DNA from: a virus
Lineage: Duplodnaviria > Heunggongvirae > Uroviricota > Caudoviricetes
Length of the DNA stretch: 14,300 nt
Virus record (IMG/VR): IMGVR_UViG_2579778919_000011
Reading direction: 5' to 3' (one strand)
Part shown: positions 1-14,300 of the stretch, one piece after another
How positions within the stretch are numbered: position 1 is the first letter of the stretch
Layout of the letters: each line of letters begins with the position of its first letter
Position numbers and translations under genes: made by a program
Notes under the pieces: model-generated
What the model saw: the letters and a program-made list of their open reading frames with translations, nothing else
Told to the model about the DNA's origin: nothing
Database searches by the model: none

Positions 1-618
1 TTAGTGTCCTTCGTGGCTGTAGTAAAAGACCGGTAATCCCAGCTTAAGGCGTAGCGCCAGTAAGCGGGCAAAAAAGCCGAATACCAGGGTGGAGATAATT
101 ACCACATCATGGTTAGAAACATAGTGTTGCAGCGCGATGTACAGCACGGCGGAGGCAAATGAGACACCGGCATACAACTCTTTCTGGAATACCAGTGGGA
201 TACGTTTACAGAACATATCGCGCAAAACGCCGCCAAACACGCCGGTGGTTACCGCCGCGACAACGGCAATAATTGGGCCGTGCCCCATATCCAGTGCAAC
301 CTGTGCGCCGATGATAGAAAAGACCACCAGTCCAAGCGCATCGAGCACCAGAAACACTTTGCGCAGGTAAGGCATTACAGGAGCAACGATAGTGGTGAGT
401 ACTGCGGCGGTAGCGACGATAATCACATATTCCGGGTGTTTGACCCAGCCGAGCGGATAGTGGCCCAGCAGAATATCGCGCACTGACCCTCCGCCAATTG
501 CGGTGGCGGTGGCAATAATAATTACGCCAAATGTATCCATGCGGCGTCGCCCGGCCGCCAGAGCCCCCGTCATGGCTTCGGCAGTAATGCCAACCAAATA
601 CAAAATGTGTAACAGCAT
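1..618 (-). CDS. yicG: UPF0126-family inner membrane protein YicG (205 aa, stop at 1-3)
   Basis: Reading ORF 1..672 from the ATG at 616-618 gives [18 protein letters not shown]..., a hydrophobic multi-span protein recognised as enterobacterial YicG. The 18 codons upstream in the ORF track are an in-frame extension without an ATG. Confidence 0.88.
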
Positions 619-909
619 GGTTCTCTCCCTAAAAATCTGTCTGGCAGGGTAGCGATTTGTGCGTATTGTCACGATTGAGATTTTTTAAGGTGAGAGGAAA
701 TTGATAACTTGTAGTTATGTGAAATCGCTATTTTCTGTAGCGTAGATGCATTCTTCTGACTTCTTGTCTGAGAAAATGCATAAGAAAAAATAGGTTAAAA
801 TTGAGGGGTGGAAAAGAAAGGTGCAATGTTTAGCCATTGTGTTCACCGCACCTGGACTTTGGCTTACGCATCGGGTATCTCAATCAACAAAAAGAGTTTT
901 TAGTTTCTG

Positions 910-1734
910 CTATTTCTTCTCTGTAATTTTTACACTGTTTTCCAACTGCTTGATGCTGACCTGCGGGGTCGGCAACTCCTCAGGCATGGTTCCGCCAAGT
1001 TCCTGAATGGTTTGCCTCACCTTGCTACCCACGTCAAAGTGTGTGGTATTAGCTTGCTGTTTTGAATTCACGCCATCCCGCTTGATTTTTTCTTCTGTTT
1101 GGGTAGCTCGAAAGAGATTAGCCGCCAGTTCTGTTGAACCCATATGATCCAGGATCTTCTGACTCTTTTTCAGCCCCTTCAGTTGGTGGATGGCTTTCTG
1201 ATCTAATCCACCATACAGCCCCTGGTAACCATGATTCTGAAATATGGCGAAATCAGTAGCTGTCGCTACCCCAGCTTGCTGTGCTGCCTCAACCAATTGT
1301 TTGTTATGTTCTTTCAACTCATTTCTCAGAAACAGACGCTTTTCGTCTTCACGAAGTTGCTTAAATGCTTCATCGTCAGCAAGCTCCTGCCGTCGGGTCT
1401 GGATAGCAAAATAAGTCTGCCCTGCCGCAATGACCGGTTTCGCAGGGTCGCCGTTTTGTACTACCAGGTAACAGGCATAGCGGGAGAGATGAACATCTTC
1501 AAGTTCTCGTTGAGCCCCTGAACCTAATACAACCATTTTGGTGGTTTCAACGAAATGGTCAGATGCAGCTTGATTGCTGGCTTCGCACGCTTGAGTCGCG
1601 CGGGCCAGTACCTTTTGAAAATTGCGCCAGTCCCGATAATCCAGTAACGGTGCCAATTCTCTAGCTGACCAAAATTCTTGCCCTTCAGTGCCATAATGCC
1701 GTATTTCTTCAAAAGGTTGATGATGTTCGTTCAT
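910..1734 (-). CDS. dinD: DNA-damage-inducible protein D (274 aa)
   Basis: ORF 910..1746; the ATG at 1732-1734 gives MNEHHQPFEEIRHYGTEGQEFWSAREL..., recognised as DinD. A GGAG lies about 9 nt upstream of this ATG. The ATG at 1744-1746 is an alternative start but would place the GGAG inside the coding sequence. Confidence 0.9.
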   Translation of the reverse strand: MNEHHQPFEEIRHYGTEGQEFWSARELAPLLDYRDWRNFQKVLARATQACEASNQAASDHFVETTKMVVLGSGAQRELEDVHLSRYACYLVVQNGDPAKPVIAAGQTYFAIQTRRQELADDEAFKQLREDEKRLFLRNELKEHNKQLVEAAQQAGVATATDFAIFQNHGYQGLYGGLDQKAIHQLKGLKKSQKILDHMGSTELAANLFRATQTEEKIKRDGVNSKQQANTTHFDVGSKVRQTIQELGGTMPEELPTPQVSIKQLENSVKITEKK

Positions 1735-1777
1735 TGCCCACTCCATGTGATATCGATTGCAAAGAAAGTAAATCTGT

Positions 1778-1797
1778 AACTGTATTTATATACAGTT
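1778..1797 (-). promoter_or_regulatory. LexA (SOS) operator of dinD
   Basis: Plus strand reads AACTGTATTTATATACAGTT, containing the CTGT-N8-ACAG LexA consensus with an AT-rich spacer. It sits about 45 bp upstream of the dinD start, and a TATAAA -10-like element lies inside the box on the minus strand. Confidence 0.85.
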
Positions 1798-1889
1798 GTG
1801 AGTATCTCACGTTCTCAGTGTGCGGGGCAAAAAAACATCGCAAAATCTGGAGCAGGCACGCAAAACAGAATTGAAGTTGCGGGGAAGAA

Positions 1890-1920
1890 AAATGCCGCTC
1901 TGTTTGAGTGGGCGGCATTT
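1890..1920 (-). terminator. Inverted repeat AAATGCCGC-N13-GCGGCATTT; possible minus-strand terminator or boundary structure
   Basis: Perfect 9-bp arms at 1890-1898 and 1912-1920. On the minus strand the stem is followed by TTTTTCTT. It lies between the dinD promoter and the island; function unproven. Confidence 0.3.
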
Positions 1921-2190
1921 GTGAAGGCTGAAAAGTAAGAATTGGCGTTACGAGTTATTCAATGTTCTGAATCTGTTTATTGAGTAGGTGACTTAAAGCC
2001 GCGTGGTTGCTGTGTTTTTGATAATGCCTTTTTTCAATGGGTACACCCTTGTGTACACGGCATTTTAGAGTGCTCGCCTTTTGCGGTTACTTTTTGCGCT
2101 ATGCCGTTTAAAGCCGTCAGTTACTTAGTCCATTCCTCACCGCTTCTTATTGTATGATGGCGCTATCCCACAATAAGGAATCAGCCAGCC

Positions 2191-2550
2191 ATGAGAATGA
2201 CCAGCCGCAAAAAAGAGGTACTCAGTTACTTTGAGCCGGATAGCCTCGACTGGGTTACTGGTGAGATTGGTGCGCCGCCGTTCGATGTGTCGGGCGTGGC
2301 CTACCTTCTTCATGGCATGGCGTCGTTCGATAAGCGCCACCAGCTCGAATCAACCCGGCGAACTCTTGAAAGCATGGTTGCCGGGGGGCTACTGGAACGT
2401 GTGACAGTGTATGAATCGCGTCAGGTAAAGCGTGGCGGTGAAACTAACGCAACGGTCGTGCGCTACGGTTTACCCGGTCAATGTGCCGTTGTGCGCGATA
2501 ATGGCGGCGCTGATAACTCGATATCTGGTGAATATGAGCGGGTTGGCTAA
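2191..2550 (+). CDS. Hypothetical protein (119 aa); only plus-strand gene in the island, at its left edge
   Basis: ATG at 2191 with AAGGA about 11 nt upstream; TAA at 2548-2550. Composition resembles neighbouring island genes. No family recognised. It competes with a minus-strand ORF at 2137..2340. Confidence 0.45.
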   Translation: MRMTSRKKEVLSYFEPDSLDWVTGEIGAPPFDVSGVAYLLHGMASFDKRHQLESTRRTLESMVAGGLLERVTVYESRQVKRGGETNATVVRYGLPGQCAVVRDNGGADNSISGEYERVG

Positions 2551-2570
2551 CGCGATGATTCGCAGGGCGG

Positions 2571-2756
2571 CTATCTTCGCGGCGCTGGCTTCTTCCACTG
2601 GTAGGCGGGTGATCTCATCATTTCGCGGAACCTGTCGCGCCGCGCTGTATCGGCCTTAATCATGCGCTCCATCTCCCGAACCTCTACCGGAGTAAGCTGG
2701 TGGCCTTCATGCTCCAGCTTTGCGGCTGTCAGTGCGGCTATCTGCTGCGGTGTCAT
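2571..2756 (-). CDS. Hypothetical small protein (61 aa)
   Basis: ATG at 2754-2756 with a weak AGGG upstream; charged, Arg-rich sequence. It is co-oriented with the upstream island operon. Short ORF, weak support. Confidence 0.35.
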   Translation of the reverse strand: MTPQQIAALTAAKLEHEGHQLTPVEVREMERMIKADTARRDRFREMMRSPAYQWKKPAPRR

Positions 2757-2863
2757 GGTTAGCCCTGTTGCGTGGTTTTGAATGGTTGCTACACTACCGG
2801 GAAACGGAAATGCGCAGGGGTCTTGCTCGTGTTCACAAACGCCCCTTTGCGGGCGTTTTTCTT

Positions 2864-3475
2864 CTACGGAATCAGGCTAATGCCTCTGGCTGCTTTCCCC
2901 GTCTTACGCTCAATCACGCCCGTGATTCTGTCCACTACCGGGCTGAATGCCTGCCAGTAAACACTCTCATAGCGAACCAGCACCCCTACTTTTTTGTTGA
3001 ATGTATCCCAGCGCATTCCCTTCGGCTTCGGGAAGGAACAGGGATTGTTAGCTAAATTACGTGTCTGTTCGGTGTTTCCCCAGACGGCATAACGCTGACG
3101 GCGCATTTTCATTCGCATCCGGCCTAACCTGTCCTCGCTCTGGCTGGTGTAGTGAAGTTTCCAGCACGCCCGGCAGCCAATATCTTTTTTGCCAATATAC
3201 AGCTTTGCAGCCCGTTTCATACAGTGGGGGCAAACGTACCATTCCCGCACGCCATACCCGGCCTGTGTGGTTGTGGTGCGAATCGCCCGCGTCACGCCGT
3301 TGATTGTCATGGCGTAGCTGTCGGCTTGCCGGAAGGTATACAACGTTCCGCTTTCGGTCTGGGTATAAAGCTGCGTACCCGGTTCAGCATCCGCCAGCCT
3401 GCTACGCATGTGCGAAAGGAATGGCAACCCTATGCGGGGCAGGTCGGTGGTATAGCTGCGCGTTCTGTCTCTCAC
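2864..3475 (-). CDS. Hypothetical protein with C4 zinc ribbon (203 aa), GTG start
   Basis: GTG at 3473-3475 is preceded by AGGAGG at 7-nt spacing. The protein contains CPHC-N15-CRAC (CxxC...CxxC). No family confidently recognised. Confidence 0.65.
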   Translation of the reverse strand: MRDRTRSYTTDLPRIGLPFLSHMRSRLADAEPGTQLYTQTESGTLYTFRQADSYAMTINGVTRAIRTTTTQAGYGVREWYVCPHCMKRAAKLYIGKKDIGCRACWKLHYTSQSEDRLGRMRMKMRRQRYAVWGNTEQTRNLANNPCSFPKPKGMRWDTFNKKVGVLVRYESVYWQAFSPVVDRITGVIERKTGKAARGISLIP

Positions 3476-3499
3476 TGGCTGGCCTCCTGCGAATTACTG

Positions 3500-3715
3500 C
3501 GCATTAACTGCGAACGGTGCGCAAATTGAATACGAAATAATATGCGTATTTTACTGTAAATTGCGCACTATTTTGCGCACTGCGAACCAATGGCGCGAGC
3601 CAGAATATTTTGGACTGCCTAAATCGAATATGGCTTCCAGCCCGCTACTGGCGCGGTTCTCTCTTCATATGGGCTTTGAGTCTGTCCAGTACAGTCCAGT
3701 ATTTCAACATCGGTG
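3500..3715. repeat. Intergenic module copy A (diverged direct repeat of 4110-4315)
   Basis: The 3580-3656 core aligns to 4173-4250 at roughly 78 percent identity by hand alignment (about 17 differences over 78 positions). Both copies carry several CTGCG/TGCGCA motifs and a CTGT-N5-ACAG dyad, here at 3682-3694. Confidence 0.6.
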
Positions 3716-3728
3716 ACTATACGGATTG

Positions 3729-4106
3729 CTAACATGCGCCGTTTTTTTTAACCCTTCGCAGATCCCGCCTTGCTTGCATTGAAACGGATCTCGCTAAACT
3801 CAGCTCAAGCCGTGCGATTCTGTCGGCATGTAGCCCCATGAGTCCGTTAATCAATGTCATCTCGCGCCATTCTTCTGTTCCCGGCGTCGGATTAGTCGCC
3901 AGTAATAGCCCGTATCTCTCAGCCATCATGAGGTTTCTTGCACGATTTCGCACCAGCGGAGAAAGCGCATCTTCTCCCTCAAACGGGAAGAATACCCGCC
4001 TACTGCGTTCGCCATGTTTGACGGCATTAGTATTGCCCAACGGTGCGCCTGCGCCTTTCCGCTTGCCACCCCATCCCGATCTTGATTGTTGGCTATTTTT
4101 TTTCAT
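3729..4106 (-). CDS. Terminase small subunit-like protein (125 aa); candidate packaging-redirection factor
   Basis: ATG at 4104-4106. The N-terminus GGKRKGAGAPLGNTNAVKHG matches the G-x-G-A-P-x-G-N-x-N-A-x-K-H-G motif I associate with one class of phage small terminase subunits. The size is typical of TerS. Assignment is by motif only. Confidence 0.55.
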   Translation of the reverse strand: MKKNSQQSRSGWGGKRKGAGAPLGNTNAVKHGERSRRVFFPFEGEDALSPLVRNRARNLMMAERYGLLLATNPTPGTEEWREMTLINGLMGLHADRIARLELSLARSVSMQARRDLRRVKKNGAC

Positions 4107-4109
4107 TTA

Positions 4110-4315
4110 ACGGCTCACTGTGCGCAAAAACCCTAACTGAATGCGCGGTTTTGCTGCGTACCTGACTGCGTACTGCGTACCAGTGGCGCGAACCTGAATA
4201 TTCTGGACGGTCTAAATCACGCTCTGGCTTCCAGCCCTCTGCTGGCGCGGGTTTAGCGCTACGAGGGTTTAAAATCTGTCAAGAACAGTCTAGAATTTTA
4301 GCCTGCGTTCGGTGC
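4110..4315. repeat. Intergenic module copy B (diverged direct repeat of 3500-3715)
   Basis: See copy A. The CTGT-N5-ACAG dyad is at 4276-4288. This copy lies immediately upstream of the TerS-like gene. Confidence 0.6.
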
Positions 4316-4320
4316 GAACC

Positions 4321-4671
4321 TCACGGCACAGACGAGTACCAGTAAAAGCCTGTTAGCCCGGCATCGCAGCGCTCACGATTAAGCACGCGTGGCGGTTGCT
4401 CTCTGGTCATCAACTCCAGCGAAGCATTACCTCCCTGCGTCTCCAGGCGGTATTGCCTGTCGGTAGTGGTGATGGCATCAGGCAATAACTTTATGGCGGC
4501 CTGGCTAAAGTCTCGCGGCGCGCCGTAAAATTGCGCATCAATAATATGAACCACATCGCCGTTAATCGTTGTCCGATAACGATCTGGCTGTATTGTAAAG
4601 CCCCCACAATGGATAGCAGATAGTGCCGGTGCAGAGGAGATCAGGCAGGCTGCCAGAATGTATTGCTTCAT
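4321..4671 (-). CDS. Small exported protein (116 aa) with N-terminal signal peptide
   Basis: ATG at 4669-4671 overlaps the upstream stop (ATGA). The N-terminus MKQYILAACLISSAPALSA is n-region plus hydrophobic core plus AxA-like cleavage site. No family recognised. Confidence 0.6.
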   Translation of the reverse strand: MKQYILAACLISSAPALSAIHCGGFTIQPDRYRTTINGDVVHIIDAQFYGAPRDFSQAAIKLLPDAITTTDRQYRLETQGGNASLELMTREQPPRVLNRERCDAGLTGFYWYSSVP

Positions 4672-5309
4672 TCTTCACCCACCAATTCATCCAGTTCAGC
4701 CAGCGTCAGAGGCTTTGGTACAGGCTTGTCGATATCGCCCATAATGCGCTGGAAGTTTCTGGCGGGCATATGGTTACGGTTCTCCAGTATTTTCGCCAGC
4801 GCGATAACATCCCACCATTTCAGGGTAATCAGCGCCTGAGCGCGGGAAAGGGATATTCGCTGTATATCGGCGTCCTCCCCACCAGCTACCCGGTATACCT
4901 CGGATAAATCACGAACATTTTTCATATCTGCTTTCCCGGACGTTTCCATCAGTGCGTCAATATCATCCTCCGTATAGCGTGATTGCGCGACGATACCAGC
5001 CAGAGAGCTAACCATAGCCCGGCATACTTGGTCTATCAGACGTAATCTGGCGTCATCGTTCGAGAGGGTGTAAGACTTAACCTCAGCCACATTCCGTGGA
5101 TAGTTGGCGTGCCATACCGCGACGGCTCCACACTCATCAACATCGCCGCCAAGGTAGGTTTTTGCCACTCGGTTATTACCCGATAATGCAATTTCTACCC
5201 CCTGTATGCCGAAAAACCATGCGGCTATCGCATGACCTGCTTCGTGTATTGCGAGATGTCTGGGCCAGCGATAGCTGCCTAACTCGATAATGGTGGGTTG
5301 TGTACTCAT
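4668..5309 (-). CDS. HEAGH zinc metallopeptidase-like protein (FtsH/M41-like motif, no AAA+ module)
   Basis: The ATG at 5307-5309 (MSTQPT...) is preceded by AGAGGGAAGA and sits 10 nt after the SSB stop. The ORF-track start at 5366 would overlap SSB by 47 nt. The protein contains LAIHEAGHAIAAW, resembling the FtsH zinc-binding HEAGHA motif. Confidence 0.7.
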   Translation of the reverse strand: MSTQPTIIELGSYRWPRHLAIHEAGHAIAAWFFGIQGVEIALSGNNRVAKTYLGGDVDECGAVAVWHANYPRNVAEVKSYTLSNDDARLRLIDQVCRAMVSSLAGIVAQSRYTEDDIDALMETSGKADMKNVRDLSEVYRVAGGEDADIQRISLSRAQALITLKWWDVIALAKILENRNHMPARNFQRIMGDIDKPVPKPLTLAELDELVGEE

Positions 5310-5319
5310 ATCTTCCCTC

Positions 5320-5781
5320 TCAGAATGGATCTTCATCATCAAACGGCGGGCGCTGGTCAAAATCATCAGGGGTGTTATATAGCTCCCATCCCGGCGCGGG
5401 TTGCGTGGTATGGCCCCTGCTGGCTTCGCTTGCTTTGACTGACTCGGCCCGCTTCCCGCCGGGGCGTACCGTTCTGGCGCTGATCACGCTGTCGGCTACT
5501 ACCTGATACCCCTGCTGTGTACCGCCATCCTTGCCCGTCCACTGATTGACCTGCATCGCTCCGGCAACACTGACTAAATCGCCTTTAACGTGTCCTGCCA
5601 GTGCGTCGGCCTGTTTGCCGAATGCCACCACGCCCAGCCAGAAAGTAACCTCTCCGCCCTCTGCTGCATGGCAGGGCAGTGCCACCGCTAACCGTCCCAT
5701 TGCCATGCTTGTACCGCTTGCTGTGGTGCGGGTCTGGGGATCTGCCACCAGCCGCCCGTATGCTGATATCTGTGCTGTCAT
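5320..5781 (-). CDS. ssb: Single-stranded DNA-binding protein (153 aa)
   Basis: OB-fold-like pattern TFWLGVVAFGKQADALAGHVKGD...W...YQVV, and an acidic C-terminal tail ...PPFDDEDPF resembling the SSB DDDIPF tail. Its start overlaps the upstream stop (TAATG). Confidence 0.85.
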   Translation of the reverse strand: MTAQISAYGRLVADPQTRTTASGTSMAMGRLAVALPCHAAEGGEVTFWLGVVAFGKQADALAGHVKGDLVSVAGAMQVNQWTGKDGGTQQGYQVVADSVISARTVRPGGKRAESVKASEASRGHTTQPAPGWELYNTPDDFDQRPPFDDEDPF

Positions 5782-5966
5782 TAAGCGCCCTCCATTCTTG
5801 ATAACGTGTTGTCAATATTCCCGGCGGCTCGTTTCAGGTAGTCCATGCTGTCATTTAGCCGGGATAATTCGCCAGCCAGTAACAAGGCCGCCGCCTCCTG
5901 CGCGGTGAACCCCTGCGCTTCAATCTCTCTAATAACTTCGATCTGCTTTTTATGATGTTCGTTCAT
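5781..5966 (-). CDS. Hypothetical small protein (61 aa), first gene of the SSB operon
   Basis: The ATG at 5964-5966 (MNEHHKKQIEVIR...) has AAGGG 7 nt upstream. The ORF-track start at 5990 has a G-run directly abutting the ATG, which is poor spacing. Confidence 0.5.
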   Translation of the reverse strand: MNEHHKKQIEVIREIEAQGFTAQEAAALLLAGELSRLNDSMDYLKRAAGNIDNTLSRMEGA

Positions 5967-6019
5967 TTTTTCGCCCTTTAGCTGAATCATACCCCCCCCT
6001 GTAAATCTTTTTTGGGGTG

Positions 6020-6275
6020 TAATATCCCTACCAAACCCTACTAATCGATGAAACCCAGATATGGCGCGGCTTTCAGGCTAGTAGGGAATTGTTTTTCTTA
6101 CCCTACATAACCCTACTTATCCCTACTAAATCACTTCAACGGCATTTTACTGCCTGTTTTATTTGGTAGGGATATGTAGGGATAAGTAGGGATAAGTATA
6201 TATATCCCTACCAGTCTACAAACCCCGTCATTACTGGCCTTAAATGACTTTGTAGGGATAGGTAGGGATAAATCA
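6020..6275. repeat. Iteron array; putative island origin of replication
   Basis: Five direct GTAGGGATA copies at 6166, 6176, 6186, 6252 and 6262, the first three and last two at exact 10-bp spacing. Three inverted TATCCCTAC copies at 6023, 6118 and 6203, plus partial copies (CCCTAC at 6101 and 6111, GTAGGGAA at 6081). An AT-rich GTATATATAT lies at 6196-6205. The array is immediately 3' of the primase-helicase gene. Confidence 0.75.
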
Positions 6276-6283
6276 GGGGTAAA

Positions 6284-8728
6284 CTATTCTTCGCCCCCTT
6301 CGGCGGTGCTGCTGCCATATGCTCGCGGTATAAACTCCTCAGCCATCTCGTTATAGCCCACGTTGGTTTGCGCTCTGCCGTTAATGCTTCGCGTCAGGTA
6401 GCTGGCTCGGTACTCTTTTGCTGCTGATTTTATGGCGCGTGAAAACTTATTGACGGAAAGCGGTTTACCCAGCCCGTGATACTCCATAAACGCCAGGTAA
6501 AGATGATAAAGATACGCCCTCGGCTCTGGCTGGCCTGCCCATGTACCTCCGCCCATCATCATGCCTTTGGGTTCGTTCATGAAAAAAAGTGCCGCACACA
6601 TATCGATAACCGGATCTGTGCCGCGTTTAACGTCTAGCGCCTCCTGAGAATCGCGCTGCTCAAGTAACAGTGCCTTTGCTTTGTTCTGGTCGGAAAAGGT
6701 GGTTAGCAGGTGGCGGATAATCACCGGGATTTCTCGCCTGATTTTTGCGGTTAAATCCGGGTCTTTGTCTGCGTCTGATACCGGGTTATTAAACGGGAAT
6801 ATCACGCGGCGGCGGGCAATGCCCCCGTTTCGCTCCGTGAATGTCATCGGCTCGTTATTGGTTGCCATAACAACGGCATTTATCACGGTTGTGAACTGCT
6901 TTTCATATTTCCCATCAATCTCTACCGGATCGCCGCCCGTAATGGCTTTAATCCCCGCACCCTCTCCAACGTAGCGGGTCTGGTCAGGCATAATAATCAG
7001 GCTTTTCCCTACGAACTGCGCCCGTCCCCGTGCGGTGTCCAGCGTCATCATGCTACCGCTGGCGGTGTTGTGTTCACCTGCCAGCGTGGTTGCTATGCTG
7101 CTGAATACGGATTTCCCACTGCCGCCCTCGCCAGTTATCTCAATGAATAGCTGCCAGTCGTGACGCTTCGCCAGCACCATAAACAAGGCTGCTTTGATAC
7201 GCTCGGCCTTATGATGGTCGCCAGCCGTTGCATGATTCAGCCAACGGGTAAAATTGGGGGCGCTGGTGGAAATATTCTCCCCCGGCGCTGGCGGGGTGTA
7301 GGTGATCCCATTGTGGTTCATCAGCCAGTTACCCGGCGAATGGGCGGAAAACGTCTGCGTAGCGAGGTCATAAACGCCGTTATCAAAACCAATCAGATCC
7401 CCGCTCCGCTCACCAATTACCGGTATTTGCAGCTTCATGGTTGCGACAACCGATTTAATCCCTTTTTCGGTGTAGTGGGCTTCGTGCTCGTCGAAAATTG
7501 CCACCATAACCCTTTCTAATTCGCTGTCTGGTAGCTTCACCCATACGCCAGATTCGTAGCAGTAAACAGCGCCACTATCAGGGTTGACCGCCAACATATC
7601 CCAGCGAGATGAAAGCAACCGCGCTTTCTGGCTGGCTGCCATTTGTGCAATATCTCCGACTTCGGCTTTACGGCGGGATTTACCGCCCACAATGGCCTGT
7701 AGTTGTGGTTTCACGGCTTCCCCCTGAATCTGGTACATCGAATCGTTAAACGCAGCCGTAGCGACTTCCAGCCCGTTTTGCTGGCGGTAGTCGTCCCAGT
7801 CGGCTTTGTAGTCTGTCGGCGGCAGCGCCACCCAGCCAGCCACGGATAAGGCGGCTTTCTCTGCGGCCTCCCTGCCTGTATTGGCTTCTCCGTTTTGGTG
7901 GTGGTCGTTGTCTGCGGCGATAATAATTTGCGCCTTCGGGTGTTTCCGGCGCATTACTCCGGCAACGGGTAGCAGGTTGCCCGCGTCAATTGCTGCCACT
8001 GCCAGCGCGTCCGGGCGCATCAGGTGAACTGACAGAGCGGTAGCCAGCCCCTCGGCAATCACGACGCTTTGAGGCCGTTCCAGCGCGTTTACGGCGTAAT
8101 ATGCCCCGCGCTTTGCTGAACCTGTCAGAAGTCGCTTTTCTCCCTGCGGGGTGATGGTCTGCGCGGCTGTGACTGCGCCGGATTCATCCACCAGCTCCAG
8201 CAATAACGAACCATCGGGCATTAGCGGGTAATTGAACCCGGTCAGCCCTTTTGATTGCAGGTAATCAGATTCGCCCTGTGTGACGTTCTGGCGCATTCCG
8301 GCATACAGACGGGTAAACGTTGCCCTTCGCTGCTCTGCGTCCTCTGCTGCCTGTTGCTGGCGCTCCTGCTCACGCTGCTGGCGGTCAGCCTCCAGTTGCT
8401 CCCTTCTCTGGCTCGCTGCCGTCTGGTCGGTTTGTGCTGCCCGGTAATCAATACCCAGCACATCAGCGGCAAGGTGCGCCGCCTCCGTGGTGTCGCAGTT
8501 GTTAACCCGCTTGATTAAATCCAGCCCGTCGCCCGCGCCGCACTGATTGCAGATAAAGCTGCCGCGCCCGTTGTCGTCGAACCGGAAGCGATCCGTACCG
8601 CCACATGCAGGGCAGGGGGCATGGCGGCGTGATGAATCAGGCACGTCGATAGACAGGCCAGCCAGCACATAAGGCCAGTTACCAGCGGCGGCGGTGGTCA
8701 CTTCGCGGATAAAGTCGATATTACGCAT
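6284..8728 (-). CDS. Primase-helicase (P4 alpha-like / Pri-Rep), 814 aa
   Basis: N-terminal zinc ribbon CPACGG...CNQCG; Toprim-like motifs VVIAEGLATALS and IIIAADNDHH; Walker A GEGGSGKS in the C-terminal NTPase domain. GAGGGAG lies 7 nt upstream of the ATG at 8726-8728. Confidence 0.9.
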   Translation of the reverse strand: MRNIDFIREVTTAAAGNWPYVLAGLSIDVPDSSRRHAPCPACGGTDRFRFDDNGRGSFICNQCGAGDGLDLIKRVNNCDTTEAAHLAADVLGIDYRAAQTDQTAASQRREQLEADRQQREQERQQQAAEDAEQRRATFTRLYAGMRQNVTQGESDYLQSKGLTGFNYPLMPDGSLLLELVDESGAVTAAQTITPQGEKRLLTGSAKRGAYYAVNALERPQSVVIAEGLATALSVHLMRPDALAVAAIDAGNLLPVAGVMRRKHPKAQIIIAADNDHHQNGEANTGREAAEKAALSVAGWVALPPTDYKADWDDYRQQNGLEVATAAFNDSMYQIQGEAVKPQLQAIVGGKSRRKAEVGDIAQMAASQKARLLSSRWDMLAVNPDSGAVYCYESGVWVKLPDSELERVMVAIFDEHEAHYTEKGIKSVVATMKLQIPVIGERSGDLIGFDNGVYDLATQTFSAHSPGNWLMNHNGITYTPPAPGENISTSAPNFTRWLNHATAGDHHKAERIKAALFMVLAKRHDWQLFIEITGEGGSGKSVFSSIATTLAGEHNTASGSMMTLDTARGRAQFVGKSLIIMPDQTRYVGEGAGIKAITGGDPVEIDGKYEKQFTTVINAVVMATNNEPMTFTERNGGIARRRVIFPFNNPVSDADKDPDLTAKIRREIPVIIRHLLTTFSDQNKAKALLLEQRDSQEALDVKRGTDPVIDMCAALFFMNEPKGMMMGGGTWAGQPEPRAYLYHLYLAFMEYHGLGKPLSVNKFSRAIKSAAKEYRASYLTRSINGRAQTNVGYNEMAEEFIPRAYGSSTAEGGEE

Positions 8729-8740
8729 TGTGTCGCTCCC

Positions 8741-9331
8741 TCAGTGCGCCGCTGGCATTTCAGGCCAGCCGTTTTCATTCAGATCAGCAATGAAGTGATC
8801 GTGTAGCTCTGCCAGCGTTTCACGCCCGAACGGGGTTAACTCTCCGCGCTCCGCATCCAGCATGGCGCGGTAGAACACAATGGCGTTTTCCGTACCCTGT
8901 TCGACGCCGTATCGCTCAATCATTGCGCCCTCGATGTTGTTCGCCATCGCCAGCCGTTCAGCAAACGGGTAAATCACCATGCCCGCATTACCATTGGAGT
9001 AAATCGCCACCTGCGATGTTGTGCCGTCAGCCTCCGTGACGGAGGTTGTGCCGTTTTCGCGCTTCATTTCAGAAACGAACTTCGCAGCAATCAGCCAGCG
9101 CCACATAGTGACGTTATGCTGCGCGGTAAAGTCGAACCAGCCACGCGCCCCGCCATCAGCAACGGCAAAATGAATGGCGTAGCCGATATCGGGCGTATCG
9201 TCGTACTCTCCCGCATCCAGACGGCTTACAGCGCTCTCATAGGTGATAATGGCTACATGCTCATACATCCCGGCATCGTTGCGGGTCATGATATTGACGC
9301 CGTGCGGCGTTGCCTCTGCGTGATAGCTCAT
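8741..9331 (-). CDS. Hypothetical protein (196 aa), co-operonic with primase
   Basis: ATG at 9329-9331 overlaps the upstream stop (ATGA); the stop is 12 nt before the primase start. Acidic protein, no family recognised. Confidence 0.65.
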   Translation of the reverse strand: MSYHAEATPHGVNIMTRNDAGMYEHVAIITYESAVSRLDAGEYDDTPDIGYAIHFAVADGGARGWFDFTAQHNVTMWRWLIAAKFVSEMKRENGTTSVTEADGTTSQVAIYSNGNAGMVIYPFAERLAMANNIEGAMIERYGVEQGTENAIVFYRAMLDAERGELTPFGRETLAELHDHFIADLNENGWPEMPAAH

Positions 9332-9549
9332 GACTTGCCCTCCCGATATTCACGCATCACATAGTCAGCTAGCTTGCTTTCGGCTTCTTCCATTGCCTCC
9401 GGGACGCCATGCAGCAAAGTGAGGATTGAACCGATAAGACGCGGAAGGTCGGGGCTAGTGTCTTTGGTGGTGCTCTCCAGCCACATGGATAAAACAGCCT
9501 GTGCCTGTTCAATCTGACAGGTGGCATCAATCAGTTGTAACTGGCTCAT
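9328..9549 (-). CDS. Hypothetical small protein (73 aa)
   Basis: ATG at 9547-9549 overlaps the stop of the Icd-like ORF (ATGA). Translationally coupled position within the operon. Confidence 0.55.
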   Translation of the reverse strand: MSQLQLIDATCQIEQAQAVLSMWLESTTKDTSPDLPRLIGSILTLLHGVPEAMEEAESKLADYVMREYREGKS

Positions 9550-9734
9550 GCTGCCACCTCCAGACGGATACGGCCTGCAAAGAAACAGACGTGATCCCGC
9601 GCCAGCGTGCGGCGAGCTTCGCGCTCAGTTTCAGCAGCAATGTGATGGATTTTGGCGGTAATTGTCGGCATATCGCGGCGAACTGCTGCGATAATCCAGA
9701 TAAATTGCGGTTTTTGGGTAGGGGTAGTAGCCAT
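9546..9734 (-). CDS. Icd-like small protein (62 aa; host cell division inhibitor-like)
   Basis: The ATG at 9732-9734 is preceded by AGGAGG at 7-nt spacing. The sequence MATTPTQKPQFIWIIAAVRR...EREARRTLARDHVCFFAGRIRLE fits my recollection of Icd-like proteins in P4-type islands. The 249-aa ORF in the track is an upstream read-through of this gene. Confidence 0.6.
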   Translation of the reverse strand: MATTPTQKPQFIWIIAAVRRDMPTITAKIHHIAAETEREARRTLARDHVCFFAGRIRLEVAA

Positions 9735-9761
9735 TATGGCAGCCTCCTTTGTGTTTAAGGA

Positions 9762-9800
9762 GTCACCGCCTGATGTGCAAATATCATGATTGGCGGTGAC
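9762..9800 (-). promoter_or_regulatory. Perfect 9-bp inverted repeat GTCACCGCC-N21-GGCGGTGAC upstream of the Icd-like gene
   Basis: Arms at 9762-9770 and 9792-9800. The spacer contains the palindrome ATCATGAT. It lies 28 nt upstream of the Icd-like start and could be an operator or an RNA stem-loop in the 5' leader. Confidence 0.4.
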
Positions 9801-9923
9801 GTTAGCAGGGTTTGCACTACCGGACACAAAGGAAACCGGCCTACGCGAACGTAGCCCCACTAACGCCACCATTGATACAGTACGGGTAAGTCCGCTGATT
9901 TGATGTGCGTAGTGAATGGACAC

Positions 9924-9946
9924 AAAAAAAGACGCTTTCGGCGTCT
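9924..9946 (-). terminator. Rho-independent terminator (minus strand)
   Basis: Minus strand reads A-GACGC-CGAAA-GCGTC-TTTTTTT: a GC-rich 5-6 bp stem, 5-nt loop and a T7 tract. It is in the non-coding region between the 60-aa ORF and the Icd-like gene. Confidence 0.5.
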
Positions 9947-10005
9947 GTGTCGCCCTTAGTGTGTTCGGGGTGCAAATCCCGGTTGCTGATTTTGCAGCAA
10001 CGCTT
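9924..10005 (-). ncRNA. Candidate small structured RNA ending at the terminator (possible C4/CI-like immunity RNA)
   Basis: Between a weak TATAGT-like -10 (around 10010-10016 on the minus strand) and the terminator, the minus strand can form three hairpins: GTTGCTG-N6-CAGCAAC (9982-10001), CGGG-N8-CCCG (about 9966-9981) and the terminator stem. The predicted length of about 80 nt and the position upstream of an icd-like gene match the P1 c4 / P4 CI arrangement. Inference only. Confidence 0.25.
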
Positions 10006-10233
10006 GGACTATAACAGCTTTTCTCTGCTAGGTGGTCATACCAGATAAAACCGTAACCCTTTAAGAGTTTTTCCTGTGCACGGCTCACCATCTTTTTGTT
10101 GAGGGTAAGCGCCTCGCGTACTGGTAACGGAACTCCGGGCGCTGCGGTATCAATATCAGGTTTTGTAAGGTTGCAGATGTCAACTTTTGACAACATGCCA
10201 GCCAGATTAAAGGCTTCTTTCTGGGCGGCAGGT

Positions 10234-10416
10234 TCATTCAGTATCACGGCGCACCTCCACGAACTCATTAACGAATCTCTCCAAAGGCTGAACACATGGC
10301 GACTGATAGCCCTCGCGGTAAAAGGTCACTCGGTTATGCTCGACGCGCTGTACGGTCACTACAGCCCCGTGCGAATCCTTGTAACGGCTTCCCGGCATCG
10401 GATTGTGGTTACGCAT
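10234..10416 (-). CDS. Hypothetical small protein (60 aa)
   Basis: The ATG at 10414-10416 has GGAGG at 6-nt spacing, embedded in the 3' end of the antirepressor gene (8-nt overlap). Sequence MRNHNPMPGSRYKDSHGAVVTVQRVEHNRVTFYREGY.... Confidence 0.6.
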   Translation of the reverse strand: MRNHNPMPGSRYKDSHGAVVTVQRVEHNRVTFYREGYQSPCVQPLERFVNEFVEVRRDTE

Positions 10417-11242
10417 GGTTTACCTCCAGACGTTTAGCGAGCCAGCGTTGCGACAGGCGGGTGAGTTCTCCTTTGCGCTGCTCATATTCCATGCCCATAT
10501 CAATTAACGTGATATTGGTGCTTTCGAGATAGGCGAGGTGTTCAAGCTGTGCTGCGTTCATGCTGTCCCGTGGTTCGCCAGTAATGCCATTTGCCTGCGC
10601 CCACTGCTTCGCCGTCATGCCACCCAGCACGATACGGGCGATCATGTTGCTCTCGTTGCTGTAGTGGCGCTGCTGCGTCGTTTTACCCAGCTCGGCACGG
10701 GCCATATTCAGCGCATCGCACATCGGCTTAAAGTTGTTTGCGGCACTGATACGGGCTTTTAGCTGGCGACGATAGCGGGCGGCGATTTCAGGCACGCTAC
10801 GCTGTAATTCTTCCTCGCACTGGATGAAATAACGGCGGATAGCGCGGCCCTGTTCGGTGCGTTCGATCATTGCCAGTTCTTTCGCCATTCCGACACTTAA
10901 CAGATAGTCTTTGCCGGGTCTGCCAGACTGTTTAATCTTGCTGTAAGCCGTGCCATTCGGGCTTTTCCCCAGATTTGGGGAAATTGTTTTATGGACTGAG
11001 TAATCGTGCCCAATGGTGAAGTCATATTCAGAGATGCGATCAGTGATCCATGTAGAGAAGTCTTTTCCCACGCCCAACGCTTTGTGTAACGCTTTTGCGC
11101 TAACAATATTGGTTTCACGCCCACCGATATGACCAGGAATAACCGGGACAATTGCGGCAAATTCATTACCGTTAATTGTGCCCTGATAGGCGTTCAGATG
11201 AGGGGCGGCCTCAGAAATTAATCTGCTTTTTTCGATGTTCAT
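10409..11242 (-). CDS. Phage antirepressor, AntA-domain protein (277 aa)
   Basis: The N-terminal region AKALHKALGVGKDFSTWITDRISEYDFTIGHDY...LSVGMAKELAMIERTEQGRAIRRYFIQCEE matches the AntA/AntB antirepressor domain signature (DFSTWI, MAKELAM, RRYFI). GGAG lies 9 nt upstream of the ATG at 11240-11242. Confidence 0.75.
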   Translation of the reverse strand: MNIEKSRLISEAAPHLNAYQGTINGNEFAAIVPVIPGHIGGRETNIVSAKALHKALGVGKDFSTWITDRISEYDFTIGHDYSVHKTISPNLGKSPNGTAYSKIKQSGRPGKDYLLSVGMAKELAMIERTEQGRAIRRYFIQCEEELQRSVPEIAARYRRQLKARISAANNFKPMCDALNMARAELGKTTQQRHYSNESNMIARIVLGGMTAKQWAQANGITGEPRDSMNAAQLEHLAYLESTNITLIDMGMEYEQRKGELTRLSQRWLAKRLEVNHA

Positions 11243-11254
11243 TTTCAGTCTCCG

Positions 11255-11689
11255 TTAGGCGGCGGTGAGATTGTCCGGGTATAGGTTGAGAATGTCGGCA
11301 ATTTCAGGCTGAGAAAGTCCCTGATAGCCGCCAGCGTCGGCGTTATGGTTCACAAGCCGAATAACTTTTAGAACGTCACCGCGCCCGGTAAAGCGATAGC
11401 GTAAATGTGACCCTATCCCGTCGGGGTTCTTTTCGTCTATACGCTCAAGCTGAATATCAAGCCTGCGCTCTAACTCGCTGGCGTAGTTCCTTCCAGATGA
11501 AAGGCGGCAATATCGCAGAATGTCGTTTTCTGTCCATCCCTCTACGCCAGTACGCAGCATATAGACGCGGGCGCGGTGTTTCTTTGGGGTTCGCTTAGGT
11601 ACTTGTACCGGGCTGGTGGTCGGCGTAATATCAGACGTGCGAATATCTGAGTTAGCCGCCTGCTGTACGGGGCGGTTTTTCTTTTTCAT
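11255..11689 (-). CDS. Hypothetical protein (144 aa), basic N-terminus
   Basis: ATG at 11687-11689 overlaps the alpA stop (TAATG). Lys/Arg/Pro-rich N-terminal region; no family recognised. Confidence 0.65.
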   Translation of the reverse strand: MKKKNRPVQQAANSDIRTSDITPTTSPVQVPKRTPKKHRARVYMLRTGVEGWTENDILRYCRLSSGRNYASELERRLDIQLERIDEKNPDGIGSHLRYRFTGRGDVLKVIRLVNHNADAGGYQGLSQPEIADILNLYPDNLTAA

Positions 11690-11892
11690 TACGCCACCTT
11701 TCCCCGGCGCTCCGCCAGCCAGTTGTGAATATCAGCCGCATCAAAGGCGGTAATCTTCTCGCCCAGCTTTACCGGACGTGGTAGTGAACCGTTTCTTACT
11801 TTACGGTCGATGGTGGATACACTAACGCCCAGCAATTCAGCCAGGCGAAAGCGTCTGATATAGCCTTTTGTAGGGATAGTGTCGATGTTCAT
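11689..11892 (-). CDS. alpA: AlpA-family phage transcriptional regulator (67 aa)
   Basis: RFRLAELLGVSVSTIDRKVRNGSLPRPVKLGEKITAFDAADIHNWL matches the AlpA/excisionase-like helix-turn-helix pattern. It sits in the typical position near the integrase. Confidence 0.85.
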   Translation of the reverse strand: MNIDTIPTKGYIRRFRLAELLGVSVSTIDRKVRNGSLPRPVKLGEKITAFDAADIHNWLAERRGKVA

Positions 11893-11896
11893 GATT

Positions 11897-11935
11897 CCCG
11901 TAACCTCTTAGCGATAGTTGTTGCTTCGTTACGGG
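11897..11935 (-). promoter_or_regulatory. Inverted repeat CCCGTAAC-N23-GTTACGGG immediately upstream of the alpA start
   Basis: 8-bp arms at 11897-11904 and 11928-11935. On the minus strand the structure encloses the alpA ribosome-binding region (GAGG), so it is a candidate operator or RBS-sequestering hairpin. Confidence 0.35.
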
Positions 11936-11986
11936 TATTTAATGGCAAATTCAGTAGTCAATGTTCCAAATTTAAAATGGTCAGTT

Positions 11987-12940
11987 TCAAATTTTGAAGT
12001 ATTTCTCAATGGTTGCAGAGGAAGGCATACCCATGCCGGCGAGCTTGCCTTCTCTCTGCTTATCCTCCAGAAATTTTATTAGAATTTCATAGCGTTTATT
12101 GGGATTTGCGGTTATTACATCTTCACCCAGCTCAGGTACGCATCGGATTAGCATTTCAATAAACTCACCAACCTTATTGCTGTTCACTGTTGGCGCTATT
12201 TGCTTTTGCTCGCTGGGTTCTGGCGGGATGGTAACGCCTCCGTTAATCATGCTTTTCATTGGCTCGCCTGTGTCTATTGCGTCTTTTAGTTTTAAGATGG
12301 TATCTCTGGCAATAAATAGATCGGAGATTGTCAAAGTCTCATTAAGCGCAGGTTTTCGGCTCTCACTTAACTGAAACCCTATGCTTTCGGCTAGTTGTCT
12401 GTTTAGCGTCGGTAGCCAGCTCTGATTAAAATATCTATCGCTAATTATATGACACGAAAGGCCAGTCTTCTCGCGGAAAGTATCCCATCCGAACGGCCTG
12501 AAAATTGTCGTATCTATCACCCTTGCCCTCTCAGAATAAAGGAGGCTTTCTATTTCACCATGTCCCAGACACCATAGCCCATGCGCCAATCCCCTAAATA
12601 AAATAAACCCACCATCTGTTTTGTATACGTCATGCTCGGTGAGAAAGGAATTAAAATGAGATACATAGTTGCTATCACGAAAAAGAAATGATGAGTTTAC
12701 TTTGTGTTCGTTATAAAACTCAATTGGATCTTGAATGTCTTGGCCGCCTACAAAAACCAGCGCAGAACAGAAATACCTCATCATTACACATAAGGGGATC
12801 GCACCAATAACACCATAGTGAAGTAAATCATCTGTATCACATTGTAAAATACTAGCTGCCCTGTCGAGCTTAAAGTATTCCATAGGTGGGATTTTAATAC
12901 TGCTGTGGGCTTCTTTTTTGGTCATCGCGTCACCTTTCAC
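11987..12940 (-). CDS. AT-rich cargo protein of unknown function (317 aa; alternative ATG start at 12925)
   Basis: Long ORF between int and alpA. Hand-counted GC of three 60-nt blocks is about 28-43 percent, against about 70 percent in one block of the primase gene. AAGG lies upstream of the GTG at 12938-12940, and the ATG at 12923-12925 also has an SD-like AAAGGTGA. No catalytic motif recognised. Confidence 0.7.
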   Translation of the reverse strand: MKGDAMTKKEAHSSIKIPPMEYFKLDRAASILQCDTDDLLHYGVIGAIPLCVMMRYFCSALVFVGGQDIQDPIEFYNEHKVNSSFLFRDSNYVSHFNSFLTEHDVYKTDGGFILFRGLAHGLWCLGHGEIESLLYSERARVIDTTIFRPFGWDTFREKTGLSCHIISDRYFNQSWLPTLNRQLAESIGFQLSESRKPALNETLTISDLFIARDTILKLKDAIDTGEPMKSMINGGVTIPPEPSEQKQIAPTVNSNKVGEFIEMLIRCVPELGEDVITANPNKRYEILIKFLEDKQREGKLAGMGMPSSATIEKYFKI

Positions 12941-13040
12941 GCTGTGCCTTAAAGAGTGATTGAGCCAGGCGGTAAGGCTTCCCGCTTTTCGCCCCGTCGG
13001 GCTAGGCTCAATCTGTCCTCTGATTCTTTACATATCTTGG

Positions 13041-14300
13041 TTACTTCGCCTTTCTCAGCGGTGTAACGTTGTATTCTTCGCCGCGTTCCAGTGCCACCAG
13101 CAAGCCCGCCCACTGTGTTAACGCAGCCCGGCGTTCATCAAAGTATTGGTGGCGGTTATAGATACCCTCCACGCCTTTAATTTTGTGGTTAAGGCATCTT
13201 TCTGCGACTACCGGATCAACGCCCAGCGCGGCTAAATGGGTGCGGGCCGTGCGCCGGAAGTCGTGAATGGTGAAGTTCGGCACGTCCGGCATTTCAGCGC
13301 GAACCTTCGCCAGCGCAACGGGCAGGGTGCTTTCCTGAATATGGGGGATCATGCGGTTTTGCATCTTTCTGGCTGGCAGTACCCATGCGCTGTTGCATGA
13401 GAACGTTTTAAGCTCTCTCAGCCATTCGACGGCTGGCGGTGCTAATGGGATGTCTATAGCGTCGCCGTTTTTGCTGCGTTCCTCTGGCAAGCGCCATACG
13501 GCTTTATCAAAATCGAACTCCTCCCAGCGGGCGGCGCATAACTCCATTTTGCGGACGCATAACGCTAACAGTAATTTGAACGTGATTTCGTTCTGGCGAC
13601 TGAATCCCTTAGCCGTGCGCATGGCTTTGAATAGCTGGATTAACTCATCGCGGGTTAACCAGCGGTCACGGGCAACTTCTTTCCCTCCGGCGTCTGCCAC
13701 CTCAAAGGCTGAACATGGGTTAATCTCCAGCGCGTGCCGTTTGATTCCGTAGTCGAATATGCGGCGCGTCCATCTCAGCACGTCCGTTGCTATGGTCGGC
13801 GCTCCACGGTCAACAATACCTTTCAGCATGTCATCGATATGGCGCGGTTTCACGTCCTCTACCTTCATGCTGCCAATGCAGGGGTTTATATCTTTGTCGA
13901 TACGGCGGCGGAGTATATCGGGGTGCTTCCAGCGCGGGAGGATCTGACGCTCAAAGTATTCAGCGGCAAGCTCTGAAACGCGCATGGCGTTCTTCTCTGC
14001 TTCCATCTTCGCCAGTGCTTCGGCTTTCCGTTCCTGCTTCTCTCCCGCGACGTCATAACCCAGCGCAACACGCGCCGATAGCTCTTTGGCTGTCTCTCTG
14101 GCCTTTGATAGTGATAGCTCGGCATATGAGCCAATCAGCATGGCGCGGGGTTTCCCTGCGAATTTATAGCGGAATCGCCAGACGGGGGTCTGGTAGTTTT
14201 CGCGGTATGAAAGATAAAGCCCGTTACCGTCAGAGCGTCCCTCGAATCGCTCCCCGGCCTTTATCCATGCGCGGATCTGCATGTCTGTGAGTTTTGGCAT
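13041..14300 (-). CDS. int: Tyrosine recombinase / integrase, P4-family (419 aa)
   Basis: The N-terminus MPKLTDMQIRAWIKAGERF...DGNGLYL resembles the arm-binding domain of P4-type integrases. C-terminal catalytic residues are present: HDFRRTARTH (HxxR) and GIYNRHQY (catalytic Tyr). The ATG is the last three bases of the window, so the promoter is outside it. Confidence 0.9.
   Translation of the reverse strand: MPKLTDMQIRAWIKAGERFEGRSDGNGLYLSYRENYQTPVWRFRYKFAGKPRAMLIGSYAELSLSKARETAKELSARVALGYDVAGEKQERKAEALAKMEAEKNAMRVSELAAEYFERQILPRWKHPDILRRRIDKDINPCIGSMKVEDVKPRHIDDMLKGIVDRGAPTIATDVLRWTRRIFDYGIKRHALEINPCSAFEVADAGGKEVARDRWLTRDELIQLFKAMRTAKGFSRQNEITFKLLLALCVRKMELCAARWEEFDFDKAVWRLPEERSKNGDAIDIPLAPPAVEWLRELKTFSCNSAWVLPARKMQNRMIPHIQESTLPVALAKVRAEMPDVPNFTIHDFRRTARTHLAALGVDPVVAERCLNHKIKGVEGIYNRHQYFDERRAALTQWAGLLVALERGEEYNVTPLRKAK

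Follow-up and report, generated by a model that had tools for sequence, protein, structure and literature searches.

The window, the 14,300-nt stretch analysed here, joins a chromosomal flank carrying dinD to an integrative island of 12,536 bp, which runs from position 1976 to about 200 bp beyond the window's end (Table 1). The start codon of the integrase gene is the window's last triplet. The right end is supplied by a contig of the window's own genome (L086), which is 100% identical to it over all 14,300 bases and continues for 5 kb past that point.

The island encodes an integrase, AlpA, AntA and Ash proteins, a primase-helicase and an SSB, together with C4, isrK and int-alpA RNAs and a set of iterons; about half of its ORFs have no recognizable function. 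The rightward ORF 2191-2550 matched no family, and ORF 3729-4106 has no PDB relative, its resemblance to NCBIfam TerS_not_xtmA (E 4.5e-4) reaching 20 bits against a cut-off of 120. Many of the assignable genes recall phage P4: the integrase is 27% identical to P4 Int, the primase-helicase aligns with P4 alpha along its entire length at 37% identity (E 6e-140), and the AlpA-family protein is 33% identical to P4 Vis/ORF88; the Ash/Icd-like ORF resembles an ORF of the P4 cI region (E 2.6e-12). An earlier note on this DNA was right to call the island satellite-like and to assign its integrase to the P4 family; the domains and P4 similarity of ORF 13041-14300 (minus strand) bear out the latter. The 196-aa phrog_1515 protein recurs, identical, in satellites that sit within the late genes of prophages. 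The putative origin is AT-rich (GC 0.45) and lies directly downstream of the primase gene. The modules are mosaic: the best match in the complete-genome set reaches 88% coverage at 94% identity, and the exact combination was not found in that set.

Table 1. Features of the island and its chromosomal flank (window positions unless stated)
Feature	Position	Strand	Basis or remark
dinD	910..1746	-	chromosomal flank, outside island; Pfam Bro-N; dinD in annotation of related genomes
dinD LexA box CTGTATTTATATACAG	1780..1795	.	pattern search
Native yicC intrinsic terminator	1890..1920	-	fold -12.4 kcal/mol, z = -3.27, then U-run
attL	1955..1975	.	displaced native yicC 3' end TTATTCAATGTTCTGAATCTG, reverse complement of ...CAGATTCAGAACATTGAATAA
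Arm-type integrase-binding repeats, far arm, GGGTACACCCTTGTGTACAC	2037..2058	.	GTGTAC-type
Island-internal dyad CTTATTGT...ACAATAAG	2146..2177	+	overlaps ribosome-binding site of ORF 2191-2550
Hypothetical protein, 119 aa	2191..2550	+	sole rightward gene; far island end in relatives
Hypothetical protein, 203 aa	2864..3475	-	no database matches
Repeated intergenic module (~130-170 nt, family D2), copy 2	3530..3706	-	upstream of ORF 2864-3475
125-aa protein with GNTNAVKHG motif	3729..4106	-	faint small-terminase-like match only
Repeated intergenic module (~130-170 nt, family D2), copy 1	4130..4300	-	upstream of ORF 3729-4106
Hypothetical protein, 116 aa	4321..4671	-	no database matches
Hypothetical protein, 213 aa	4668..5309	-	no database matches
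Single-stranded-DNA-binding protein	5320..5781	-	Pfam SSB 1.1e-14
Putative replication origin	6020..6275	.	~12 iterons GTAGGGATA, 10-bp phasing, both orientations
Primase-helicase, 814 aa, P4 alpha type	6284..8728	-	Pfam Zn_Ribbon_Prim, Toprim_3, D5_N, DUF5906, Pox_D5
196-aa protein	8741..9331	-	phrog_1515
Ash/Icd-like ORF	9546..10295	-	Pfam Phage_ASH; overlaps C4-type and isrK-like RNA genes
C4-type antisense immunity RNA	9789..9876	-	Rfam RF01695, 80.8 bits, E 6.6e-15
isrK-like RNA and a1/b1 targets of C4 RNA	9925..10014	-	Rfam RF01394, 73 bits; RF03163, 49.3 bits
DUF4222 protein	10234..10416	-	domain match
AntA/AntB-type antirepressor, Bro-zone gene	10409..11242	-	Pfam AntA 1.9e-21
Hypothetical protein, 144 aa	11255..11689	-	no database matches
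AlpA-family regulator/excisionase	11689..11892	-	Pfam Phage_AlpA, HTH_17
312-aa low-GC variable gene between int and alpA	11987..12925	-	N-terminus resembles MerR/Xis-type winged helix
int-alpA RNA motif	12946..13012	-	Rfam RF02996, 64.9 bits, E 7.4e-12
Tyrosine integrase, P4 family, 419 aa	13041..14300	-	Arm-DNA-bind_3, Phage_int_M, Phage_integrase domains
attR	L086 4821-4841; 191-211 bp past window end		direct repeat with attL

Junctions at the 3' end of yicC

The island uses a protein gene as its attachment site, namely the 3' end of yicC. The left junction had been expected between about 1800 and 2190, and alignment with an island-free locus now places it within 1955-1975: window 1702-1975 matches the empty K-12 site, and homology stops exactly at 1975. 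The two copies of a direct repeat of 21 bp, 18 of them identical (family D9), flank the element at a spacing of 12,536 bp. Common to attL (at 1965-1975) and attR is an 11-bp identity block, TTCTGAATCTG; attB can be rebuilt from the two copies, one polymorphic base excepted. An island start at 1750, as first proposed, takes in ~205 bp of ordinary chromosome, and the insertion is not 'beside dinD' but into the yicC 3' end, dinD being merely the next gene.

At the right end, 190 bp separate the end of yicC from the start of int. The island-borne repeat copy rebuilds the YicC C-terminus (...QIQNIE*) and brings a new terminator, the hairpin of which follows the new stop codon. As the island carries its own copy of the gene end, YicC is full-length after insertion: in occupied genomes it has 287 aa and the C-terminus QIQNIE*, the same as in K-12. 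With the O157 element at yicC, the island-supplied end gives QNVE*. The 22-bp arm module (family D6) recurs beside int at L086 4951-4972, such that both arms carry it, and most relatives have three to five GTAC-core words between yicC and int.

The true junction elements are the 21-bp repeat and the GTGTAC-type arm repeats at 2037-2058. Two inverted repeats had been pointed out in the junction region, at 1890-1920 and 2146-2177; both can be confirmed, though neither belongs to an att site. The first is the native yicC terminator, which the empty K-12 site has in the corresponding position. The second is internal to the island (fold -11.2 kcal/mol, z -1.7), is kept in strain S43, and is probably an operator or a translational hairpin.

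On the chromosomal side, the native terminator, the whole dinD promoter and the LexA box are unaltered. The terminator is now cut off from yicC by the island and stands between the leftward island genes and the dinD promoter; dinD itself is transcribed away from the island. The LexA box is intact and identical to that of K-12, as the earlier note had judged; the island end lies 180 bp from it, and so, contrary to that note, does not directly abut the dinD promoter region.

This arrangement suggests that the integrase joins the island attP to the final 21 bp of yicC by recombination, the crossover probably falling inside the 11-bp identity block. The island carries synonymous final codons and a stop, then an intrinsic terminator; the original gene end, its terminator, and the dinD promoter with its LexA box now stand on the other side of the island, unaltered. 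From what has been published on this family, AlpA may serve as both regulator and excisionase, the primase-helicase may replicate the excised circular form starting at the iteron origin, the C4-type RNA may exert immunity-like control of the AntA/Ash region, and spread would proceed via a helper phage.

tRNA genes and the integrase clade

P4 itself integrates at a tRNA-Leu gene, and distant relatives of the island integrase (26-32% identity) adjoin tRNA-Leu, Met, Glu, Thr, Ser or tmRNA genes at 9 of 14 loci. These precedents favour an ordinary tRNA- or tmRNA-targeted integration of the P4 type, with the tRNA just past the window's right end. The chance of this is practically negligible. Neither ARAGORN nor an Rfam scan found a tRNA or tmRNA in the window, in keeping with the first impression of the locus; ARAGORN found none in L086, including the 5 kb past the right end, nor in eight related loci searched with as much as 20 kb of flanking DNA. 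The gene next to the integrase is yicC, in L086 as in the eight related loci, 459 E. coli genomes and 46 species-level loci, and the flanking direct repeat consists of yicC coding sequence. A tRNA beyond the right end, one of two possibilities raised by the earlier note, is accordingly rejected on the right-flank sequence. The other, a non-canonical attachment site, holds insofar as no tRNA is used; the site is nevertheless a published one.

The linkage to yicC extends through the clade. An identical integrase has yicC upstream in 6 of 6 contigs among the matches listed; of 5,426 complete E. coli genomes, 459 (about 8.5%) have a related int-yicC junction; and relatives at 40-96% identity include 46 loci with yicC ending 167-242 bp upstream, in Enterobacterales, Aeromonadales, Psychrosphaera, Neisseriales and Rhodocyclales (Gamma- and Betaproteobacteria). 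No integrase in phage records exceeded 34% identity. The last 12 residues of YicC are invariant across these relatives' yicC loci: IEQMREQIQN[IVL]E* is encoded even in Betaproteobacteria whose YicC is 41-46% identical overall. A protein gene is likely used as target because the yicC 3' end matches a tRNA in conservation, and this likely accounts for the broad host range of the clade. The yicC site is not a tRNA, yet it is neither unusual nor unknown.

The island's probable place among satellites

Two reference phage-inducible chromosomal islands (PICIs), EcCIRM13514 of E. coli O145 RM13514 and CfCIP10159 of Citrobacter freundii, have been mapped to yicC by Mageeney, Williams et al. (bioRxiv 10.1101/2022.07.18.500453). 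They share with the island the target gene end and the int-alpA-Bro-primase-SSB plan. The CfCIP10159 attR (…cagattcagaatATCGAGTAAGCtatcag…aagcccgc…gcgggcttttttgttatcatgggctatcat…) closely matches the island junction, island-borne terminator included; the O157 element follows the EcCIRM13514 pattern. The identity block reads CAGATTCAGAA in the island, against ATCGAGTAAGC and GAGCAGATTCAA in the references, and 'drift' of this kind was already described by those authors. The yicC site has also been published for O157 elements, MGI and SGI1-like islands.

Criteria for Gram-negative (GN) PICIs are available (PMC6092414), and the island resembles the model GN PICI EcCICFT073 (Fillol-Salom et al. 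2018, 2019) in several ways: int, alpA and pri-rep all point in one direction, the origin follows the primase gene, the size is 12-15 kb, genes for structure or lysis are missing, and the att site is one that prophages do not use. It differs in which att site it occupies, and in having no lambda-type cos and no Rpp homologue (RppA included) detectable by sequence. A GN PICI-type element whose P4-family integrase recombines its attP with the terminal 21 bp of yicC is, in our judgment, very probable. Both site and island type are already described, and the case is an ordinary, explained one.

A strict P4-like satellite would instead exploit a P2-type helper, with sid, psu and delta remodelling capsids and switching on helper late genes. 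The P4 backbone is indeed shared: integrase family, alpha-type primase-helicase, Vis/AlpA-like protein, a C4/CI-type immunity RNA region and arm-type repeats around attP. However, tblastn of P4 Sid, Delta, Psu, Epsilon, Gop, Beta and cII against the whole island gave a best E of 0.014 (Beta), with Sid, Delta, Psu and Epsilon at 0.7 or worse; none of the seven had a Pfam match in the island, the P2/P4 cos sequence is absent at ≤3 mismatches, and the target is yicC rather than tRNA-Leu. This makes a strict P4 relative extremely unlikely. With sid, delta, psu and structural genes absent, the island is therefore of the GN PICI type, not P4-like in the strict sense.

The site itself might suggest an element mobilized by conjugation, the more so as several island ORFs have no assigned function. 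Other published islands at the yicC 3' end are integrative mobilizable elements (IMEs): MGIVflInd1, MGIVchUSA1, MGIVchMoz6, MGIVmi1 and the SGI1-like IEEcoMOD1 and IESenUSA1 (PMC5704250; PMC8409611). The likeness of MGIVflInd1-type and SGI1-like IMEs (Vibrio, Salmonella, E. coli), Shewanella GISpuPO1 and GI21 lies in the target and a tyrosine integrase; they span 21-37 kb and carry conjugative-mobilization functions. In contrast, relaxase, MobI, TraG/TraN, MpsA or other transfer-related families were detected in no ORF of the island. Its size, C4 RNA and unidirectional gene order fit the GN-PICI plan, and the closest att sequence is that of a reference PICI; an MGI or SGI1-like IME is very unlikely.

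Finally, the island could be an immobile, decaying remnant that kept its integrase and lost the means of spread. Searches of it for a lambda- or P2-type cos site were negative; neither these nor the comparison with deposited phages identified a helper or packaging determinant, and DNA shared with those phages does not exceed 49 bp. In strain S43 the attL copy lacks 2 bp of the identity block; decay therefore does occur at the yicC site. A remnant is nonetheless unlikely here: the island retains intact int, alpA and primase genes, its iterons and both att copies, and at least 21 contigs carry the same integrase amid reshuffled modules, which points to recent mobility and recombination.

Attachment at the 3' end of yicC

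The tRNA-free position of this island is real and is fully explained: the element is integrated in the 3' end of a protein-coding gene, yicC. The leftmost 1.95 kb of the window is ordinary E. coli chromosome. From 1702 to 1975 it is 97.5% identical to the island-free locus of K-12, whose 220-bp dinD-yicC spacer is kept complete, and the alignment ends exactly at 1975; beyond this point K-12 runs on into yicC and the window into island DNA. The break falls inside the interval, 1800-2190, in which the earlier note had placed the left junction. The segment 1955-1975 (TTATTCAATGTTCTGAATCTG) carries, in reverse complement, the final six codons of yicC plus the stop; the left junction lies within the end of a protein-coding gene and outside the dinD promoter. 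The same note had described an island beside dinD: dinD is indeed the neighbor, but incidentally, as the target is yicC. Regulation of dinD is left intact by the insertion.

Look-up of one exact island protein leads to contig ATJZ01000046.1 (assembly GCA_000482045.1), which matches all 14,300 window bases at 100% and runs past both ends. This contig bears on the alternative that the island is tRNA-targeted after all, with the tRNA just past the right end. That no tRNA is in view is confirmed for the window by ARAGORN (no tRNA or tmRNA) and by Rfam; searches of the extended contig and of eight relatives also find none. The right flank of the contig rules the alternative out: there is no tRNA within 5 kb rightward, and yicC is there instead, ending 190 bp from the integrase start codon. 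The other possibility raised at the outset, a non-canonical attachment site, is the correct one.

The direct repeat reads CAGATTCAGAATATCGAGTAA at the intact yicC end and CAGATTCAGAACATTGAATAA at window 1955-1975, with 18 of 21 bases alike; the spacing of the two copies (repeat family D9) is 12,536 bp. A block of 11 bp is identical in both without a break (TTCTGAATCTG as read along the window), and the mismatches are confined to one side of it, the pattern that a crossover within the block would give. Recombination would then have occurred inside the 11-bp block, and the island would now supply the stop-proximal 10 bp of the working yicC. The predicted attP of the excised circle is …GCTAATAGCTTACTCGATA-TTCTGAATCTG-TTTATTGAGTAGG…, and the predicted attB of the empty site is …GAGTTATTCAATG-TTCTGAATCTG-CTCGCGCATC…. 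The supplied end is synonymous: junctions and translation together give a restored reading frame, a YicC of 287 aa with the C-terminus QIQNIE*, the same as in K-12. The island also carries an intrinsic terminator of canonical form (AAGCCCGC-loop-GCGGGCUU, then a U-run), 40 bases past the new stop. As gene end and terminator are both restored, the insertion is neutral for yicC, and SOS control of dinD is untouched. In E. coli S43 the attL copy (~6950-6975 of that locus) reads TTATTCGATGTTGAATCTG, with two bases of the identity block lost; this loss may have locked the S43 island in place.

Two inverted repeats flagged near the left junction are real, but neither is an attachment element. That at 1890-1920 is the original yicC terminator, found at the same position in the empty site (-12.4 kcal/mol, z -3.3); it escaped a simple scan of 1700-2300 for promoters and terminators because its loop is 13 nt, and RNA folding recovered it. 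Standing now between the leftward island genes and dinD, it would shield dinD from read-through. The dyad at 2146-2177 is island-internal and extends over the ribosome-binding site belonging to the sole rightward gene. The arm-type sites of the integrase are probably the GTGTACAC/GGGTACAC words. A 22-bp module at 2037-2058 recurs beside int (repeat family D6), and the yicC-int spacer of most relatives holds three to five arm-type words.

Recurrence of the site

The yicC gene lies 190 bp upstream in all six displayed contigs with an identical integrase. The int-yicC junction is present in 459 of 5,426 complete E. coli genomes, scored as occupied when at least 80% of a 701-bp probe (int, spacer and yicC end) was covered; the remaining genomes match the probe only from the yicC stop codon onward. 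One O157:H7 genome has a different 13-kb int-HTH-AntA-Icd-primase-SSB element in the same place, and the end it supplies gives QNVE*. In a set of 46 loci with Int 40-96% identical, drawn from one-genome-per-species contigs of Enterobacterales, Aeromonadales, Psychrosphaera, Neisseriales and Rhodocyclales, yicC ends 167-242 bp upstream of int. The linkage is kept among homologs; the rare departures from it in close relatives consist of tandem islands, an attP-like arrangement, or sister integrases that sit at some other gene's 3' end, for instance that of der. At 26-32% identity, 9 of 14 loci with Int relatives adjoin tRNA-Leu, Met, Glu, Thr or Ser, or tmRNA.

The final 12 residues of YicC, IEQMREQIQN[IVL]E, are invariant across these genomes, even where overall YicC identity is 41-46%, and the last 12 codons are conserved across two proteobacterial classes. 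Such a conserved end would be a simple reason for its use as a tRNA-like target.

Sister integrases, 62-65% identical, occupy the 3' end of der/engA in Klebsiella michiganensis (L049) and a gene adjoining yeaG/prkA in a Citrobacter sp. and a Leclercia (L046 and L047); their islands, too, bring a terminator of this type and GTAC-type arm repeats. The comparison shows a clade whose integrases switch targets between conserved protein-gene ends. In two related yicC islands (GCA_900635495.1 and GCA_000248015.2), the gene on the far side is of the Mur-ligase family, not dinD; dinD is therefore not a universal neighbor of the yicC attachment site.

The site has been recorded repeatedly. The yicC 3' end is the target of MGIVflInd1, MGIVchUSA1, MGIVchMoz6 and MGIVmi1 (PMC5704250), of SGI1-like elements, one of them in E. 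coli (PMC8409611), and of islands in Shewanella and Pseudoalteromonas (PMC8978831); for O157:H7 clade 8, 'yicC_dinD' is on record as an integration site (PMC9997748). Two reference phage-inducible chromosomal islands (PICIs), EcCIRM13514 and CfCIP10159, also lie in yicC (supplementary att files, Mageeney et al., bioRxiv 10.1101/2022.07.18.500453). The junction of CfCIP10159, including the island-borne terminator and the sequence that follows, is nearly identical to that of our island. The identity block 'drifts' among yicC PICIs (Mageeney et al.); here it (CAGATTCAGAA) is in a third register, overlapping theirs. Site, gene-end restoration and element class are all already described, and this mosaic, whose best complete-genome match has 88% coverage at 94% identity, is another member; current understanding is unchanged. 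The practical value is in annotation: an int without a nearby tRNA is no anomaly here, because the yicC 3' end is a recurrent landing site, and the 21-bp repeat CAGATTCAGAAYATYGARTAA can serve to delimit yicC-dinD islands in E. coli. The case illustrates why certain P4-family integrases are able to dispense with tRNA targets.

Gene content and class of the element

From 1976 on, nearly all genes lie on the minus strand.

Features of the window, with family assignments
Feature	Position	Strand	Remarks
yicG	1-618	minus	chromosomal flank
dinD	910-1746	minus	chromosomal flank
dinD LexA box	1780-1795		
Duplicated module, copy 2	3530-3706	minus	~130-170 nt; copies 75% identical
125-aa gene	3729-4106	minus	motif GNTNAVKHG
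Duplicated module, copy 1	4130-4300	minus	
SSB	5320-5781	minus	Pfam
AT-rich iteron stretch	6020-6275		predicted origin
Primase-helicase	6284-8728	minus	814 aa; Pfam
196-aa gene	8741-9331		
Ash/Icd-like ORF	9546-10295		Pfam
C4 RNA, a1/b1 targets, isrK-like RNA	9789-10014		Rfam; same strand as Ash/Icd-like ORF
alpA	11689-11892	minus	Pfam
312-aa gene	11987-12925	minus	GC ~43%
int-alpA RNA	12946-13012		Rfam
Tyrosine integrase	13041-14300	minus	419 aa; start codon is the final triplet of the window; Pfam Arm-DNA-bind_3, Phage_int_M, Phage_integrase

Further Pfam matches are to an AntA/AntB antirepressor and DUF4222. Rfam places the int-alpA RNA directly after int; within the Ash ORF it detects an isrK-like RNA and the C4 antisense RNA, along with the a1/b1 targets of the latter. 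The Pfam Ash match extends in part over these RNA genes, so that the Ash protein annotation may be partly spurious. Directly downstream of the primase stop (at 6284), ~12 GTAGGGATA iterons with 10-bp phasing make up what is, as predicted from the repeats, a typical origin.

The organization is that of a Gram-negative PICI (GN-PICI; Fillol-Salom et al. 2018, PMC6092414; also Mageeney et al., bioRxiv 10.1101/2022.07.18.500453). Integrase, AlpA-type regulator and primase/replication module stand in one unidirectional array; the 12,536 bp are within the usual size of about 12-15 kb; the predicted iteron origin is downstream of the primase. The attachment site is apparently not one that prophages use, to go by the phage integrases (compared below) and by the O157 occupant examined, which is also a 13-kb PICI-like element. 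Phage structural and lysis genes are absent as far as families go: no capsid, portal, tail, holin or endolysin family is found in the major ORFs with Pfam, PHROGs and NCBIfam, at least eight ORFs having no assignment. The zones follow in order (integration, Bro/immunity-RNA, replication, terminal small genes of unknown function), in one direction over ~12.5 kb, and this plan matches the described GN-PICI organization. We infer helper dependence, packaging and transfer of the island; the searches yielded no helper phage.

A P4-like satellite is one alternative, and the core is indeed shared with P4: alpha is 37% identical over its full length (E 6e-140), Int 27% identical (E 1.6e-21), Vis is recognizable (E 7.8e-8), and there is a cI-region ORF. 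However, the island has no counterparts of P4 Sid, Delta, Psu, Epsilon, Gop, Beta or cII: for sid, delta and psu, a tblastn search of the whole island with the P4 proteins reaches no E better than 0.72, and Pfam has no matches. Nor is a P2/P4-type cos site matched within 3 mismatches. Lambda cos has five matches at 2 mismatches, none convincing; 6 of 200 shuffles give as many. An integrative mobilizable element of the MGI/SGI1 kind, which would share the landing site, is improbable, as no relaxase, mobilization or mating-pair family appears in any ORF in protein-family searches, which an oriT mimic would escape.

Against 50,697 phage records the island DNA matches only over 49 bp within antA, a segment common to Stx phages; its left 2.3 kb has no match in these records even in distant mode, and no phage integrase among them is more than 34% identical to the island Int. 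The preferred assignment is to the GN-PICIs, although none of the unassigned ORFs has a significant match to Rpp or another known PICI protein in NCBIfam and PDB sequence searches; the PADLOC defense models match none of ten unassigned ORFs.

Minor genes and the dinD neighbor

The duplicated module flanks the 125-aa gene, with an ORF downstream of each copy. Within it are a CTGT-N5-ACAG dyad, a GC hairpin (CCAGC…GCTGG), the near-palindrome CCWGAATATTCWGG and recurring TACGCAG/GTGCGCA words. Related islands (S43, L006 and L008) have it in two copies as well, and it has no match in the phage records. It could be an operator/promoter or a packaging site. The 125-aa protein matches a small-terminase family faintly (20 bits, where the cut-off is 120), which makes it a possible, if weak, candidate for packaging redirection.

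The slot that the 312-aa gene fills between int and alpA, behind the int-alpA RNA, is variable: relatives carry genes of 216, 293 or 312 aa there. Its family is small (57 clusters), unannotated, and Enterobacterales in all its named sources. In an AF2 model the N-terminus looks like a MerR/Xis-type winged helix, with alpha/beta domains after it; no defense or other function can be assigned. The 196-aa protein is identical in two Logan contigs (L083 and L087, gene 10001-10591), in which int-primase elements lie amid a phage structural cluster, bordered left and right by portal, Mu-F-like and major capsid genes. Such elements resemble the 'helper-embedded satellites' of Mageeney et al. and have modules in common with the yicC island.

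One may also ask whether dinD is itself a domesticated mobile-element gene, left at a satellite landing site by an earlier occupant. This is improbable. Counted in its favor, DinD is a Bro-N protein, with full-length homologs in satellite phages of Streptococcus (the 'Javan' series), 53-55% identical at 96% length coverage, and the Mur-ligase gene replaces dinD on the far side in two assemblies from outside E. coli that carry a related island. Counted against it, the best match to a relic yicC end or att repeat between dinD and yicG is 12 of 21 bases, the median of shuffles. If the idea were true, the Bro/antirepressor zone of satellites landing alongside could be a partner of this SOS-controlled Bro-N protein. 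The Javan-series homologs sit close to one end of their elements, and further DinD homologs occur in many Mycobacterium and Gordonia phages. By these homologs dinD has the look of a mobile-element gene that adjoins a landing site of satellites. Within dinD, 213 bp (1489-1701) give no megablast alignment with K-12; the window's version of this 5' part, which E. coli B and O157:H7 also have, is present in 2,767 of the 5,426 complete genomes of E. coli. With so common a second allele, the N-terminal (Bro-N) region of dinD is dimorphic in E. coli.

Follow-up and report, generated by a model that had tools for sequence, protein, structure and literature searches.

What are the two related, ~200-nt intergenic sequences that flank a small gene of a phage satellite, and why would the satellite carry both? 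The window analysed here, all 14,300 nt of IMG/VR record IMGVR_UViG_2579778919_000011, is a Gram-negative PICI-type phage satellite of E. coli, the genes of which are read on the minus strand. An initial annotation of this DNA had described the intergenic regions on the two sides of a terminase small subunit (TerS)-like gene as diverged direct repeats, and had proposed that they are a packaging site, duplicated promoters or a pair of small RNAs. The two regions, which we call module copies A and B, and the genes around them are as follows.

2864..3475, minus strand: 203-aa gene, downstream of copy A, with a GTG start codon, an AGGAGG Shine-Dalgarno sequence and a CxxC...CxxC motif
3476..3728, minus strand: module copy A, the entire gap between the 125-aa and 203-aa genes and the 5' leader of the 203-aa gene
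3729..4106, minus strand: 125-aa gene (378 nt), which encodes a member of a conserved, uncharacterised satellite protein family
4107..4320, minus strand: module copy B, the entire gap between the 116-aa and 125-aa genes and the 5' leader of the 125-aa gene
4668..5366, minus strand: 232-aa gene, HExxH metallopeptidase-like

As the genes are on the minus strand, copy B precedes the 125-aa gene and copy A the 203-aa gene, the product of which has no family match.

The repeat is real, with a similarity far above what chance would give. By blastn, 132 nt of copy A (3504-3715) and copy B (4107-4305) align with 75% identity (E 6e-22). The Smith-Waterman score of the pair is 102, while that of 1000 shuffles is 16.8 ± 2.4 with a maximum of 32. 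The similarity also held in a MAFFT alignment of 3476-3728 with 4107-4320, where the mean column identity is 78%. A repeat search resolves it into two stretches, one of 52 nt with 85% identity (3574-3625 and 4167-4218) and one of 74 nt with 73% identity (3631-3704 and 4225-4298). The diverged direct repeats of the initial annotation are thus borne out by blastn, MAFFT and shuffle statistics alike. A second element that it had reported, a CTGT-N5-ACAG dyad, is indeed found in both copies (3682-3694 in A, 4276-4288 in B), but its symmetry is a by-product of the direct repeat of a tandem 10-mer described below.

Although A and B are only ~75-78% identical, they have the same blocks in the same order. 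In the gene sense, a tandem pair of 10-bp units is followed by a ~70-nt core of partial dyad symmetry and then by TGCGNAC iterons that extend up to the start codon.

3488..3587, no strand assigned: iteron array of copy A, TGCG(A/C/T)A(C), ~8 units, between the core and the 203-aa start codon
3587..3656, minus strand: core of copy A, part of module copy A
3682..3702, minus strand: tandem 10-mer of copy A, in the gene sense ATACTGGACTG TACTGGACAG
4112..4180, no strand assigned: iteron array of copy B, TGCG(T/C)AC, between the core and the 125-aa start codon
4180..4250, minus strand: core of copy B, with a GGCT-N3-AGCC dyad and the direct repeat TGGCGCG x2
4276..4296, minus strand: tandem 10-mer of copy B, in the gene sense ATTCTAGACTG TTCTTGACAG

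The window contains 15 occurrences of TGCGNAC, 10 of them inside the two modules, and copy B has two extra iteron units at 4303-4319. Its core also carries, around AATATT, an imperfect palindrome of ~30 bp. In copy A, the tandem is a perfect duplication of an intact unit, and the tandems of the two copies belong to different sequence types. The best-conserved part between A and B is formed by the core and the iterons. This part has no phage counterpart: when the whole region and the 86-nt core were compared by blastn with 50,697 phage records, the only matches were chance ones. Exact-pattern scans of IMG/VR for the core gave nothing or chance matches, and the core has no match elsewhere in the 5,426 E. 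coli genomes.

The module recurs in 92 places in 51 of these 5,426 genomes (median of two per genome), and both in E. coli and in metagenome contigs the copies are ~600 nt apart around the 378-nt gene. In the metagenomes, the pattern scan yielded mostly chance matches in GC-rich contigs, and eight true loci were retained by nhmmer; a scan of genome contigs with an overly strict pattern gave matches from Shimwellia alone. Copies of the A type are kept across many E. coli lineages and in metagenome contigs, and the module is unchanged beside at least four primase types (P4-family, DUF927, toprim and DUF5906). Natural variants exist as well. ECONIH4 has one hybrid module and no 125-aa gene, and ET479 is missing the core of copy B, which means that the full arrangement is dispensable, at least for persistence. 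A Klebsiella relative has one full module and a bare tandem in front of a gene of the DUF2280 family. In that element and in a Salmonella relative of the satellite, the DUF2280 TerS gene stands beside a homologue of the 125-aa gene; with the Dickeya elements, this makes three other lineages in which the two genes adjoin.

The position of the modules in the satellite is well defined. The gene order is integrase, int-alpA RNA, C4/isrK immunity region, primase, origin and then a variable late zone, and both module copies are cis-acting parts of this late zone. The origin, at ~6040-6290 and directly past the primase gene, has an AT-rich centre flanked by iterons; its iteron TATCCCTAC and the inverse GTAGGGATA, present in more than 12 copies, differ from those of the modules. 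The satellite in the window has no terminase of its own. The general layout of Gram-negative PICIs has been described (Tommasini et al. 2023, PMC10111431), and the window keeps the same four zones in the same order: integration (integrase, AlpA), Bro with the C4/isrK immunity RNAs, replication (primase, SSB, origin) and the variable late zone. In PICIs, the latter houses cos sites and captured phage late genes (PMC10111431). The module, the 125-aa family and helpers of the DUF2280 type are, however, absent from that account.

The 125-aa protein cannot be identified as a small terminase. The TerS-like label rests on a motif of ~25 aa, GNxNAxKHG, which falls under every family threshold: there is no match in Pfam, the similarity to phrog_1889 has an E of 2e-3 over 21 aa, and the score against NF040601 is 20 bits with a cut-off of 120. 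In the AlphaFold2 model, a helical hairpin follows a disordered, basic N-terminal arm (GWGGKRxGAGAPxGNTNAVKHGERS), and the N-terminal HTH and oligomerisation domain of a TerS-like fold are not seen. Foldseek found no match to this model in the PDB with E < 0.4, and hhalign gives a probability of 0.04% for a relation to DUF2280. A likeness to Rpp was rejected too, as the protein has no fold match and is not related in sequence to any protein of solved structure, Rpp among them.

The tandem 10-mer does have a phage counterpart. It is homologous to a ~30-nt gap between the stop codon of a metallopeptidase gene and the start codon of a DUF2280 TerS gene in temperate phages, and nhmmer detects it in phage L152. 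Local alignments of the tandem to the phage element have z scores of 8.7-9.3 relative to shuffles. The element is present in six GenBank phages, at 80 IMG/VR loci and in five E. coli prophages, and its consensus, NNNNGAC-NG x2 in ~10-bp units, is matched by the modules. The order of metallopeptidase gene, tandem and TerS is found in the phages too, and it is from its position directly upstream of TerL that the DUF2280 gene is the small terminase. The tandem is 5-10 nt away from the TerS Shine-Dalgarno sequence in the phages, as it is in the Klebsiella satellite. An exact 17-nt match links the tandem of copy A to the element that precedes the DUF2280 TerS gene in Klebsiella phage ST899-OXA48phi17.1 (phage type 1), and E. 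coli prophages have an identical first unit. The tandem of copy B is of the TTCTNGAC type, which is also found before PICI-borne DUF2280 genes. The phage counterpart covers just ~25-35 nt of the ~200-nt module. We also asked whether the core could have decayed from the 5' end of a DUF2280 gene. This origin is not supported: nhmmer against phage TerS regions gave only E 0.14-0.5, and the modules had no match when DUF2280 proteins were compared with the window by tblastn.

In the phages, the tandem occurs in four types, and TerS residues 19-45 differ accordingly, one variant per type, while residues 46-130 are 95-98% identical across the types. Such co-variation has the pattern of a specificity cassette, but it is confounded by linkage, as the site and the domain are adjacent. 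The two 7-mers of one site also change together: they are identical at 6.0 of 7 positions, compared to 4.59 with permuted partners, and the observed value was reached in none of the 20,000 permutations. To our knowledge, a pac site has been mapped in no DUF2280 phage. The linear record of phage PDP110P1 has the first base of the tandem as its own first base and stops just short of the tandem at its other end, and a KP12 contig ends 3 nt from the tandem; in both cases, the record end could be due to software rotation. ZF40, one of the DUF2280 phages, has been reported to be circularly permuted (PMC3391216). A DUF2280 prophage resides together with the satellite in four genomes, where 0.5 would be expected by chance, and two of these four (CFS3246 and strain 35) have equal chromosome lengths and are probably one strain. 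The other 47 of the 51 satellite-bearing genomes have no detectable DUF2280 prophage.

Similarity to cos sites was not found. Neither module matches lambda cosN (GGGCGGCGACCT) at up to three mismatches, the 19-nt cohesive end of P2/P4 cos (GGCGAGGCGGGGAAAGCAC) has no match at the same stringency in the whole window, and the comparison with the cos regions of lambdoid, HK97-like and P2 phages showed no similarity. A resemblance of part of copy B to the lambda sequence CGCGGGTTTTCGCTA was dismissed as chance: it has the wrong orientation, copy A does not share it, and the stretch concerned is the most variable one. An 11-mer similar to lambda cosN upstream of the Serratia homologue was likewise rejected, since its surroundings do not resemble a real lambda-type cos; the score of the flank alignment is 22 and that of the null is 17.6 ± 2.3, and we retain it as a lead only.

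Hence, the explanation that we tentatively favour, while stopping short of calling it probable, is that the modules are pac-type packaging signals that mimic the TerS recognition sites of a helper phage. This reading is suggested by the homology of the tandem to the element upstream of the DUF2280 TerS gene and by its co-variation with the N-terminal part of TerS. Of the three explanations proposed at the outset, the packaging site is therefore the one preferred, and it is the tandem that leads to it; the reason originally given, a position relative to a small-terminase gene, is not borne out, as the neighbouring gene cannot be identified as one. We infer the following sequence of events. The tandem, derived from temperate phages with a DUF2280 TerS, would be the site bound by the N-terminal DNA-binding part of this TerS and, when bound, would act as the recognition part of a pac-type signal at which packaging starts. 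Replicated concatemers of the terminase-less satellite would then be taken by the terminase of the helper and packaged by a headful mechanism. The two tandem types may allow recognition by two specificity classes of TerS, encoded by helpers or borne by satellites. The core and the iterons would be bound by a satellite protein, for which the neighbouring 125-aa protein is the obvious candidate, and this protein would, like Rpp of EcCICFT073, make the terminase favour satellite DNA.

A more elaborate version of this idea is appreciably more doubtful. Here, the module would be a composite signal in which the phage-type tandem recruits the DUF2280 TerS of the helper and the core and iterons are bound by the 125-aa protein as an adaptor that acts like Rpp, with two classes of helpers being parasitised. 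With similar caution, we suggest that such an adaptor, although unrelated to Rpp in sequence, might redirect a headful (pac) terminase to satellite DNA.

EcCICFT073 (Fillol-Salom et al. 2018, 2019) is a Gram-negative PICI in which the same zone contains two cos sites, both of them functional, with cos1 directly upstream of rppA (PMC6092414, PMC6739421). The satellite in the window resembles it in having two related packaging-type sites past the replication genes, one of which immediately precedes a small gene (the 125-aa gene here, rppA in EcCICFT073). Copy B abuts the 125-aa start codon, and most elements have two copies per island, a position and a number that agree with those of cos1 and cos2. 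In both satellites, a helper-like part for recognition or cleavage is joined to satellite-specific DNA (a divergent cosB there, the core and iterons here), and neither has a terminase of its own. However, the EcCICFT073 sites contain lambda-type cosQ and cosN identical to those of the helper, whereas the modules have no lambda cosN and their phage-shared part is the tandem 10-mer of DUF2280-TerS phages, which are probably headful packagers. Moreover, the 125-aa protein has no sequence relation to Rpp, and its part in packaging is a putative one.

Pac sites built of phased short repeats that are bound by the small terminase are known from SPP1 (the pacL and pacR boxes) and P1 (the pac hexamer clusters). 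Like these, the modules and their phage counterparts contain short direct repeats spaced by about one helical turn, located at or just before the TerS gene and flanking a central region, and it is the N-terminal DNA-binding domain of TerS that determines specificity, putatively so for DUF2280. They differ in that there is no sequence similarity, and that the assignment for DUF2280 phages derives from position, co-variation and record ends. Among the Gram-positive satellites, SaPIbov5 carries the cos site of its helper, and SaPI1 and SaPIbov1 have their own TerS plus Ppi (cited in PMC6092414). These islands have thus either copied the packaging signal of the helper or encode their own TerS with a small interference protein beside it; similarly, the Klebsiella and Salmonella relatives bear a TerS next to the 125-aa homologue. 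Unlike them, the element in the window has no TerS, and the SaPIs show no homology to it.

The modules could instead be regulatory leaders, each of them a promoter, an operator or another control of the expression of the following gene, with the tandems and TGCGNAC iterons serving as sites for a helper or satellite activator or repressor that times the late zone to helper induction. We regard this as unlikely, though well short of negligible. Each copy is a whole 5' intergenic region that ends at a ribosome-binding site, and tandem units spaced by one helical turn resemble activator boxes, one of which contains TTGACA in copy B. In Serratia and Dickeya relatives, GTWCGCA iterons are found beside the origin, away from the 125-aa homologue, which fits a general regulator site. 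On the opposite strand of copy B there is a -35/-10 pair, TTTAAA-17-TAGAAT; a sigma-70 match of this kind is confined to that copy, although other copies still fit NANNAT at its -10. On the gene strand, however, consensus scans found no sigma-70-like promoter in the window or in the Klebsiella module, which leaves the proposal of duplicated promoters without positive support, and the stretch expected to hold the -10 is the most variable part of the module. Furthermore, a promoter at the phage tandem would be too close to the Shine-Dalgarno sequence to serve TerS, and the tandem type follows the N-terminal region of TerS and no known regulator.

It is rather improbable that only one copy, or only the tandem, is functional and that the second copy is a relic that plays no role itself. 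Copy A would in that case have arisen by unequal recombination between the tandems of the 125-aa gene and of a lost DUF2280 gene, so that the core and iterons were duplicated where the terminase gene was lost. The Klebsiella arrangement is a possible starting point for such an event, and there is no DUF2280 remnant in the window. The ECONIH4 hybrid and the core deletion in ET479 demonstrate that recombination between copies and between iterons occurs. Nevertheless, A and B have retained their block order in spite of their divergence, A-type copies are conserved widely, as described above, and the intact duplicate tandem of copy A is of a type present in living phages.

A role as a pair of small structured RNAs, or as cis-acting RNA elements (antitermination or processing sites) in the operon transcript, is very improbable. 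In its favour are the local dyads CCAGY-N5-GCTGG and GGCT-N3-AGCC and the ~30-nt imperfect palindrome, and in five sequences one column pair has changed on both sides, from C-G to A-U. A lone compensatory change is, however, equally expected of a symmetric protein-binding site. No Rfam family matches even at E <= 10, and the RNAalifold consensus of -10.4 kcal/mol over 133 columns has a covariation term of -0.27 and z scores of -1.6 (sense) and -0.3 (antisense) against column shuffles. With no conserved fold on either strand and no terminator predicted, the small RNAs of the initial annotation are unsupported. Finally, we give almost no credence to the modules being replication elements, either an origin or crr-like iteron arrays bound by primase as in P4 with its iteron-bearing ori and crr regions: they have dense iterons and, in copy A, an AT-rich stretch, but the real origin, a typical one with a different iteron, is that at 6040-6290, and the same module accompanies at least four primase types.

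If the modules are indeed packaging signals, this bears on a wider problem. Many Gram-negative PICIs are classed as incomplete because they have no recognisable packaging function, and EcCIMP1, for instance, has been described without identifiable terminase or capsid genes (PMC11773190). The module together with the 125-aa family represents a concrete and testable candidate for the packaging route of one such group of PICIs, and it points to temperate phages with a DUF2280 small terminase as the class of helpers. For these phages, our analysis suggests a location for the packaging signal and TerS residues 19-45 as the determinant of its specificity. The different tandem types of copies A and B offer a testable answer to why some PICIs keep two packaging sites, a question that was left open for EcCICFT073 and that the composite signal would answer, if true. 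Also, short and defined packaging signals of this kind would be useful for transducible synthetic islands and cosmid-like delivery vectors.

The window is E. coli chromosomal DNA carrying an integrated satellite, which shares the four-zone layout of Gram-negative PICIs (PMC10111431). The repeated non-coding modules studied here, copies A and B, lie in the last, "late" zone. The satellite genes are read from the minus strand, which makes copy B the 5' leader of the 125-aa gene.

Features of the satellite and its chromosomal flank
1-672: yicG, E. coli chromosomal gene
910-1746: dinD, E. coli chromosomal gene, after which the satellite comes
2864-3475, minus: 203-aa gene
3476-3728, minus: copy A, after the 125-aa gene, 5' leader of the 203-aa gene
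3729-4106, minus: 125-aa gene
4107-4320, minus: copy B, 5' leader of the 125-aa gene
4668-5366, minus: gene of a 232-aa protein with a HEAGH motif
5320-5781, minus: SSB, followed by a variable region
6040-6290: likely replication origin, 290-nt gap directly after the primase gene
6284-8728, minus: P4-family primase
9789-10014, minus: C4/isrK immunity RNAs (Rfam, above gathering threshold)
12946-13012, minus: int-alpA RNA, between alpA and int (Rfam, 64.9 bits, above gathering threshold)
13041-14300, minus: integrase

The Rfam matches to C4 antisense RNA (80.8 bits), isrK (73 bits) and c4-a1b1 targets (49.3 bits) all fall within an ORF annotated as Icd-like and, together with the int-alpA RNA, indicate a putative P1/P4-type RNA immunity module. 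The satellite attachment site may be in or beside dinD. At the satellite end, E. coli D5 has two tandem dinD genes (L003 2610-4611), as against a single one in the window and in other strains.

The initial annotation had described the intergenic regions around the 125-aa gene as diverged direct repeats, and this proved correct. The mean column identity in a MAFFT alignment is 78%, blastn finds 75% identity over 132 nt (E 6e-22), ungapped blocks reach 85% identity (52 nt) and 73% (74 nt), and the local alignment score is 102, compared to 16.8 ± 2.4 in shuffles. The clustering of CTGCG(A/T)AC-like motifs is equally real: TGCGNAC is strongly concentrated in the modules, which hold 10 of its 15 matches in the window. 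The CTGT-N5-ACAG dyad is present in both copies, but it is not an element in its own right, because the alignment of more copies showed it to be a by-product of a ~10-nt tandem direct repeat. The best-conserved part between copies A and B is the core with the iterons.

Parts of the module, in gene sense
1: two GGTTCGCA units, in B-type copies only
2: tandem 10-mer (a pair of ~10-nt units), ATACTGGACTG TACTGGACAG in copy A and ATTCTAGACTG TTCTTGACAG in copy B
3: GATTTTAAACCC, directly after the tandem 10-mer
4: hypervariable stretch of ~12 nt
5: core of ~70 nt, with GGCT-N3-AGCC, a TGGCGCG repeated once, and an imperfect palindrome of ~30 bp centred on AATATT
6: TGCGNAC iteron array, up to the start codon that follows

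Of 5,426 complete E. coli genomes, 51 carry the module, at 92 sites in all (median two per genome), always on the chromosome and always in satellites of the same layout. A profile search found the copies paired ~600 nt apart around the same 378-nt gene, both in E. coli and in eight metagenome contigs. Neither the module region nor the core has a match among 50,697 phage records. Complete E. coli genomes contain no other match to the core at a cutoff as loose as E ≤ 5, and hence it was not copied from a resident prophage cos site. A search of the modules for the P2/P4 cos and lambda cosN found neither. The module is not an origin either, since the typical one is found elsewhere (~6040-6290), with other iterons (TATCCCTAC and the inverted GTAGGGATA, in more than 12 copies about an AT-rich centre), and since modules accompany four different primase types.

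A counterpart of the tandem 10-mer was found in phages. DUF2280 proteins are the small terminase (TerS) of a group of temperate phages that includes Klebsiella ST899-OXA48phi17.1, Pectobacterium ZF40, Salmonella Oslo and E. coli prophages, in which a PF18894 metallopeptidase gene is followed by the DUF2280 gene and directly by that of the large terminase (TerL). The ~30-nt gap ahead of the TerS start codon is the same tandem 10-mer as in the modules: TAACTGGACTG TACTGGACGG ATGGTGAAACATG in the Klebsiella phage and ATACTGGACTG TATAAGACGA ATGG in the E. coli prophages. Copy A and the Klebsiella phage have exactly 17 nt in common, and their local alignment lies 9 sd above shuffles. The tandem of copy B resembles the TTCTGGAC type, which is found ahead of satellite-borne DUF2280 genes.

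In 80 IMG/VR loci the tandem is of four types (ACTGGAC/ACTGGAC, TCTGGAA/TTTGGAA, TTTATAC/TTTATAC and TCAGGAC/TTAGGAC). Each is paired with its own variant of TerS residues 19-45 (48-74% identity between types), a pairing that is confounded by adjacency, whereas residues 46-130 are 95-98% identical across types. This mosaic, seen in the first 135 nt of DUF2280 genes from IMG/VR (L158-L237) and GenBank phages (L152-L157), gives residues 19-45 the look of a DNA-specificity cassette that can be exchanged. Within a site, the two units also co-vary: 6.0 of their 7 positions agree, compared to 4.59 when partners are permuted, and 6.0 was not reached in any of 20,000 permutations.

Two phage records have ends at the tandem. 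The linear record of PDP110P1 (OZ035751.1; L273 1-30, L275 end) starts with ACTGGACTGTACTGGACGG, from the first base of the tandem on, and ends with ...GGCTTAATA, i.e. it is cut immediately 5' of the tandem, and a contig of Klebsiella phage KP12 (L274 end) stops 3 nt inside unit 1; these record ends may be arbitrary, or they may be physical genome ends. ZF40 was reported to be circularly permuted (PMC3391216), which fits headful packaging. The satellite and a metallopeptidase-DUF2280-TerL prophage are found together in four E. coli genomes (CFS3246, strain 35, 873.10 and EC09, the first two, with the same chromosome length, probably being one strain) versus about 0.5 expected by chance, which is mildly supportive of packaging.

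Hence, of the functions proposed initially, we favor a packaging site, tentatively of the pac type; the homology of the tandem to the pre-TerS gap speaks for it, but no similarity to lambda or P2 cos sites was found. Less likely, the modules are regulatory leaders, perhaps with a promoter or operator that depends on an activator. Similar to the earlier idea of duplicated promoters, this explanation is at odds with the lack of any predicted gene-strand sigma-70-like promoter in the modules, in which no gene-strand terminator is predicted either.

The module repeats do recombine, as two kinds of natural variants demonstrate. E. coli ECONIH4 (L002 5177-5434) lacks the 125-aa gene and has one hybrid module, found likewise in strains 0H15-0H26 and CAVP776, whose iteron side is identical to that of copy A and whose core and tandem side is identical to that of copy B. 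The switch point is inside a shared ACCA, with just these 4 nt of identity between the flanking differences, a short stretch for RecA-type recombination in repeats that are 78% identical. In E. coli ET479 (L008 7520-7605), the core and tandem of copy B are gone. The deletion runs between a 3' iteron and a 5' GTTCGCAG unit, and the iterons are therefore themselves recombination substrates. That the modules are partly a relic duplication, produced by unequal recombination between two tandems, appears improbable, even though the arrangement in a Klebsiella satellite (a homologue of the 125-aa gene, then a DUF2280 gene) would serve as a starting point. An RNA element is less plausible, as is the small-RNA pair suggested earlier: no Rfam family matches the modules even at E ≤ 10, and only a weak consensus fold is obtained for either strand (-10.4 kcal/mol, covariation term -0.27; z-scores -1.6 and -0.3).

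The "TerS-like" label of the 125-aa protein could not be substantiated from its sequence. Its resemblance to TerS families is confined to a ~25-aa GNxNAxKHG motif and falls far short of their thresholds, and the best phage matches are streptococcal TerS proteins with E ~0.6. The AlphaFold model predicts a disordered, highly conserved basic arm and a helical hairpin, and has no significant structural neighbours. The family comprises more than 100 "hypothetical" proteins across Enterobacterales satellites, and synteny links it to packaging: next after the homologue comes a DUF2280 gene in a Klebsiella satellite and a DUF2280 remnant in Dickeya, and a Salmonella element has DUF2280 and head genes on its two sides. 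In Salmonella enterica (L146 4472-10339), the homologue lies between a DUF2280 gene and a full head and tail gene set (major capsid PF09950, E217_gp27, tail terminator, sheath-like and tube proteins), with a DUF927 primase upstream. This is probably either a satellite whose late zone has been elongated or a PICI-like element that forms capsids.

A Serratia fonticola satellite contains an exact copy of lambda cosN without the final base, the 11-mer GGGCGGCGACC (L140 5786-5796), 215 nt upstream of the 125-aa homologue and followed by CGGTCGGA repeats; its flanks have no similarity to real lambda-type cos (score 22 versus a null of 17.6 ± 2.3). Module-like GGTACGCA/GTTCGCA iterons are found right after the origin in this satellite (L140 5477-5640) and that of Dickeya (L143 2350-2560), with no recognisable core and, in Dickeya, 3.5 kb from the 125-aa homologue.

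If the modules are packaging signals, the most economical interpretation is that the N-terminal part of DUF2280 TerS reads the tandem as its DNA site, which would make the tandem the recognition element in a pac-type signal. The satellite has no terminase gene and, carrying two sites of different type, would be packaged by helper terminases. The phage counterpart covers just ~25-35 nt of each ~200-nt module. By analogy with EcCICFT073, whose satellite-specific cosB is read by an Rpp-TerS complex (PMC6092414, PMC6739421), the satellite-only core and iterons might be read by a satellite protein, for which the 125-aa protein is the natural candidate. EcCICFT073 also has two functional cos sites in the same zone, cos1 being directly upstream of rppA (PMC6092414, PMC6739421), much as one of the two sites proposed here is directly upstream of a small gene. 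The 232-aa protein, which has a weak M41-peptidase-like relative in the Salmonella element, is encoded where the phages have the PF18894 gene, just before the tandem and TerS. This metallopeptidase-like gene at the equivalent place suggests that the late zone descended from a metallopeptidase-tandem-TerS phage region. It is already known that satellites can copy packaging sites from their helpers and that some PICIs have two such sites; the literature searched contains no description of the module, its link to DUF2280-terminase phages, the pairing of tandem and TerS specificity, or the 125-aa family.

Follow-up and report, generated by a model that had tools for sequence, protein, structure and literature searches.

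A satellite-specific protein with a terminase-type motif and adjacent tandem boxes as a candidate packaging module of an Enterobacterales chromosomal island

Satellite factors that redirect the packaging machinery of a helper phage have already been described, and among them are the Rpp proteins of cos-type PICIs (RppA, RppB and RppC, 139-154 aa), whose genes lie just downstream of the packaging site. Rpp is defined by a winged helix-turn-helix (HTH) and redirects the helper TerS to the island (PMC6739421). In EcCICFT073, the cos-rpp layout is accompanied by two functional cos sites (PMC6092414, PMC9026076). SaPIs employ Ppi plus TerS in a two-shot strategy, and a one-shot strategy was also described (PMC6739421). 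Lack of any recognisable packaging gene places thousands of int-alpA-primase islands in the Type C class of PICIs (PMC10085698). At least one Type C island was found to be mobilised by a phage (PMC11773190), and EcCIMP1 was mobilised experimentally by a pac-type helper (PMC11773190, PMC10085698).

The stretch of DNA analysed here (14,300 nt, referred to as the window) represents a chromosomal island located between dinD/yicG and yicC, as judged from a 97%-identical island of Escherichia coli S43. All its genes are encoded by the minus strand, except for one 119-aa ORF (2191-2550, plus strand). Their order is integrase, a 317-aa ORF, an AlpA-type HTH gene, a 144-aa ORF, AntA/AntB, a DUF4222 protein and an Icd-like gene, followed by the P4-family primase, iterons, SSB, ORFs of 232 and 116 aa, the 125-aa ORF which is the main subject of this work (T125), and a 203-aa ORF (p203); coordinates are collected in Table 1. 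An earlier note on this DNA had stated that large terminase, portal and capsid genes are missing from the window, and neither the RefSeq annotation of the S43 island nor searches of the unnamed window ORFs with Pfam and PHROG revealed any of them. The integrase, the AlpA/MerR/Stl regulator and the primase-replicase used by SatelliteFinder to define a PICI (PMC10085698) are all present, and neither a capsid-morphogenesis nor a small-terminase gene, the further mark considered by that procedure, is recognisable in the island. It would thus score as Type C, like the validated EcCIMP1 (PMC11773190), with which it shares the int-alpA-antirepressor-primase(-PerC) arrangement and the lack of recognisable packaging genes (PMC11773190, PMC10085698). 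Unlike EcCIMP1, which occupies proA-yagU, the T125 island is inserted at yicC-dinD; moreover, the packaging candidates of EcCIMP1 are other hypothetical genes (EcCIMP1_017-019), not T125, and no strain named MP1 is found among the 42 T125-bearing E. coli genomes.

Several features of the proximal and central parts of the island deserve separate mention. An int-alpA RNA motif (RF02996, 64.9 bits; 12946-13012, minus strand) lies directly downstream of the integrase gene, before the 317-aa ORF and the AlpA-type gene. Inside the Icd-like region, beside AntA/AntB, the minus strand at 9789-10014 matches the Rfam models of C4 antisense RNA (80.8 bits), isrK (73 bits) and the c4-a1b1 target (49.3 bits), all above the gathering score, and the C4-icd-ant region looks like an immunity or antirepressor module of the P1/P7 type carried by a satellite. 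Inverted iteron arrays (TAGGGATA / TATCCCTA; 6020-6270), situated directly downstream of the primase gene, are probably the replication origin of the island.

Table 1. Positions of the features discussed in the text (window coordinates, except for the last row)
Feature	Position	Strand	Remarks
Integrase	13041-14300	minus	island gene
AlpA-type HTH	11689-11892	minus	island gene
P4-family primase	6284-8728	minus	iterons adjacent
Repeat element A	4107..4330	minus	directly 5' of T125; conserved core, then short GTACGCAG / TGCGCA repeats
Box A	4276..4293	minus	CTAGACTGTTCTTGACAG; 187 nt upstream of T125 start; opens repeat A
T125	3729..4106	minus	ORF, ATG start, 125 aa
Repeat element B	3476..3735	minus	directly 3' of T125, 5' of the 203-aa gene; TTCGCAG / GTGCGCAA short repeats
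Box B	3682..3699	minus	CTGGACTGTACTGGACAG; +407 from T125 start, ~30 nt past the stop; opens repeat B
p203	2864..3475	minus	203-aa CxxC...CxxC protein, downstream of element B
DUF2280 genes in phages/prophages	L032 1-459; L033 3501-3968; L034 6001-6474; L035-L037 2501-2989		

The 125-aa ORF with an N-terminal motif, to which the earlier note had drawn attention, is a genuine protein-coding gene maintained by purifying selection. Ten homologues were compared (dS was not computable for one of them, L019), and dN/dS amounted to 0.11-0.24 in the eight divergent, unsaturated comparisons, with synonymous sites near saturation, and to 0.64 for the near-identical copy L013. The start position and the length of the protein are constant over about 107 homologue clusters. 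Its sequence opens MKKNSQQSRSGWGGKRKGAGAPLGNTNAVKHGERSRR..., and the terminase-type motif GAGAPLGNTNAVKHG occupies residues 18-32. Residues ~1-44 are near-invariant (QSRSGWGGKRxGAGAPxGNTNAVKHGERSRRAFFPxEG), with a two-helix hairpin following; the positions invariant in the family alignment are G24, N25, N27, G32, E33, S35 and R81. The AF2 model shows disorder at residues 1-37 (pLDDT <50), helices at residues 50-71 and 77-124 (pLDDT >90), and no HTH or winged-helix domain; the family alignment, too, starts at the motif. T125 looks, in effect, like a TerS minus its DNA-recognition domain. That 44 "disordered" N-terminal residues hardly vary between genera speaks for their folding on a conserved partner, TerL or DNA, and we consider that this peptide probably becomes structured upon such a contact. 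Fold searches with T125 were uninformative, and four RefSeq accessions of island proteins, two of which are T125 alleles, gave no full-text match in the literature.

T125 had been described in the earlier note as a TerS-like protein, with a search of Pfam small-terminase profiles proposed as a check. Such a search returned no TerS family, the sole match being DUF6723 at E 0.042, and as far as profiles are concerned this outcome speaks essentially against that description. The NCBIfam model NF040601 (TerS_not_xtmA) reached 20 bits, where 120 are required, and covered no more than residues 9-35, and matches to TerS families of PHROG were below the threshold (phrog_1889, E 0.0022; phrog_509, E 0.2; phrog_370, E 0.37). 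All TerS profile matches are confined to residues ~9-36, which means a likeness of about 25 residues. When the T125 family profile was aligned by hhalign with TerS of Streptococcus phage Javan247, a phrog_509 protein (E 8e-79) whose HTH precedes the motif, the motif was aligned and nothing else. Membership of T125 in a TerS family is ruled out by these sub-threshold, motif-limited profiles, together with the absent HTH. The part of the claim that holds is the link between the motif and terminases. A hmmsearch with the T125 family, which covered 1.8 billion representative proteins, delineated a compact family of 29 matches at E <1e-10, and a tail of about 230 small proteins which have only GG[KR]RxGAGAPxGNxNAxKHG in common. 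Among 51 proteins from this tail, small terminase was the only PHROG annotation matched by more than one, with the best E of 1e-12; the TerS families matched by T125 or by motif-sharing proteins are phrog_1889, phrog_509, phrog_370, phrog_9231 and NF040601. A Pfam scan of the tail proteins gave no recurrent match, and the HTH-less proteins bearing the motif revealed no homology to the TerS PHROGs past it. Judged by these annotated relatives, the motif is terminase-specific. Like the YqaS-type TerS (phrog_509, phrog_1889; NF040601), T125 has G-A-P-x-G-N-x-N-A-x-K-H-G and then helical segments; YqaS-type proteins, however, are ~230 aa long and bear an N-terminal HTH, with the motif at positions ~45-100, whereas T125 starts at the motif.

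Homologues of T125 form 107 clusters at 90% identity, all of them from Enterobacterales and all annotated as "hypothetical". In nearly all loci inspected, the gene is found amid integrase, primase or SSB genes of an island, usually near its distal end, and this setting was seen in E. coli, Klebsiella, Dickeya, Serratia, Salmonella, Pectobacterium, Rosenbergiella, Atlantibacter and Shimwellia. No homologue is present in 50,697 phage genomes, where the only matches, at E ~0.6, were to the TerS motif of Streptococcus phages; the distribution of T125 is thus restricted to satellites. A DUF2280 gene lies at most about 400 nt from T125 in 15 of 46 homologue loci that were screened for it, although not in the window; in a species-dereplicated set (Pectobacterium, Rosenbergiella, Serratia, Brenneria), most T125 loci are without DUF2280.

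DUF2280 (PF10045, phrog_546) is annotated in PHROGs as of "unknown function", and a literature search found it in a single paper. Its gene is located directly upstream of TerL in Salmonella phage Oslo (gene 1), in Pseudomonas phage JBD44, and in lambdoid prophages of E. coli strains CFS3246, 873.10, EC09 and RM12581. It therefore holds the TerS slot in those phages, and, from gene position only, DUF2280 may be regarded as their small terminase. This slot in the candidate helper phages is filled by DUF2280, not by T125; no terL accompanies T125 in the window, and T125 is not a homologue of the helper TerS. Of the 15 DUF2280 copies found in satellites, nine are full length (157 aa). Since a separate gene of the TerS type adjoins T125 in many related satellites, T125 is unlikely to be the small terminase itself, and since the DUF2280 TerS lacks the T125-type motif, simple mimicry of the helper TerS by T125 is not the explanation.

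A survey of 5426 complete E. coli genomes found 42 with T125, 52 with DUF2280, and four with both (CFS3246, its duplicate "strain 35", 873.10 and EC09). About 0.4 such genomes would be expected by chance, which corresponds to a Poisson P of ~7e-4, or ~7e-3 when three independent genomes are assumed, these counts being not phylogenetically independent and the P values taking no account of kinship. In all four genomes, the DUF2280 gene is distant on the chromosome from the T125 island, and in the three inspected (CFS3246, 873.10 and EC09) it resides within a lambdoid prophage. The other 38 of the 42 E. coli genomes with T125 have no detectable DUF2280 prophage, as may well happen with a satellite.

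A further link between T125 and DUF2280 is provided by short tandem boxes. These are direct repeats of the form CTGGACnGTnCTGGACrG, in which two GACnG cores are spaced by approximately one helical turn, and two of them occur in the window (Table 1). The distance from the T125 start to a box is +407..+411 in the window and in eight related loci, which places the box about 30 nt past the T125 stop; in four further loci it lies elsewhere, either further out (up to +546) or closer (+276). Where a satellite has DUF2280, the box precedes the ATG of this gene by about 10-30 nt. Both half-sites change jointly in sister copies (TGGAC/TGGAC vs TAGTAC/TAGTAC). In E. coli prophages, a tandem of the same kind separates the DUF2280 ATG from the gene before it, and phage Oslo has one at its genome end (for example, ACTGGACTGTATAAGACGA and ATATGACTGATTATGACAGG); a tandem GACnG box always precedes the DUF2280 genes of the phages and prophages in Table 1. 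Box B mimics this phage sequence closely: in a targeted search, its segment AAATACTGGACTGTA was identical at 15 of 15 nt to the terS 5' flank of E. coli prophages (L034, L035 and L037; E 0.005). In the species-dereplicated set, boxes of the E. coli type occur in only two loci. As a separate observation, the region downstream of T125 in one locus (L016, 10465-10740) contains the 3' end of a phage "putative metallopeptidase" gene, a tandem box and a DUF2280 gene truncated to 55 aa, an arrangement that looks like a footprint of recombination with a helper phage.

One plausible explanation, which we favour while giving it slightly less than even credence, would be that T125 is not a canonical TerS, but a satellite-specific accessory of a packaging module which diverts a helper terminase of the DUF2280 type. 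According to this proposal, T125 would be made upon helper infection beside the tandem GACnG boxes of the island, which are of the kind found just upstream of the DUF2280-type terS in pac-type lambdoid phages. It would then engage the helper terminase, through either the DUF2280 TerS or TerL, with the result that packaging starts at the boxes of the island instead of on the phage; binding of T125 to terminase, recognition of DNA at the boxes and the effect on packaging are the proposed steps of this scheme. Several observations speak against it, namely the short stretch of TerS likeness, the naming of DUF2280 as TerS from gene position, the frequent absence of DUF2280 and the rarity of E. coli-type boxes in the species-dereplicated set, and the 38 T125-bearing E. 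coli genomes in which no DUF2280 prophage was detected. In some TerS families the motif is placed between the HTH and the oligomerisation domains, and T125 would correspond to this motif plus a coiled-coil hairpin. In satellites having their own DUF2280 TerS, T125 might form the second half of a two-shot strategy resembling that of SaPI TerS and Ppi. In the island of the window, where DUF2280 was either lost or never present and two boxes are kept, it might act with the helper TerS, in an Rpp-like manner. A bolder version, which we regard as possible but rather doubtful, is that T125 represents a new class of HTH-less hijackers plugging into the DUF2280 (pac) terminase, and constitutes, together with portable boxes, a pac-capture module.

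The comparison with Rpp is instructive in this context. Like Rpp, T125 is a small island protein with a C-terminal coiled-coil, encoded beside a candidate packaging site, namely just downstream of repeat A and box A, in an island devoid of its own TerS and TerL; the two boxes recall the two copies of the packaging site in EcCICFT073 (PMC6092414). On the other hand, the winged HTH of Rpp resembles that of lambda TerS, whereas T125 has no such domain and the window no lambda-like cosN; the helper terminase of T125 would be of the DUF2280/pac type, whereas that of Rpp is of the Nu1/cos type. The identity of T125 as an Rpp was rejected, as no Rpp was matched when all PDB chains, among which the RppC structures should be present, were searched by phmmer and by hmmsearch with the family profile; the 144-aa and 203-aa neighbours of T125 likewise had no Rpp match among PDB sequences. 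T125 recalls SaPI Ppi in its placement, as it adjoins a satellite gene of the TerS type (DUF2280) in the 15 loci mentioned above, and it would, like Ppi, act on the helper terminase while packaging is directed by the TerS of the satellite (PMC6739421). Unlike the pac-type SaPIs with Ppi, the island of the window is without a TerS partner, and the hosts of T125 are Gram-negative. To our knowledge, the TerS-type motif present in T125 has not been reported for Ppi. As far as sequence comparisons can tell, what is new here is the T125 family, unrelated to Rpp, with its cis element.

Another possibility, close to the TerS-like protein of the earlier note, is that T125 itself would be a minimal, HTH-less TerS, which oligomerises through its hairpin, binds the adjacent short repeats and recruits the helper TerL. 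A two-helix hairpin, such as that of the T125 model, is the usual oligomerisation core of TerS, and the motif itself is TerS-linked. In a metagenomic phage (L031), a 109-aa ORF without HTH opens with this motif, and the beginning of a Terminase_3 TerL gene overlaps with it. Most T125 homologues are preceded by 200-1000 bp devoid of ORFs and filled with dense short repeats, and many satellites carry T125 and no other TerS-like gene. These repeats, however, are lineage-specific (TGCGAATTCGCA, GGTACGCA and GTTAAGGTTT in one group; TGCGCA-type repeats in E. coli and Klebsiella vs CGGTCGGA in Serratia), which the invariant N-terminus cannot explain, and T125 has no DNA-recognition domain that might read them. 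Moreover, the profile similarity ends at the motif, T125 is absent from phage genomes, and in 15 loci it coexists with a DUF2280 gene of the TerS type. We therefore consider a minimal TerS unlikely, and an accessory of a DUF2280-type terminase remains the reading that we prefer.

The repeats flanking T125, noticed in the earlier note, are real, and we also agree that T125 together with them is the best candidate of this island for a packaging-hijack function, in view of its conserved position beside terminase-type genes and boxes. Elements A and B align as direct repeats of about 200 bp with a mean column identity of 78% (a repeat search recovered 52 nt at 85% and 74 nt at 73%), and each stands 5' of a minus-strand gene, A before T125 and B before the 203-aa gene. 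Of the 5426 complete E. coli genomes, 51 contain the element, the median being two copies per genome; it is missing from most T125 loci. Element A is 86% identical over 191 nt to its copy in a Klebsiella island, despite a pS of 0.64 at the synonymous sites of T125, which suggests either selection at the DNA level, acting on the element sequence itself, or recent exchange. Element B is kept in E. coli PCN061 despite deletion of the 203-aa gene. Derivation of the element from a phage cos or pac region was rejected, since blastn against the 50,697 phage genomes returned nothing at E <= 1, and so was a lambda-type cos, as matches to GGGCGGCGACCT occur in the window at chance frequency, with none near T125.

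Such repeats could also be targets of regulation. T125 might regulate the distal operon, either as an activator that binds DNA or RNA or as an antiterminator, with its basic N-terminal arm acting on the leader repeats of T125 and p203. The two repeats are indeed the 5' regions of two consecutive genes and contain dyad and direct short repeats, the N-terminus of T125 is basic and disordered, and a search of the repeats for sigma-70 promoters found no good one on the gene strand, which would suit dependence on an activator. Nevertheless, T125 has no known DNA- or RNA-binding fold, and the only annotated relatives of its motif are terminases. A structured RNA was rejected, as the RNAalifold covariation term was +0.64 kcal/mol with a compensatory change in 2 of 30 predicted pairs, and Rfam had no match in the repeat region; furthermore, a regulator acting on the long element would lack its target at most T125 loci. 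This makes a regulatory role improbable. Still less credible is that T125 is unrelated cargo, for instance an anti-phage or interference factor outside packaging which hitch-hikes near terS-type genes: the high variability of the distal region and the uninformative fold searches would agree with it, but the window and eight loci keep a fixed distance between gene and box at near-saturated synonymous sites, T125 is conserved at the distal end of islands across many genera, and its motif is TerS-specific.

If the accessory role of T125 is correct, DUF2280 would gain a function, and the Rpp/Ppi paradigm, established for cos-lambda and staphylococcal systems, would come to include pac-type lambdoid phages. 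T125 and the boxes copying the 5' flank of the helper terS may thus offer a concrete handle on packaging of Type C islands, with candidate helpers available in strains CFS3246 and 873.10. Should the pac-capture module also prove true, it would explain how abundant Type C PICIs of Enterobacterales are packaged without recognisable packaging genes; a group of lambdoid pac phages would then have DUF2280 as small terminase, which would recognise the tandem boxes.

The distal region of the islands is highly variable and contains PerC, p232/p116, p203, and metabolic or defence-like cargo. In the window, the place taken by the PerC gene in sister islands is occupied by two ORFs (4321-5366, minus strand), the 232-aa one with a HEAGH zinc-peptidase motif and the 116-aa one with a hydrophobic N-terminus resembling a signal sequence. 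No family was matched significantly by either of them, the 116-aa ORF being weakly similar to phrog_3443 (annotated as unknown function; E 0.004). Homology of the 232-aa protein (p232) to the phage "putative metallopeptidase" encoded upstream of terS was considered and rejected, the two being not homologous. The p203 protein holds the slot that DUF2280 has in related satellites, and in Serratia its gene lies ~3 kb upstream of T125. Its family is conserved in Enterobacterales islands, with 95 of 95 matches annotated as hypothetical. The AF2 model of p203 is confident (pLDDT 82.6) and consists of a beta-sheet, a zinc ribbon and long helices; a structure search with it found no structural neighbour. 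The 119-aa ORF of the opposite strand and a 61-aa ORF (window 2191-2756; L012-L030) recur near the distal end of many such islands, with identities of 64-93% and 30-89%, respectively, and the annotation of E. coli S43 places a partial "IS1096 passenger TnpR" pseudogene between the two.

Follow-up and report, generated by a model that had tools for sequence, protein, structure and literature searches.

A predicted FtsH-like peptidase and an exported partner form a swappable cassette behind the replication genes of a P4-related phage satellite

The four-gene string analyzed here lies in a 14,300-nucleotide stretch of viral DNA (IMG/VR record IMGVR_UViG_2579778919_000011; hereafter, the window) and is best read as a composite, a reading to which we give a probability of about one in two. 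A replication backbone, consisting of a leader ORF and the gene for an ssDNA-binding protein (SSB), would be followed by an accessory cassette, encoding a zinc peptidase and an exported partner, that serves in conflict between phage, satellite, and host. The conserved unit is the protease together with its exported partner, and this pair is exchanged as a whole between islands that are otherwise identical.

Results

The Island Is a P4-Related Satellite

The island is a P4-related satellite of the GN-PICI type, integrated at yicC. An integrase of the P4 type, an AlpA-like HTH regulator, a P4-family primase/helicase, and an att duplication, the features by which membership is judged, were all found within an island of ~10-15 kb; the duplicated att is the 3' end of yicC (positions 1800-1976), and the primase carries Zn-ribbon, Toprim, D5_N, and DUF5906 domains. 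AntA/B and an Ash/Icd-like protein are also encoded. RNA immunity of the P4 type was present, with C4 antisense RNA (80.8 bits), isrK (73 bits), and c4-a1b1 (49.3 bits) all exceeding their gathering scores, and int-alpA RNA was detected in the island as well. Among the window proteins scanned, no homologs of capsid, terminase, psu, delta, or sid were recognized.

All four ORFs of the preliminary description were confirmed on the minus strand with unchanged coordinates, downstream of a cluster of iterons:

6022..6271, no strand assigned: iteron cluster, putative satellite ori, in the gap that follows the primase stop (6284) and precedes the operon
5781..5966, minus strand: leader ORF, 61 aa (69 aa from an upstream ATG at 5990, the start of the RefSeq homologs)
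5320..5781, minus strand: SSB, 153 aa
4668..5309, minus strand: protease, 213 aa
4321..4671, minus strand: exported protein, 116-aa precursor

These are not chance ORFs, since they are annotated CDSs in RefSeq E. coli, where order and spacing are kept, and each has conserved homologs. The leader ORF and the SSB gene meet at TAATG, a 10-nt gap with a Shine-Dalgarno-like sequence (GAGGGAAGAT) separates the SSB gene from the protease gene, and the protease and exported protein genes overlap at ATGA. The compact, co-directional string with coupled junctions was therefore described correctly from the outset, but it is best read as two units. A scan for promoters and terminators recovered no consensus promoter on the coding strand and no terminator, and none of the four proteins matched the PADLOC-DB 2.0 defence models at E ≤ 1.

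The Leader ORF and SSB Follow a Putative Origin

Sixteen CCCTAC/GTAGGG hexamers occur in the window, compared with 4.3 expected and a count reached in 0 of 200 shuffles, and 12 of them fall inside the iteron cluster, where they occur in both orientations with 10-nt phasing and flank an AT-rich core. In related islands the same gap holds other iterons, namely GGTAGA (11 copies in CFT073) and GGTTCA (11-12 copies in Dickeya and L017). From these patterns, we infer that the cluster is the satellite replication origin.

The leader ORF is helical and, as the first gene of the SSB unit, variable. Searches of Pfam, PHROG, NCBIfam, and PADLOC returned nothing significant for it; it is 98.6% identical in L001, and unrelated small ORFs take its place in L002, CFT073, and L003/L006/L009/L010. 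The identity of the SSB was borne out by Pfam PF00436 (E-value 1.1e-14, 54.7 bits against a cut-off of 26) and PHROG 44 (E-value 5.6e-30), and its architecture comprises an OB fold, a linker, and an acidic C-terminal tip, PPFDDEDPF. The tip of E. coli SSB is of the D-D-D-I-P-F type; a tip of this type is present here and is conserved in related islands as DDE[TA]PF or DDTPF. DNA homologs of the SSB gene were found in 1,675 of 5,426 complete E. coli genomes (31%), and the replication module of Gram-negative PICIs includes an SSB, grouped with primase and ori (PMC10111431). An SSB as such is therefore nothing unusual for this kind of satellite, and the initial description is to be corrected on this point. 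In CFT073, the island order is primase, gap/ori, small ORF, SSB, and then PerC, and SSB is probably part of the satellite's shared replication backbone.

The Protease Resembles the FtsH Protease Domain

Judged by its predicted structure, the 213-aa protein is a stand-alone, FtsH-like (M41-fold) zinc metallopeptidase, and it is predicted to be soluble. Its HEAGH motif (residues 22-26; positions 5232-5246) aligns to HEAGHA of FtsH, and 51 relatives show no variation at H22, E23, or H26. D128 (positions 4926-4928), the putative third zinc ligand, is likewise invariant and aligns with the D of TGAENDL/F in 2di4 and 2dhr; in FtsH, the third zinc ligand is the Asp of the TGAxND motif, on a downstream helix. 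A complete candidate zinc triad (H22, H26, and D128) is thus conserved across the alignments. The predicted three-dimensional fold is that of M41 and matches the FtsH protease domain, with homology extending to the C-terminal helices at a sequence identity to FtsH of 10-19%. The protein has no AAA Pfam match and no hydrophobic segment, in agreement with the preliminary description of an FtsH-like zinc motif with no ATPase domain.

The link to FtsH came from the wider family profile rather than from single-sequence searches, since the window protease searched alone against PDB, Pfam, NCBIfam, PHROGs, and PADLOC returned just motif-level or noise matches. Against PF01434 (M41), the window protease scored 12 bits, below the gathering threshold of 29.9, and 26 of the 51 relatives matched at E ≤ 0.01, the best with an E-value of 1e-13. 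The family is rare, with 70 representatives among 1.84 billion proteins. No match was obtained by tblastn in phage and plasmid collections, Foldseek against viral structures gave nothing significant, and in the literature searched we found neither a stand-alone M41 peptidase in satellites nor an SSB-protease module. In a genome scan with a broad alignment, genuine FtsH genes overwhelmed the output and no locus was confirmed; a rescan with a close alignment recovered 3 loci.

The Last Gene Encodes an Exported Protein

As anticipated, the last gene of the string begins with a signal peptide (residues 1-19; positions 4615-4671), with cleavage predicted between ALSA and IH to leave a mature protein of 97 aa. 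An eight-stranded beta structure is predicted, and C22 and C102 are conserved. Profile searches of the PDB with this protein returned noise and neither PliC nor MliC, and none of 12 members matched Pfam at E ≤ 10. Because both searches were noise-only, we do not assign the protein to PliC/MliC.

Protease and Exported Partner Are Conserved and Swapped as a Pair

The pair of protease and exported protein was found in 28 of the 5,426 E. coli genomes (0.5%). Across Enterobacterales, the gene right after the protease encodes an exported protein in 11 of 13 island types examined, while the proteases themselves diverge to ~23% identity. Two unrelated families occupy this position, namely the beta-barrel protein of ~115 aa (the window, L001-3, L006-13, and L024) and a lipoprotein of ~355 aa in which a lipobox is present (L004/5, L014, L017/18, and L023). 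Islands L010 and L023 have flanks that are 89-90% identical and carry, at the same position, wholly different protease-plus-partner pairs, a pattern typical of a diversifying cargo locus. The post-SSB region of other islands holds PerC, ProQ-like, or HTH-M78 genes, and perC and proQ have been described as satellite accessory cargo (PMC13612085). The beta-barrel form of the partner retains the 4-nt overlap with the protease gene, the pair was found relocated together next to int, and every beta-barrel gene examined for context has a protease gene or its remnant upstream.

SSB and Protease Are Only Loosely Linked

The SSB gene lies 10 nt from the protease gene in the window, L001-3, L007, and L008, and within ~1-2 kb upstream of it in further islands. 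Intervening genes, or no nearby SSB, were seen for the protease in L006, L009, L010-12, L017/18, L023, and L024, and some copies of the cassette, beside int or behind the primase, have no SSB. Co-occurrence of the two genes, as expected from the preliminary description, therefore fails: with 1,675 versus 28 genomes, SSB-gene homologs are ~60 times commoner than the protease in E. coli, and the identities of SSB and protease are decoupled (63% and 95%, respectively, in L007; 73% and 28% in L015). A 341-aa 'SSB' in L013, considered as Rosetta-stone evidence for an SSB-protease fusion, proved to be the read-through product of a frameshift that destroys HEAGH. Some functional interplay between SSB and protease may exist; nothing was found in its support.

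Discussion

A Proposed Composite of Replication Backbone and Conflict Cassette

In the reading that we favor, the variable leader ORF and the SSB gene form a backbone directly after the iteron origin, which itself follows the P4-family primase/helicase gene. SSB would coat satellite ssDNA during replication, and its ...DDEDPF tip could plug into the host SSB-interaction network. The cargo slot after SSB would be filled by the rare two-gene cassette, encoding a probably soluble, cytoplasmic FtsH-type zinc peptidase and a translationally coupled, presumably Sec-exported small beta-barrel protein. Lacking an unfoldase, the peptidase is expected to be restricted to unfolded or intrinsically disordered chains. 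We propose that the cassette acts in phage/satellite/host conflict, whether through superinfection exclusion, defence, or helper manipulation; in the cytoplasm, the peptidase may cleave a disordered target of phage or host origin, and the envelope may be where the exported partner acts, possibly by inhibiting a phage muralytic enzyme in the manner of PliC.

The alternative that survives best is that the protease and the exported protein are functionally unrelated and adjacent just through tight packing of the satellite cargo slot, the former acting, for example, on host physiology and the latter being an envelope/virulence 'moron'. Consistent with this, no membrane component bridges the two compartments, the protease occurs without a partner in islands of the E2348/69 type, distant members of its family have other neighbors, and two unrelated families can follow it. 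The post-SSB region of other islands also holds assorted cargo. Independent cargo is nevertheless unlikely, given that an exported partner persists in most enterobacterial island types despite the deep divergence of the proteases, that the overlap is kept in the beta-barrel form, that the pair relocates together and is replaced as a unit, and that no beta-barrel gene examined was without a protease gene or remnant upstream.

A more specific version of the conflict reading, which we regard as unlikely at present, is that peptidase and partner constitute a previously unrecognized two-compartment conflict system of phage satellites. In one form, the unfolded Sec pre-protein in the cytoplasm would serve the ATP-independent peptidase as its natural ligand or substrate; a phage that collapses the membrane potential or blocks export would cause the precursor to accumulate, which could switch the peptidase on or off and result in abortive infection or helper control. 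In a second form, the partner would block periplasmic muralytic enzymes of the phage, while a disordered protein of the phage would be destroyed by the peptidase within the cell. On this view, the two partner families, unrelated to each other, would serve as alternative modules for sensing or effector action.

HExxH peptidases, such as ImmA of ICEBs1 and IrrE, commonly serve mobile elements as anti-repressors. A regulatory protease of this kind, cleaving a repressor of the satellite or of its helper prophage and thereby triggering induction, would suit an element that must sense or manipulate its helper, and in L006, L009, L010, L023, and L024 the protease gene comes after a small ORF that may be ribbon-helix-helix-like. 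We consider this reading quite unlikely for the present family (IrrE is discussed in PMC7213743).

The resemblance to the FtsH protease domain, C-terminal helices included, raises the further idea that the protein mimics or modulates FtsH, either by degrading FtsH-type substrates such as regulators of the lambda CII/CIII class or by co-assembling with, or titrating, host FtsH, such that the lysis-lysogeny decision of the helper or host envelope homeostasis is biased. Both CII and CIII of lambda are under FtsH control. Such islands often have lambdoid helpers (PMC6739421), which would fit. The case is, however, purely inferential, identity to FtsH is low, the strictly conserved catalytic residues suggest an active enzyme rather than a decoy, and the exported partner is left unexplained; we find this idea very doubtful.

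Conjugative DNA arrives single-stranded, whereas satellites of this type should be delivered from a capsid as double-stranded DNA. The suggestion that SSB and protease form a split ArdC-like module for DNA protection or antirestriction on incoming satellite DNA drew on their 10-nt spacing, on the more distant SSB genes of further islands, and on the precedent that such a combination can be antirestrictive (PMC7213743), but is highly improbable given this expected mode of entry, the loose linkage and decoupled identities of the two genes, the artefactual nature of the L013 'fusion', and the lack of homology of either protein to an ArdC domain.

Genes that counter phages or manipulate helpers abound in phage satellites, and new systems have repeatedly emerged from satellite cargo slots. 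The present analysis corrects the tempting but unsupported analogy with ArdC and assigns SSB to the common replication backbone, and it delineates a rare family in which FtsH-type protease domains stand without unfoldase or membrane anchor, both having been lost. Should the pair prove to be a functional system, it would represent a new kind of protease-based conflict module and, at the same time, a natural experiment on what the FtsH protease domain is capable of without ATP.

Comparison with Known Systems

FtsH has an N-terminal transmembrane anchor, a periplasmic domain, and an AAA+ ATPase module, whereas the window protease is without all three and, unlike FtsH, is encoded by a satellite beside the gene for an exported protein. 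Functional parallels to the cassette can be drawn with Lit of prophage e14 and with ImmA/IrrE, which are element-encoded HExxH proteases acting on a host or phage protein, and with Spackle of T4, a small periplasmic superinfection-exclusion protein that blocks phage lysozyme. All of these differ in fold and family from the cassette proteins, and the likeness is by analogy alone.

ArdC of plasmid R388 and the window both bring together ssDNA binding and an HExxH metallopeptidase on a mobile element. ArdC is a single polypeptide that joins a Rad4-BHD-like ssDNA-binding domain to a Spartan/IrrE-like gluzincin domain with Glu as third ligand (PMC7213743), whereas the window has two genes whose linkage is not obligate. 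Neither ArdC domain is present, an OB-fold SSB (PF00436) being found in place of the Rad4-BHD-like N-terminal domain, and a protease with a predicted M41 fold and a putative Asp ligand in place of the gluzincin domain.

MliC/PliC, which are periplasmic lysozyme inhibitors, form an eight-stranded beta-barrel whose first and last strands are joined by a disulfide. The exported protein may resemble the MliC/PliC/ACP definition (PMC5507604), having eight predicted strands, a Cys in the first and another in the last of them, and Y74xxxT78xG80 in strand 6. Where MliC/PliC have YxxxTKG on that strand, the window has Y74-R-L-E-T78-Q-G80, with Y74 and G80 invariant and the Lys position taken by Q, E, or R. 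The SxSGAxY motif of loop 4 is missing; loop 4 of the window protein reads FYGAPRDF and has G50-A51 alone in common with it.

There is a close correspondence with the replication module of GN-PICI/P4-like satellites, with which the window shares the order of primase, iteron gap, and SSB. We see no essential difference between the two, the window having a variable leader ORF and, added after SSB, the protease cassette.

The Island Is a P4-Related Satellite

The window carries an island of ~12.5 kb set within a segment of enterobacterial chromosome, with nearly all island genes on the minus strand. Features were as follows, RNA genes being counted where Rfam matches lay above gathering scores.

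1-1746: yicG and dinD
1800-1976: copy of the yicC 3' end
4321-4671, minus: 116-aa exported-protein gene, ATGA overlap with the protease gene
4668-5309, minus: 213-aa protease gene, separated from the SSB gene by 10 nt (GAGGGAAGAT)
5320-5781, minus: SSB gene
5781-5966, minus: leader ORF, TAATG junction with the SSB gene
9789-9876, minus: C4 antisense RNA
9925-10001, minus: isrK
9962-10014, minus: c4-a1b1 target
12946-13012, minus: int-alpA RNA, adjoining the integrase gene
13041-14300: P4-type integrase gene

The yicC copy shares 94-100% identity with the yicC 3' end at unoccupied sites across thousands of E. coli genomes and is presumably an att duplication forming the left end of the island. 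Two E. coli strains show the same architecture in their RefSeq records, at yicC or guaA/der, in the order integrase, hypothetical, AlpA-like HTH, hypothetical, AntA/B antirepressor, DUF4222, Icd/Ash-like gene, small ORFs, P4-family primase, and then the four-gene string. Of the four RNAs, C4, isrK, and the c4-a1b1 target lie within or beside the Icd/Ash-like gene, and the set indicates a predicted P4-type RNA immunity. This P4-type gene architecture and the Rfam RNAs identify the element as a P4-related satellite, one of the Gram-negative PICI type. At least 80% of the island was present in only 9 of 5,426 E. coli genomes. Two minus-strand genes kept downstream of the protease and exported-protein pair in several related islands, encoding proteins of 125 aa (3729-4106) and 203 aa (2864-3475), have no Pfam or PHROG family and are candidates for helper-packaging factors; the 125-aa protein has an N terminus rich in glycine and basic residues (GGKRKGAGAPLGNTNAVKHG).

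The Leader ORF and SSB Gene Adjoin a Putative Origin

All four ORFs, together with the TAATG, 10-nt, and ATGA junctions, exactly match the preliminary description. The SSB scored 54.7 bits against the Pfam SSB threshold of 26, matched PHROG 44 (5.6e-30), and ends in PPFDDEDPF, a tip kept in most related islands. In Gram-negative PICIs, primase, SSB, and DUF5906 genes share the replication category with mapped origins (PMC10111431). Consistent in layout, the 290-nt gap between primase and operon contains 12 CCCTAC/GTAGGG hexamers (6022-6271, just 3' of the primase gene), in both orientations, with 10-nt phasing and an AT-rich core in the middle; the whole window holds 16 against 4.3 expected, a count that none of 200 shuffles reached. 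Gaps of the same kind bear other iterons, namely GGTAGA in the comparison island of E. coli CFT073, GGTTCA in Dickeya and L017, and GTGAAC/TGAACA/GGTGAA in L015, and by this repeat pattern the gap is probably the satellite origin. In CFT073, the primase is followed by the iteron gap, a small ORF and the SSB gene that it overlaps, PerC, and then capsid genes.

Leader ORFs of the different islands fall into at least four families with no relation to one another. That of the window is started in RefSeq at 5990, 24 nt further upstream, giving 69 aa. Two nucleotides upstream of this alternative ATG is a C8 run (5992-5999; G8 on the coding strand), a homopolymer that could affect start choice or vary in length by slippage. 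In several islands, the SSB or protease gene is preceded by a conserved ORF of 55-62 aa (KPVLL...APT..IAR..L.KAL; L003 7370-7537, L006 7820-8008, L009 2306-2494, L010 7268-7444), which has no Pfam family, is unrelated to the window leader ORF, and, judged by eye, looks like a strand-helix-helix (ribbon-helix-helix-like) protein. A scan of 3600-6400 found no consensus promoter or intrinsic terminator.

The Protease Has an M41 Fold and Stands Alone

Used alone as a query, the window protease gave motif-level matches only. Its close family comprises 24 clusters, from Enterobacterales and one Pseudomonas-labelled record, with conservation of HEAGH and D128. When 1.84 billion representatives were searched exhaustively with a profile, just 70 proteins passed E<=1e-3, and nearly all of these have 160-240 aa and an N-terminal HEAGH. 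In a diverse 51-member alignment, only H22, E23, A24, H26, G105, and D128 were invariant, so that the predicted zinc-binding triad (H22, H26, D128) is complete; Pfam Peptidase_M41 was matched by 26 members. Searched against the PDB, the 51-member profile found FtsH protease domains (2di4, E=4.7e-12; 2dhr, 1.2e-11), HEAGHA aligning with HEAGHA and D128 with the Asp in TGAENDL/F; the alignment extends to the final helices. In the window protein, neither a hydrophobic segment nor an ATPase domain was found, bearing out the FtsH-like motif without ATPase domain that had been noted for this gene. These features and the alignment therefore predict a zinc peptidase of M41 fold that is soluble, stands alone, and keeps all of its catalytic residues.

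No match was found among 50,697 phage or 72,556 plasmid records, nor any significant structural match among viral structures. In some RefSeq genomes a sister clade bears the name "peptidase M41 family protein"; the window clade is "hypothetical" everywhere. One homolog, P0016 from Pectobacterium brasiliense, is the sole member with QEAGH in place of HEAGH, which may indicate loss of activity or an error in sequencing. Islands in assemblies labelled Chryseobacterium sp. (L007) and Pseudomonas graminis (L003) encode proteases with 95% and 71% identity to the enterobacterial protein, which may reflect contamination or mislabelling of the assemblies.

The Protease Travels with an Exported Partner Rather than with SSB

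We compared 13 island types with a protease homolog. The co-occurrence of SSB and protease expected from the preliminary description did not hold across them, the SSB gene being directly upstream only in the window, L001-L003, L007, and L008. Elsewhere the two are separated by a 331-aa HTH protein (L004/L005), PerC (L014), a ProQ-like gene (L015), or an opposite-strand HTH-M78 pair (L006), and no SSB gene was found near the protease in L009, L010-L012, L017/L018, L023, or L024. Sequence identities of the two are likewise decoupled, at 63% for SSB versus 95% for protease in L007 and 73% versus 28% in L015. Among the complete E. coli genomes, 1,675 of 5,426 carry SSB-gene homologs and 28 the cassette of protease and exported-partner genes, ~60 times fewer. 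A 341-aa gene in L013 (6915-7940), considered as an SSB-protease fusion, was rejected as a frameshift artefact, a gene call that reads through SSB and protease with loss of HEAGH.

The gene immediately 3' of the protease encodes an exported protein in 11 of 13 island types, across proteases diverging to ~23% identity. A ~115-aa partner, the beta-barrel protein, usually with a 4-nt overlap, occurs in window-type islands, L003, L006/L009, L010-L012, and L024, and an unrelated ~355-aa lipoprotein in L004/L005, L014, L017/L018, and L023. The lipoproteins (LGAC, ISGC, or ITGC lipoboxes; 37-53% mutual identity) form an unnamed family restricted to Enterobacterales. Salmonella island L010 and E. coli island L023 occupy the same yicC site, and their flanks are 89-90% identical; at the same position beside int, L010 (7444-8345) encodes a 186-aa protease and beta-barrel protein and L023 (6253-8059) a 223-aa protease and lipoprotein. 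To judge by these flanks, the cassette has been exchanged whole. That of L024 (E. coli WWCOL-256, 4869-6464) is, from its gene order, evidently a recombinant: a small ORF is followed in turn by a complete protease of 223 aa (named "peptidase M41 family protein"), the 127-aa remainder of a window-type protease, and the 116-aa exported gene.

That protease and exported protein are independent cargo is an unlikely alternative, set against this recurrent pairing. On its side, no exported partner follows the protease in E2348/69-type islands; in L025 (6674-7405) a 243-aa homolog is directly followed by an opposite-strand HTH gene, a case that is either a naturally occurring exception or a cassette in decay. 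L015 likewise lacks the partner, as do L016 and L020, which are remote family members. Immediately beyond the L025 island is a gene of the reverse transcriptase family.

The window's 116-aa protein has the classical signal region (MKQ, YILAACLISSAPAL, ALSA/IH) of the signal peptide predicted earlier; Salmonella homologs have AYA/IQC. C22 and C102 are invariant in the family. The MliC/PliC/ACP fold is an eight-stranded barrel with a first-to-last-strand disulfide, SxSGAxY on loop 4, and YxxxTKG on strand 6 (PMC5507604). The cysteine positions fit, and Y74-R-L-E-T78-Q-G80 lies on the sixth strand, whereas loop 4 has only G-A in common with SxSGAxY. PDB and Pfam profile searches gave no sequence-level match, and we regard the resemblance as a lead.

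The String Is Composite and Carries a Rare Accessory Cassette

The four-gene string is composite. Leader ORF and SSB close the replication backbone, beside the origin; the cargo slot that follows SSB is occupied by protease and exported protein as a rare accessory cassette. In other islands this slot holds PerC or ProQ-like genes, which are satellite cargo (PMC13612085). Loci of phage or host conflict are typically rare, mobile within islands, and replaced wholesale from one identical backbone to another, as this cassette is, and we therefore propose, with a probability of roughly 0.5, that the cassette functions in conflict with phages or hosts. An ATP-independent peptidase would act in the cytoplasm on substrates restricted to unfolded or disordered chains, and the exported partner would act at the envelope. 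Known defence-system models matched none of the four proteins.

An ImmA-like regulatory protease seems improbable, and an FtsH mimic influencing helper lysis-lysogeny, for all the alignment with FtsH domains, slightly more so. Least probable is the split ArdC-like antirestriction or DNA-protection module of the preliminary description, whose gene identities stand and whose functional unit does not: ArdC joins a Rad4-BHD-like ssDNA-binding domain to a Spartan/IrrE-like gluzincin with Glu as third ligand (PMC7213743), the window SSB and protease are homologous to neither domain and their genes are often apart across island types, and analogy is a formal possibility only.

The literature searched held no description of this stand-alone protease family or its pairing with an exported partner. 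Set against known systems, the cassette draws on familiar kinds, the M41-fold peptidase and satellite cargo; as a candidate for a new system carried by satellites, it is well defined and open to testing.

Follow-up and report, generated by a model that had tools for sequence, protein, structure and literature searches.

The alpha protein of P4 is a three-part initiator: its C-terminal domain binds iterons, its central domain is a 3'-5' helicase and its N-terminal domain primes. Replication of P4 is reportedly independent of DnaA, DnaB, DnaC and DnaG (Ziegelin et al. 1993). The SaPI initiator is a self-loading SF3 helicase, and the origin of SaPIbov1 is reported to lie directly past rep, with an AT-richer region between two groups of short iterons (Ubeda et al. 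2007; summarised in PMC6092414). SF3 helicases with an origin-binding domain of their own are also found in SV40 (large T antigen) and papillomavirus (E1), where inverted sites are arranged around a centre; iteron plasmids carry 17-22-bp direct iterons, a WH1-WH2 Rep initiator and DnaA boxes in the origin. In the P4 record (GenBank X51522), crr is located directly downstream of the alpha gene, and a separate ori of six type 1 repeats is annotated about 4.8 kb from there. For EcCICFT073, a plasmid containing pri and the ori region persisted at the restrictive temperature, and its maintenance suffered when either pri or ori was deleted (PMC6092414). The same study, the original paper on Gram-negative phage-inducible chromosomal islands (PICIs), described the PICI origin layout as shared with no other known bacterial replicon (PMC6092414).

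We analysed a 14,300-nt stretch of Caudoviricetes DNA (IMG/VR record IMGVR_UViG_2579778919_000011; hereafter the window), in which a repeat array directly downstream of a primase-helicase gene had been predicted to be a satellite replication origin bound by the adjacent protein. Our analysis makes it highly likely that region 5992-6283 is the vegetative replication origin of an EcCI-type PICI, at which the primase-helicase encoded by the island binds the GTAGGG(ATA) sites through its C-terminal domain. Homology of that domain to the P4 alpha structure 1KA8, covariation of iteron and domain across 56 loci and the layouts of the EcCICFT073 and P4 origins all support the predicted origin function; the type of element requires correction from a P4-like satellite to an EcCI-type PICI. 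Origins of this kind are already known from E. coli islands and P4, and the repeat sequence appears to be new relative to the types compared here.

Iteron array and its dyad symmetry

The array fills the 293-bp gap between the primase-helicase stop codon (6284-6286, minus strand) and the next ORF, which encodes 69 aa (5781-5990, minus strand, start at 5990). The distance from the end of the final iteron to the primase stop codon is 13 bp, and no ORF of at least 40 aa was found over the array. Twelve sites with a GTAGGG core are present in about 250 bp (6023-6270), and eight of them are full GTAGGGATA. Exact sequence search returned the five direct and three inverted copies counted in the original prediction, the former on the plus strand at 6166, 6176, 6186, 6252 and 6262 and the latter on the minus strand at 6023-6031, 6118-6126 and 6203-6211. 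The partial copies said to lie nearby are also real, being four degenerate sites that retain the GTAGGG core, at 6036-6041 (minus), 6081-6086 (plus), 6101-6106 (minus) and 6111-6116 (minus). With up to one mismatch to the 9-mer GTAGGGATA, the whole window contains 12 matches versus 1.7 expected, a number reached in none of 200 shuffles. Outside 6023-6270, only four isolated GTAGGG hexamers occur and no second cluster is found in the 14.3 kb. The sole full 9-mer GTAGGGATA outside the array (11870-11878, plus strand) falls within the first part of the alpA ORF; the corresponding sequence is GTAGGAATA in the related locus L001, and the 9-mer is not conserved in L002 either, and we rejected it as a second cis site, the match being probably due to chance.

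The 12 sites form two six-site modules, each composed of a triple, a single inverted site and a pair, which are placed head-to-head about position 6146. Numbered by their cores, the sites run from a pair at 6026 and 6036 (minus) through a single at 6081 (plus) and a triple at 6101, 6111 and 6121 (minus) to the centre, and then from a triple at 6166, 6176 and 6186 (plus) through a single at 6206 (minus) to a pair at 6252 and 6262 (plus). This near-perfect dyad symmetry includes all 12 sites and was absent from the original prediction. In the distal half, the outer pair (6023-6041, minus) reads GTAGGGATA and GTAGGGTTT, the single inverted iteron (6081-6089, plus) reads GTAGGGAAT, and the inner triple (6098-6126, minus) reads GTAGGGTAA, GTAGGGTTA and GTAGGGATA. 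In the primase-nearest half, every site is an exact GTAGGGATA: the inner triple (6166-6194, plus) with its three copies 10 bp apart, the single inverted iteron (6203-6211, minus) and the outer pair (6252-6270, plus) with copies at 6252 and 6262. A repeat finder detected arms of 77 nt at 6055-6131 and 6161-6237 that are 71% complementary, and the array as single-stranded DNA is predicted to form a single long hairpin (-51.1 kcal/mol, z = -7.2).

Inside the blocks, each of the six site-to-site intervals measures exactly 10 bp, i.e., the blocks are tandem 10-bp units. The strict helical phasing that had been proposed is not conserved, as the interval in relatives varies from 8 to 11 bp.

The central spacer at the dyad axis (6127-6165) is 67% AT, compared with 48% for the window, and six sites flank it on each side. 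This moderately AT-enriched spacer, which varies in sequence and length in relatives (25-75 bp), may be where DNA melts and the helicase enters. The array lacks a long AT-rich tract that would mark a melting site, which counts against the origin model. A short AT tract in the primase-nearest half (6195-6202, 88% AT) has a mirror counterpart at 6090-6100 (82% AT), both located between the triple and the inverted single, and relatives have short AT tracts at the equivalent place. The former is part of GTATATATAT, the alternating AT stretch that had been noted between iteron blocks and is indeed present at 6196-6205. The segment 6185-6205, which holds GTATATATAT, is the third least stable 20-mer of the window. 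The assignment of GTATATATAT as a DNA-unwinding element is tentative because the tract is only 8-10 bp long and lies within one half-array. The outer spacers of the window array are 51-58% AT, whereas the primase-proximal outer spacer of P4-type and CFT073-type origins is 75-90% AT; the window has no such tract.

An Rfam scan of the array region gave no RNA family match, and a DNA search of the origin against a phage collection gave no match either. Literature searches with GTAGGGATA and TGTTCACC, the P4 type I iteron, returned unrelated primer matches only, and a P4/crr search of the literature returned none.

Primase-helicase, binding domain and repeat classes

The putative initiator gene (6284-8728, minus strand) encodes an 814-aa primase-helicase with Pfam matches to Zn_Ribbon_Prim, Toprim_3, D5_N, DUF5906 and Pox_D5: a primase zinc ribbon and a Toprim domain are followed by D5_N and an SF3 helicase core (DUF5906), and Pox_D5 lies at the C-terminus. 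Aligned over 97% of its length, the protein has 38.5% identity to P4 alpha. Its helicase domain matches the solved primase chain 7OLA (E = 2.7e-11), which we take to be a SaPI5 protein. Residues 704-795 (coding region 6344-6619, minus strand) are homologous to PDB 1KA8, the origin-binding domain of P4 alpha (phmmer E = 4.9e-8), the structure of which was reportedly determined by Yeo and colleagues in 2002. From this homology, we infer that residues 704-795 read the iterons.

Origin-like DNA was found in 78 of 5426 complete E. coli genomes and was chromosomal in every case. Among the listed E. coli matches, the partial ones that cover the array only (H4-H30) have no annotated feature beneath them, and the fuller ones reach into the flanking primase and hypothetical-protein genes. 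Some E. coli genomes (matches H5 and H18) show similarity at four places, consistent with a pair of GTAGGG-class islands. Two islands were examined in full; in both, the array is located between a P4-family primase gene and a small ORF, which is followed by SSB. Repeats lying inside a conserved coding sequence of homologues, which would have contradicted an origin, were looked for, and the homologue repeats are intergenic. The comparison across related islands that had been suggested along with the prediction revealed that the sites persist while the spacers diverge and that the repeat sequence tracks the binding domain.

A scan of species-representative genomes for the primase identified 79 loci, 55 of which have a readable primase ORF and at least 350 bp downstream. 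Many of these 55 loci have a 2-1-3/3-1-2 layout that begins 17-40 bp past the stop codon, with differing repeat sequences. A GTAGGG class is found in Kluyvera, Atlantibacter, Buttiauxella and Aeromonas allosaccharophila; a GGTAGA class in Rosenbergiella, Yersinia pekkanenii, Tolumonas and Aeromonas molluscorum; and a GGTGAACA-type class in Rahnella, Tatumella, Erwinia, Serratia, Zobellella, Yersinia, Proteus, Xenorhabdus and Photorhabdus. The GGTGAACA type is the P4 type I repeat on the opposite strand. The Y. pekkanenii genome contains two islands (L021 and L038), with iterons of the GGTAGA and CTGAACA classes. Two further loci on contigs labelled Chryseobacterium sp. 18061 (L009 and L061) are islands of enterobacterial type whose primases are about 82% identical to the window protein; this assembly is probably contaminated or mislabelled.

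To class the loci, the last 115 residues of the primase were assigned as closer to the window protein or to P4, and three site types were counted in the 330 bp downstream (56 loci). All 13 loci that combine a window-like domain with an array have 7-12 sites of the GTAGGG or GGTAGA type, and none has more than one P4-type site. A P4-like domain is present in 41 loci; in 40 of them, P4-type sites number 3-12 and there is no more than one GTAG-type site. No array was found within 330 bp past the primase gene in L049 (Xenorhabdus budapestensis, P4-like domain, no site of either type) or in L008 (Serratia fonticola, window-like domain), two exceptions that count against the model; their origin, if any, must be elsewhere or made of an unrecognised repeat.

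The primase and helicase domains do not predict the repeat sequence. L007 is 70% identical to the window protein in the primase domain, 68% in the helicase and 33% in the binding domain, and L046 is 66%, 79% and 34% identical, respectively; the iteron in both is GGTGAACA. L040 has only 35% identity in the primase and 56% in the helicase domain versus 62% in the binding domain, and its iteron is GTAGGG. In L006 (55%, 79% and 81%, respectively), the iteron is GGTAGAGATA, which occupies 11 of 11 aligned sites and reflects a concerted G-to-A change at conserved positions. The 1KA8-like domain begins at about residue 700, and it is here that sliding-window identity to relatives with P4-type iterons drops, from 70-97% to 17-47%. 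Because the repeat class tracks the binding domain, identity breaks at about residue 700 and the L006 change is concerted, the binding domain and the repeats appear to be inherited and exchanged together. This covariation is the strongest computational evidence that the domain reads the repeats. On inspection, no one position of the binding-domain alignment cleanly accounts for GGG versus GA(N).

Two conserved elements other than iterons were identified. The boundary motif AAAGATTTACAGGGGGGGG at the distal array edge (5992-6010, minus strand) is present in 39 of the 55 related loci versus 0.2 expected. It abuts the next ORF start and has a fixed distance from the primase stop in every iteron class, and a weaker mirror copy is found at 6271-6283. 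We rejected its reading as a plain ribosome-binding site; in the Xenorhabdus loci, no ORF start is apparent directly after it by inspection. The second element is a palindrome of the outer spacers, which reads AAACCCC-N-GGCCTT on the primase-nearest side (6220-6241) and AAACCCAGATATGGCGCGGCTTT at 6051-6073, the latter being nearly identical in EcCICFT073 despite different iterons. Palindromes of the class AAASCC-N10-14-GGSTTT occur in outer spacers at 22 of the 55 related loci versus 0.4 expected. Because neither the boundary motif nor the palindrome varies with the binding domain, a host factor or a conserved region of the initiator may recognise them. The presence of two conserved non-iteron elements means that the origin model is incomplete.

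Island type and relation to P4 and the EcCI islands

The window spans the island from int to dinD. All genes are on the minus strand, in the order integrase (int, 13041-14300), 317-aa ORF, AlpA (11689-11892), AntA, DUF4222, Ash/Icd-like protein, small ORFs and primase, followed by the array, the 69-aa ORF, SSB and further ORFs. The right end of the island is marked by the host genes dinD (Bro-N domain, 910-1746) and yicG (glycine-transporter family, 1-672), both on the minus strand. The SSB gene (5320-5781, minus strand; Pfam SSB, E = 1.1e-14) is two ORFs downstream of the origin, an order unchanged in L001, L002, EcCIRM13514 and EcCICFT073, and the island SSB is likely an accessory replication factor. 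Pfam and PHROGs searches gave no function for the ORFs downstream of the origin; among them, a 232-aa ORF (4668-5366, minus strand) contains a HEAGH motif (HExxH, metalloprotease-like) and has no Pfam or PHROG match.

RNA families were found elsewhere on the minus strand of the island. An int-alpA RNA (RF02996, 64.9 bits) is located at 12946-13012, between the integrase gene and the 317-aa ORF. At 9789-10014, matches at the Rfam gathering level comprise C4 antisense RNA (9789-9876), isrK (9925-10001) and the c4 a1/b1 target (9962-10014), and all three overlie the Ash/Icd-like ORF (9546-10295). The 9789-10014 region is a P1/P7/P4-style c4-icd immunity module within the island.

Integrase, alpA and pri-rep are arranged in this order and in one transcription direction at a PICI-specific chromosomal site. 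The site is yicC-dinD, as for the published EcCIRM13514, which is listed there in Table S1 of Fillol-Salom et al. 2018 (PMC6092414); the att repeats published for it were not found in the window. Nine unassigned ORFs searched against Pfam and PHROGs gave no match to sid, delta or psu, and two of them matched only PHROGs of unknown function; P2 cos is absent from the window at up to three mismatches. Because sid, delta, psu and P2 cos, all of which P4 carries, are missing from the island, the element is classed by its gene content as an EcCI-type PICI and not as a P4-like satellite. As in other EcCI islands, the putative origin lies past the initiator gene and has two iteron sets flanking an AT-richer region, in the layout of the experimentally tested EcCICFT073 origin.

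The likeness to P4 concerns the replication module. P4 has an initiator of equal three-part architecture with a homologous C-terminal winged-helix origin-binding domain, and a cis replication site (crr) directly downstream of the initiator gene. P4 ori consists of six short iterons in the same order of three, one inverted and two, at offsets of 0, 10, 21, 43, 86 and 96 bp; those of each window half-array are nearly identical (0, 10, 20, 40, 85/86 and 95/96 bp). By this comparison, the window array is two P4-ori-like modules placed head-to-head where P4 has crr, and the P4 crr repeats each resemble a reduced version of the six-site module. The two systems differ in that ori and crr are split about 4.8 kb apart in P4, whereas the window has one compound palindromic site. 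They also differ in the iteron, as had been suspected from the sequence alone: the P4 repeat is TGTTCACC, and the window sites are GTAGGG(ATA), with zero sites of the P4 type.

EcCICFT073 and EcCIRM13514 both have the 2-1-3/3-1-2 dyad layout just past the primase gene, within an int-alpA-...-primase-ori-SSB island of one transcription direction. The sites are GGTGAACA in EcCIRM13514 and GGTAGA(C/T)A in EcCICFT073, in contrast to GTAGGGATA in the window. EcCICFT073 further shares with the window a spacer element, CTGAAAGCCGCGCCAT..CTGG, and a boundary motif with A/T followed by a G run, and over the helicase and binding domains its Pri-Rep and the window protein share 55% identity. The N-terminal domain of Pri-Rep is shorter and different, while that of the window protein is a P4-type zinc ribbon plus Toprim. 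In addition, the primase-nearest outer spacer of EcCICFT073 is strongly AT-rich, whereas both outer spacers of the window carry a GC-containing palindrome.

Proposed initiation and alternative functions of the array

In the mechanism that we propose, the C-terminal winged-helix domain of the island primase-helicase would bind the GTAGGG(ATA) sites, and each six-site module would assemble one SF3-type helicase hexamer, its six sites possibly matching the six subunits. Two outward-facing hexamers would then be loaded at the dyad, around the AT-richer centre. The primase domain would prime, and replication would be bidirectional and proceed without DnaA. We know of no demonstration of double-hexamer assembly for P4 or PICI proteins. 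SV40 and papillomavirus offer an analogy of mechanism only, with no homology of the binding domain or the sites. SaPIs differ from the window island in host lineage, binding domain and iterons, with no detectable DNA homology.

No DnaA box at up to one mismatch was found in 5990-6283, and no IHF site in the origin region, an absence that fits a P4-like self-sufficient initiator. TTATCCCTA was considered as a DnaA box and rejected, as two core bases are missing. An origin of the iteron-plasmid kind (RepA, pi or TrfA type) was also rejected, the units being 9-10 bp long and in both orientations and no Rep_3-type protein being present.

The array could instead be a crr-like cis-acting enhancer of replication, with DNA synthesis starting elsewhere in the island. 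The P4 map gives this reading its appeal, in that the region directly downstream of alpha is annotated as crr, a helper rather than a start site, with ori about 4.8 kb away. The island, however, offers no second site cluster for such a start, the 9-mer at 11870 being conserved in neither L001 nor L002, and the half-arrays have the six-site layout of P4 ori and not the reduced layout of the crr repeats. Moreover, pri and the adjacent region of EcCICFT073 sufficed for plasmid maintenance (PMC6092414). We consider an enhancer-only function improbable.

A mainly transcriptional role, in which the repeats act as an operator or roadblock and initiator binding controls read-through into the operon of the 69-aa ORF and SSB, would suit an array that lies between co-directional genes with its boundary motif abutting the next ORF start. 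A promoter and terminator scan of 5700-6500 found none; in the absence of terminator- or promoter-like sites in the array, transcripts probably cross it. An operator explains neither the six-plus-six dyad geometry in common with P4 ori nor the replication phenotype of the homologous EcCICFT073 region, and as the main function it seems very improbable; it could coexist with origin function as a secondary role. That this 250-bp, long and imperfect palindrome of short repeats serves packaging (cos/pac) or partition, or is a small inverted-repeat mobile element with no tie to the primase, is extremely unlikely. Where present, the array adjoins the end of the primase gene, and its repeats covary with the C-terminal domain of the primase. 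There is no P2/P4 cos similarity, and the only lambda cosN-like matches are weak and outside the array; no par genes exist among the island genes, and the window holds no further copy of the array.

Beyond the origin function, a more speculative extension can be considered, which we regard as possible though doubtful. The six-plus-six palindrome would be the undivided ancestral form of P4 ori plus crr, with one hexamer per module, swapped domain-iteron cassettes and new cis elements. If so, cassette exchange would give orthogonal satellite replicons of the GTAGGG, GGTAGA and GGTGAACA classes, and the boundary motif and palindrome would be undescribed cis elements, e.g., a primer start or a helicase entry site.

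The current picture of satellite replication is unchanged by these results. For a group of enterobacterial satellite islands, they pair the probable origin with the domain predicted to bind it, and they link the PICI origin layout to P4 ori. They also provide a natural specificity series, in which GTAGGGATA and GGTAGAGATA are one base apart and the corresponding binding domains are about 80% identical; this pairing could help to map how a winged-helix origin binder reads DNA.

Follow-up and report, generated by a model that had tools for sequence, protein, structure and literature searches.

The window, the whole 14,300-nt stretch of viral DNA that was analysed, contains an RNA repressor module on its minus strand, placed before a small toxic-protein gene and the DNA-replication genes of an integrative island. 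The host of the island is most likely E. coli. The features of the module and its surroundings are given below in the direction of transcription.

11892-10234, minus strand: upstream co-directional operon, assigned by Pfam matches, with the same gene order in E. coli relatives
11892-11689, minus strand: alpA
11689-11255, minus strand: 144-aa ORF
11242-10409, minus strand: AntA antirepressor
10416-10234, minus strand: DUF4222 gene
10247-9546, minus strand: eta-like long ORF, 233 aa, from GTG 10247, with Shine-Dalgarno GGAGG at 10258-10254, 6 nt before the GTG
10016-10008, minus strand: putative internal constitutive promoter, extended -10 TGTTATAGT, no good -35
10001-9925, minus strand: IsrK/SeqA-like leader RNA, 77 nt
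9976-9970, minus strand: target site a1, UUUGCAC
9964-9953, minus strand: degenerate target site b1, ACACA-CU-AAGGG
9946-9923, minus strand: Rho-independent terminator of the leader, AGACGC-CGAAA-GCGUCU (9946-9930; 6-bp stem, 5-nt loop), then U7 (9929-9923)
9876-9789, minus strand: C4/CI-type antisense RNA
9800-9762, minus strand: alternative hairpin with a perfect 9-bp repeat
9754-9743, minus strand: target site b2, ACACAAAGGA at 9754-9745, overlapping the Shine-Dalgarno AAGGAGG (9749-9743) of the next ORF
9734-9546, minus strand: Icd/Kil-like ORF, 62 aa, from ATG 9734
9728-9651, minus strand: candidate Rho-utilisation site
9549-6284, minus strand: controlled operon, all ORFs intact and tightly overlapping
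9549-9328, minus strand: 73-aa ORF, ATGA overlap with the Icd stop
9331-8741, minus strand: 196-aa ORF, ATGA overlap
8728-6284, minus strand: P4-family primase-helicase (Zn-ribbon, Toprim, D5_N/DUF5906, Pox_D5; phrog_2249 at 1.5e-148)

The C4-like RNA lies between the leader terminator and the Icd-like start. It matches the Rfam C4 model (RF01695) over its full length, 1-87, with 80.8 bits against a threshold of 45. The preliminary description had proposed an RNA switch of the P1 C4 or P4 CI type ahead of an icd-like ORF and a primase operon, and had named this model as a check; the check is positive and the central idea is right. The 88-nt element consists of two hairpins within a long basal stem, its minimum-energy fold is that of the model (-39.3 kcal/mol, z = -4.71), and among 70 distinct homologues 97.9% of cells are paired, with compensatory changes in 23 of the 27 pairs. 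The b' segment (UCCUUUGUGU, 9833-9824) occupies a 12-nt loop and a' (GUGCAAA, 9817-9811) the junction, while the 3' end reads ...CACCGCCAAU and includes CCA. RNAs of the C4 class are processed from a longer transcript by RNase P, carry a 3' CCA, and act as immunity repressors.

Upstream of C4, the leader RNA matches the Rfam isrK family (RF01394, 73 bits, threshold 50), and the c4-a1b1 motif (RF03163) is matched at 10014-9962 with 49.3 bits against a threshold of 46.7. The leader comprises hairpin 1 (10001-9982), hairpin 2 (9981-9966), whose loop displays a1, and the terminator hairpin, which also falls within the isrK match; it folds at -23.1 kcal/mol (z = -3.0). Both the hairpin with its T7 tract and the two hairpins upstream of it had been noticed from the letters, as had the high structure of this strand, which is borne out by a 311-nt stretch that folds far better than its shuffles (z = -4.77). 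A small RNA had been expected at 9920-10010. There is indeed a candidate RNA unit there, but it is the a1b1 leader, and the C4 RNA is the separate element downstream. The leader is identified as IsrK/SeqA by the model match, a predicted -10 of its own six nt upstream, and the terminator, which is the sole terminator-like site on the minus strand within 5900-13100. The isrK, c4-a1b1 and C4 trio occurs in the same order in P4, P1, D6, an Stx phage, and E. coli relatives, and the equivalence of IsrK with SeqA and of C4 with CI is stated in the literature (PMC3632133; PMC4825925).

The promoter is assigned from positional homology to P51b of P1 and from conservation. A simple sigma-70 consensus scan calls no promoter in 9400-10500 and passes over 10016-10008 because its -35 is poor. 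The extended -10 (TG) makes up for the missing -35. TATAGT lies 6 nt before hairpin 1, a spacing identical to that of the -10 of the annotated P1 promoter P1c4, and the site sits where PLE of P4 and P51b of P1 sit. Across 111 distinct loci, the consensus at this place is tTGgc-18-TAtagT.

The two single-stranded segments of C4 have partners on both sides of the RNA. Upstream, a1 is an exact 7-nt complement to a'. Site b1, recognised by eye, consists of two short complementary blocks around a 2-nt bulge, and a search for a good b1 site returned only this interrupted match, with a b1-b' duplex energy no better than that of shuffles; the longest exact upstream complement to b' found by script is 6 nt and lies elsewhere, about 199 nt before C4. 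Downstream, the alternative hairpin pairs the 3' strand of the C4 basal stem (GUCACCGCC, 9800-9792) with GGCGGUGAC (9770-9762) at -18.6 kcal/mol (z = -4.86), which confirms the perfect inverted repeat reported before the Icd-like start and matches the seqC region of P4. Its loop displays a2 (UUUGCAC, 9781-9775), complementary to a' over 7 of 7 nt. Site b2 is an exact complement of the b' loop over 10 of 10 nt, and none of 500 shuffles reaches the duplex energy of -20.2 kcal/mol. In other loci, the end of b2 mostly falls 9-10 nt before the start codon.

These complementarities co-vary among 97 specificity-variant loci from other genomes. An upstream complement to a' (a1) of at least 7 nt is present in 98% of the variant loci compared with 3.7% of non-cognate pairs, and the corresponding values for a2 are 98% and 1.6%. 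Complements of at least 7 nt to b' are found in 72% (b1) and 79% (b2) of loci against about 5% of non-cognate pairs. The arms of the inverted repeat likewise change together: 66% of cognate and 14% of non-cognate pairs match over 7 nt or more. Relative to a sibling E. coli island with 99.3% identity just upstream, a1, a', and a2 have been swapped together. This joint swap between near-identical islands is a natural experiment that supports the pairing model.

The Icd/Kil-like ORF is the first in the replication operon and lies nested, in frame, inside the long ORF. It matches NCBIfam NF033153 (phage_ICD_like) with 74.2 bits against a cut-off of 25, resembles P1 Icd and the last 65 aa of the former P4 'cI protein' ORF, and is predicted to be a member of the cell-division inhibitor family. 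Variation by codon position is 0.89/0.84/1.29, a third-position excess that also appears in the differences from locus L001, so the ORF is under purifying selection. A composition scan of 10300-8700 places the peak of high C and low G in the transcript (33% C, 15% G) at the start of the ORF, which is suggestive of a Rho-utilisation site exposed once translation of the Icd-like ORF is blocked. A P4-type primase follows C4 in 18 of 21 Icd-type loci.

The idea that the module is a decaying remnant of a P4-like ancestor that now regulates nothing in the island could draw on the degenerate b1, the promoter without a -35, and the lack of P4 capsid-hijacking proteins among the ORFs scanned. It is nonetheless improbable, as a1, a', and a2 have changed together and still match perfectly, the Icd-like ORF bears the signature of purifying selection, the extended -10 offsets the missing -35, and the operon ORFs are all intact and overlapping.

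The long ORF corresponds to eta of P4, with kil, the Icd-like ORF, nested within it. It begins with a 14-nt overlap of the DUF4222 stop, and its frame takes in the promoter, both RNA genes (IsrK and C4), and the Icd-like ORF. The preliminary description dismissed a 249-aa version of this ORF as spurious, with a strong ribosome-binding site only for the last 62 codons and the rest non-coding. Neither point survives: GGAGG precedes GTG 10247, the start that PGAP (the NCBI annotation pipeline) uses in E. coli relatives, and the frame is kept open through the RNA genes in relatives. It is open in 20 of 24 loci, compared with 4% and 12-17% for the other frames, and across relatives the spacing between the IsrK loop and C4 varies only in steps of 3 nt. 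GTG 10247 is preferred over ATG 10268 as the start because the latter is lost in L145. A 50-aa ORF directly after the DUF4222 stop (10237-10085) was also considered as a real gene filling the gap and was rejected, as it contains stops in L004, L142, L143, and L145.

What is conserved in the eta-like ORF is openness only, to the exclusion of amino-acid sequence. Several mutually unrelated N-terminal segments occur, and every one is open. Pfam Phage_ASH matches with 73 bits, exactly where the RNA stretch is translated (residues 95-195 of the 249-aa ORF). This match, the CDS calls of PGAP in relatives, and the conserved frame could mean that a genuine Ash/Bro-network protein is the functional product and that the RNA-model matches are secondary. 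That explanation is highly improbable. The C4 stretch has no codon periodicity (0.53/0.63/0.56), in contrast to the third-position excess of the Icd-like ORF, and the compensatory double changes in its base pairs alter the peptide. Moreover, those 'peptide' motifs that are conserved fall on the conserved RNA hairpin, U-tract, and C4 stems, and the N-terminal segments of sibling islands are unrelated.

The arrangement is closely paralleled in P4, whose immunity region reads PLE - seqA - CI RNA - seqC - kil nested in eta - epsilon/orf151 - alpha primase. P4 matches the same Rfam families (isrK at 8692-8615, C4 at 8507-8420), places its promoter at the same spot, and has a long in-frame ORF, coupled to the upstream gene, that spans the RNA genes, with a P4-family primase downstream. 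The two Kil/Icd-like ORFs (65 aa in P4, 62 aa in this island) both start 54 nt after C4. The two differ in specificity (P4 b' UAUCCUGUGAAG, a' AUUCUCAC), in the gap from IsrK to C4 (48 nt here, 107 nt in P4), in the degenerate b1, and in the -35-less promoter with its extended -10. Here DUF4222, lying behind AntA, is the gene to which the eta-like ORF is coupled, whereas P4 eta is coupled directly to the alpA homologue. The mechanism of eta, kil, and CI in P4 is described in PMC10111431, which summarises P4 work showing that translation of eta lets transcripts from an upstream promoter escape immunity.

The ImmI region of P1 and P7 (c4 antisense RNA - icd - ant) is a second parallel. The annotated P1 elements (promoter, a1, b1, c4, a2, b2, and icd) each have one counterpart in the window; P1 has a terminator-like hairpin with UUUUUGUGUCC, its b2 lies over the icd ribosome-binding site as here, and its Icd is homologous to the Icd-like protein. 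In P1, icd translation is blocked, with polarity on the next gene. The a' and b' sequences of P1 differ from those here, and its leader scores 35 bits, below the isrK threshold. Control in P1 falls on the antirepressor ant and here on the primase operon, with an AntA-type antirepressor upstream of the module.

The best explanation is that the region governs immunity and replication of a P4-related integrative island, with a resting and an induced mode (probability about 0.8). This explanation draws on the observed RNA identities, on complementarities that co-vary, on frame conservation, and on gene order; C4 processing, repression, Rho dependence, and bypass by translation are carried over by analogy with P4 and P1. 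In the resting mode, the weak constitutive promoter within the long ORF would start transcripts at about 10001, most of which would end at the intrinsic terminator as the 77-nt IsrK/SeqA-like RNA. Read-through transcripts would be processed to a C4/CI RNA of roughly 80 nt, whose a' and b' would pair with a2 and b2 on the same or new transcripts and cover the ribosome-binding site of the Icd/Kil-like ORF. The untranslated C-rich start of the ORF, left bare, would invite Rho termination, and neither the toxic Icd/Kil-like protein nor the two small ORFs or the primase would be made. Pairing of C4 with a1 in the leader might also strengthen early termination and set the level of free C4.

In the induced mode, transcription would enter from the upstream alpA-antA-DUF4222 operon, for which a search found no convincing promoter. 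Ribosomes coupled from DUF4222 would translate the eta-like ORF, passing the terminator, C4, and the target sites on the way. Their passage would keep the structures and Rho from acting, and the replication genes would therefore be expressed despite immunity.

The sign of regulation cannot be read from homology alone, because the homologous IsrK of Salmonella Gifsy-1 activates its downstream genes. Gifsy-1 (IsrK - orf45 (STnc1160) - anrP) shares the IsrK-family leader with its own promoter, the leaky terminator, and a processed stable downstream RNA complementary to IsrK. It differs in that IsrK is a trans activator of orf45-anrP translation, the antirepressor is downstream, and no Icd/Kil-primase operon follows. 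On this model, the long read-through transcript would be translationally silent, with its leader paired to the C4 region, a short IsrK-like RNA would open it in trans and switch on translation of the Icd-like ORF and the genes after it, and the region would mainly trigger induction rather than keep immunity. The strong isrK match and the experimental demonstration of IsrK activation in Gifsy-1 speak for such an ON switch, as does the minimum-energy fold of the 311-nt leader, which pairs the a1/b1 stretch with the C4 loop region, like the inactive 'structure A' of Gifsy-1. It is unlikely all the same: the Gifsy-1 module precedes an antirepressor, while here and in P4 Kil/Icd and then the primase follow, and a2/b2 over the ribosome-binding site together with strict C4 co-variation fit a repressor role for C4 like that in P1 and P4. 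Only for Gifsy-1 is IsrK known to bind Hfq and to activate the read-through mRNA in trans. The ON-switch and repression modes are not mutually exclusive.

Beyond the module, the integrase, alpA, and alpha (primase) are all in the window. The other window ORFs scanned, of at least about 60 aa, gave no Pfam or PHROGs match to psu, delta, sid, or epsilon, which sets the island apart from P4; within that scan, the island falls outside the P4-like satellites as defined by Moura de Sousa & Rocha (PMC8628076). A search for defence genes elsewhere in the island gave nothing apart from a DinD/Bro-N protein matching PADLOC PDC-S13. Gram-negative and helper-embedded PICIs with C4/isrK matches inside Bro-network genes are described in general terms by Mageeney et al. 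2023 (PMC10111431). These PICIs share the layout of integrase, alpA, a Bro zone (AntA, Phage_ASH), and primase/SSB, and their Bro gene contains homologues of CI and seqA; the window differs from them in that no capsid or late genes are seen in it. The text consulted from that paper treats neither the present island nor its specificity.

The module is of a well-known phage and satellite kind, so the find is correct but ordinary, and the known picture of P4 and P1 RNA immunity is unchanged. Its value is in annotation and in specificity. Pipelines label the region only 'Icd-like' or 'ash family'; it can now be read as two regulatory RNAs, four target sites, and a nested ORF pair. What Pfam groups as Phage_ASH corresponds to the IsrK and C4 genes in translated form, and the PHROG label 'transcriptional repressor' may stem from the obsolete P4 'cI protein' annotation. 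The a1/a'/a2 swap hints at heteroimmunity as a selective force among co-resident satellites. A more tentative proposal, which we consider possible though not probable, is that the AntA operon (alpA-orf144-AntA-DUF4222) is translationally coupled into the eta-like ORF, along which ribosomes have to traverse both RNA genes, such that one signal both attacks the helper repressor and overrides immunity, and that specificity is a two-key (a, b) code that reassorts between islands, with a recent swap of the a key only relative to the sibling island. If so, a single upstream induction signal would both hit the helper prophage repressor and start replication of the island.

An Rfam scan of the whole window at curated thresholds returns three matches in the flagged region (9735-10233): a C4 antisense RNA, an isrK RNA and a c4-a1b1 target motif, all on the minus strand, which also carries every gene in this part of the window. 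The preliminary description proposed running the C4 model on this region, and the above-threshold C4 match (80.8 bits against 45) makes that test positive. In the P1 record, the annotated order is promoter P1c4, a1, b1, c4, a2, b2 and icd, with b2 covering the ribosome-binding site of icd; each of these elements has a counterpart in the window. Here a' and b' are the recognition elements of C4, and a1/b1 and a2/b2 are the target sites upstream and downstream of it. The putative -10 is of the extended type because TGT precedes TATAGT.

Features of the minus strand in transcript order (window coordinates)
14300-13041 (-), integrase, first in order
Between integrase and alpA (-), 317-aa ORF
11892-11689 (-), alpA
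Between alpA and AntA antirepressor (-), 144-aa ORF
11242-10409 (-), AntA-family antirepressor
10416-10234 (-), DUF4222 protein, directly before the flagged region
10014-9962 (-), c4-a1b1 target motif, Rfam 49.3 bits (threshold 46.7)
10013-10008 (-), -10 TATAGT, 6 nt 5' of hairpin 1, as in P1
10001-9925 (-), isrK RNA, Rfam 73 bits (threshold 50)
9976-9970 (-), a1 UUUGCAC, in the loop of hairpin 2
9964-9953 (-), b1 ACACA-CU-AAGGG, interrupted
9946-9923 (-), terminator, stem 9946-9930 and U7 9929-9923
9876-9789 (-), C4 antisense RNA, Rfam 80.8 bits (threshold 45)
9833-9824 (-), C4 b' UCCUUUGUGU, within a 12-nt loop
9817-9811 (-), C4 a' GUGCAAA, at a junction
9781-9775 (-), a2 UUUGCAC
9754-9745 (-), b2 ACACAAAGGA, overlapping the Shine-Dalgarno AAGGAGG (9749-9743)
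9734 (-), AUG of the Icd-like ORF
9734-9546 (-), Icd-like ORF, 62 aa, directly after the flagged region
9549-9328 (-), 73-aa ORF, ATGA overlap with the Icd-like ORF
9331-8741 (-), 196-aa ORF, ATGA overlap with the 73-aa ORF
8728-6284 (-), P4-family primase-helicase, after the 196-aa ORF

The structures first noticed in this region are borne out. The fold of a 311-nt stretch is much more stable than those of its shuffles (z = -4.77), the terminator (a 6-bp stem followed by U7) is the sole terminator-like site on the minus strand within 5900-13100, and the additional pair of hairpins corresponds to hairpins 1 and 2 of the IsrK-like leader RNA. The perfect 9-bp inverted repeat is also present (9800-9792 with 9770-9762; -18.6 kcal/mol, z = -4.86). 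The candidate small RNA placed at 9920-10010, however, is this leader rather than C4. The 88-nt C4 fold (z = -4.71), which lies after the terminator and before the Icd-like start, had not been singled out. Because the 9-bp repeat joins the 3' strand of the C4 basal stem to a segment just past a2, its hairpin is predicted to be an alternative to the C4 fold, showing a2 in its loop. The b'/b2 duplex (-20.2 kcal/mol) is reached by none of 500 shuffles, and the b'/b1 duplex energy is no better than chance. The global fold also pairs the leader with the C4 loop, which is compatible with the main rival to repression by C4: the logic of Salmonella Gifsy-1, in which the short IsrK RNA serves as an activator of the read-through mRNA. 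Such activation need not exclude a C4 repression mode.

Pairing of C4 with its targets can be followed across loci. Exact-pattern scans for the conserved leader hairpin 1 yield 15 viral and 120 genomic loci, and a covariance model based on six C4 sequences and run on these loci places a C4 element shortly downstream of the hairpin in most of them. Across 70 distinct sequences, 97.9% of cells in the C4 fold are paired, with compensatory changes in 23 of 27 pairs. Among 97 usable variants, exact complements to a' of 7 nt or more lie on the upstream side in 98% and on the downstream side likewise in 98% (3.7% and 1.6% for the non-cognate control pairs); for b' the figures are 72% and 79%, respectively (about 5% non-cognate). 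The end of b2 mostly lies 9-10 nt 5' of the next start codon in the compared loci, and the alternative hairpin co-varies (at least 7 nt in 66% of cognate versus 14% of non-cognate pairs). The 123 C4 matches hold 100 different a'/b' combinations. The two types reassort freely, 86 b' loops and 52 a' junctions making up these combinations (loci L007-L141), and many b' types are common to different a' types and vice versa.

The closest relative, an E. coli 30COLEC sibling island (L001), is 99.3% identical to the window over 10420-10000. Within 10060-9735, most differences form three clusters, which are a1, a' and a2; these are altered jointly, from UUUGCAC/GUGCAAA in the window to GUGGAAA/UUUCCAC, while b' and b2 are identical. 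This concerted change is a natural compensatory experiment and the most telling case in the comparison. The two islands diverge strongly 3' of the Icd-like ORF. Given the upstream identity, the exchanged a1/a'/a2 and this divergence, the immunity region (window 9735-10060, compared with L001 6400-6720) is a mosaic junction.

The element also varies in copy number and host. Two C4 copies lie about 0.7-0.8 kb apart in two Pseudomonas loci, L028 (2285-2371, 3012-3100) and L090 (2162-2248, 2964-3050), and in phage D6 (L003) an additional, weak C4-like match at 2553-2632 precedes the main C4. A leader hairpin with a downstream C4 also occurs in Acidobacteriota bins, which may be contaminated (Bryobacterales MAGs L033 and L049, Acidobacteriota MAG L077); this extends beyond the Proteobacteria and phages cited for this family. 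Loci from a Desulfovibrionaceae bin and Novispirillum have the leader-hairpin pattern and gave no C4 match.

The 249-aa ORF spanning these RNAs, at first dismissed as spurious, has a frame maintained in relatives and its own start (GGAGG at 10258-10254, 6 nt, GTG at 10247; 14-nt overlap with the DUF4222 stop). In 20 of 24 loci that have an Icd-like ORF following C4, the Icd-phase frame runs at least 118 codons upstream without a stop (other frames, 4% and 12-17%), and three of the four exceptions retain a long open frame with a one-base shift near the Icd start. IsrK loop-to-C4 distances (119, 122, 134, 152, 179) are equal modulo 3, with 123 the sole exception; in non-Icd loci all three phases are mixed. 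Four more E. coli islands have IsrK-to-C4 start-to-start distances of 101, 101, 125 and 140, in phase with the window (125) and P4 (185), and several unrelated N-terminal segments of unequal length, all open. From IsrK to C4 a frame is open in every Icd-type locus, against 22% predicted from shuffles. Position-wise variation shows no third-position excess over C4 (0.53/0.63/0.56) and does show one in the Icd-like ORF (0.89/0.84/1.29), and the conserved "peptide" motifs of the long ORF are the conserved RNA hairpin, U-tract and C4 stems. The frame, then, is kept open, and the peptide that it encodes is not the object of selection. In relatives, PGAP annotates this ORF as "Icd-like" or "ash family". 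Pfam Phage_ASH (PF10554) covers residues 95-195 in the window (9711-10013, -); both there and in four E. coli relatives its match is exactly the translated IsrK and C4 genes. Because the residues conserved in this family fall on conserved RNA elements, the family may largely be a reflection of conservation at the RNA level within a frame held open. A 50-aa ORF right after the DUF4222 stop (TGAATG; 10085-10237, -) is not a gene, since stops interrupt it in four relatives.

An open frame without peptide selection fits P4 eta. According to Forti et al. (1999), as summarised in PMC10111431, P4 kil nests inside eta, and a constitutive promoter within eta gives an early-terminating transcript that yields CI. 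Only transcripts from a late promoter further upstream reportedly lead to translation of full-length eta, which is coupled to the alpA homologue and whose translation blocks termination. The P4 record (L006) still annotates, at 8168-8584, an obsolete 137-aa CDS named "cI gene product / transcriptional repressor", which spans the C4 RNA and Kil; its C-terminus is a 65-aa Kil/Icd-like sequence homologous to the window ORF. The Icd-like ORF (9546-9734, -) matches PHROG families labelled "transcriptional repressor", a label that may be inherited from this outdated annotation.

The most likely mechanism has two states. At rest, transcription from the internal promoter would give the IsrK/SeqA-like RNA, and read-through and processing would yield C4. 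Pairing of C4 with a2 and b2 would block Icd/Kil-like translation and thereby open to Rho the beginning of this ORF, which is rich in C and poor in G, with the primase operon silent; C4-a1 pairing would add leader control. In a composition scan, 9728-9651 (33% C, 15% G) is the extreme of the transcript. Upon induction, upstream alpA-AntA-DUF4222 transcripts translated through the eta-like ORF would escape both terminator and C4. The sequences themselves show what the RNAs are, how they complement their targets and co-vary with them, that the frame is conserved and how the genes are ordered, whereas C4 processing, repression, the role of Rho and the bypass are proposed by analogy with P4 and P1.

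The window belongs to E. coli or something very closely related: its left flank is matched in 5425 of 5426 E. coli genomes, and strain S43 matches the island at 94% across 88% of the island's length. A Bro-N domain protein (910-1746, -), annotated as dinD in S43 and matching PADLOC candidate defence family PDC-S13 (2.4e-124), adjoins a chromosomal gene of the glycine-transporter family (1-672), which probably puts the far end of the island between about 1750 and 2900. An int-alpA RNA (Rfam RF02996; 12946-13012, -; 64.9 bits against 35.8), also in L001, follows the integrase and precedes the 317-aa ORF, and so is not immediately 5' of alpA. An SSB-like protein (5320-5781, -), below the NCBIfam cut-off (49.9 against 53.95) and clear in Pfam and PHROGs, lies 3' of the primase among several ORFs without a family match (1709-5366).

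The equivalences IsrK = SeqA and C4 = CI are stated in the literature (PMC3632133, PMC4825925), and C4 and isrK matches within Bro-network genes of Gram-negative phage-inducible chromosomal islands are reported in PMC10111431. Compared with P4, the window has a different a'/b' specificity, a shorter IsrK-C4 gap and a b1 that is degenerate; its promoter lacks a -35 and has an extended -10, and its eta-like ORF is coupled to DUF4222 behind an AntA antirepressor. A P4-type primase lies downstream in 18 of 21 Icd-type loci. Since psu, delta, sid and epsilon were not detected among the window ORFs scanned, the island falls outside the gene-set definition of a P4-like satellite, yet it shares the immunity and replication operon of P4.

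Follow-up and report, generated by a model that had tools for sequence, protein, structure and literature searches.

A hypervariable gene between the integrase gene and alpA of a Gram-negative phage satellite belongs to a large uncharacterised family and is a possible life-cycle regulator

The gene that separates the integrase gene from alpA in the island analysed here (‘gene X’; ‘the window’ is the full stretch of 14,300 nt) encodes a conserved, selected member of a large uncharacterised protein family, and this family is a fixed component of the integrase–AlpA module of PICI-type satellites and related islands. The int-alpA RNA motif forms the leader from which gene X is translated. As modelled, its product has a modular build, in which a conserved MerR/Xis-like winged helix is followed by an α/β middle domain that evolves fast, by a hinge and by a C-terminal helical cassette that can be swapped. 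Tentatively, we favour the view that gene X is a hypervariable regulator of the life cycle of the int-alpA module, possibly a sensor of helper phages. The original prediction, which saw in the gene a recently acquired orphan piece of cargo, is partly supported: the segment is variable and compositionally foreign, but the orphan status, the recent arrival and the assignment as cargo were wrong.

Results

Layout of the island

The features to which the text refers are as follows (window coordinates).

13041..14300, minus strand: tyrosine integrase, 419 aa, directly upstream of gene X (Pfam Arm-DNA-bind_3, Phage_int_M and Phage_integrase)
12946..13012, minus strand: int-alpA RNA motif (RF02996), three stems (cmscan 64.9 bits against a gathering threshold of 35.8, E = 7e-12)
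12926..12945, minus strand: short hairpin GCGU-GAAAGGUG-ACGC with the putative Shine–Dalgarno (SD) sequence of gene X in its loop (from sequence and MFE fold)
11987..12925, minus strand: gene X in its probable extent, 312 aa from ATG 12925 (317 aa from GTG 12940)
11963..11994, minus strand: two direct repeats AAATTTGRAAC with a period of 21 bp, the first overlapping the stop codon of gene X
11897..11935, minus strand: hairpin CCCGTAAC-N23-GTTACGGG just 5' of alpA, the SD abutting its 3' arm (absent from Rfam)
11689..11892, minus strand: alpA, 67 aa, AlpA/HTH_17 regulator/excisionase, directly downstream of gene X (Pfam PF05930, E = 1.8e-7)
6284-8728, minus strand: P4-α-like Toprim/D5-type primase (Pfam and PHROGs)

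The genes of the island are co-oriented on the minus strand in the order integrase, gene X, alpA, a 144-aa protein, an AntA-type protein, an Icd/Ash region and the primase. Beyond the primase lie an SSB gene and several uncharacterised genes, and then the chromosomal dinD-like gene and yicG. Pfam and PHROGs identified no structural genes in the window. With int, alpA and primase co-oriented and neither capsid nor terminase encoded, the island (approximately 12 kb, against about 10-17 kb for the class) qualifies by its gene content as a Gram-negative PICI-type satellite.

The gene for the 144-aa protein (11255-11689, minus strand) has a stop/start overlap with alpA. The protein is 70–92% conserved in relatives and 48% in Zobellella, has no match in Pfam or NCBIfam and is placed by RefSeq in the ‘PM1773 family’. 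This label was rejected for gene X, since the annotation belongs to the 144-aa neighbour. On the 3' side of SSB, five or six ORFs between positions 1919 and 5366 have no Pfam match; of these, 4668-5366 (minus strand) contains a HEAGH zinc-protease-like motif, 4321-4671 (minus strand) has a signal-peptide-like N-terminus and 2864-3475 (minus strand) has a CxxC...CxxC arrangement, the others being 3729-4106 (minus strand) and 2191-2550 (plus strand). The SSB-side end is where relatives have their recognisable cargo, BstA_C in locus L007 and P22 ejection-protein genes in L003. The distal end of the island differs in its number of dinD copies: the window has one such gene (910-1746), and the E. 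coli relatives L001 (1620-3619, one copy a pseudogene) and L002 (1365-3366) have two, which suggests that a dinD-like (Bro-N) gene is carried or duplicated by the island at this junction.

Gene X is a fixed part of the integrase–AlpA module

In the E. coli relatives the island is located between yicC and dinD, with a homologue of gene X between int and alpA. The order int, gene X, alpA is also found in Enterobacter at another attachment site, in one JGI metagenome contig, in several Logan assemblies and in Vibrio (L024), where the gene overlaps int by 8 nt. Nine species-representative genomes (from Tolumonas, Zobellella, Aeromonas, Oceanimonas, Rheinheimera and a Rhodocyclales MAG) extend the family to islands with integrases only 23–30% identical to that of the window; AlpA directly follows gene X in seven of the nine. 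In every context examined, from Enterobacterales to Rhodocyclales, the family member comes directly after a tyrosine integrase where upstream sequence is available, and alpA is the next gene in most loci, whatever the replication module. Four such modules lie behind int–X–alpA (P4-type primase, P2 GPA-type, DnaB-type and AAA_25), hence gene X belongs to the int-alpA module and not to one satellite backbone. A Rheinheimera element with int–X–alpA (L019:13437-14609) has, in addition, genes for a phage major capsid protein and a DnaB-type helicase; it could be a small prophage with this module or else a satellite that forms capsids.

Among the approximately 30 loci inspected, the slot between int and alpA was occupied in all, in most by this one family, and the family was met only beside an integrase. 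This constancy, together with the four replication modules, contradicts the earlier classification of gene X as accessory cargo, as does the location of the recognisable cargo of relatives 3' of the primase.

The gene X protein belongs to a large family

The ORF 11987..12940 on the minus strand is free of interruptions. ATG 12925 stands 7 nt past AAAGGTGA, and because all 312-aa homologues begin at this codon it is the likely start, so that 11987..12925 is probably the true extent of the gene. Comparison with the E. coli allele in L001 gives a dN/dS of 0.22, and gene X is therefore a real coding gene under purifying selection. By segment, the ratio is 0.09 over the N-terminal 55 codons and reaches its highest value, 0.40, in the middle domain.

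A word-indexed search identified 57 clusters at 90% identity (Klebsiella, Escherichia, Citrobacter, Enterobacter, Raoultella and Dickeya), all of them named ‘hypothetical’. An exhaustive profile search of 1.84 billion representatives identified 474 clusters at 50% identity with E <= 1e-3, 149 with E <= 1e-10; the protein is thus no orphan. Most of the relatives from the profile search are 270–340 aa long and match residues 1–240, and the named members of the family include Salmonella, Serratia, Morganella, Providencia, Tolumonas and Vibrio parahaemolyticus. A second word-indexed profile search added few further members.

None of 141 family members matches Pfam at E <= 0.01, and the gene X protein matches neither NCBIfam nor, at E <= 0.1, any defence family of PADLOC-DB 2.0 (0 families). 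These results agree with the original observation that the protein has no catalytic or nucleotide-binding motif and no hydrophobic segment. Two profiles run against PDB sequences gave spurious repeat-protein matches only, and the PHROGs scan a weak N-terminal match to PHROG 7144 (E = 0.006) and otherwise nothing. Isolated cassettes and N-terminal fragments had no usable match in Pfam at E <= 10 [best match of the N-terminal fragments: MerR, E = 0.26, below threshold], and the gene X protein scored above threshold with none of PF13411, PF00376, PF12728 and PF05930. A tblastn search of 50,697 phage records with the gene X protein, the Vibrio member and three C-terminal cassettes as queries found no homologue; there is therefore no evidence that the cassettes were borrowed from phages. 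No paper that mentions the family was found in the literature.

Predicted structure of the gene X protein

An AlphaFold model built on 141 sequences (pLDDT 87.7, pTM 0.72) has residues 15-235 as one confident unit. The protein is divided as follows.

Residues ~15-59: MerR/Xis-like winged helix, β-α-α-β-β (predicted)
Residues ~60-200: β-rich α/β domain without a clear match (predicted)
Residues 203-219: closing β-α element (predicted)
Residues ~227-231: conserved INGGV hinge
Residues 236-250: disordered linker (predicted)
Residues 251-309: C-terminal helical cassette, a small bundle, type ‘a’ (predicted)

In the model, the N-terminal β-α-α-β-β unit superposes on the DNA-binding domains of the MerR family, and the pattern xRAAxLLxCxxxDLxHW aligns in register with AlpA. 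The protein differs from MerR, HTH_17 and Xis proteins in that it lies below every Pfam threshold, has an acidic recognition helix, lacks the MerR dimerisation coiled coil and has an α/β domain of 140 residues inserted before the closing β-α element. Acidity of the winged helix is a property of the family (mean net charge -2.5), in which E16, Y17, C18, R22, C29, D33, H36 and W37 are near-invariant. A basic DNA-contacting recognition helix was not found; the putative recognition helix holds the invariant D33 and H36, and DNA binding by the winged helix is therefore doubtful. The type-a cassette is not basic. Foldseek searches of PDB and BFVD with the model found nothing, and the confident model contains no effector-type domain (nuclease, NTPase, protease, membrane or other).

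The int-alpA RNA motif is the leader of gene X

In the window, int and gene X are separated by 115 nt that hold the int-alpA RNA. The RNA is a full-length, above-threshold member of RF02996; the match spans model positions 1-71 of 71 and ends 20 nt before ATG 12925, and the MFE fold (z = -4.3) agrees with the model. RF02996 was detected in 15 loci including those of Tolumonas, Oceanimonas and the Rhodocyclales MAG, and in all but one of these (14 loci) its distance to the start codon of the slot gene downstream is 17-22 nt; in L008 the outer stem is compensatory. Although Rfam classes the motif as a gene or sRNA, it behaves here, by this constant distance, as a 5' leader. Some E. coli islands have the RNA in front of an unrelated slot protein of 293 aa; it is thus tied to the slot and not to a particular protein family. 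The motif reportedly originates from the candidate-RNA screen of Weinberg et al. in 2017, and to our knowledge it has no assigned function. The literature search returned a single paper with the motif in its main text, as an Rfam match in some STEC genomes. Between the motif and the start codon, the hairpin GCGU-GAAAGGUG-ACGC, which is retained in the E. coli and Enterobacter relatives, would present the Shine–Dalgarno sequence of gene X.

The window contains further RNA elements on the minus strand at 9789-10014, namely a C4 antisense RNA (RF01695, 80.8 bits), isrK (RF01394, 73 bits) and the a1/b1 C4 target (RF03163). All lie within the 249-aa ‘Ash/Icd’ ORF (9546-10295). The island thus has a P1/P7 immI-like RNA immunity cassette, and the upstream part of the ORF is probably non-coding. 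The pair of C4 and isrK is also present in L001-L003, L008, L014 and L017.

The slot is variable and its occupants have low GC

Against a mean of 51.9% GC over the window, gene X has 41.9% (GC3 41.2%), with GC lowered at all three codon positions, and the other ORFs longer than 70 aa have 47.4-60.0% (GC3 45-65%). Nothing else in the window is comparably AT-rich apart from one 69-aa ORF of doubtful status (42.9%) and parts of the intergenic DNA (37-42%). The initial hand count, by which gene X is the most AT-rich gene of the island, is thus confirmed. Its reading as separate, recent acquisition is not: slot occupants have 35-43% GC against 50-55% for the integrase in every host, and every allele is 10-17 GC points below its flanks. 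Since low GC is common to all alleles, it is a trait of slot occupants and not a sign of recent arrival. Across related islands the slot largely holds the same gene, a pattern that the original prediction had named as counting against it, but with a low and not a normal GC content.

Comparison of homologous islands bore out the expectation that the int-alpA interval is variable. Slot proteins are 29-42% identical among islands with integrases that are 91-92% identical and AlpA proteins that are 71-96% identical, and in some E. coli islands the same position is taken by the unrelated 293-aa protein. This second family, unrelated by HMM, occurs in E. coli yicC islands (L026:703-1584, L029:714-1595 and L035:2628-3509) behind the same int-alpA RNA, has 40-43% GC and is followed by paired repeats of its own (TTTCGCnnCGAAA type).

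At the DNA level both flanks, the RNA leader and the alpA hairpin CCCGTAAC...GTTACGGG, are kept across alleles. In all enterobacterial relatives this hairpin has conserved arms and a loop of variable length (13 to 23 nt); its fold is thermodynamically unexceptional (z = -1.0). The hairpin is the conserved 3' boundary of the replaceable segment and may control the translation of alpA. Gene X as a whole is replaced by recombination between the conserved leader and the alpA hairpin.

Exchange also occurs within the gene, as closely related alleles differ by whole C-terminal cassettes of ~65 aa, of which there are at least three unrelated types. The dS between the window and L001 depends strongly on the segment, the middle domain having 0.15 and the C-terminal cassette 1.41; these unequal values indicate a mosaic. 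The N-terminal and middle parts of the window and L002 proteins are 82% identical and the AlpA helix-turn-helix is identical, whereas the cassette and the downstream repeats differ. Conversely, the window has its cassette and the AAATTTGRAAC repeats in common with L004, L007 and L008, the rest of the protein being 29-35% identical.

Repeats downstream of gene X follow the C-terminal cassette

The two copies of AAATTTGRAAC, AAATTTGAAAC and AAATTTGGAAC, are 21 bp apart and are the only two in the window (P = 0.012 against shuffles); L004 has three copies. Other alleles have repeats of another sequence there, with periods of 17-21 bp; in tests against shuffled sequence these reach significance in 9 of 23 loci. 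Two c-type alleles, those of L003 and L034, have an intrinsic terminator between gene X and alpA in place of the repeats. The type of repeat tracks the C-terminal cassette and not AlpA or the N-terminal part of the gene X protein; the b-type cassettes of E. coli, Tolumonas, Zobellella and Oceanimonas, for example, are all followed by CGGAA(n)TT-type repeats. This pattern suggests that the C-terminal cassette reads the repeats downstream of it, and the AAATTTGRAAC repeats may be an operator for the alpA promoter region. Cassette and repeats are adjacent, and their co-variation could therefore be hitch-hiking, at least in close relatives. A scan for sigma-70 promoters over 11600-13300 found none, and thus none in the 94-bp spacer between gene X and alpA.

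Discussion

Comparison with known systems

The closest positional parallel is in the PICMI satellites of Vibrionaceae, in which integrase-overlapping or integrase-contiguous genes (iolg/icg) lie between int and alpA (Barcia-Cruz et al. 2024, PMC10803314). Thirteen families of these genes, of unknown biochemistry, were reported; the iolg of PICMI115 is required for helper-induced excision, and it was proposed that int and iolg are constitutive and alpA is phage-induced, how the helper switches on alpA being stated as an open question (PMC10803314). The PICMI defence gene up2 is located outside the int-alpA position (PMC10803314). EcCIMP1 has a small, different gene at this position (PMC11773190). 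Like gene X, iolg follows directly on int and precedes alpA, with all three genes on one strand. The start of iolg overlaps int by 1-13 nt, whereas in the window the two genes are separated by the 115-nt gap (the Vibrio member, with its 8-nt overlap, lies within the iolg range); PICMI are minimalist islands of 6 kb, in contrast to the 12-kb PICI-type island of the window with its P4-like primase, and IOLG has 195 aa against the 312 of gene X. Two IOLG sequences were recovered through AlpA homologues, one beside an AlpA 99% identical to that of PICMI115 (L033:62-649) and one in a complete PICMI (L030:4325-4915). The gene X family HMM scored them at -0.5 and -0.1 bits, respectively, and hhalign gave a probability of 0.06%. 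Homology of gene X to the 195-aa PICMI115-type IOLG was rejected on these values, and the iolg phenotype therefore transfers by position only.

The Stl master repressors of staphylococcal pathogenicity islands are encoded beside the integrase, are transcribed divergently and combine a DNA-binding N-terminus containing an XRE-type HTH with highly divergent sensor domains. Gene X resembles stl in that it is adjacent to the integrase gene and encodes a DNA-binding-type N-terminus with divergent domains, and its alleles could define the inducing helper. There is, however, no detectable relationship in sequence or fold. Stl is divergent from its operon and has an XRE-type HTH, whereas gene X is co-directional with alpA and MerR/Xis-like and has no HTH_3/XRE match; Stl represses, whereas the analogy to PICMI suggests a positive role for gene X.

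Possible roles of gene X

In the mechanism that we tentatively prefer, the resting island would produce the gene X protein along with the integrase. The protein would be held just upstream of alpA by its C-terminal cassette, which would read the repeats specific to its allele, beginning at the stop codon of gene X. Detection of a helper-phage product by the variable middle domain would switch on alpA, and AlpA would then drive excision and the replication operon. Allelic diversity would set which helper phages induce which island, and gene X would be the missing helper-sensing step of Gram-negative satellites, comparable to Stl but built differently and probably acting positively.

A regulatory role is preferred because the family is large, unannotated, fixed in its int–X–alpA synteny and without a homologue in the phage records, and because an RF02996 leader precedes a gene that is hypervariable between conserved flanks and mosaic in dS. 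It also draws on the natural domain swaps, in which repeats co-vary with the cassette across loci and genera, and on the PICMI115 iolg, which holds the same position and is needed for helper-induced excision. The terminator between gene X and alpA in L003 and L034 fits two transcription units. Against such a role stand the acidic winged helix, the non-basic type-a cassette, the negative promoter scan and the significance of the repeats in 9 of the 23 loci; moreover, with a C4/isrK immunity cassette in the island, control may not need a protein sensor. We consider it somewhat unlikely that the entire int-alpA interval is an exchangeable specificity cassette, in which the RF02996 leader, a hypervariable sensor of new fold and its own operator repeats would together serve helper recognition and the firing of alpA.

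Other roles have to be weighed against regulation. If the protein were a cofactor of excision and integration, an accessory or directionality factor of the kind proposed for IOLG in PICMI and a structural partner of integrase and AlpA in the recombination complex with no part in transcription control, it should co-vary with its partners, be they Int, AlpA or att DNA. Instead, alleles that are 29-42% identical, or an unrelated protein, are found beside integrases 91-92% identical, at the same attachment site and with a near-identical AlpA, and a protein of 312 aa and three modules is far above the size of known directionality factors; a cofactor of this kind is unlikely. We would give a similarly low probability to the original proposal of a single-gene anti-phage defence, abortive-infection or helper-interference protein, here diversifying in an arms race. 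Hypervariability, mosaicism and low GC are common to gene X and many defence genes, satellites are known to carry defence genes (PMC10803314), an unrelated protein can hold the same slot and no other function is known for gene X. Yet PADLOC and the confident model offer no positive support, neither a matching family nor an effector-like domain, which is absence of evidence and not refutation. The family is never away from the integrase and the slot never empty in the ~30 loci, unlike cargo that varies by presence and absence; recognisable defence and cargo genes of relatives lie beyond the primase, and in PICMI the positional analogue is a life-cycle gene while the defence gene up2 is elsewhere.

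The allele-specific repeats, co-inherited with the C-terminal cassette beside them, would also suit immunity or exclusion between satellites, in which an allele-specific repressor silences the resident island and blocks newcomers of the same type in the manner of a phage immunity repressor. A divergent AT-rich segment between conserved flanks does resemble phage immunity regions, and the resting island probably expresses gene X along with the integrase (by extension from PMC10803314). Loss of the PICMI slot gene, however, abolishes excision and does not make it constitutive (that protein is non-homologous), the island already has an immunity system of the C4 RNA type, and gene X is co-directional with the genes that it would have to repress. 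We regard such a repressor as very improbable.

Should the regulatory reading of gene X prove wrong, the family, large and so far unannotated, still has a defined genomic role, the Rfam int-alpA motif can still be taken as a 5' leader, and gene X can be used in annotation as a core marker of satellites and not as cargo. If the int-alpA interval is indeed a specificity cassette as outlined above, the RNA motif and ~500 unannotated protein clusters would gain a function together. Gene X is a concrete and widespread candidate for the step at which Gram-negative satellites sense a helper and switch on AlpA, and natural allele swaps of it are present in sequenced strains of E. coli and Klebsiella.
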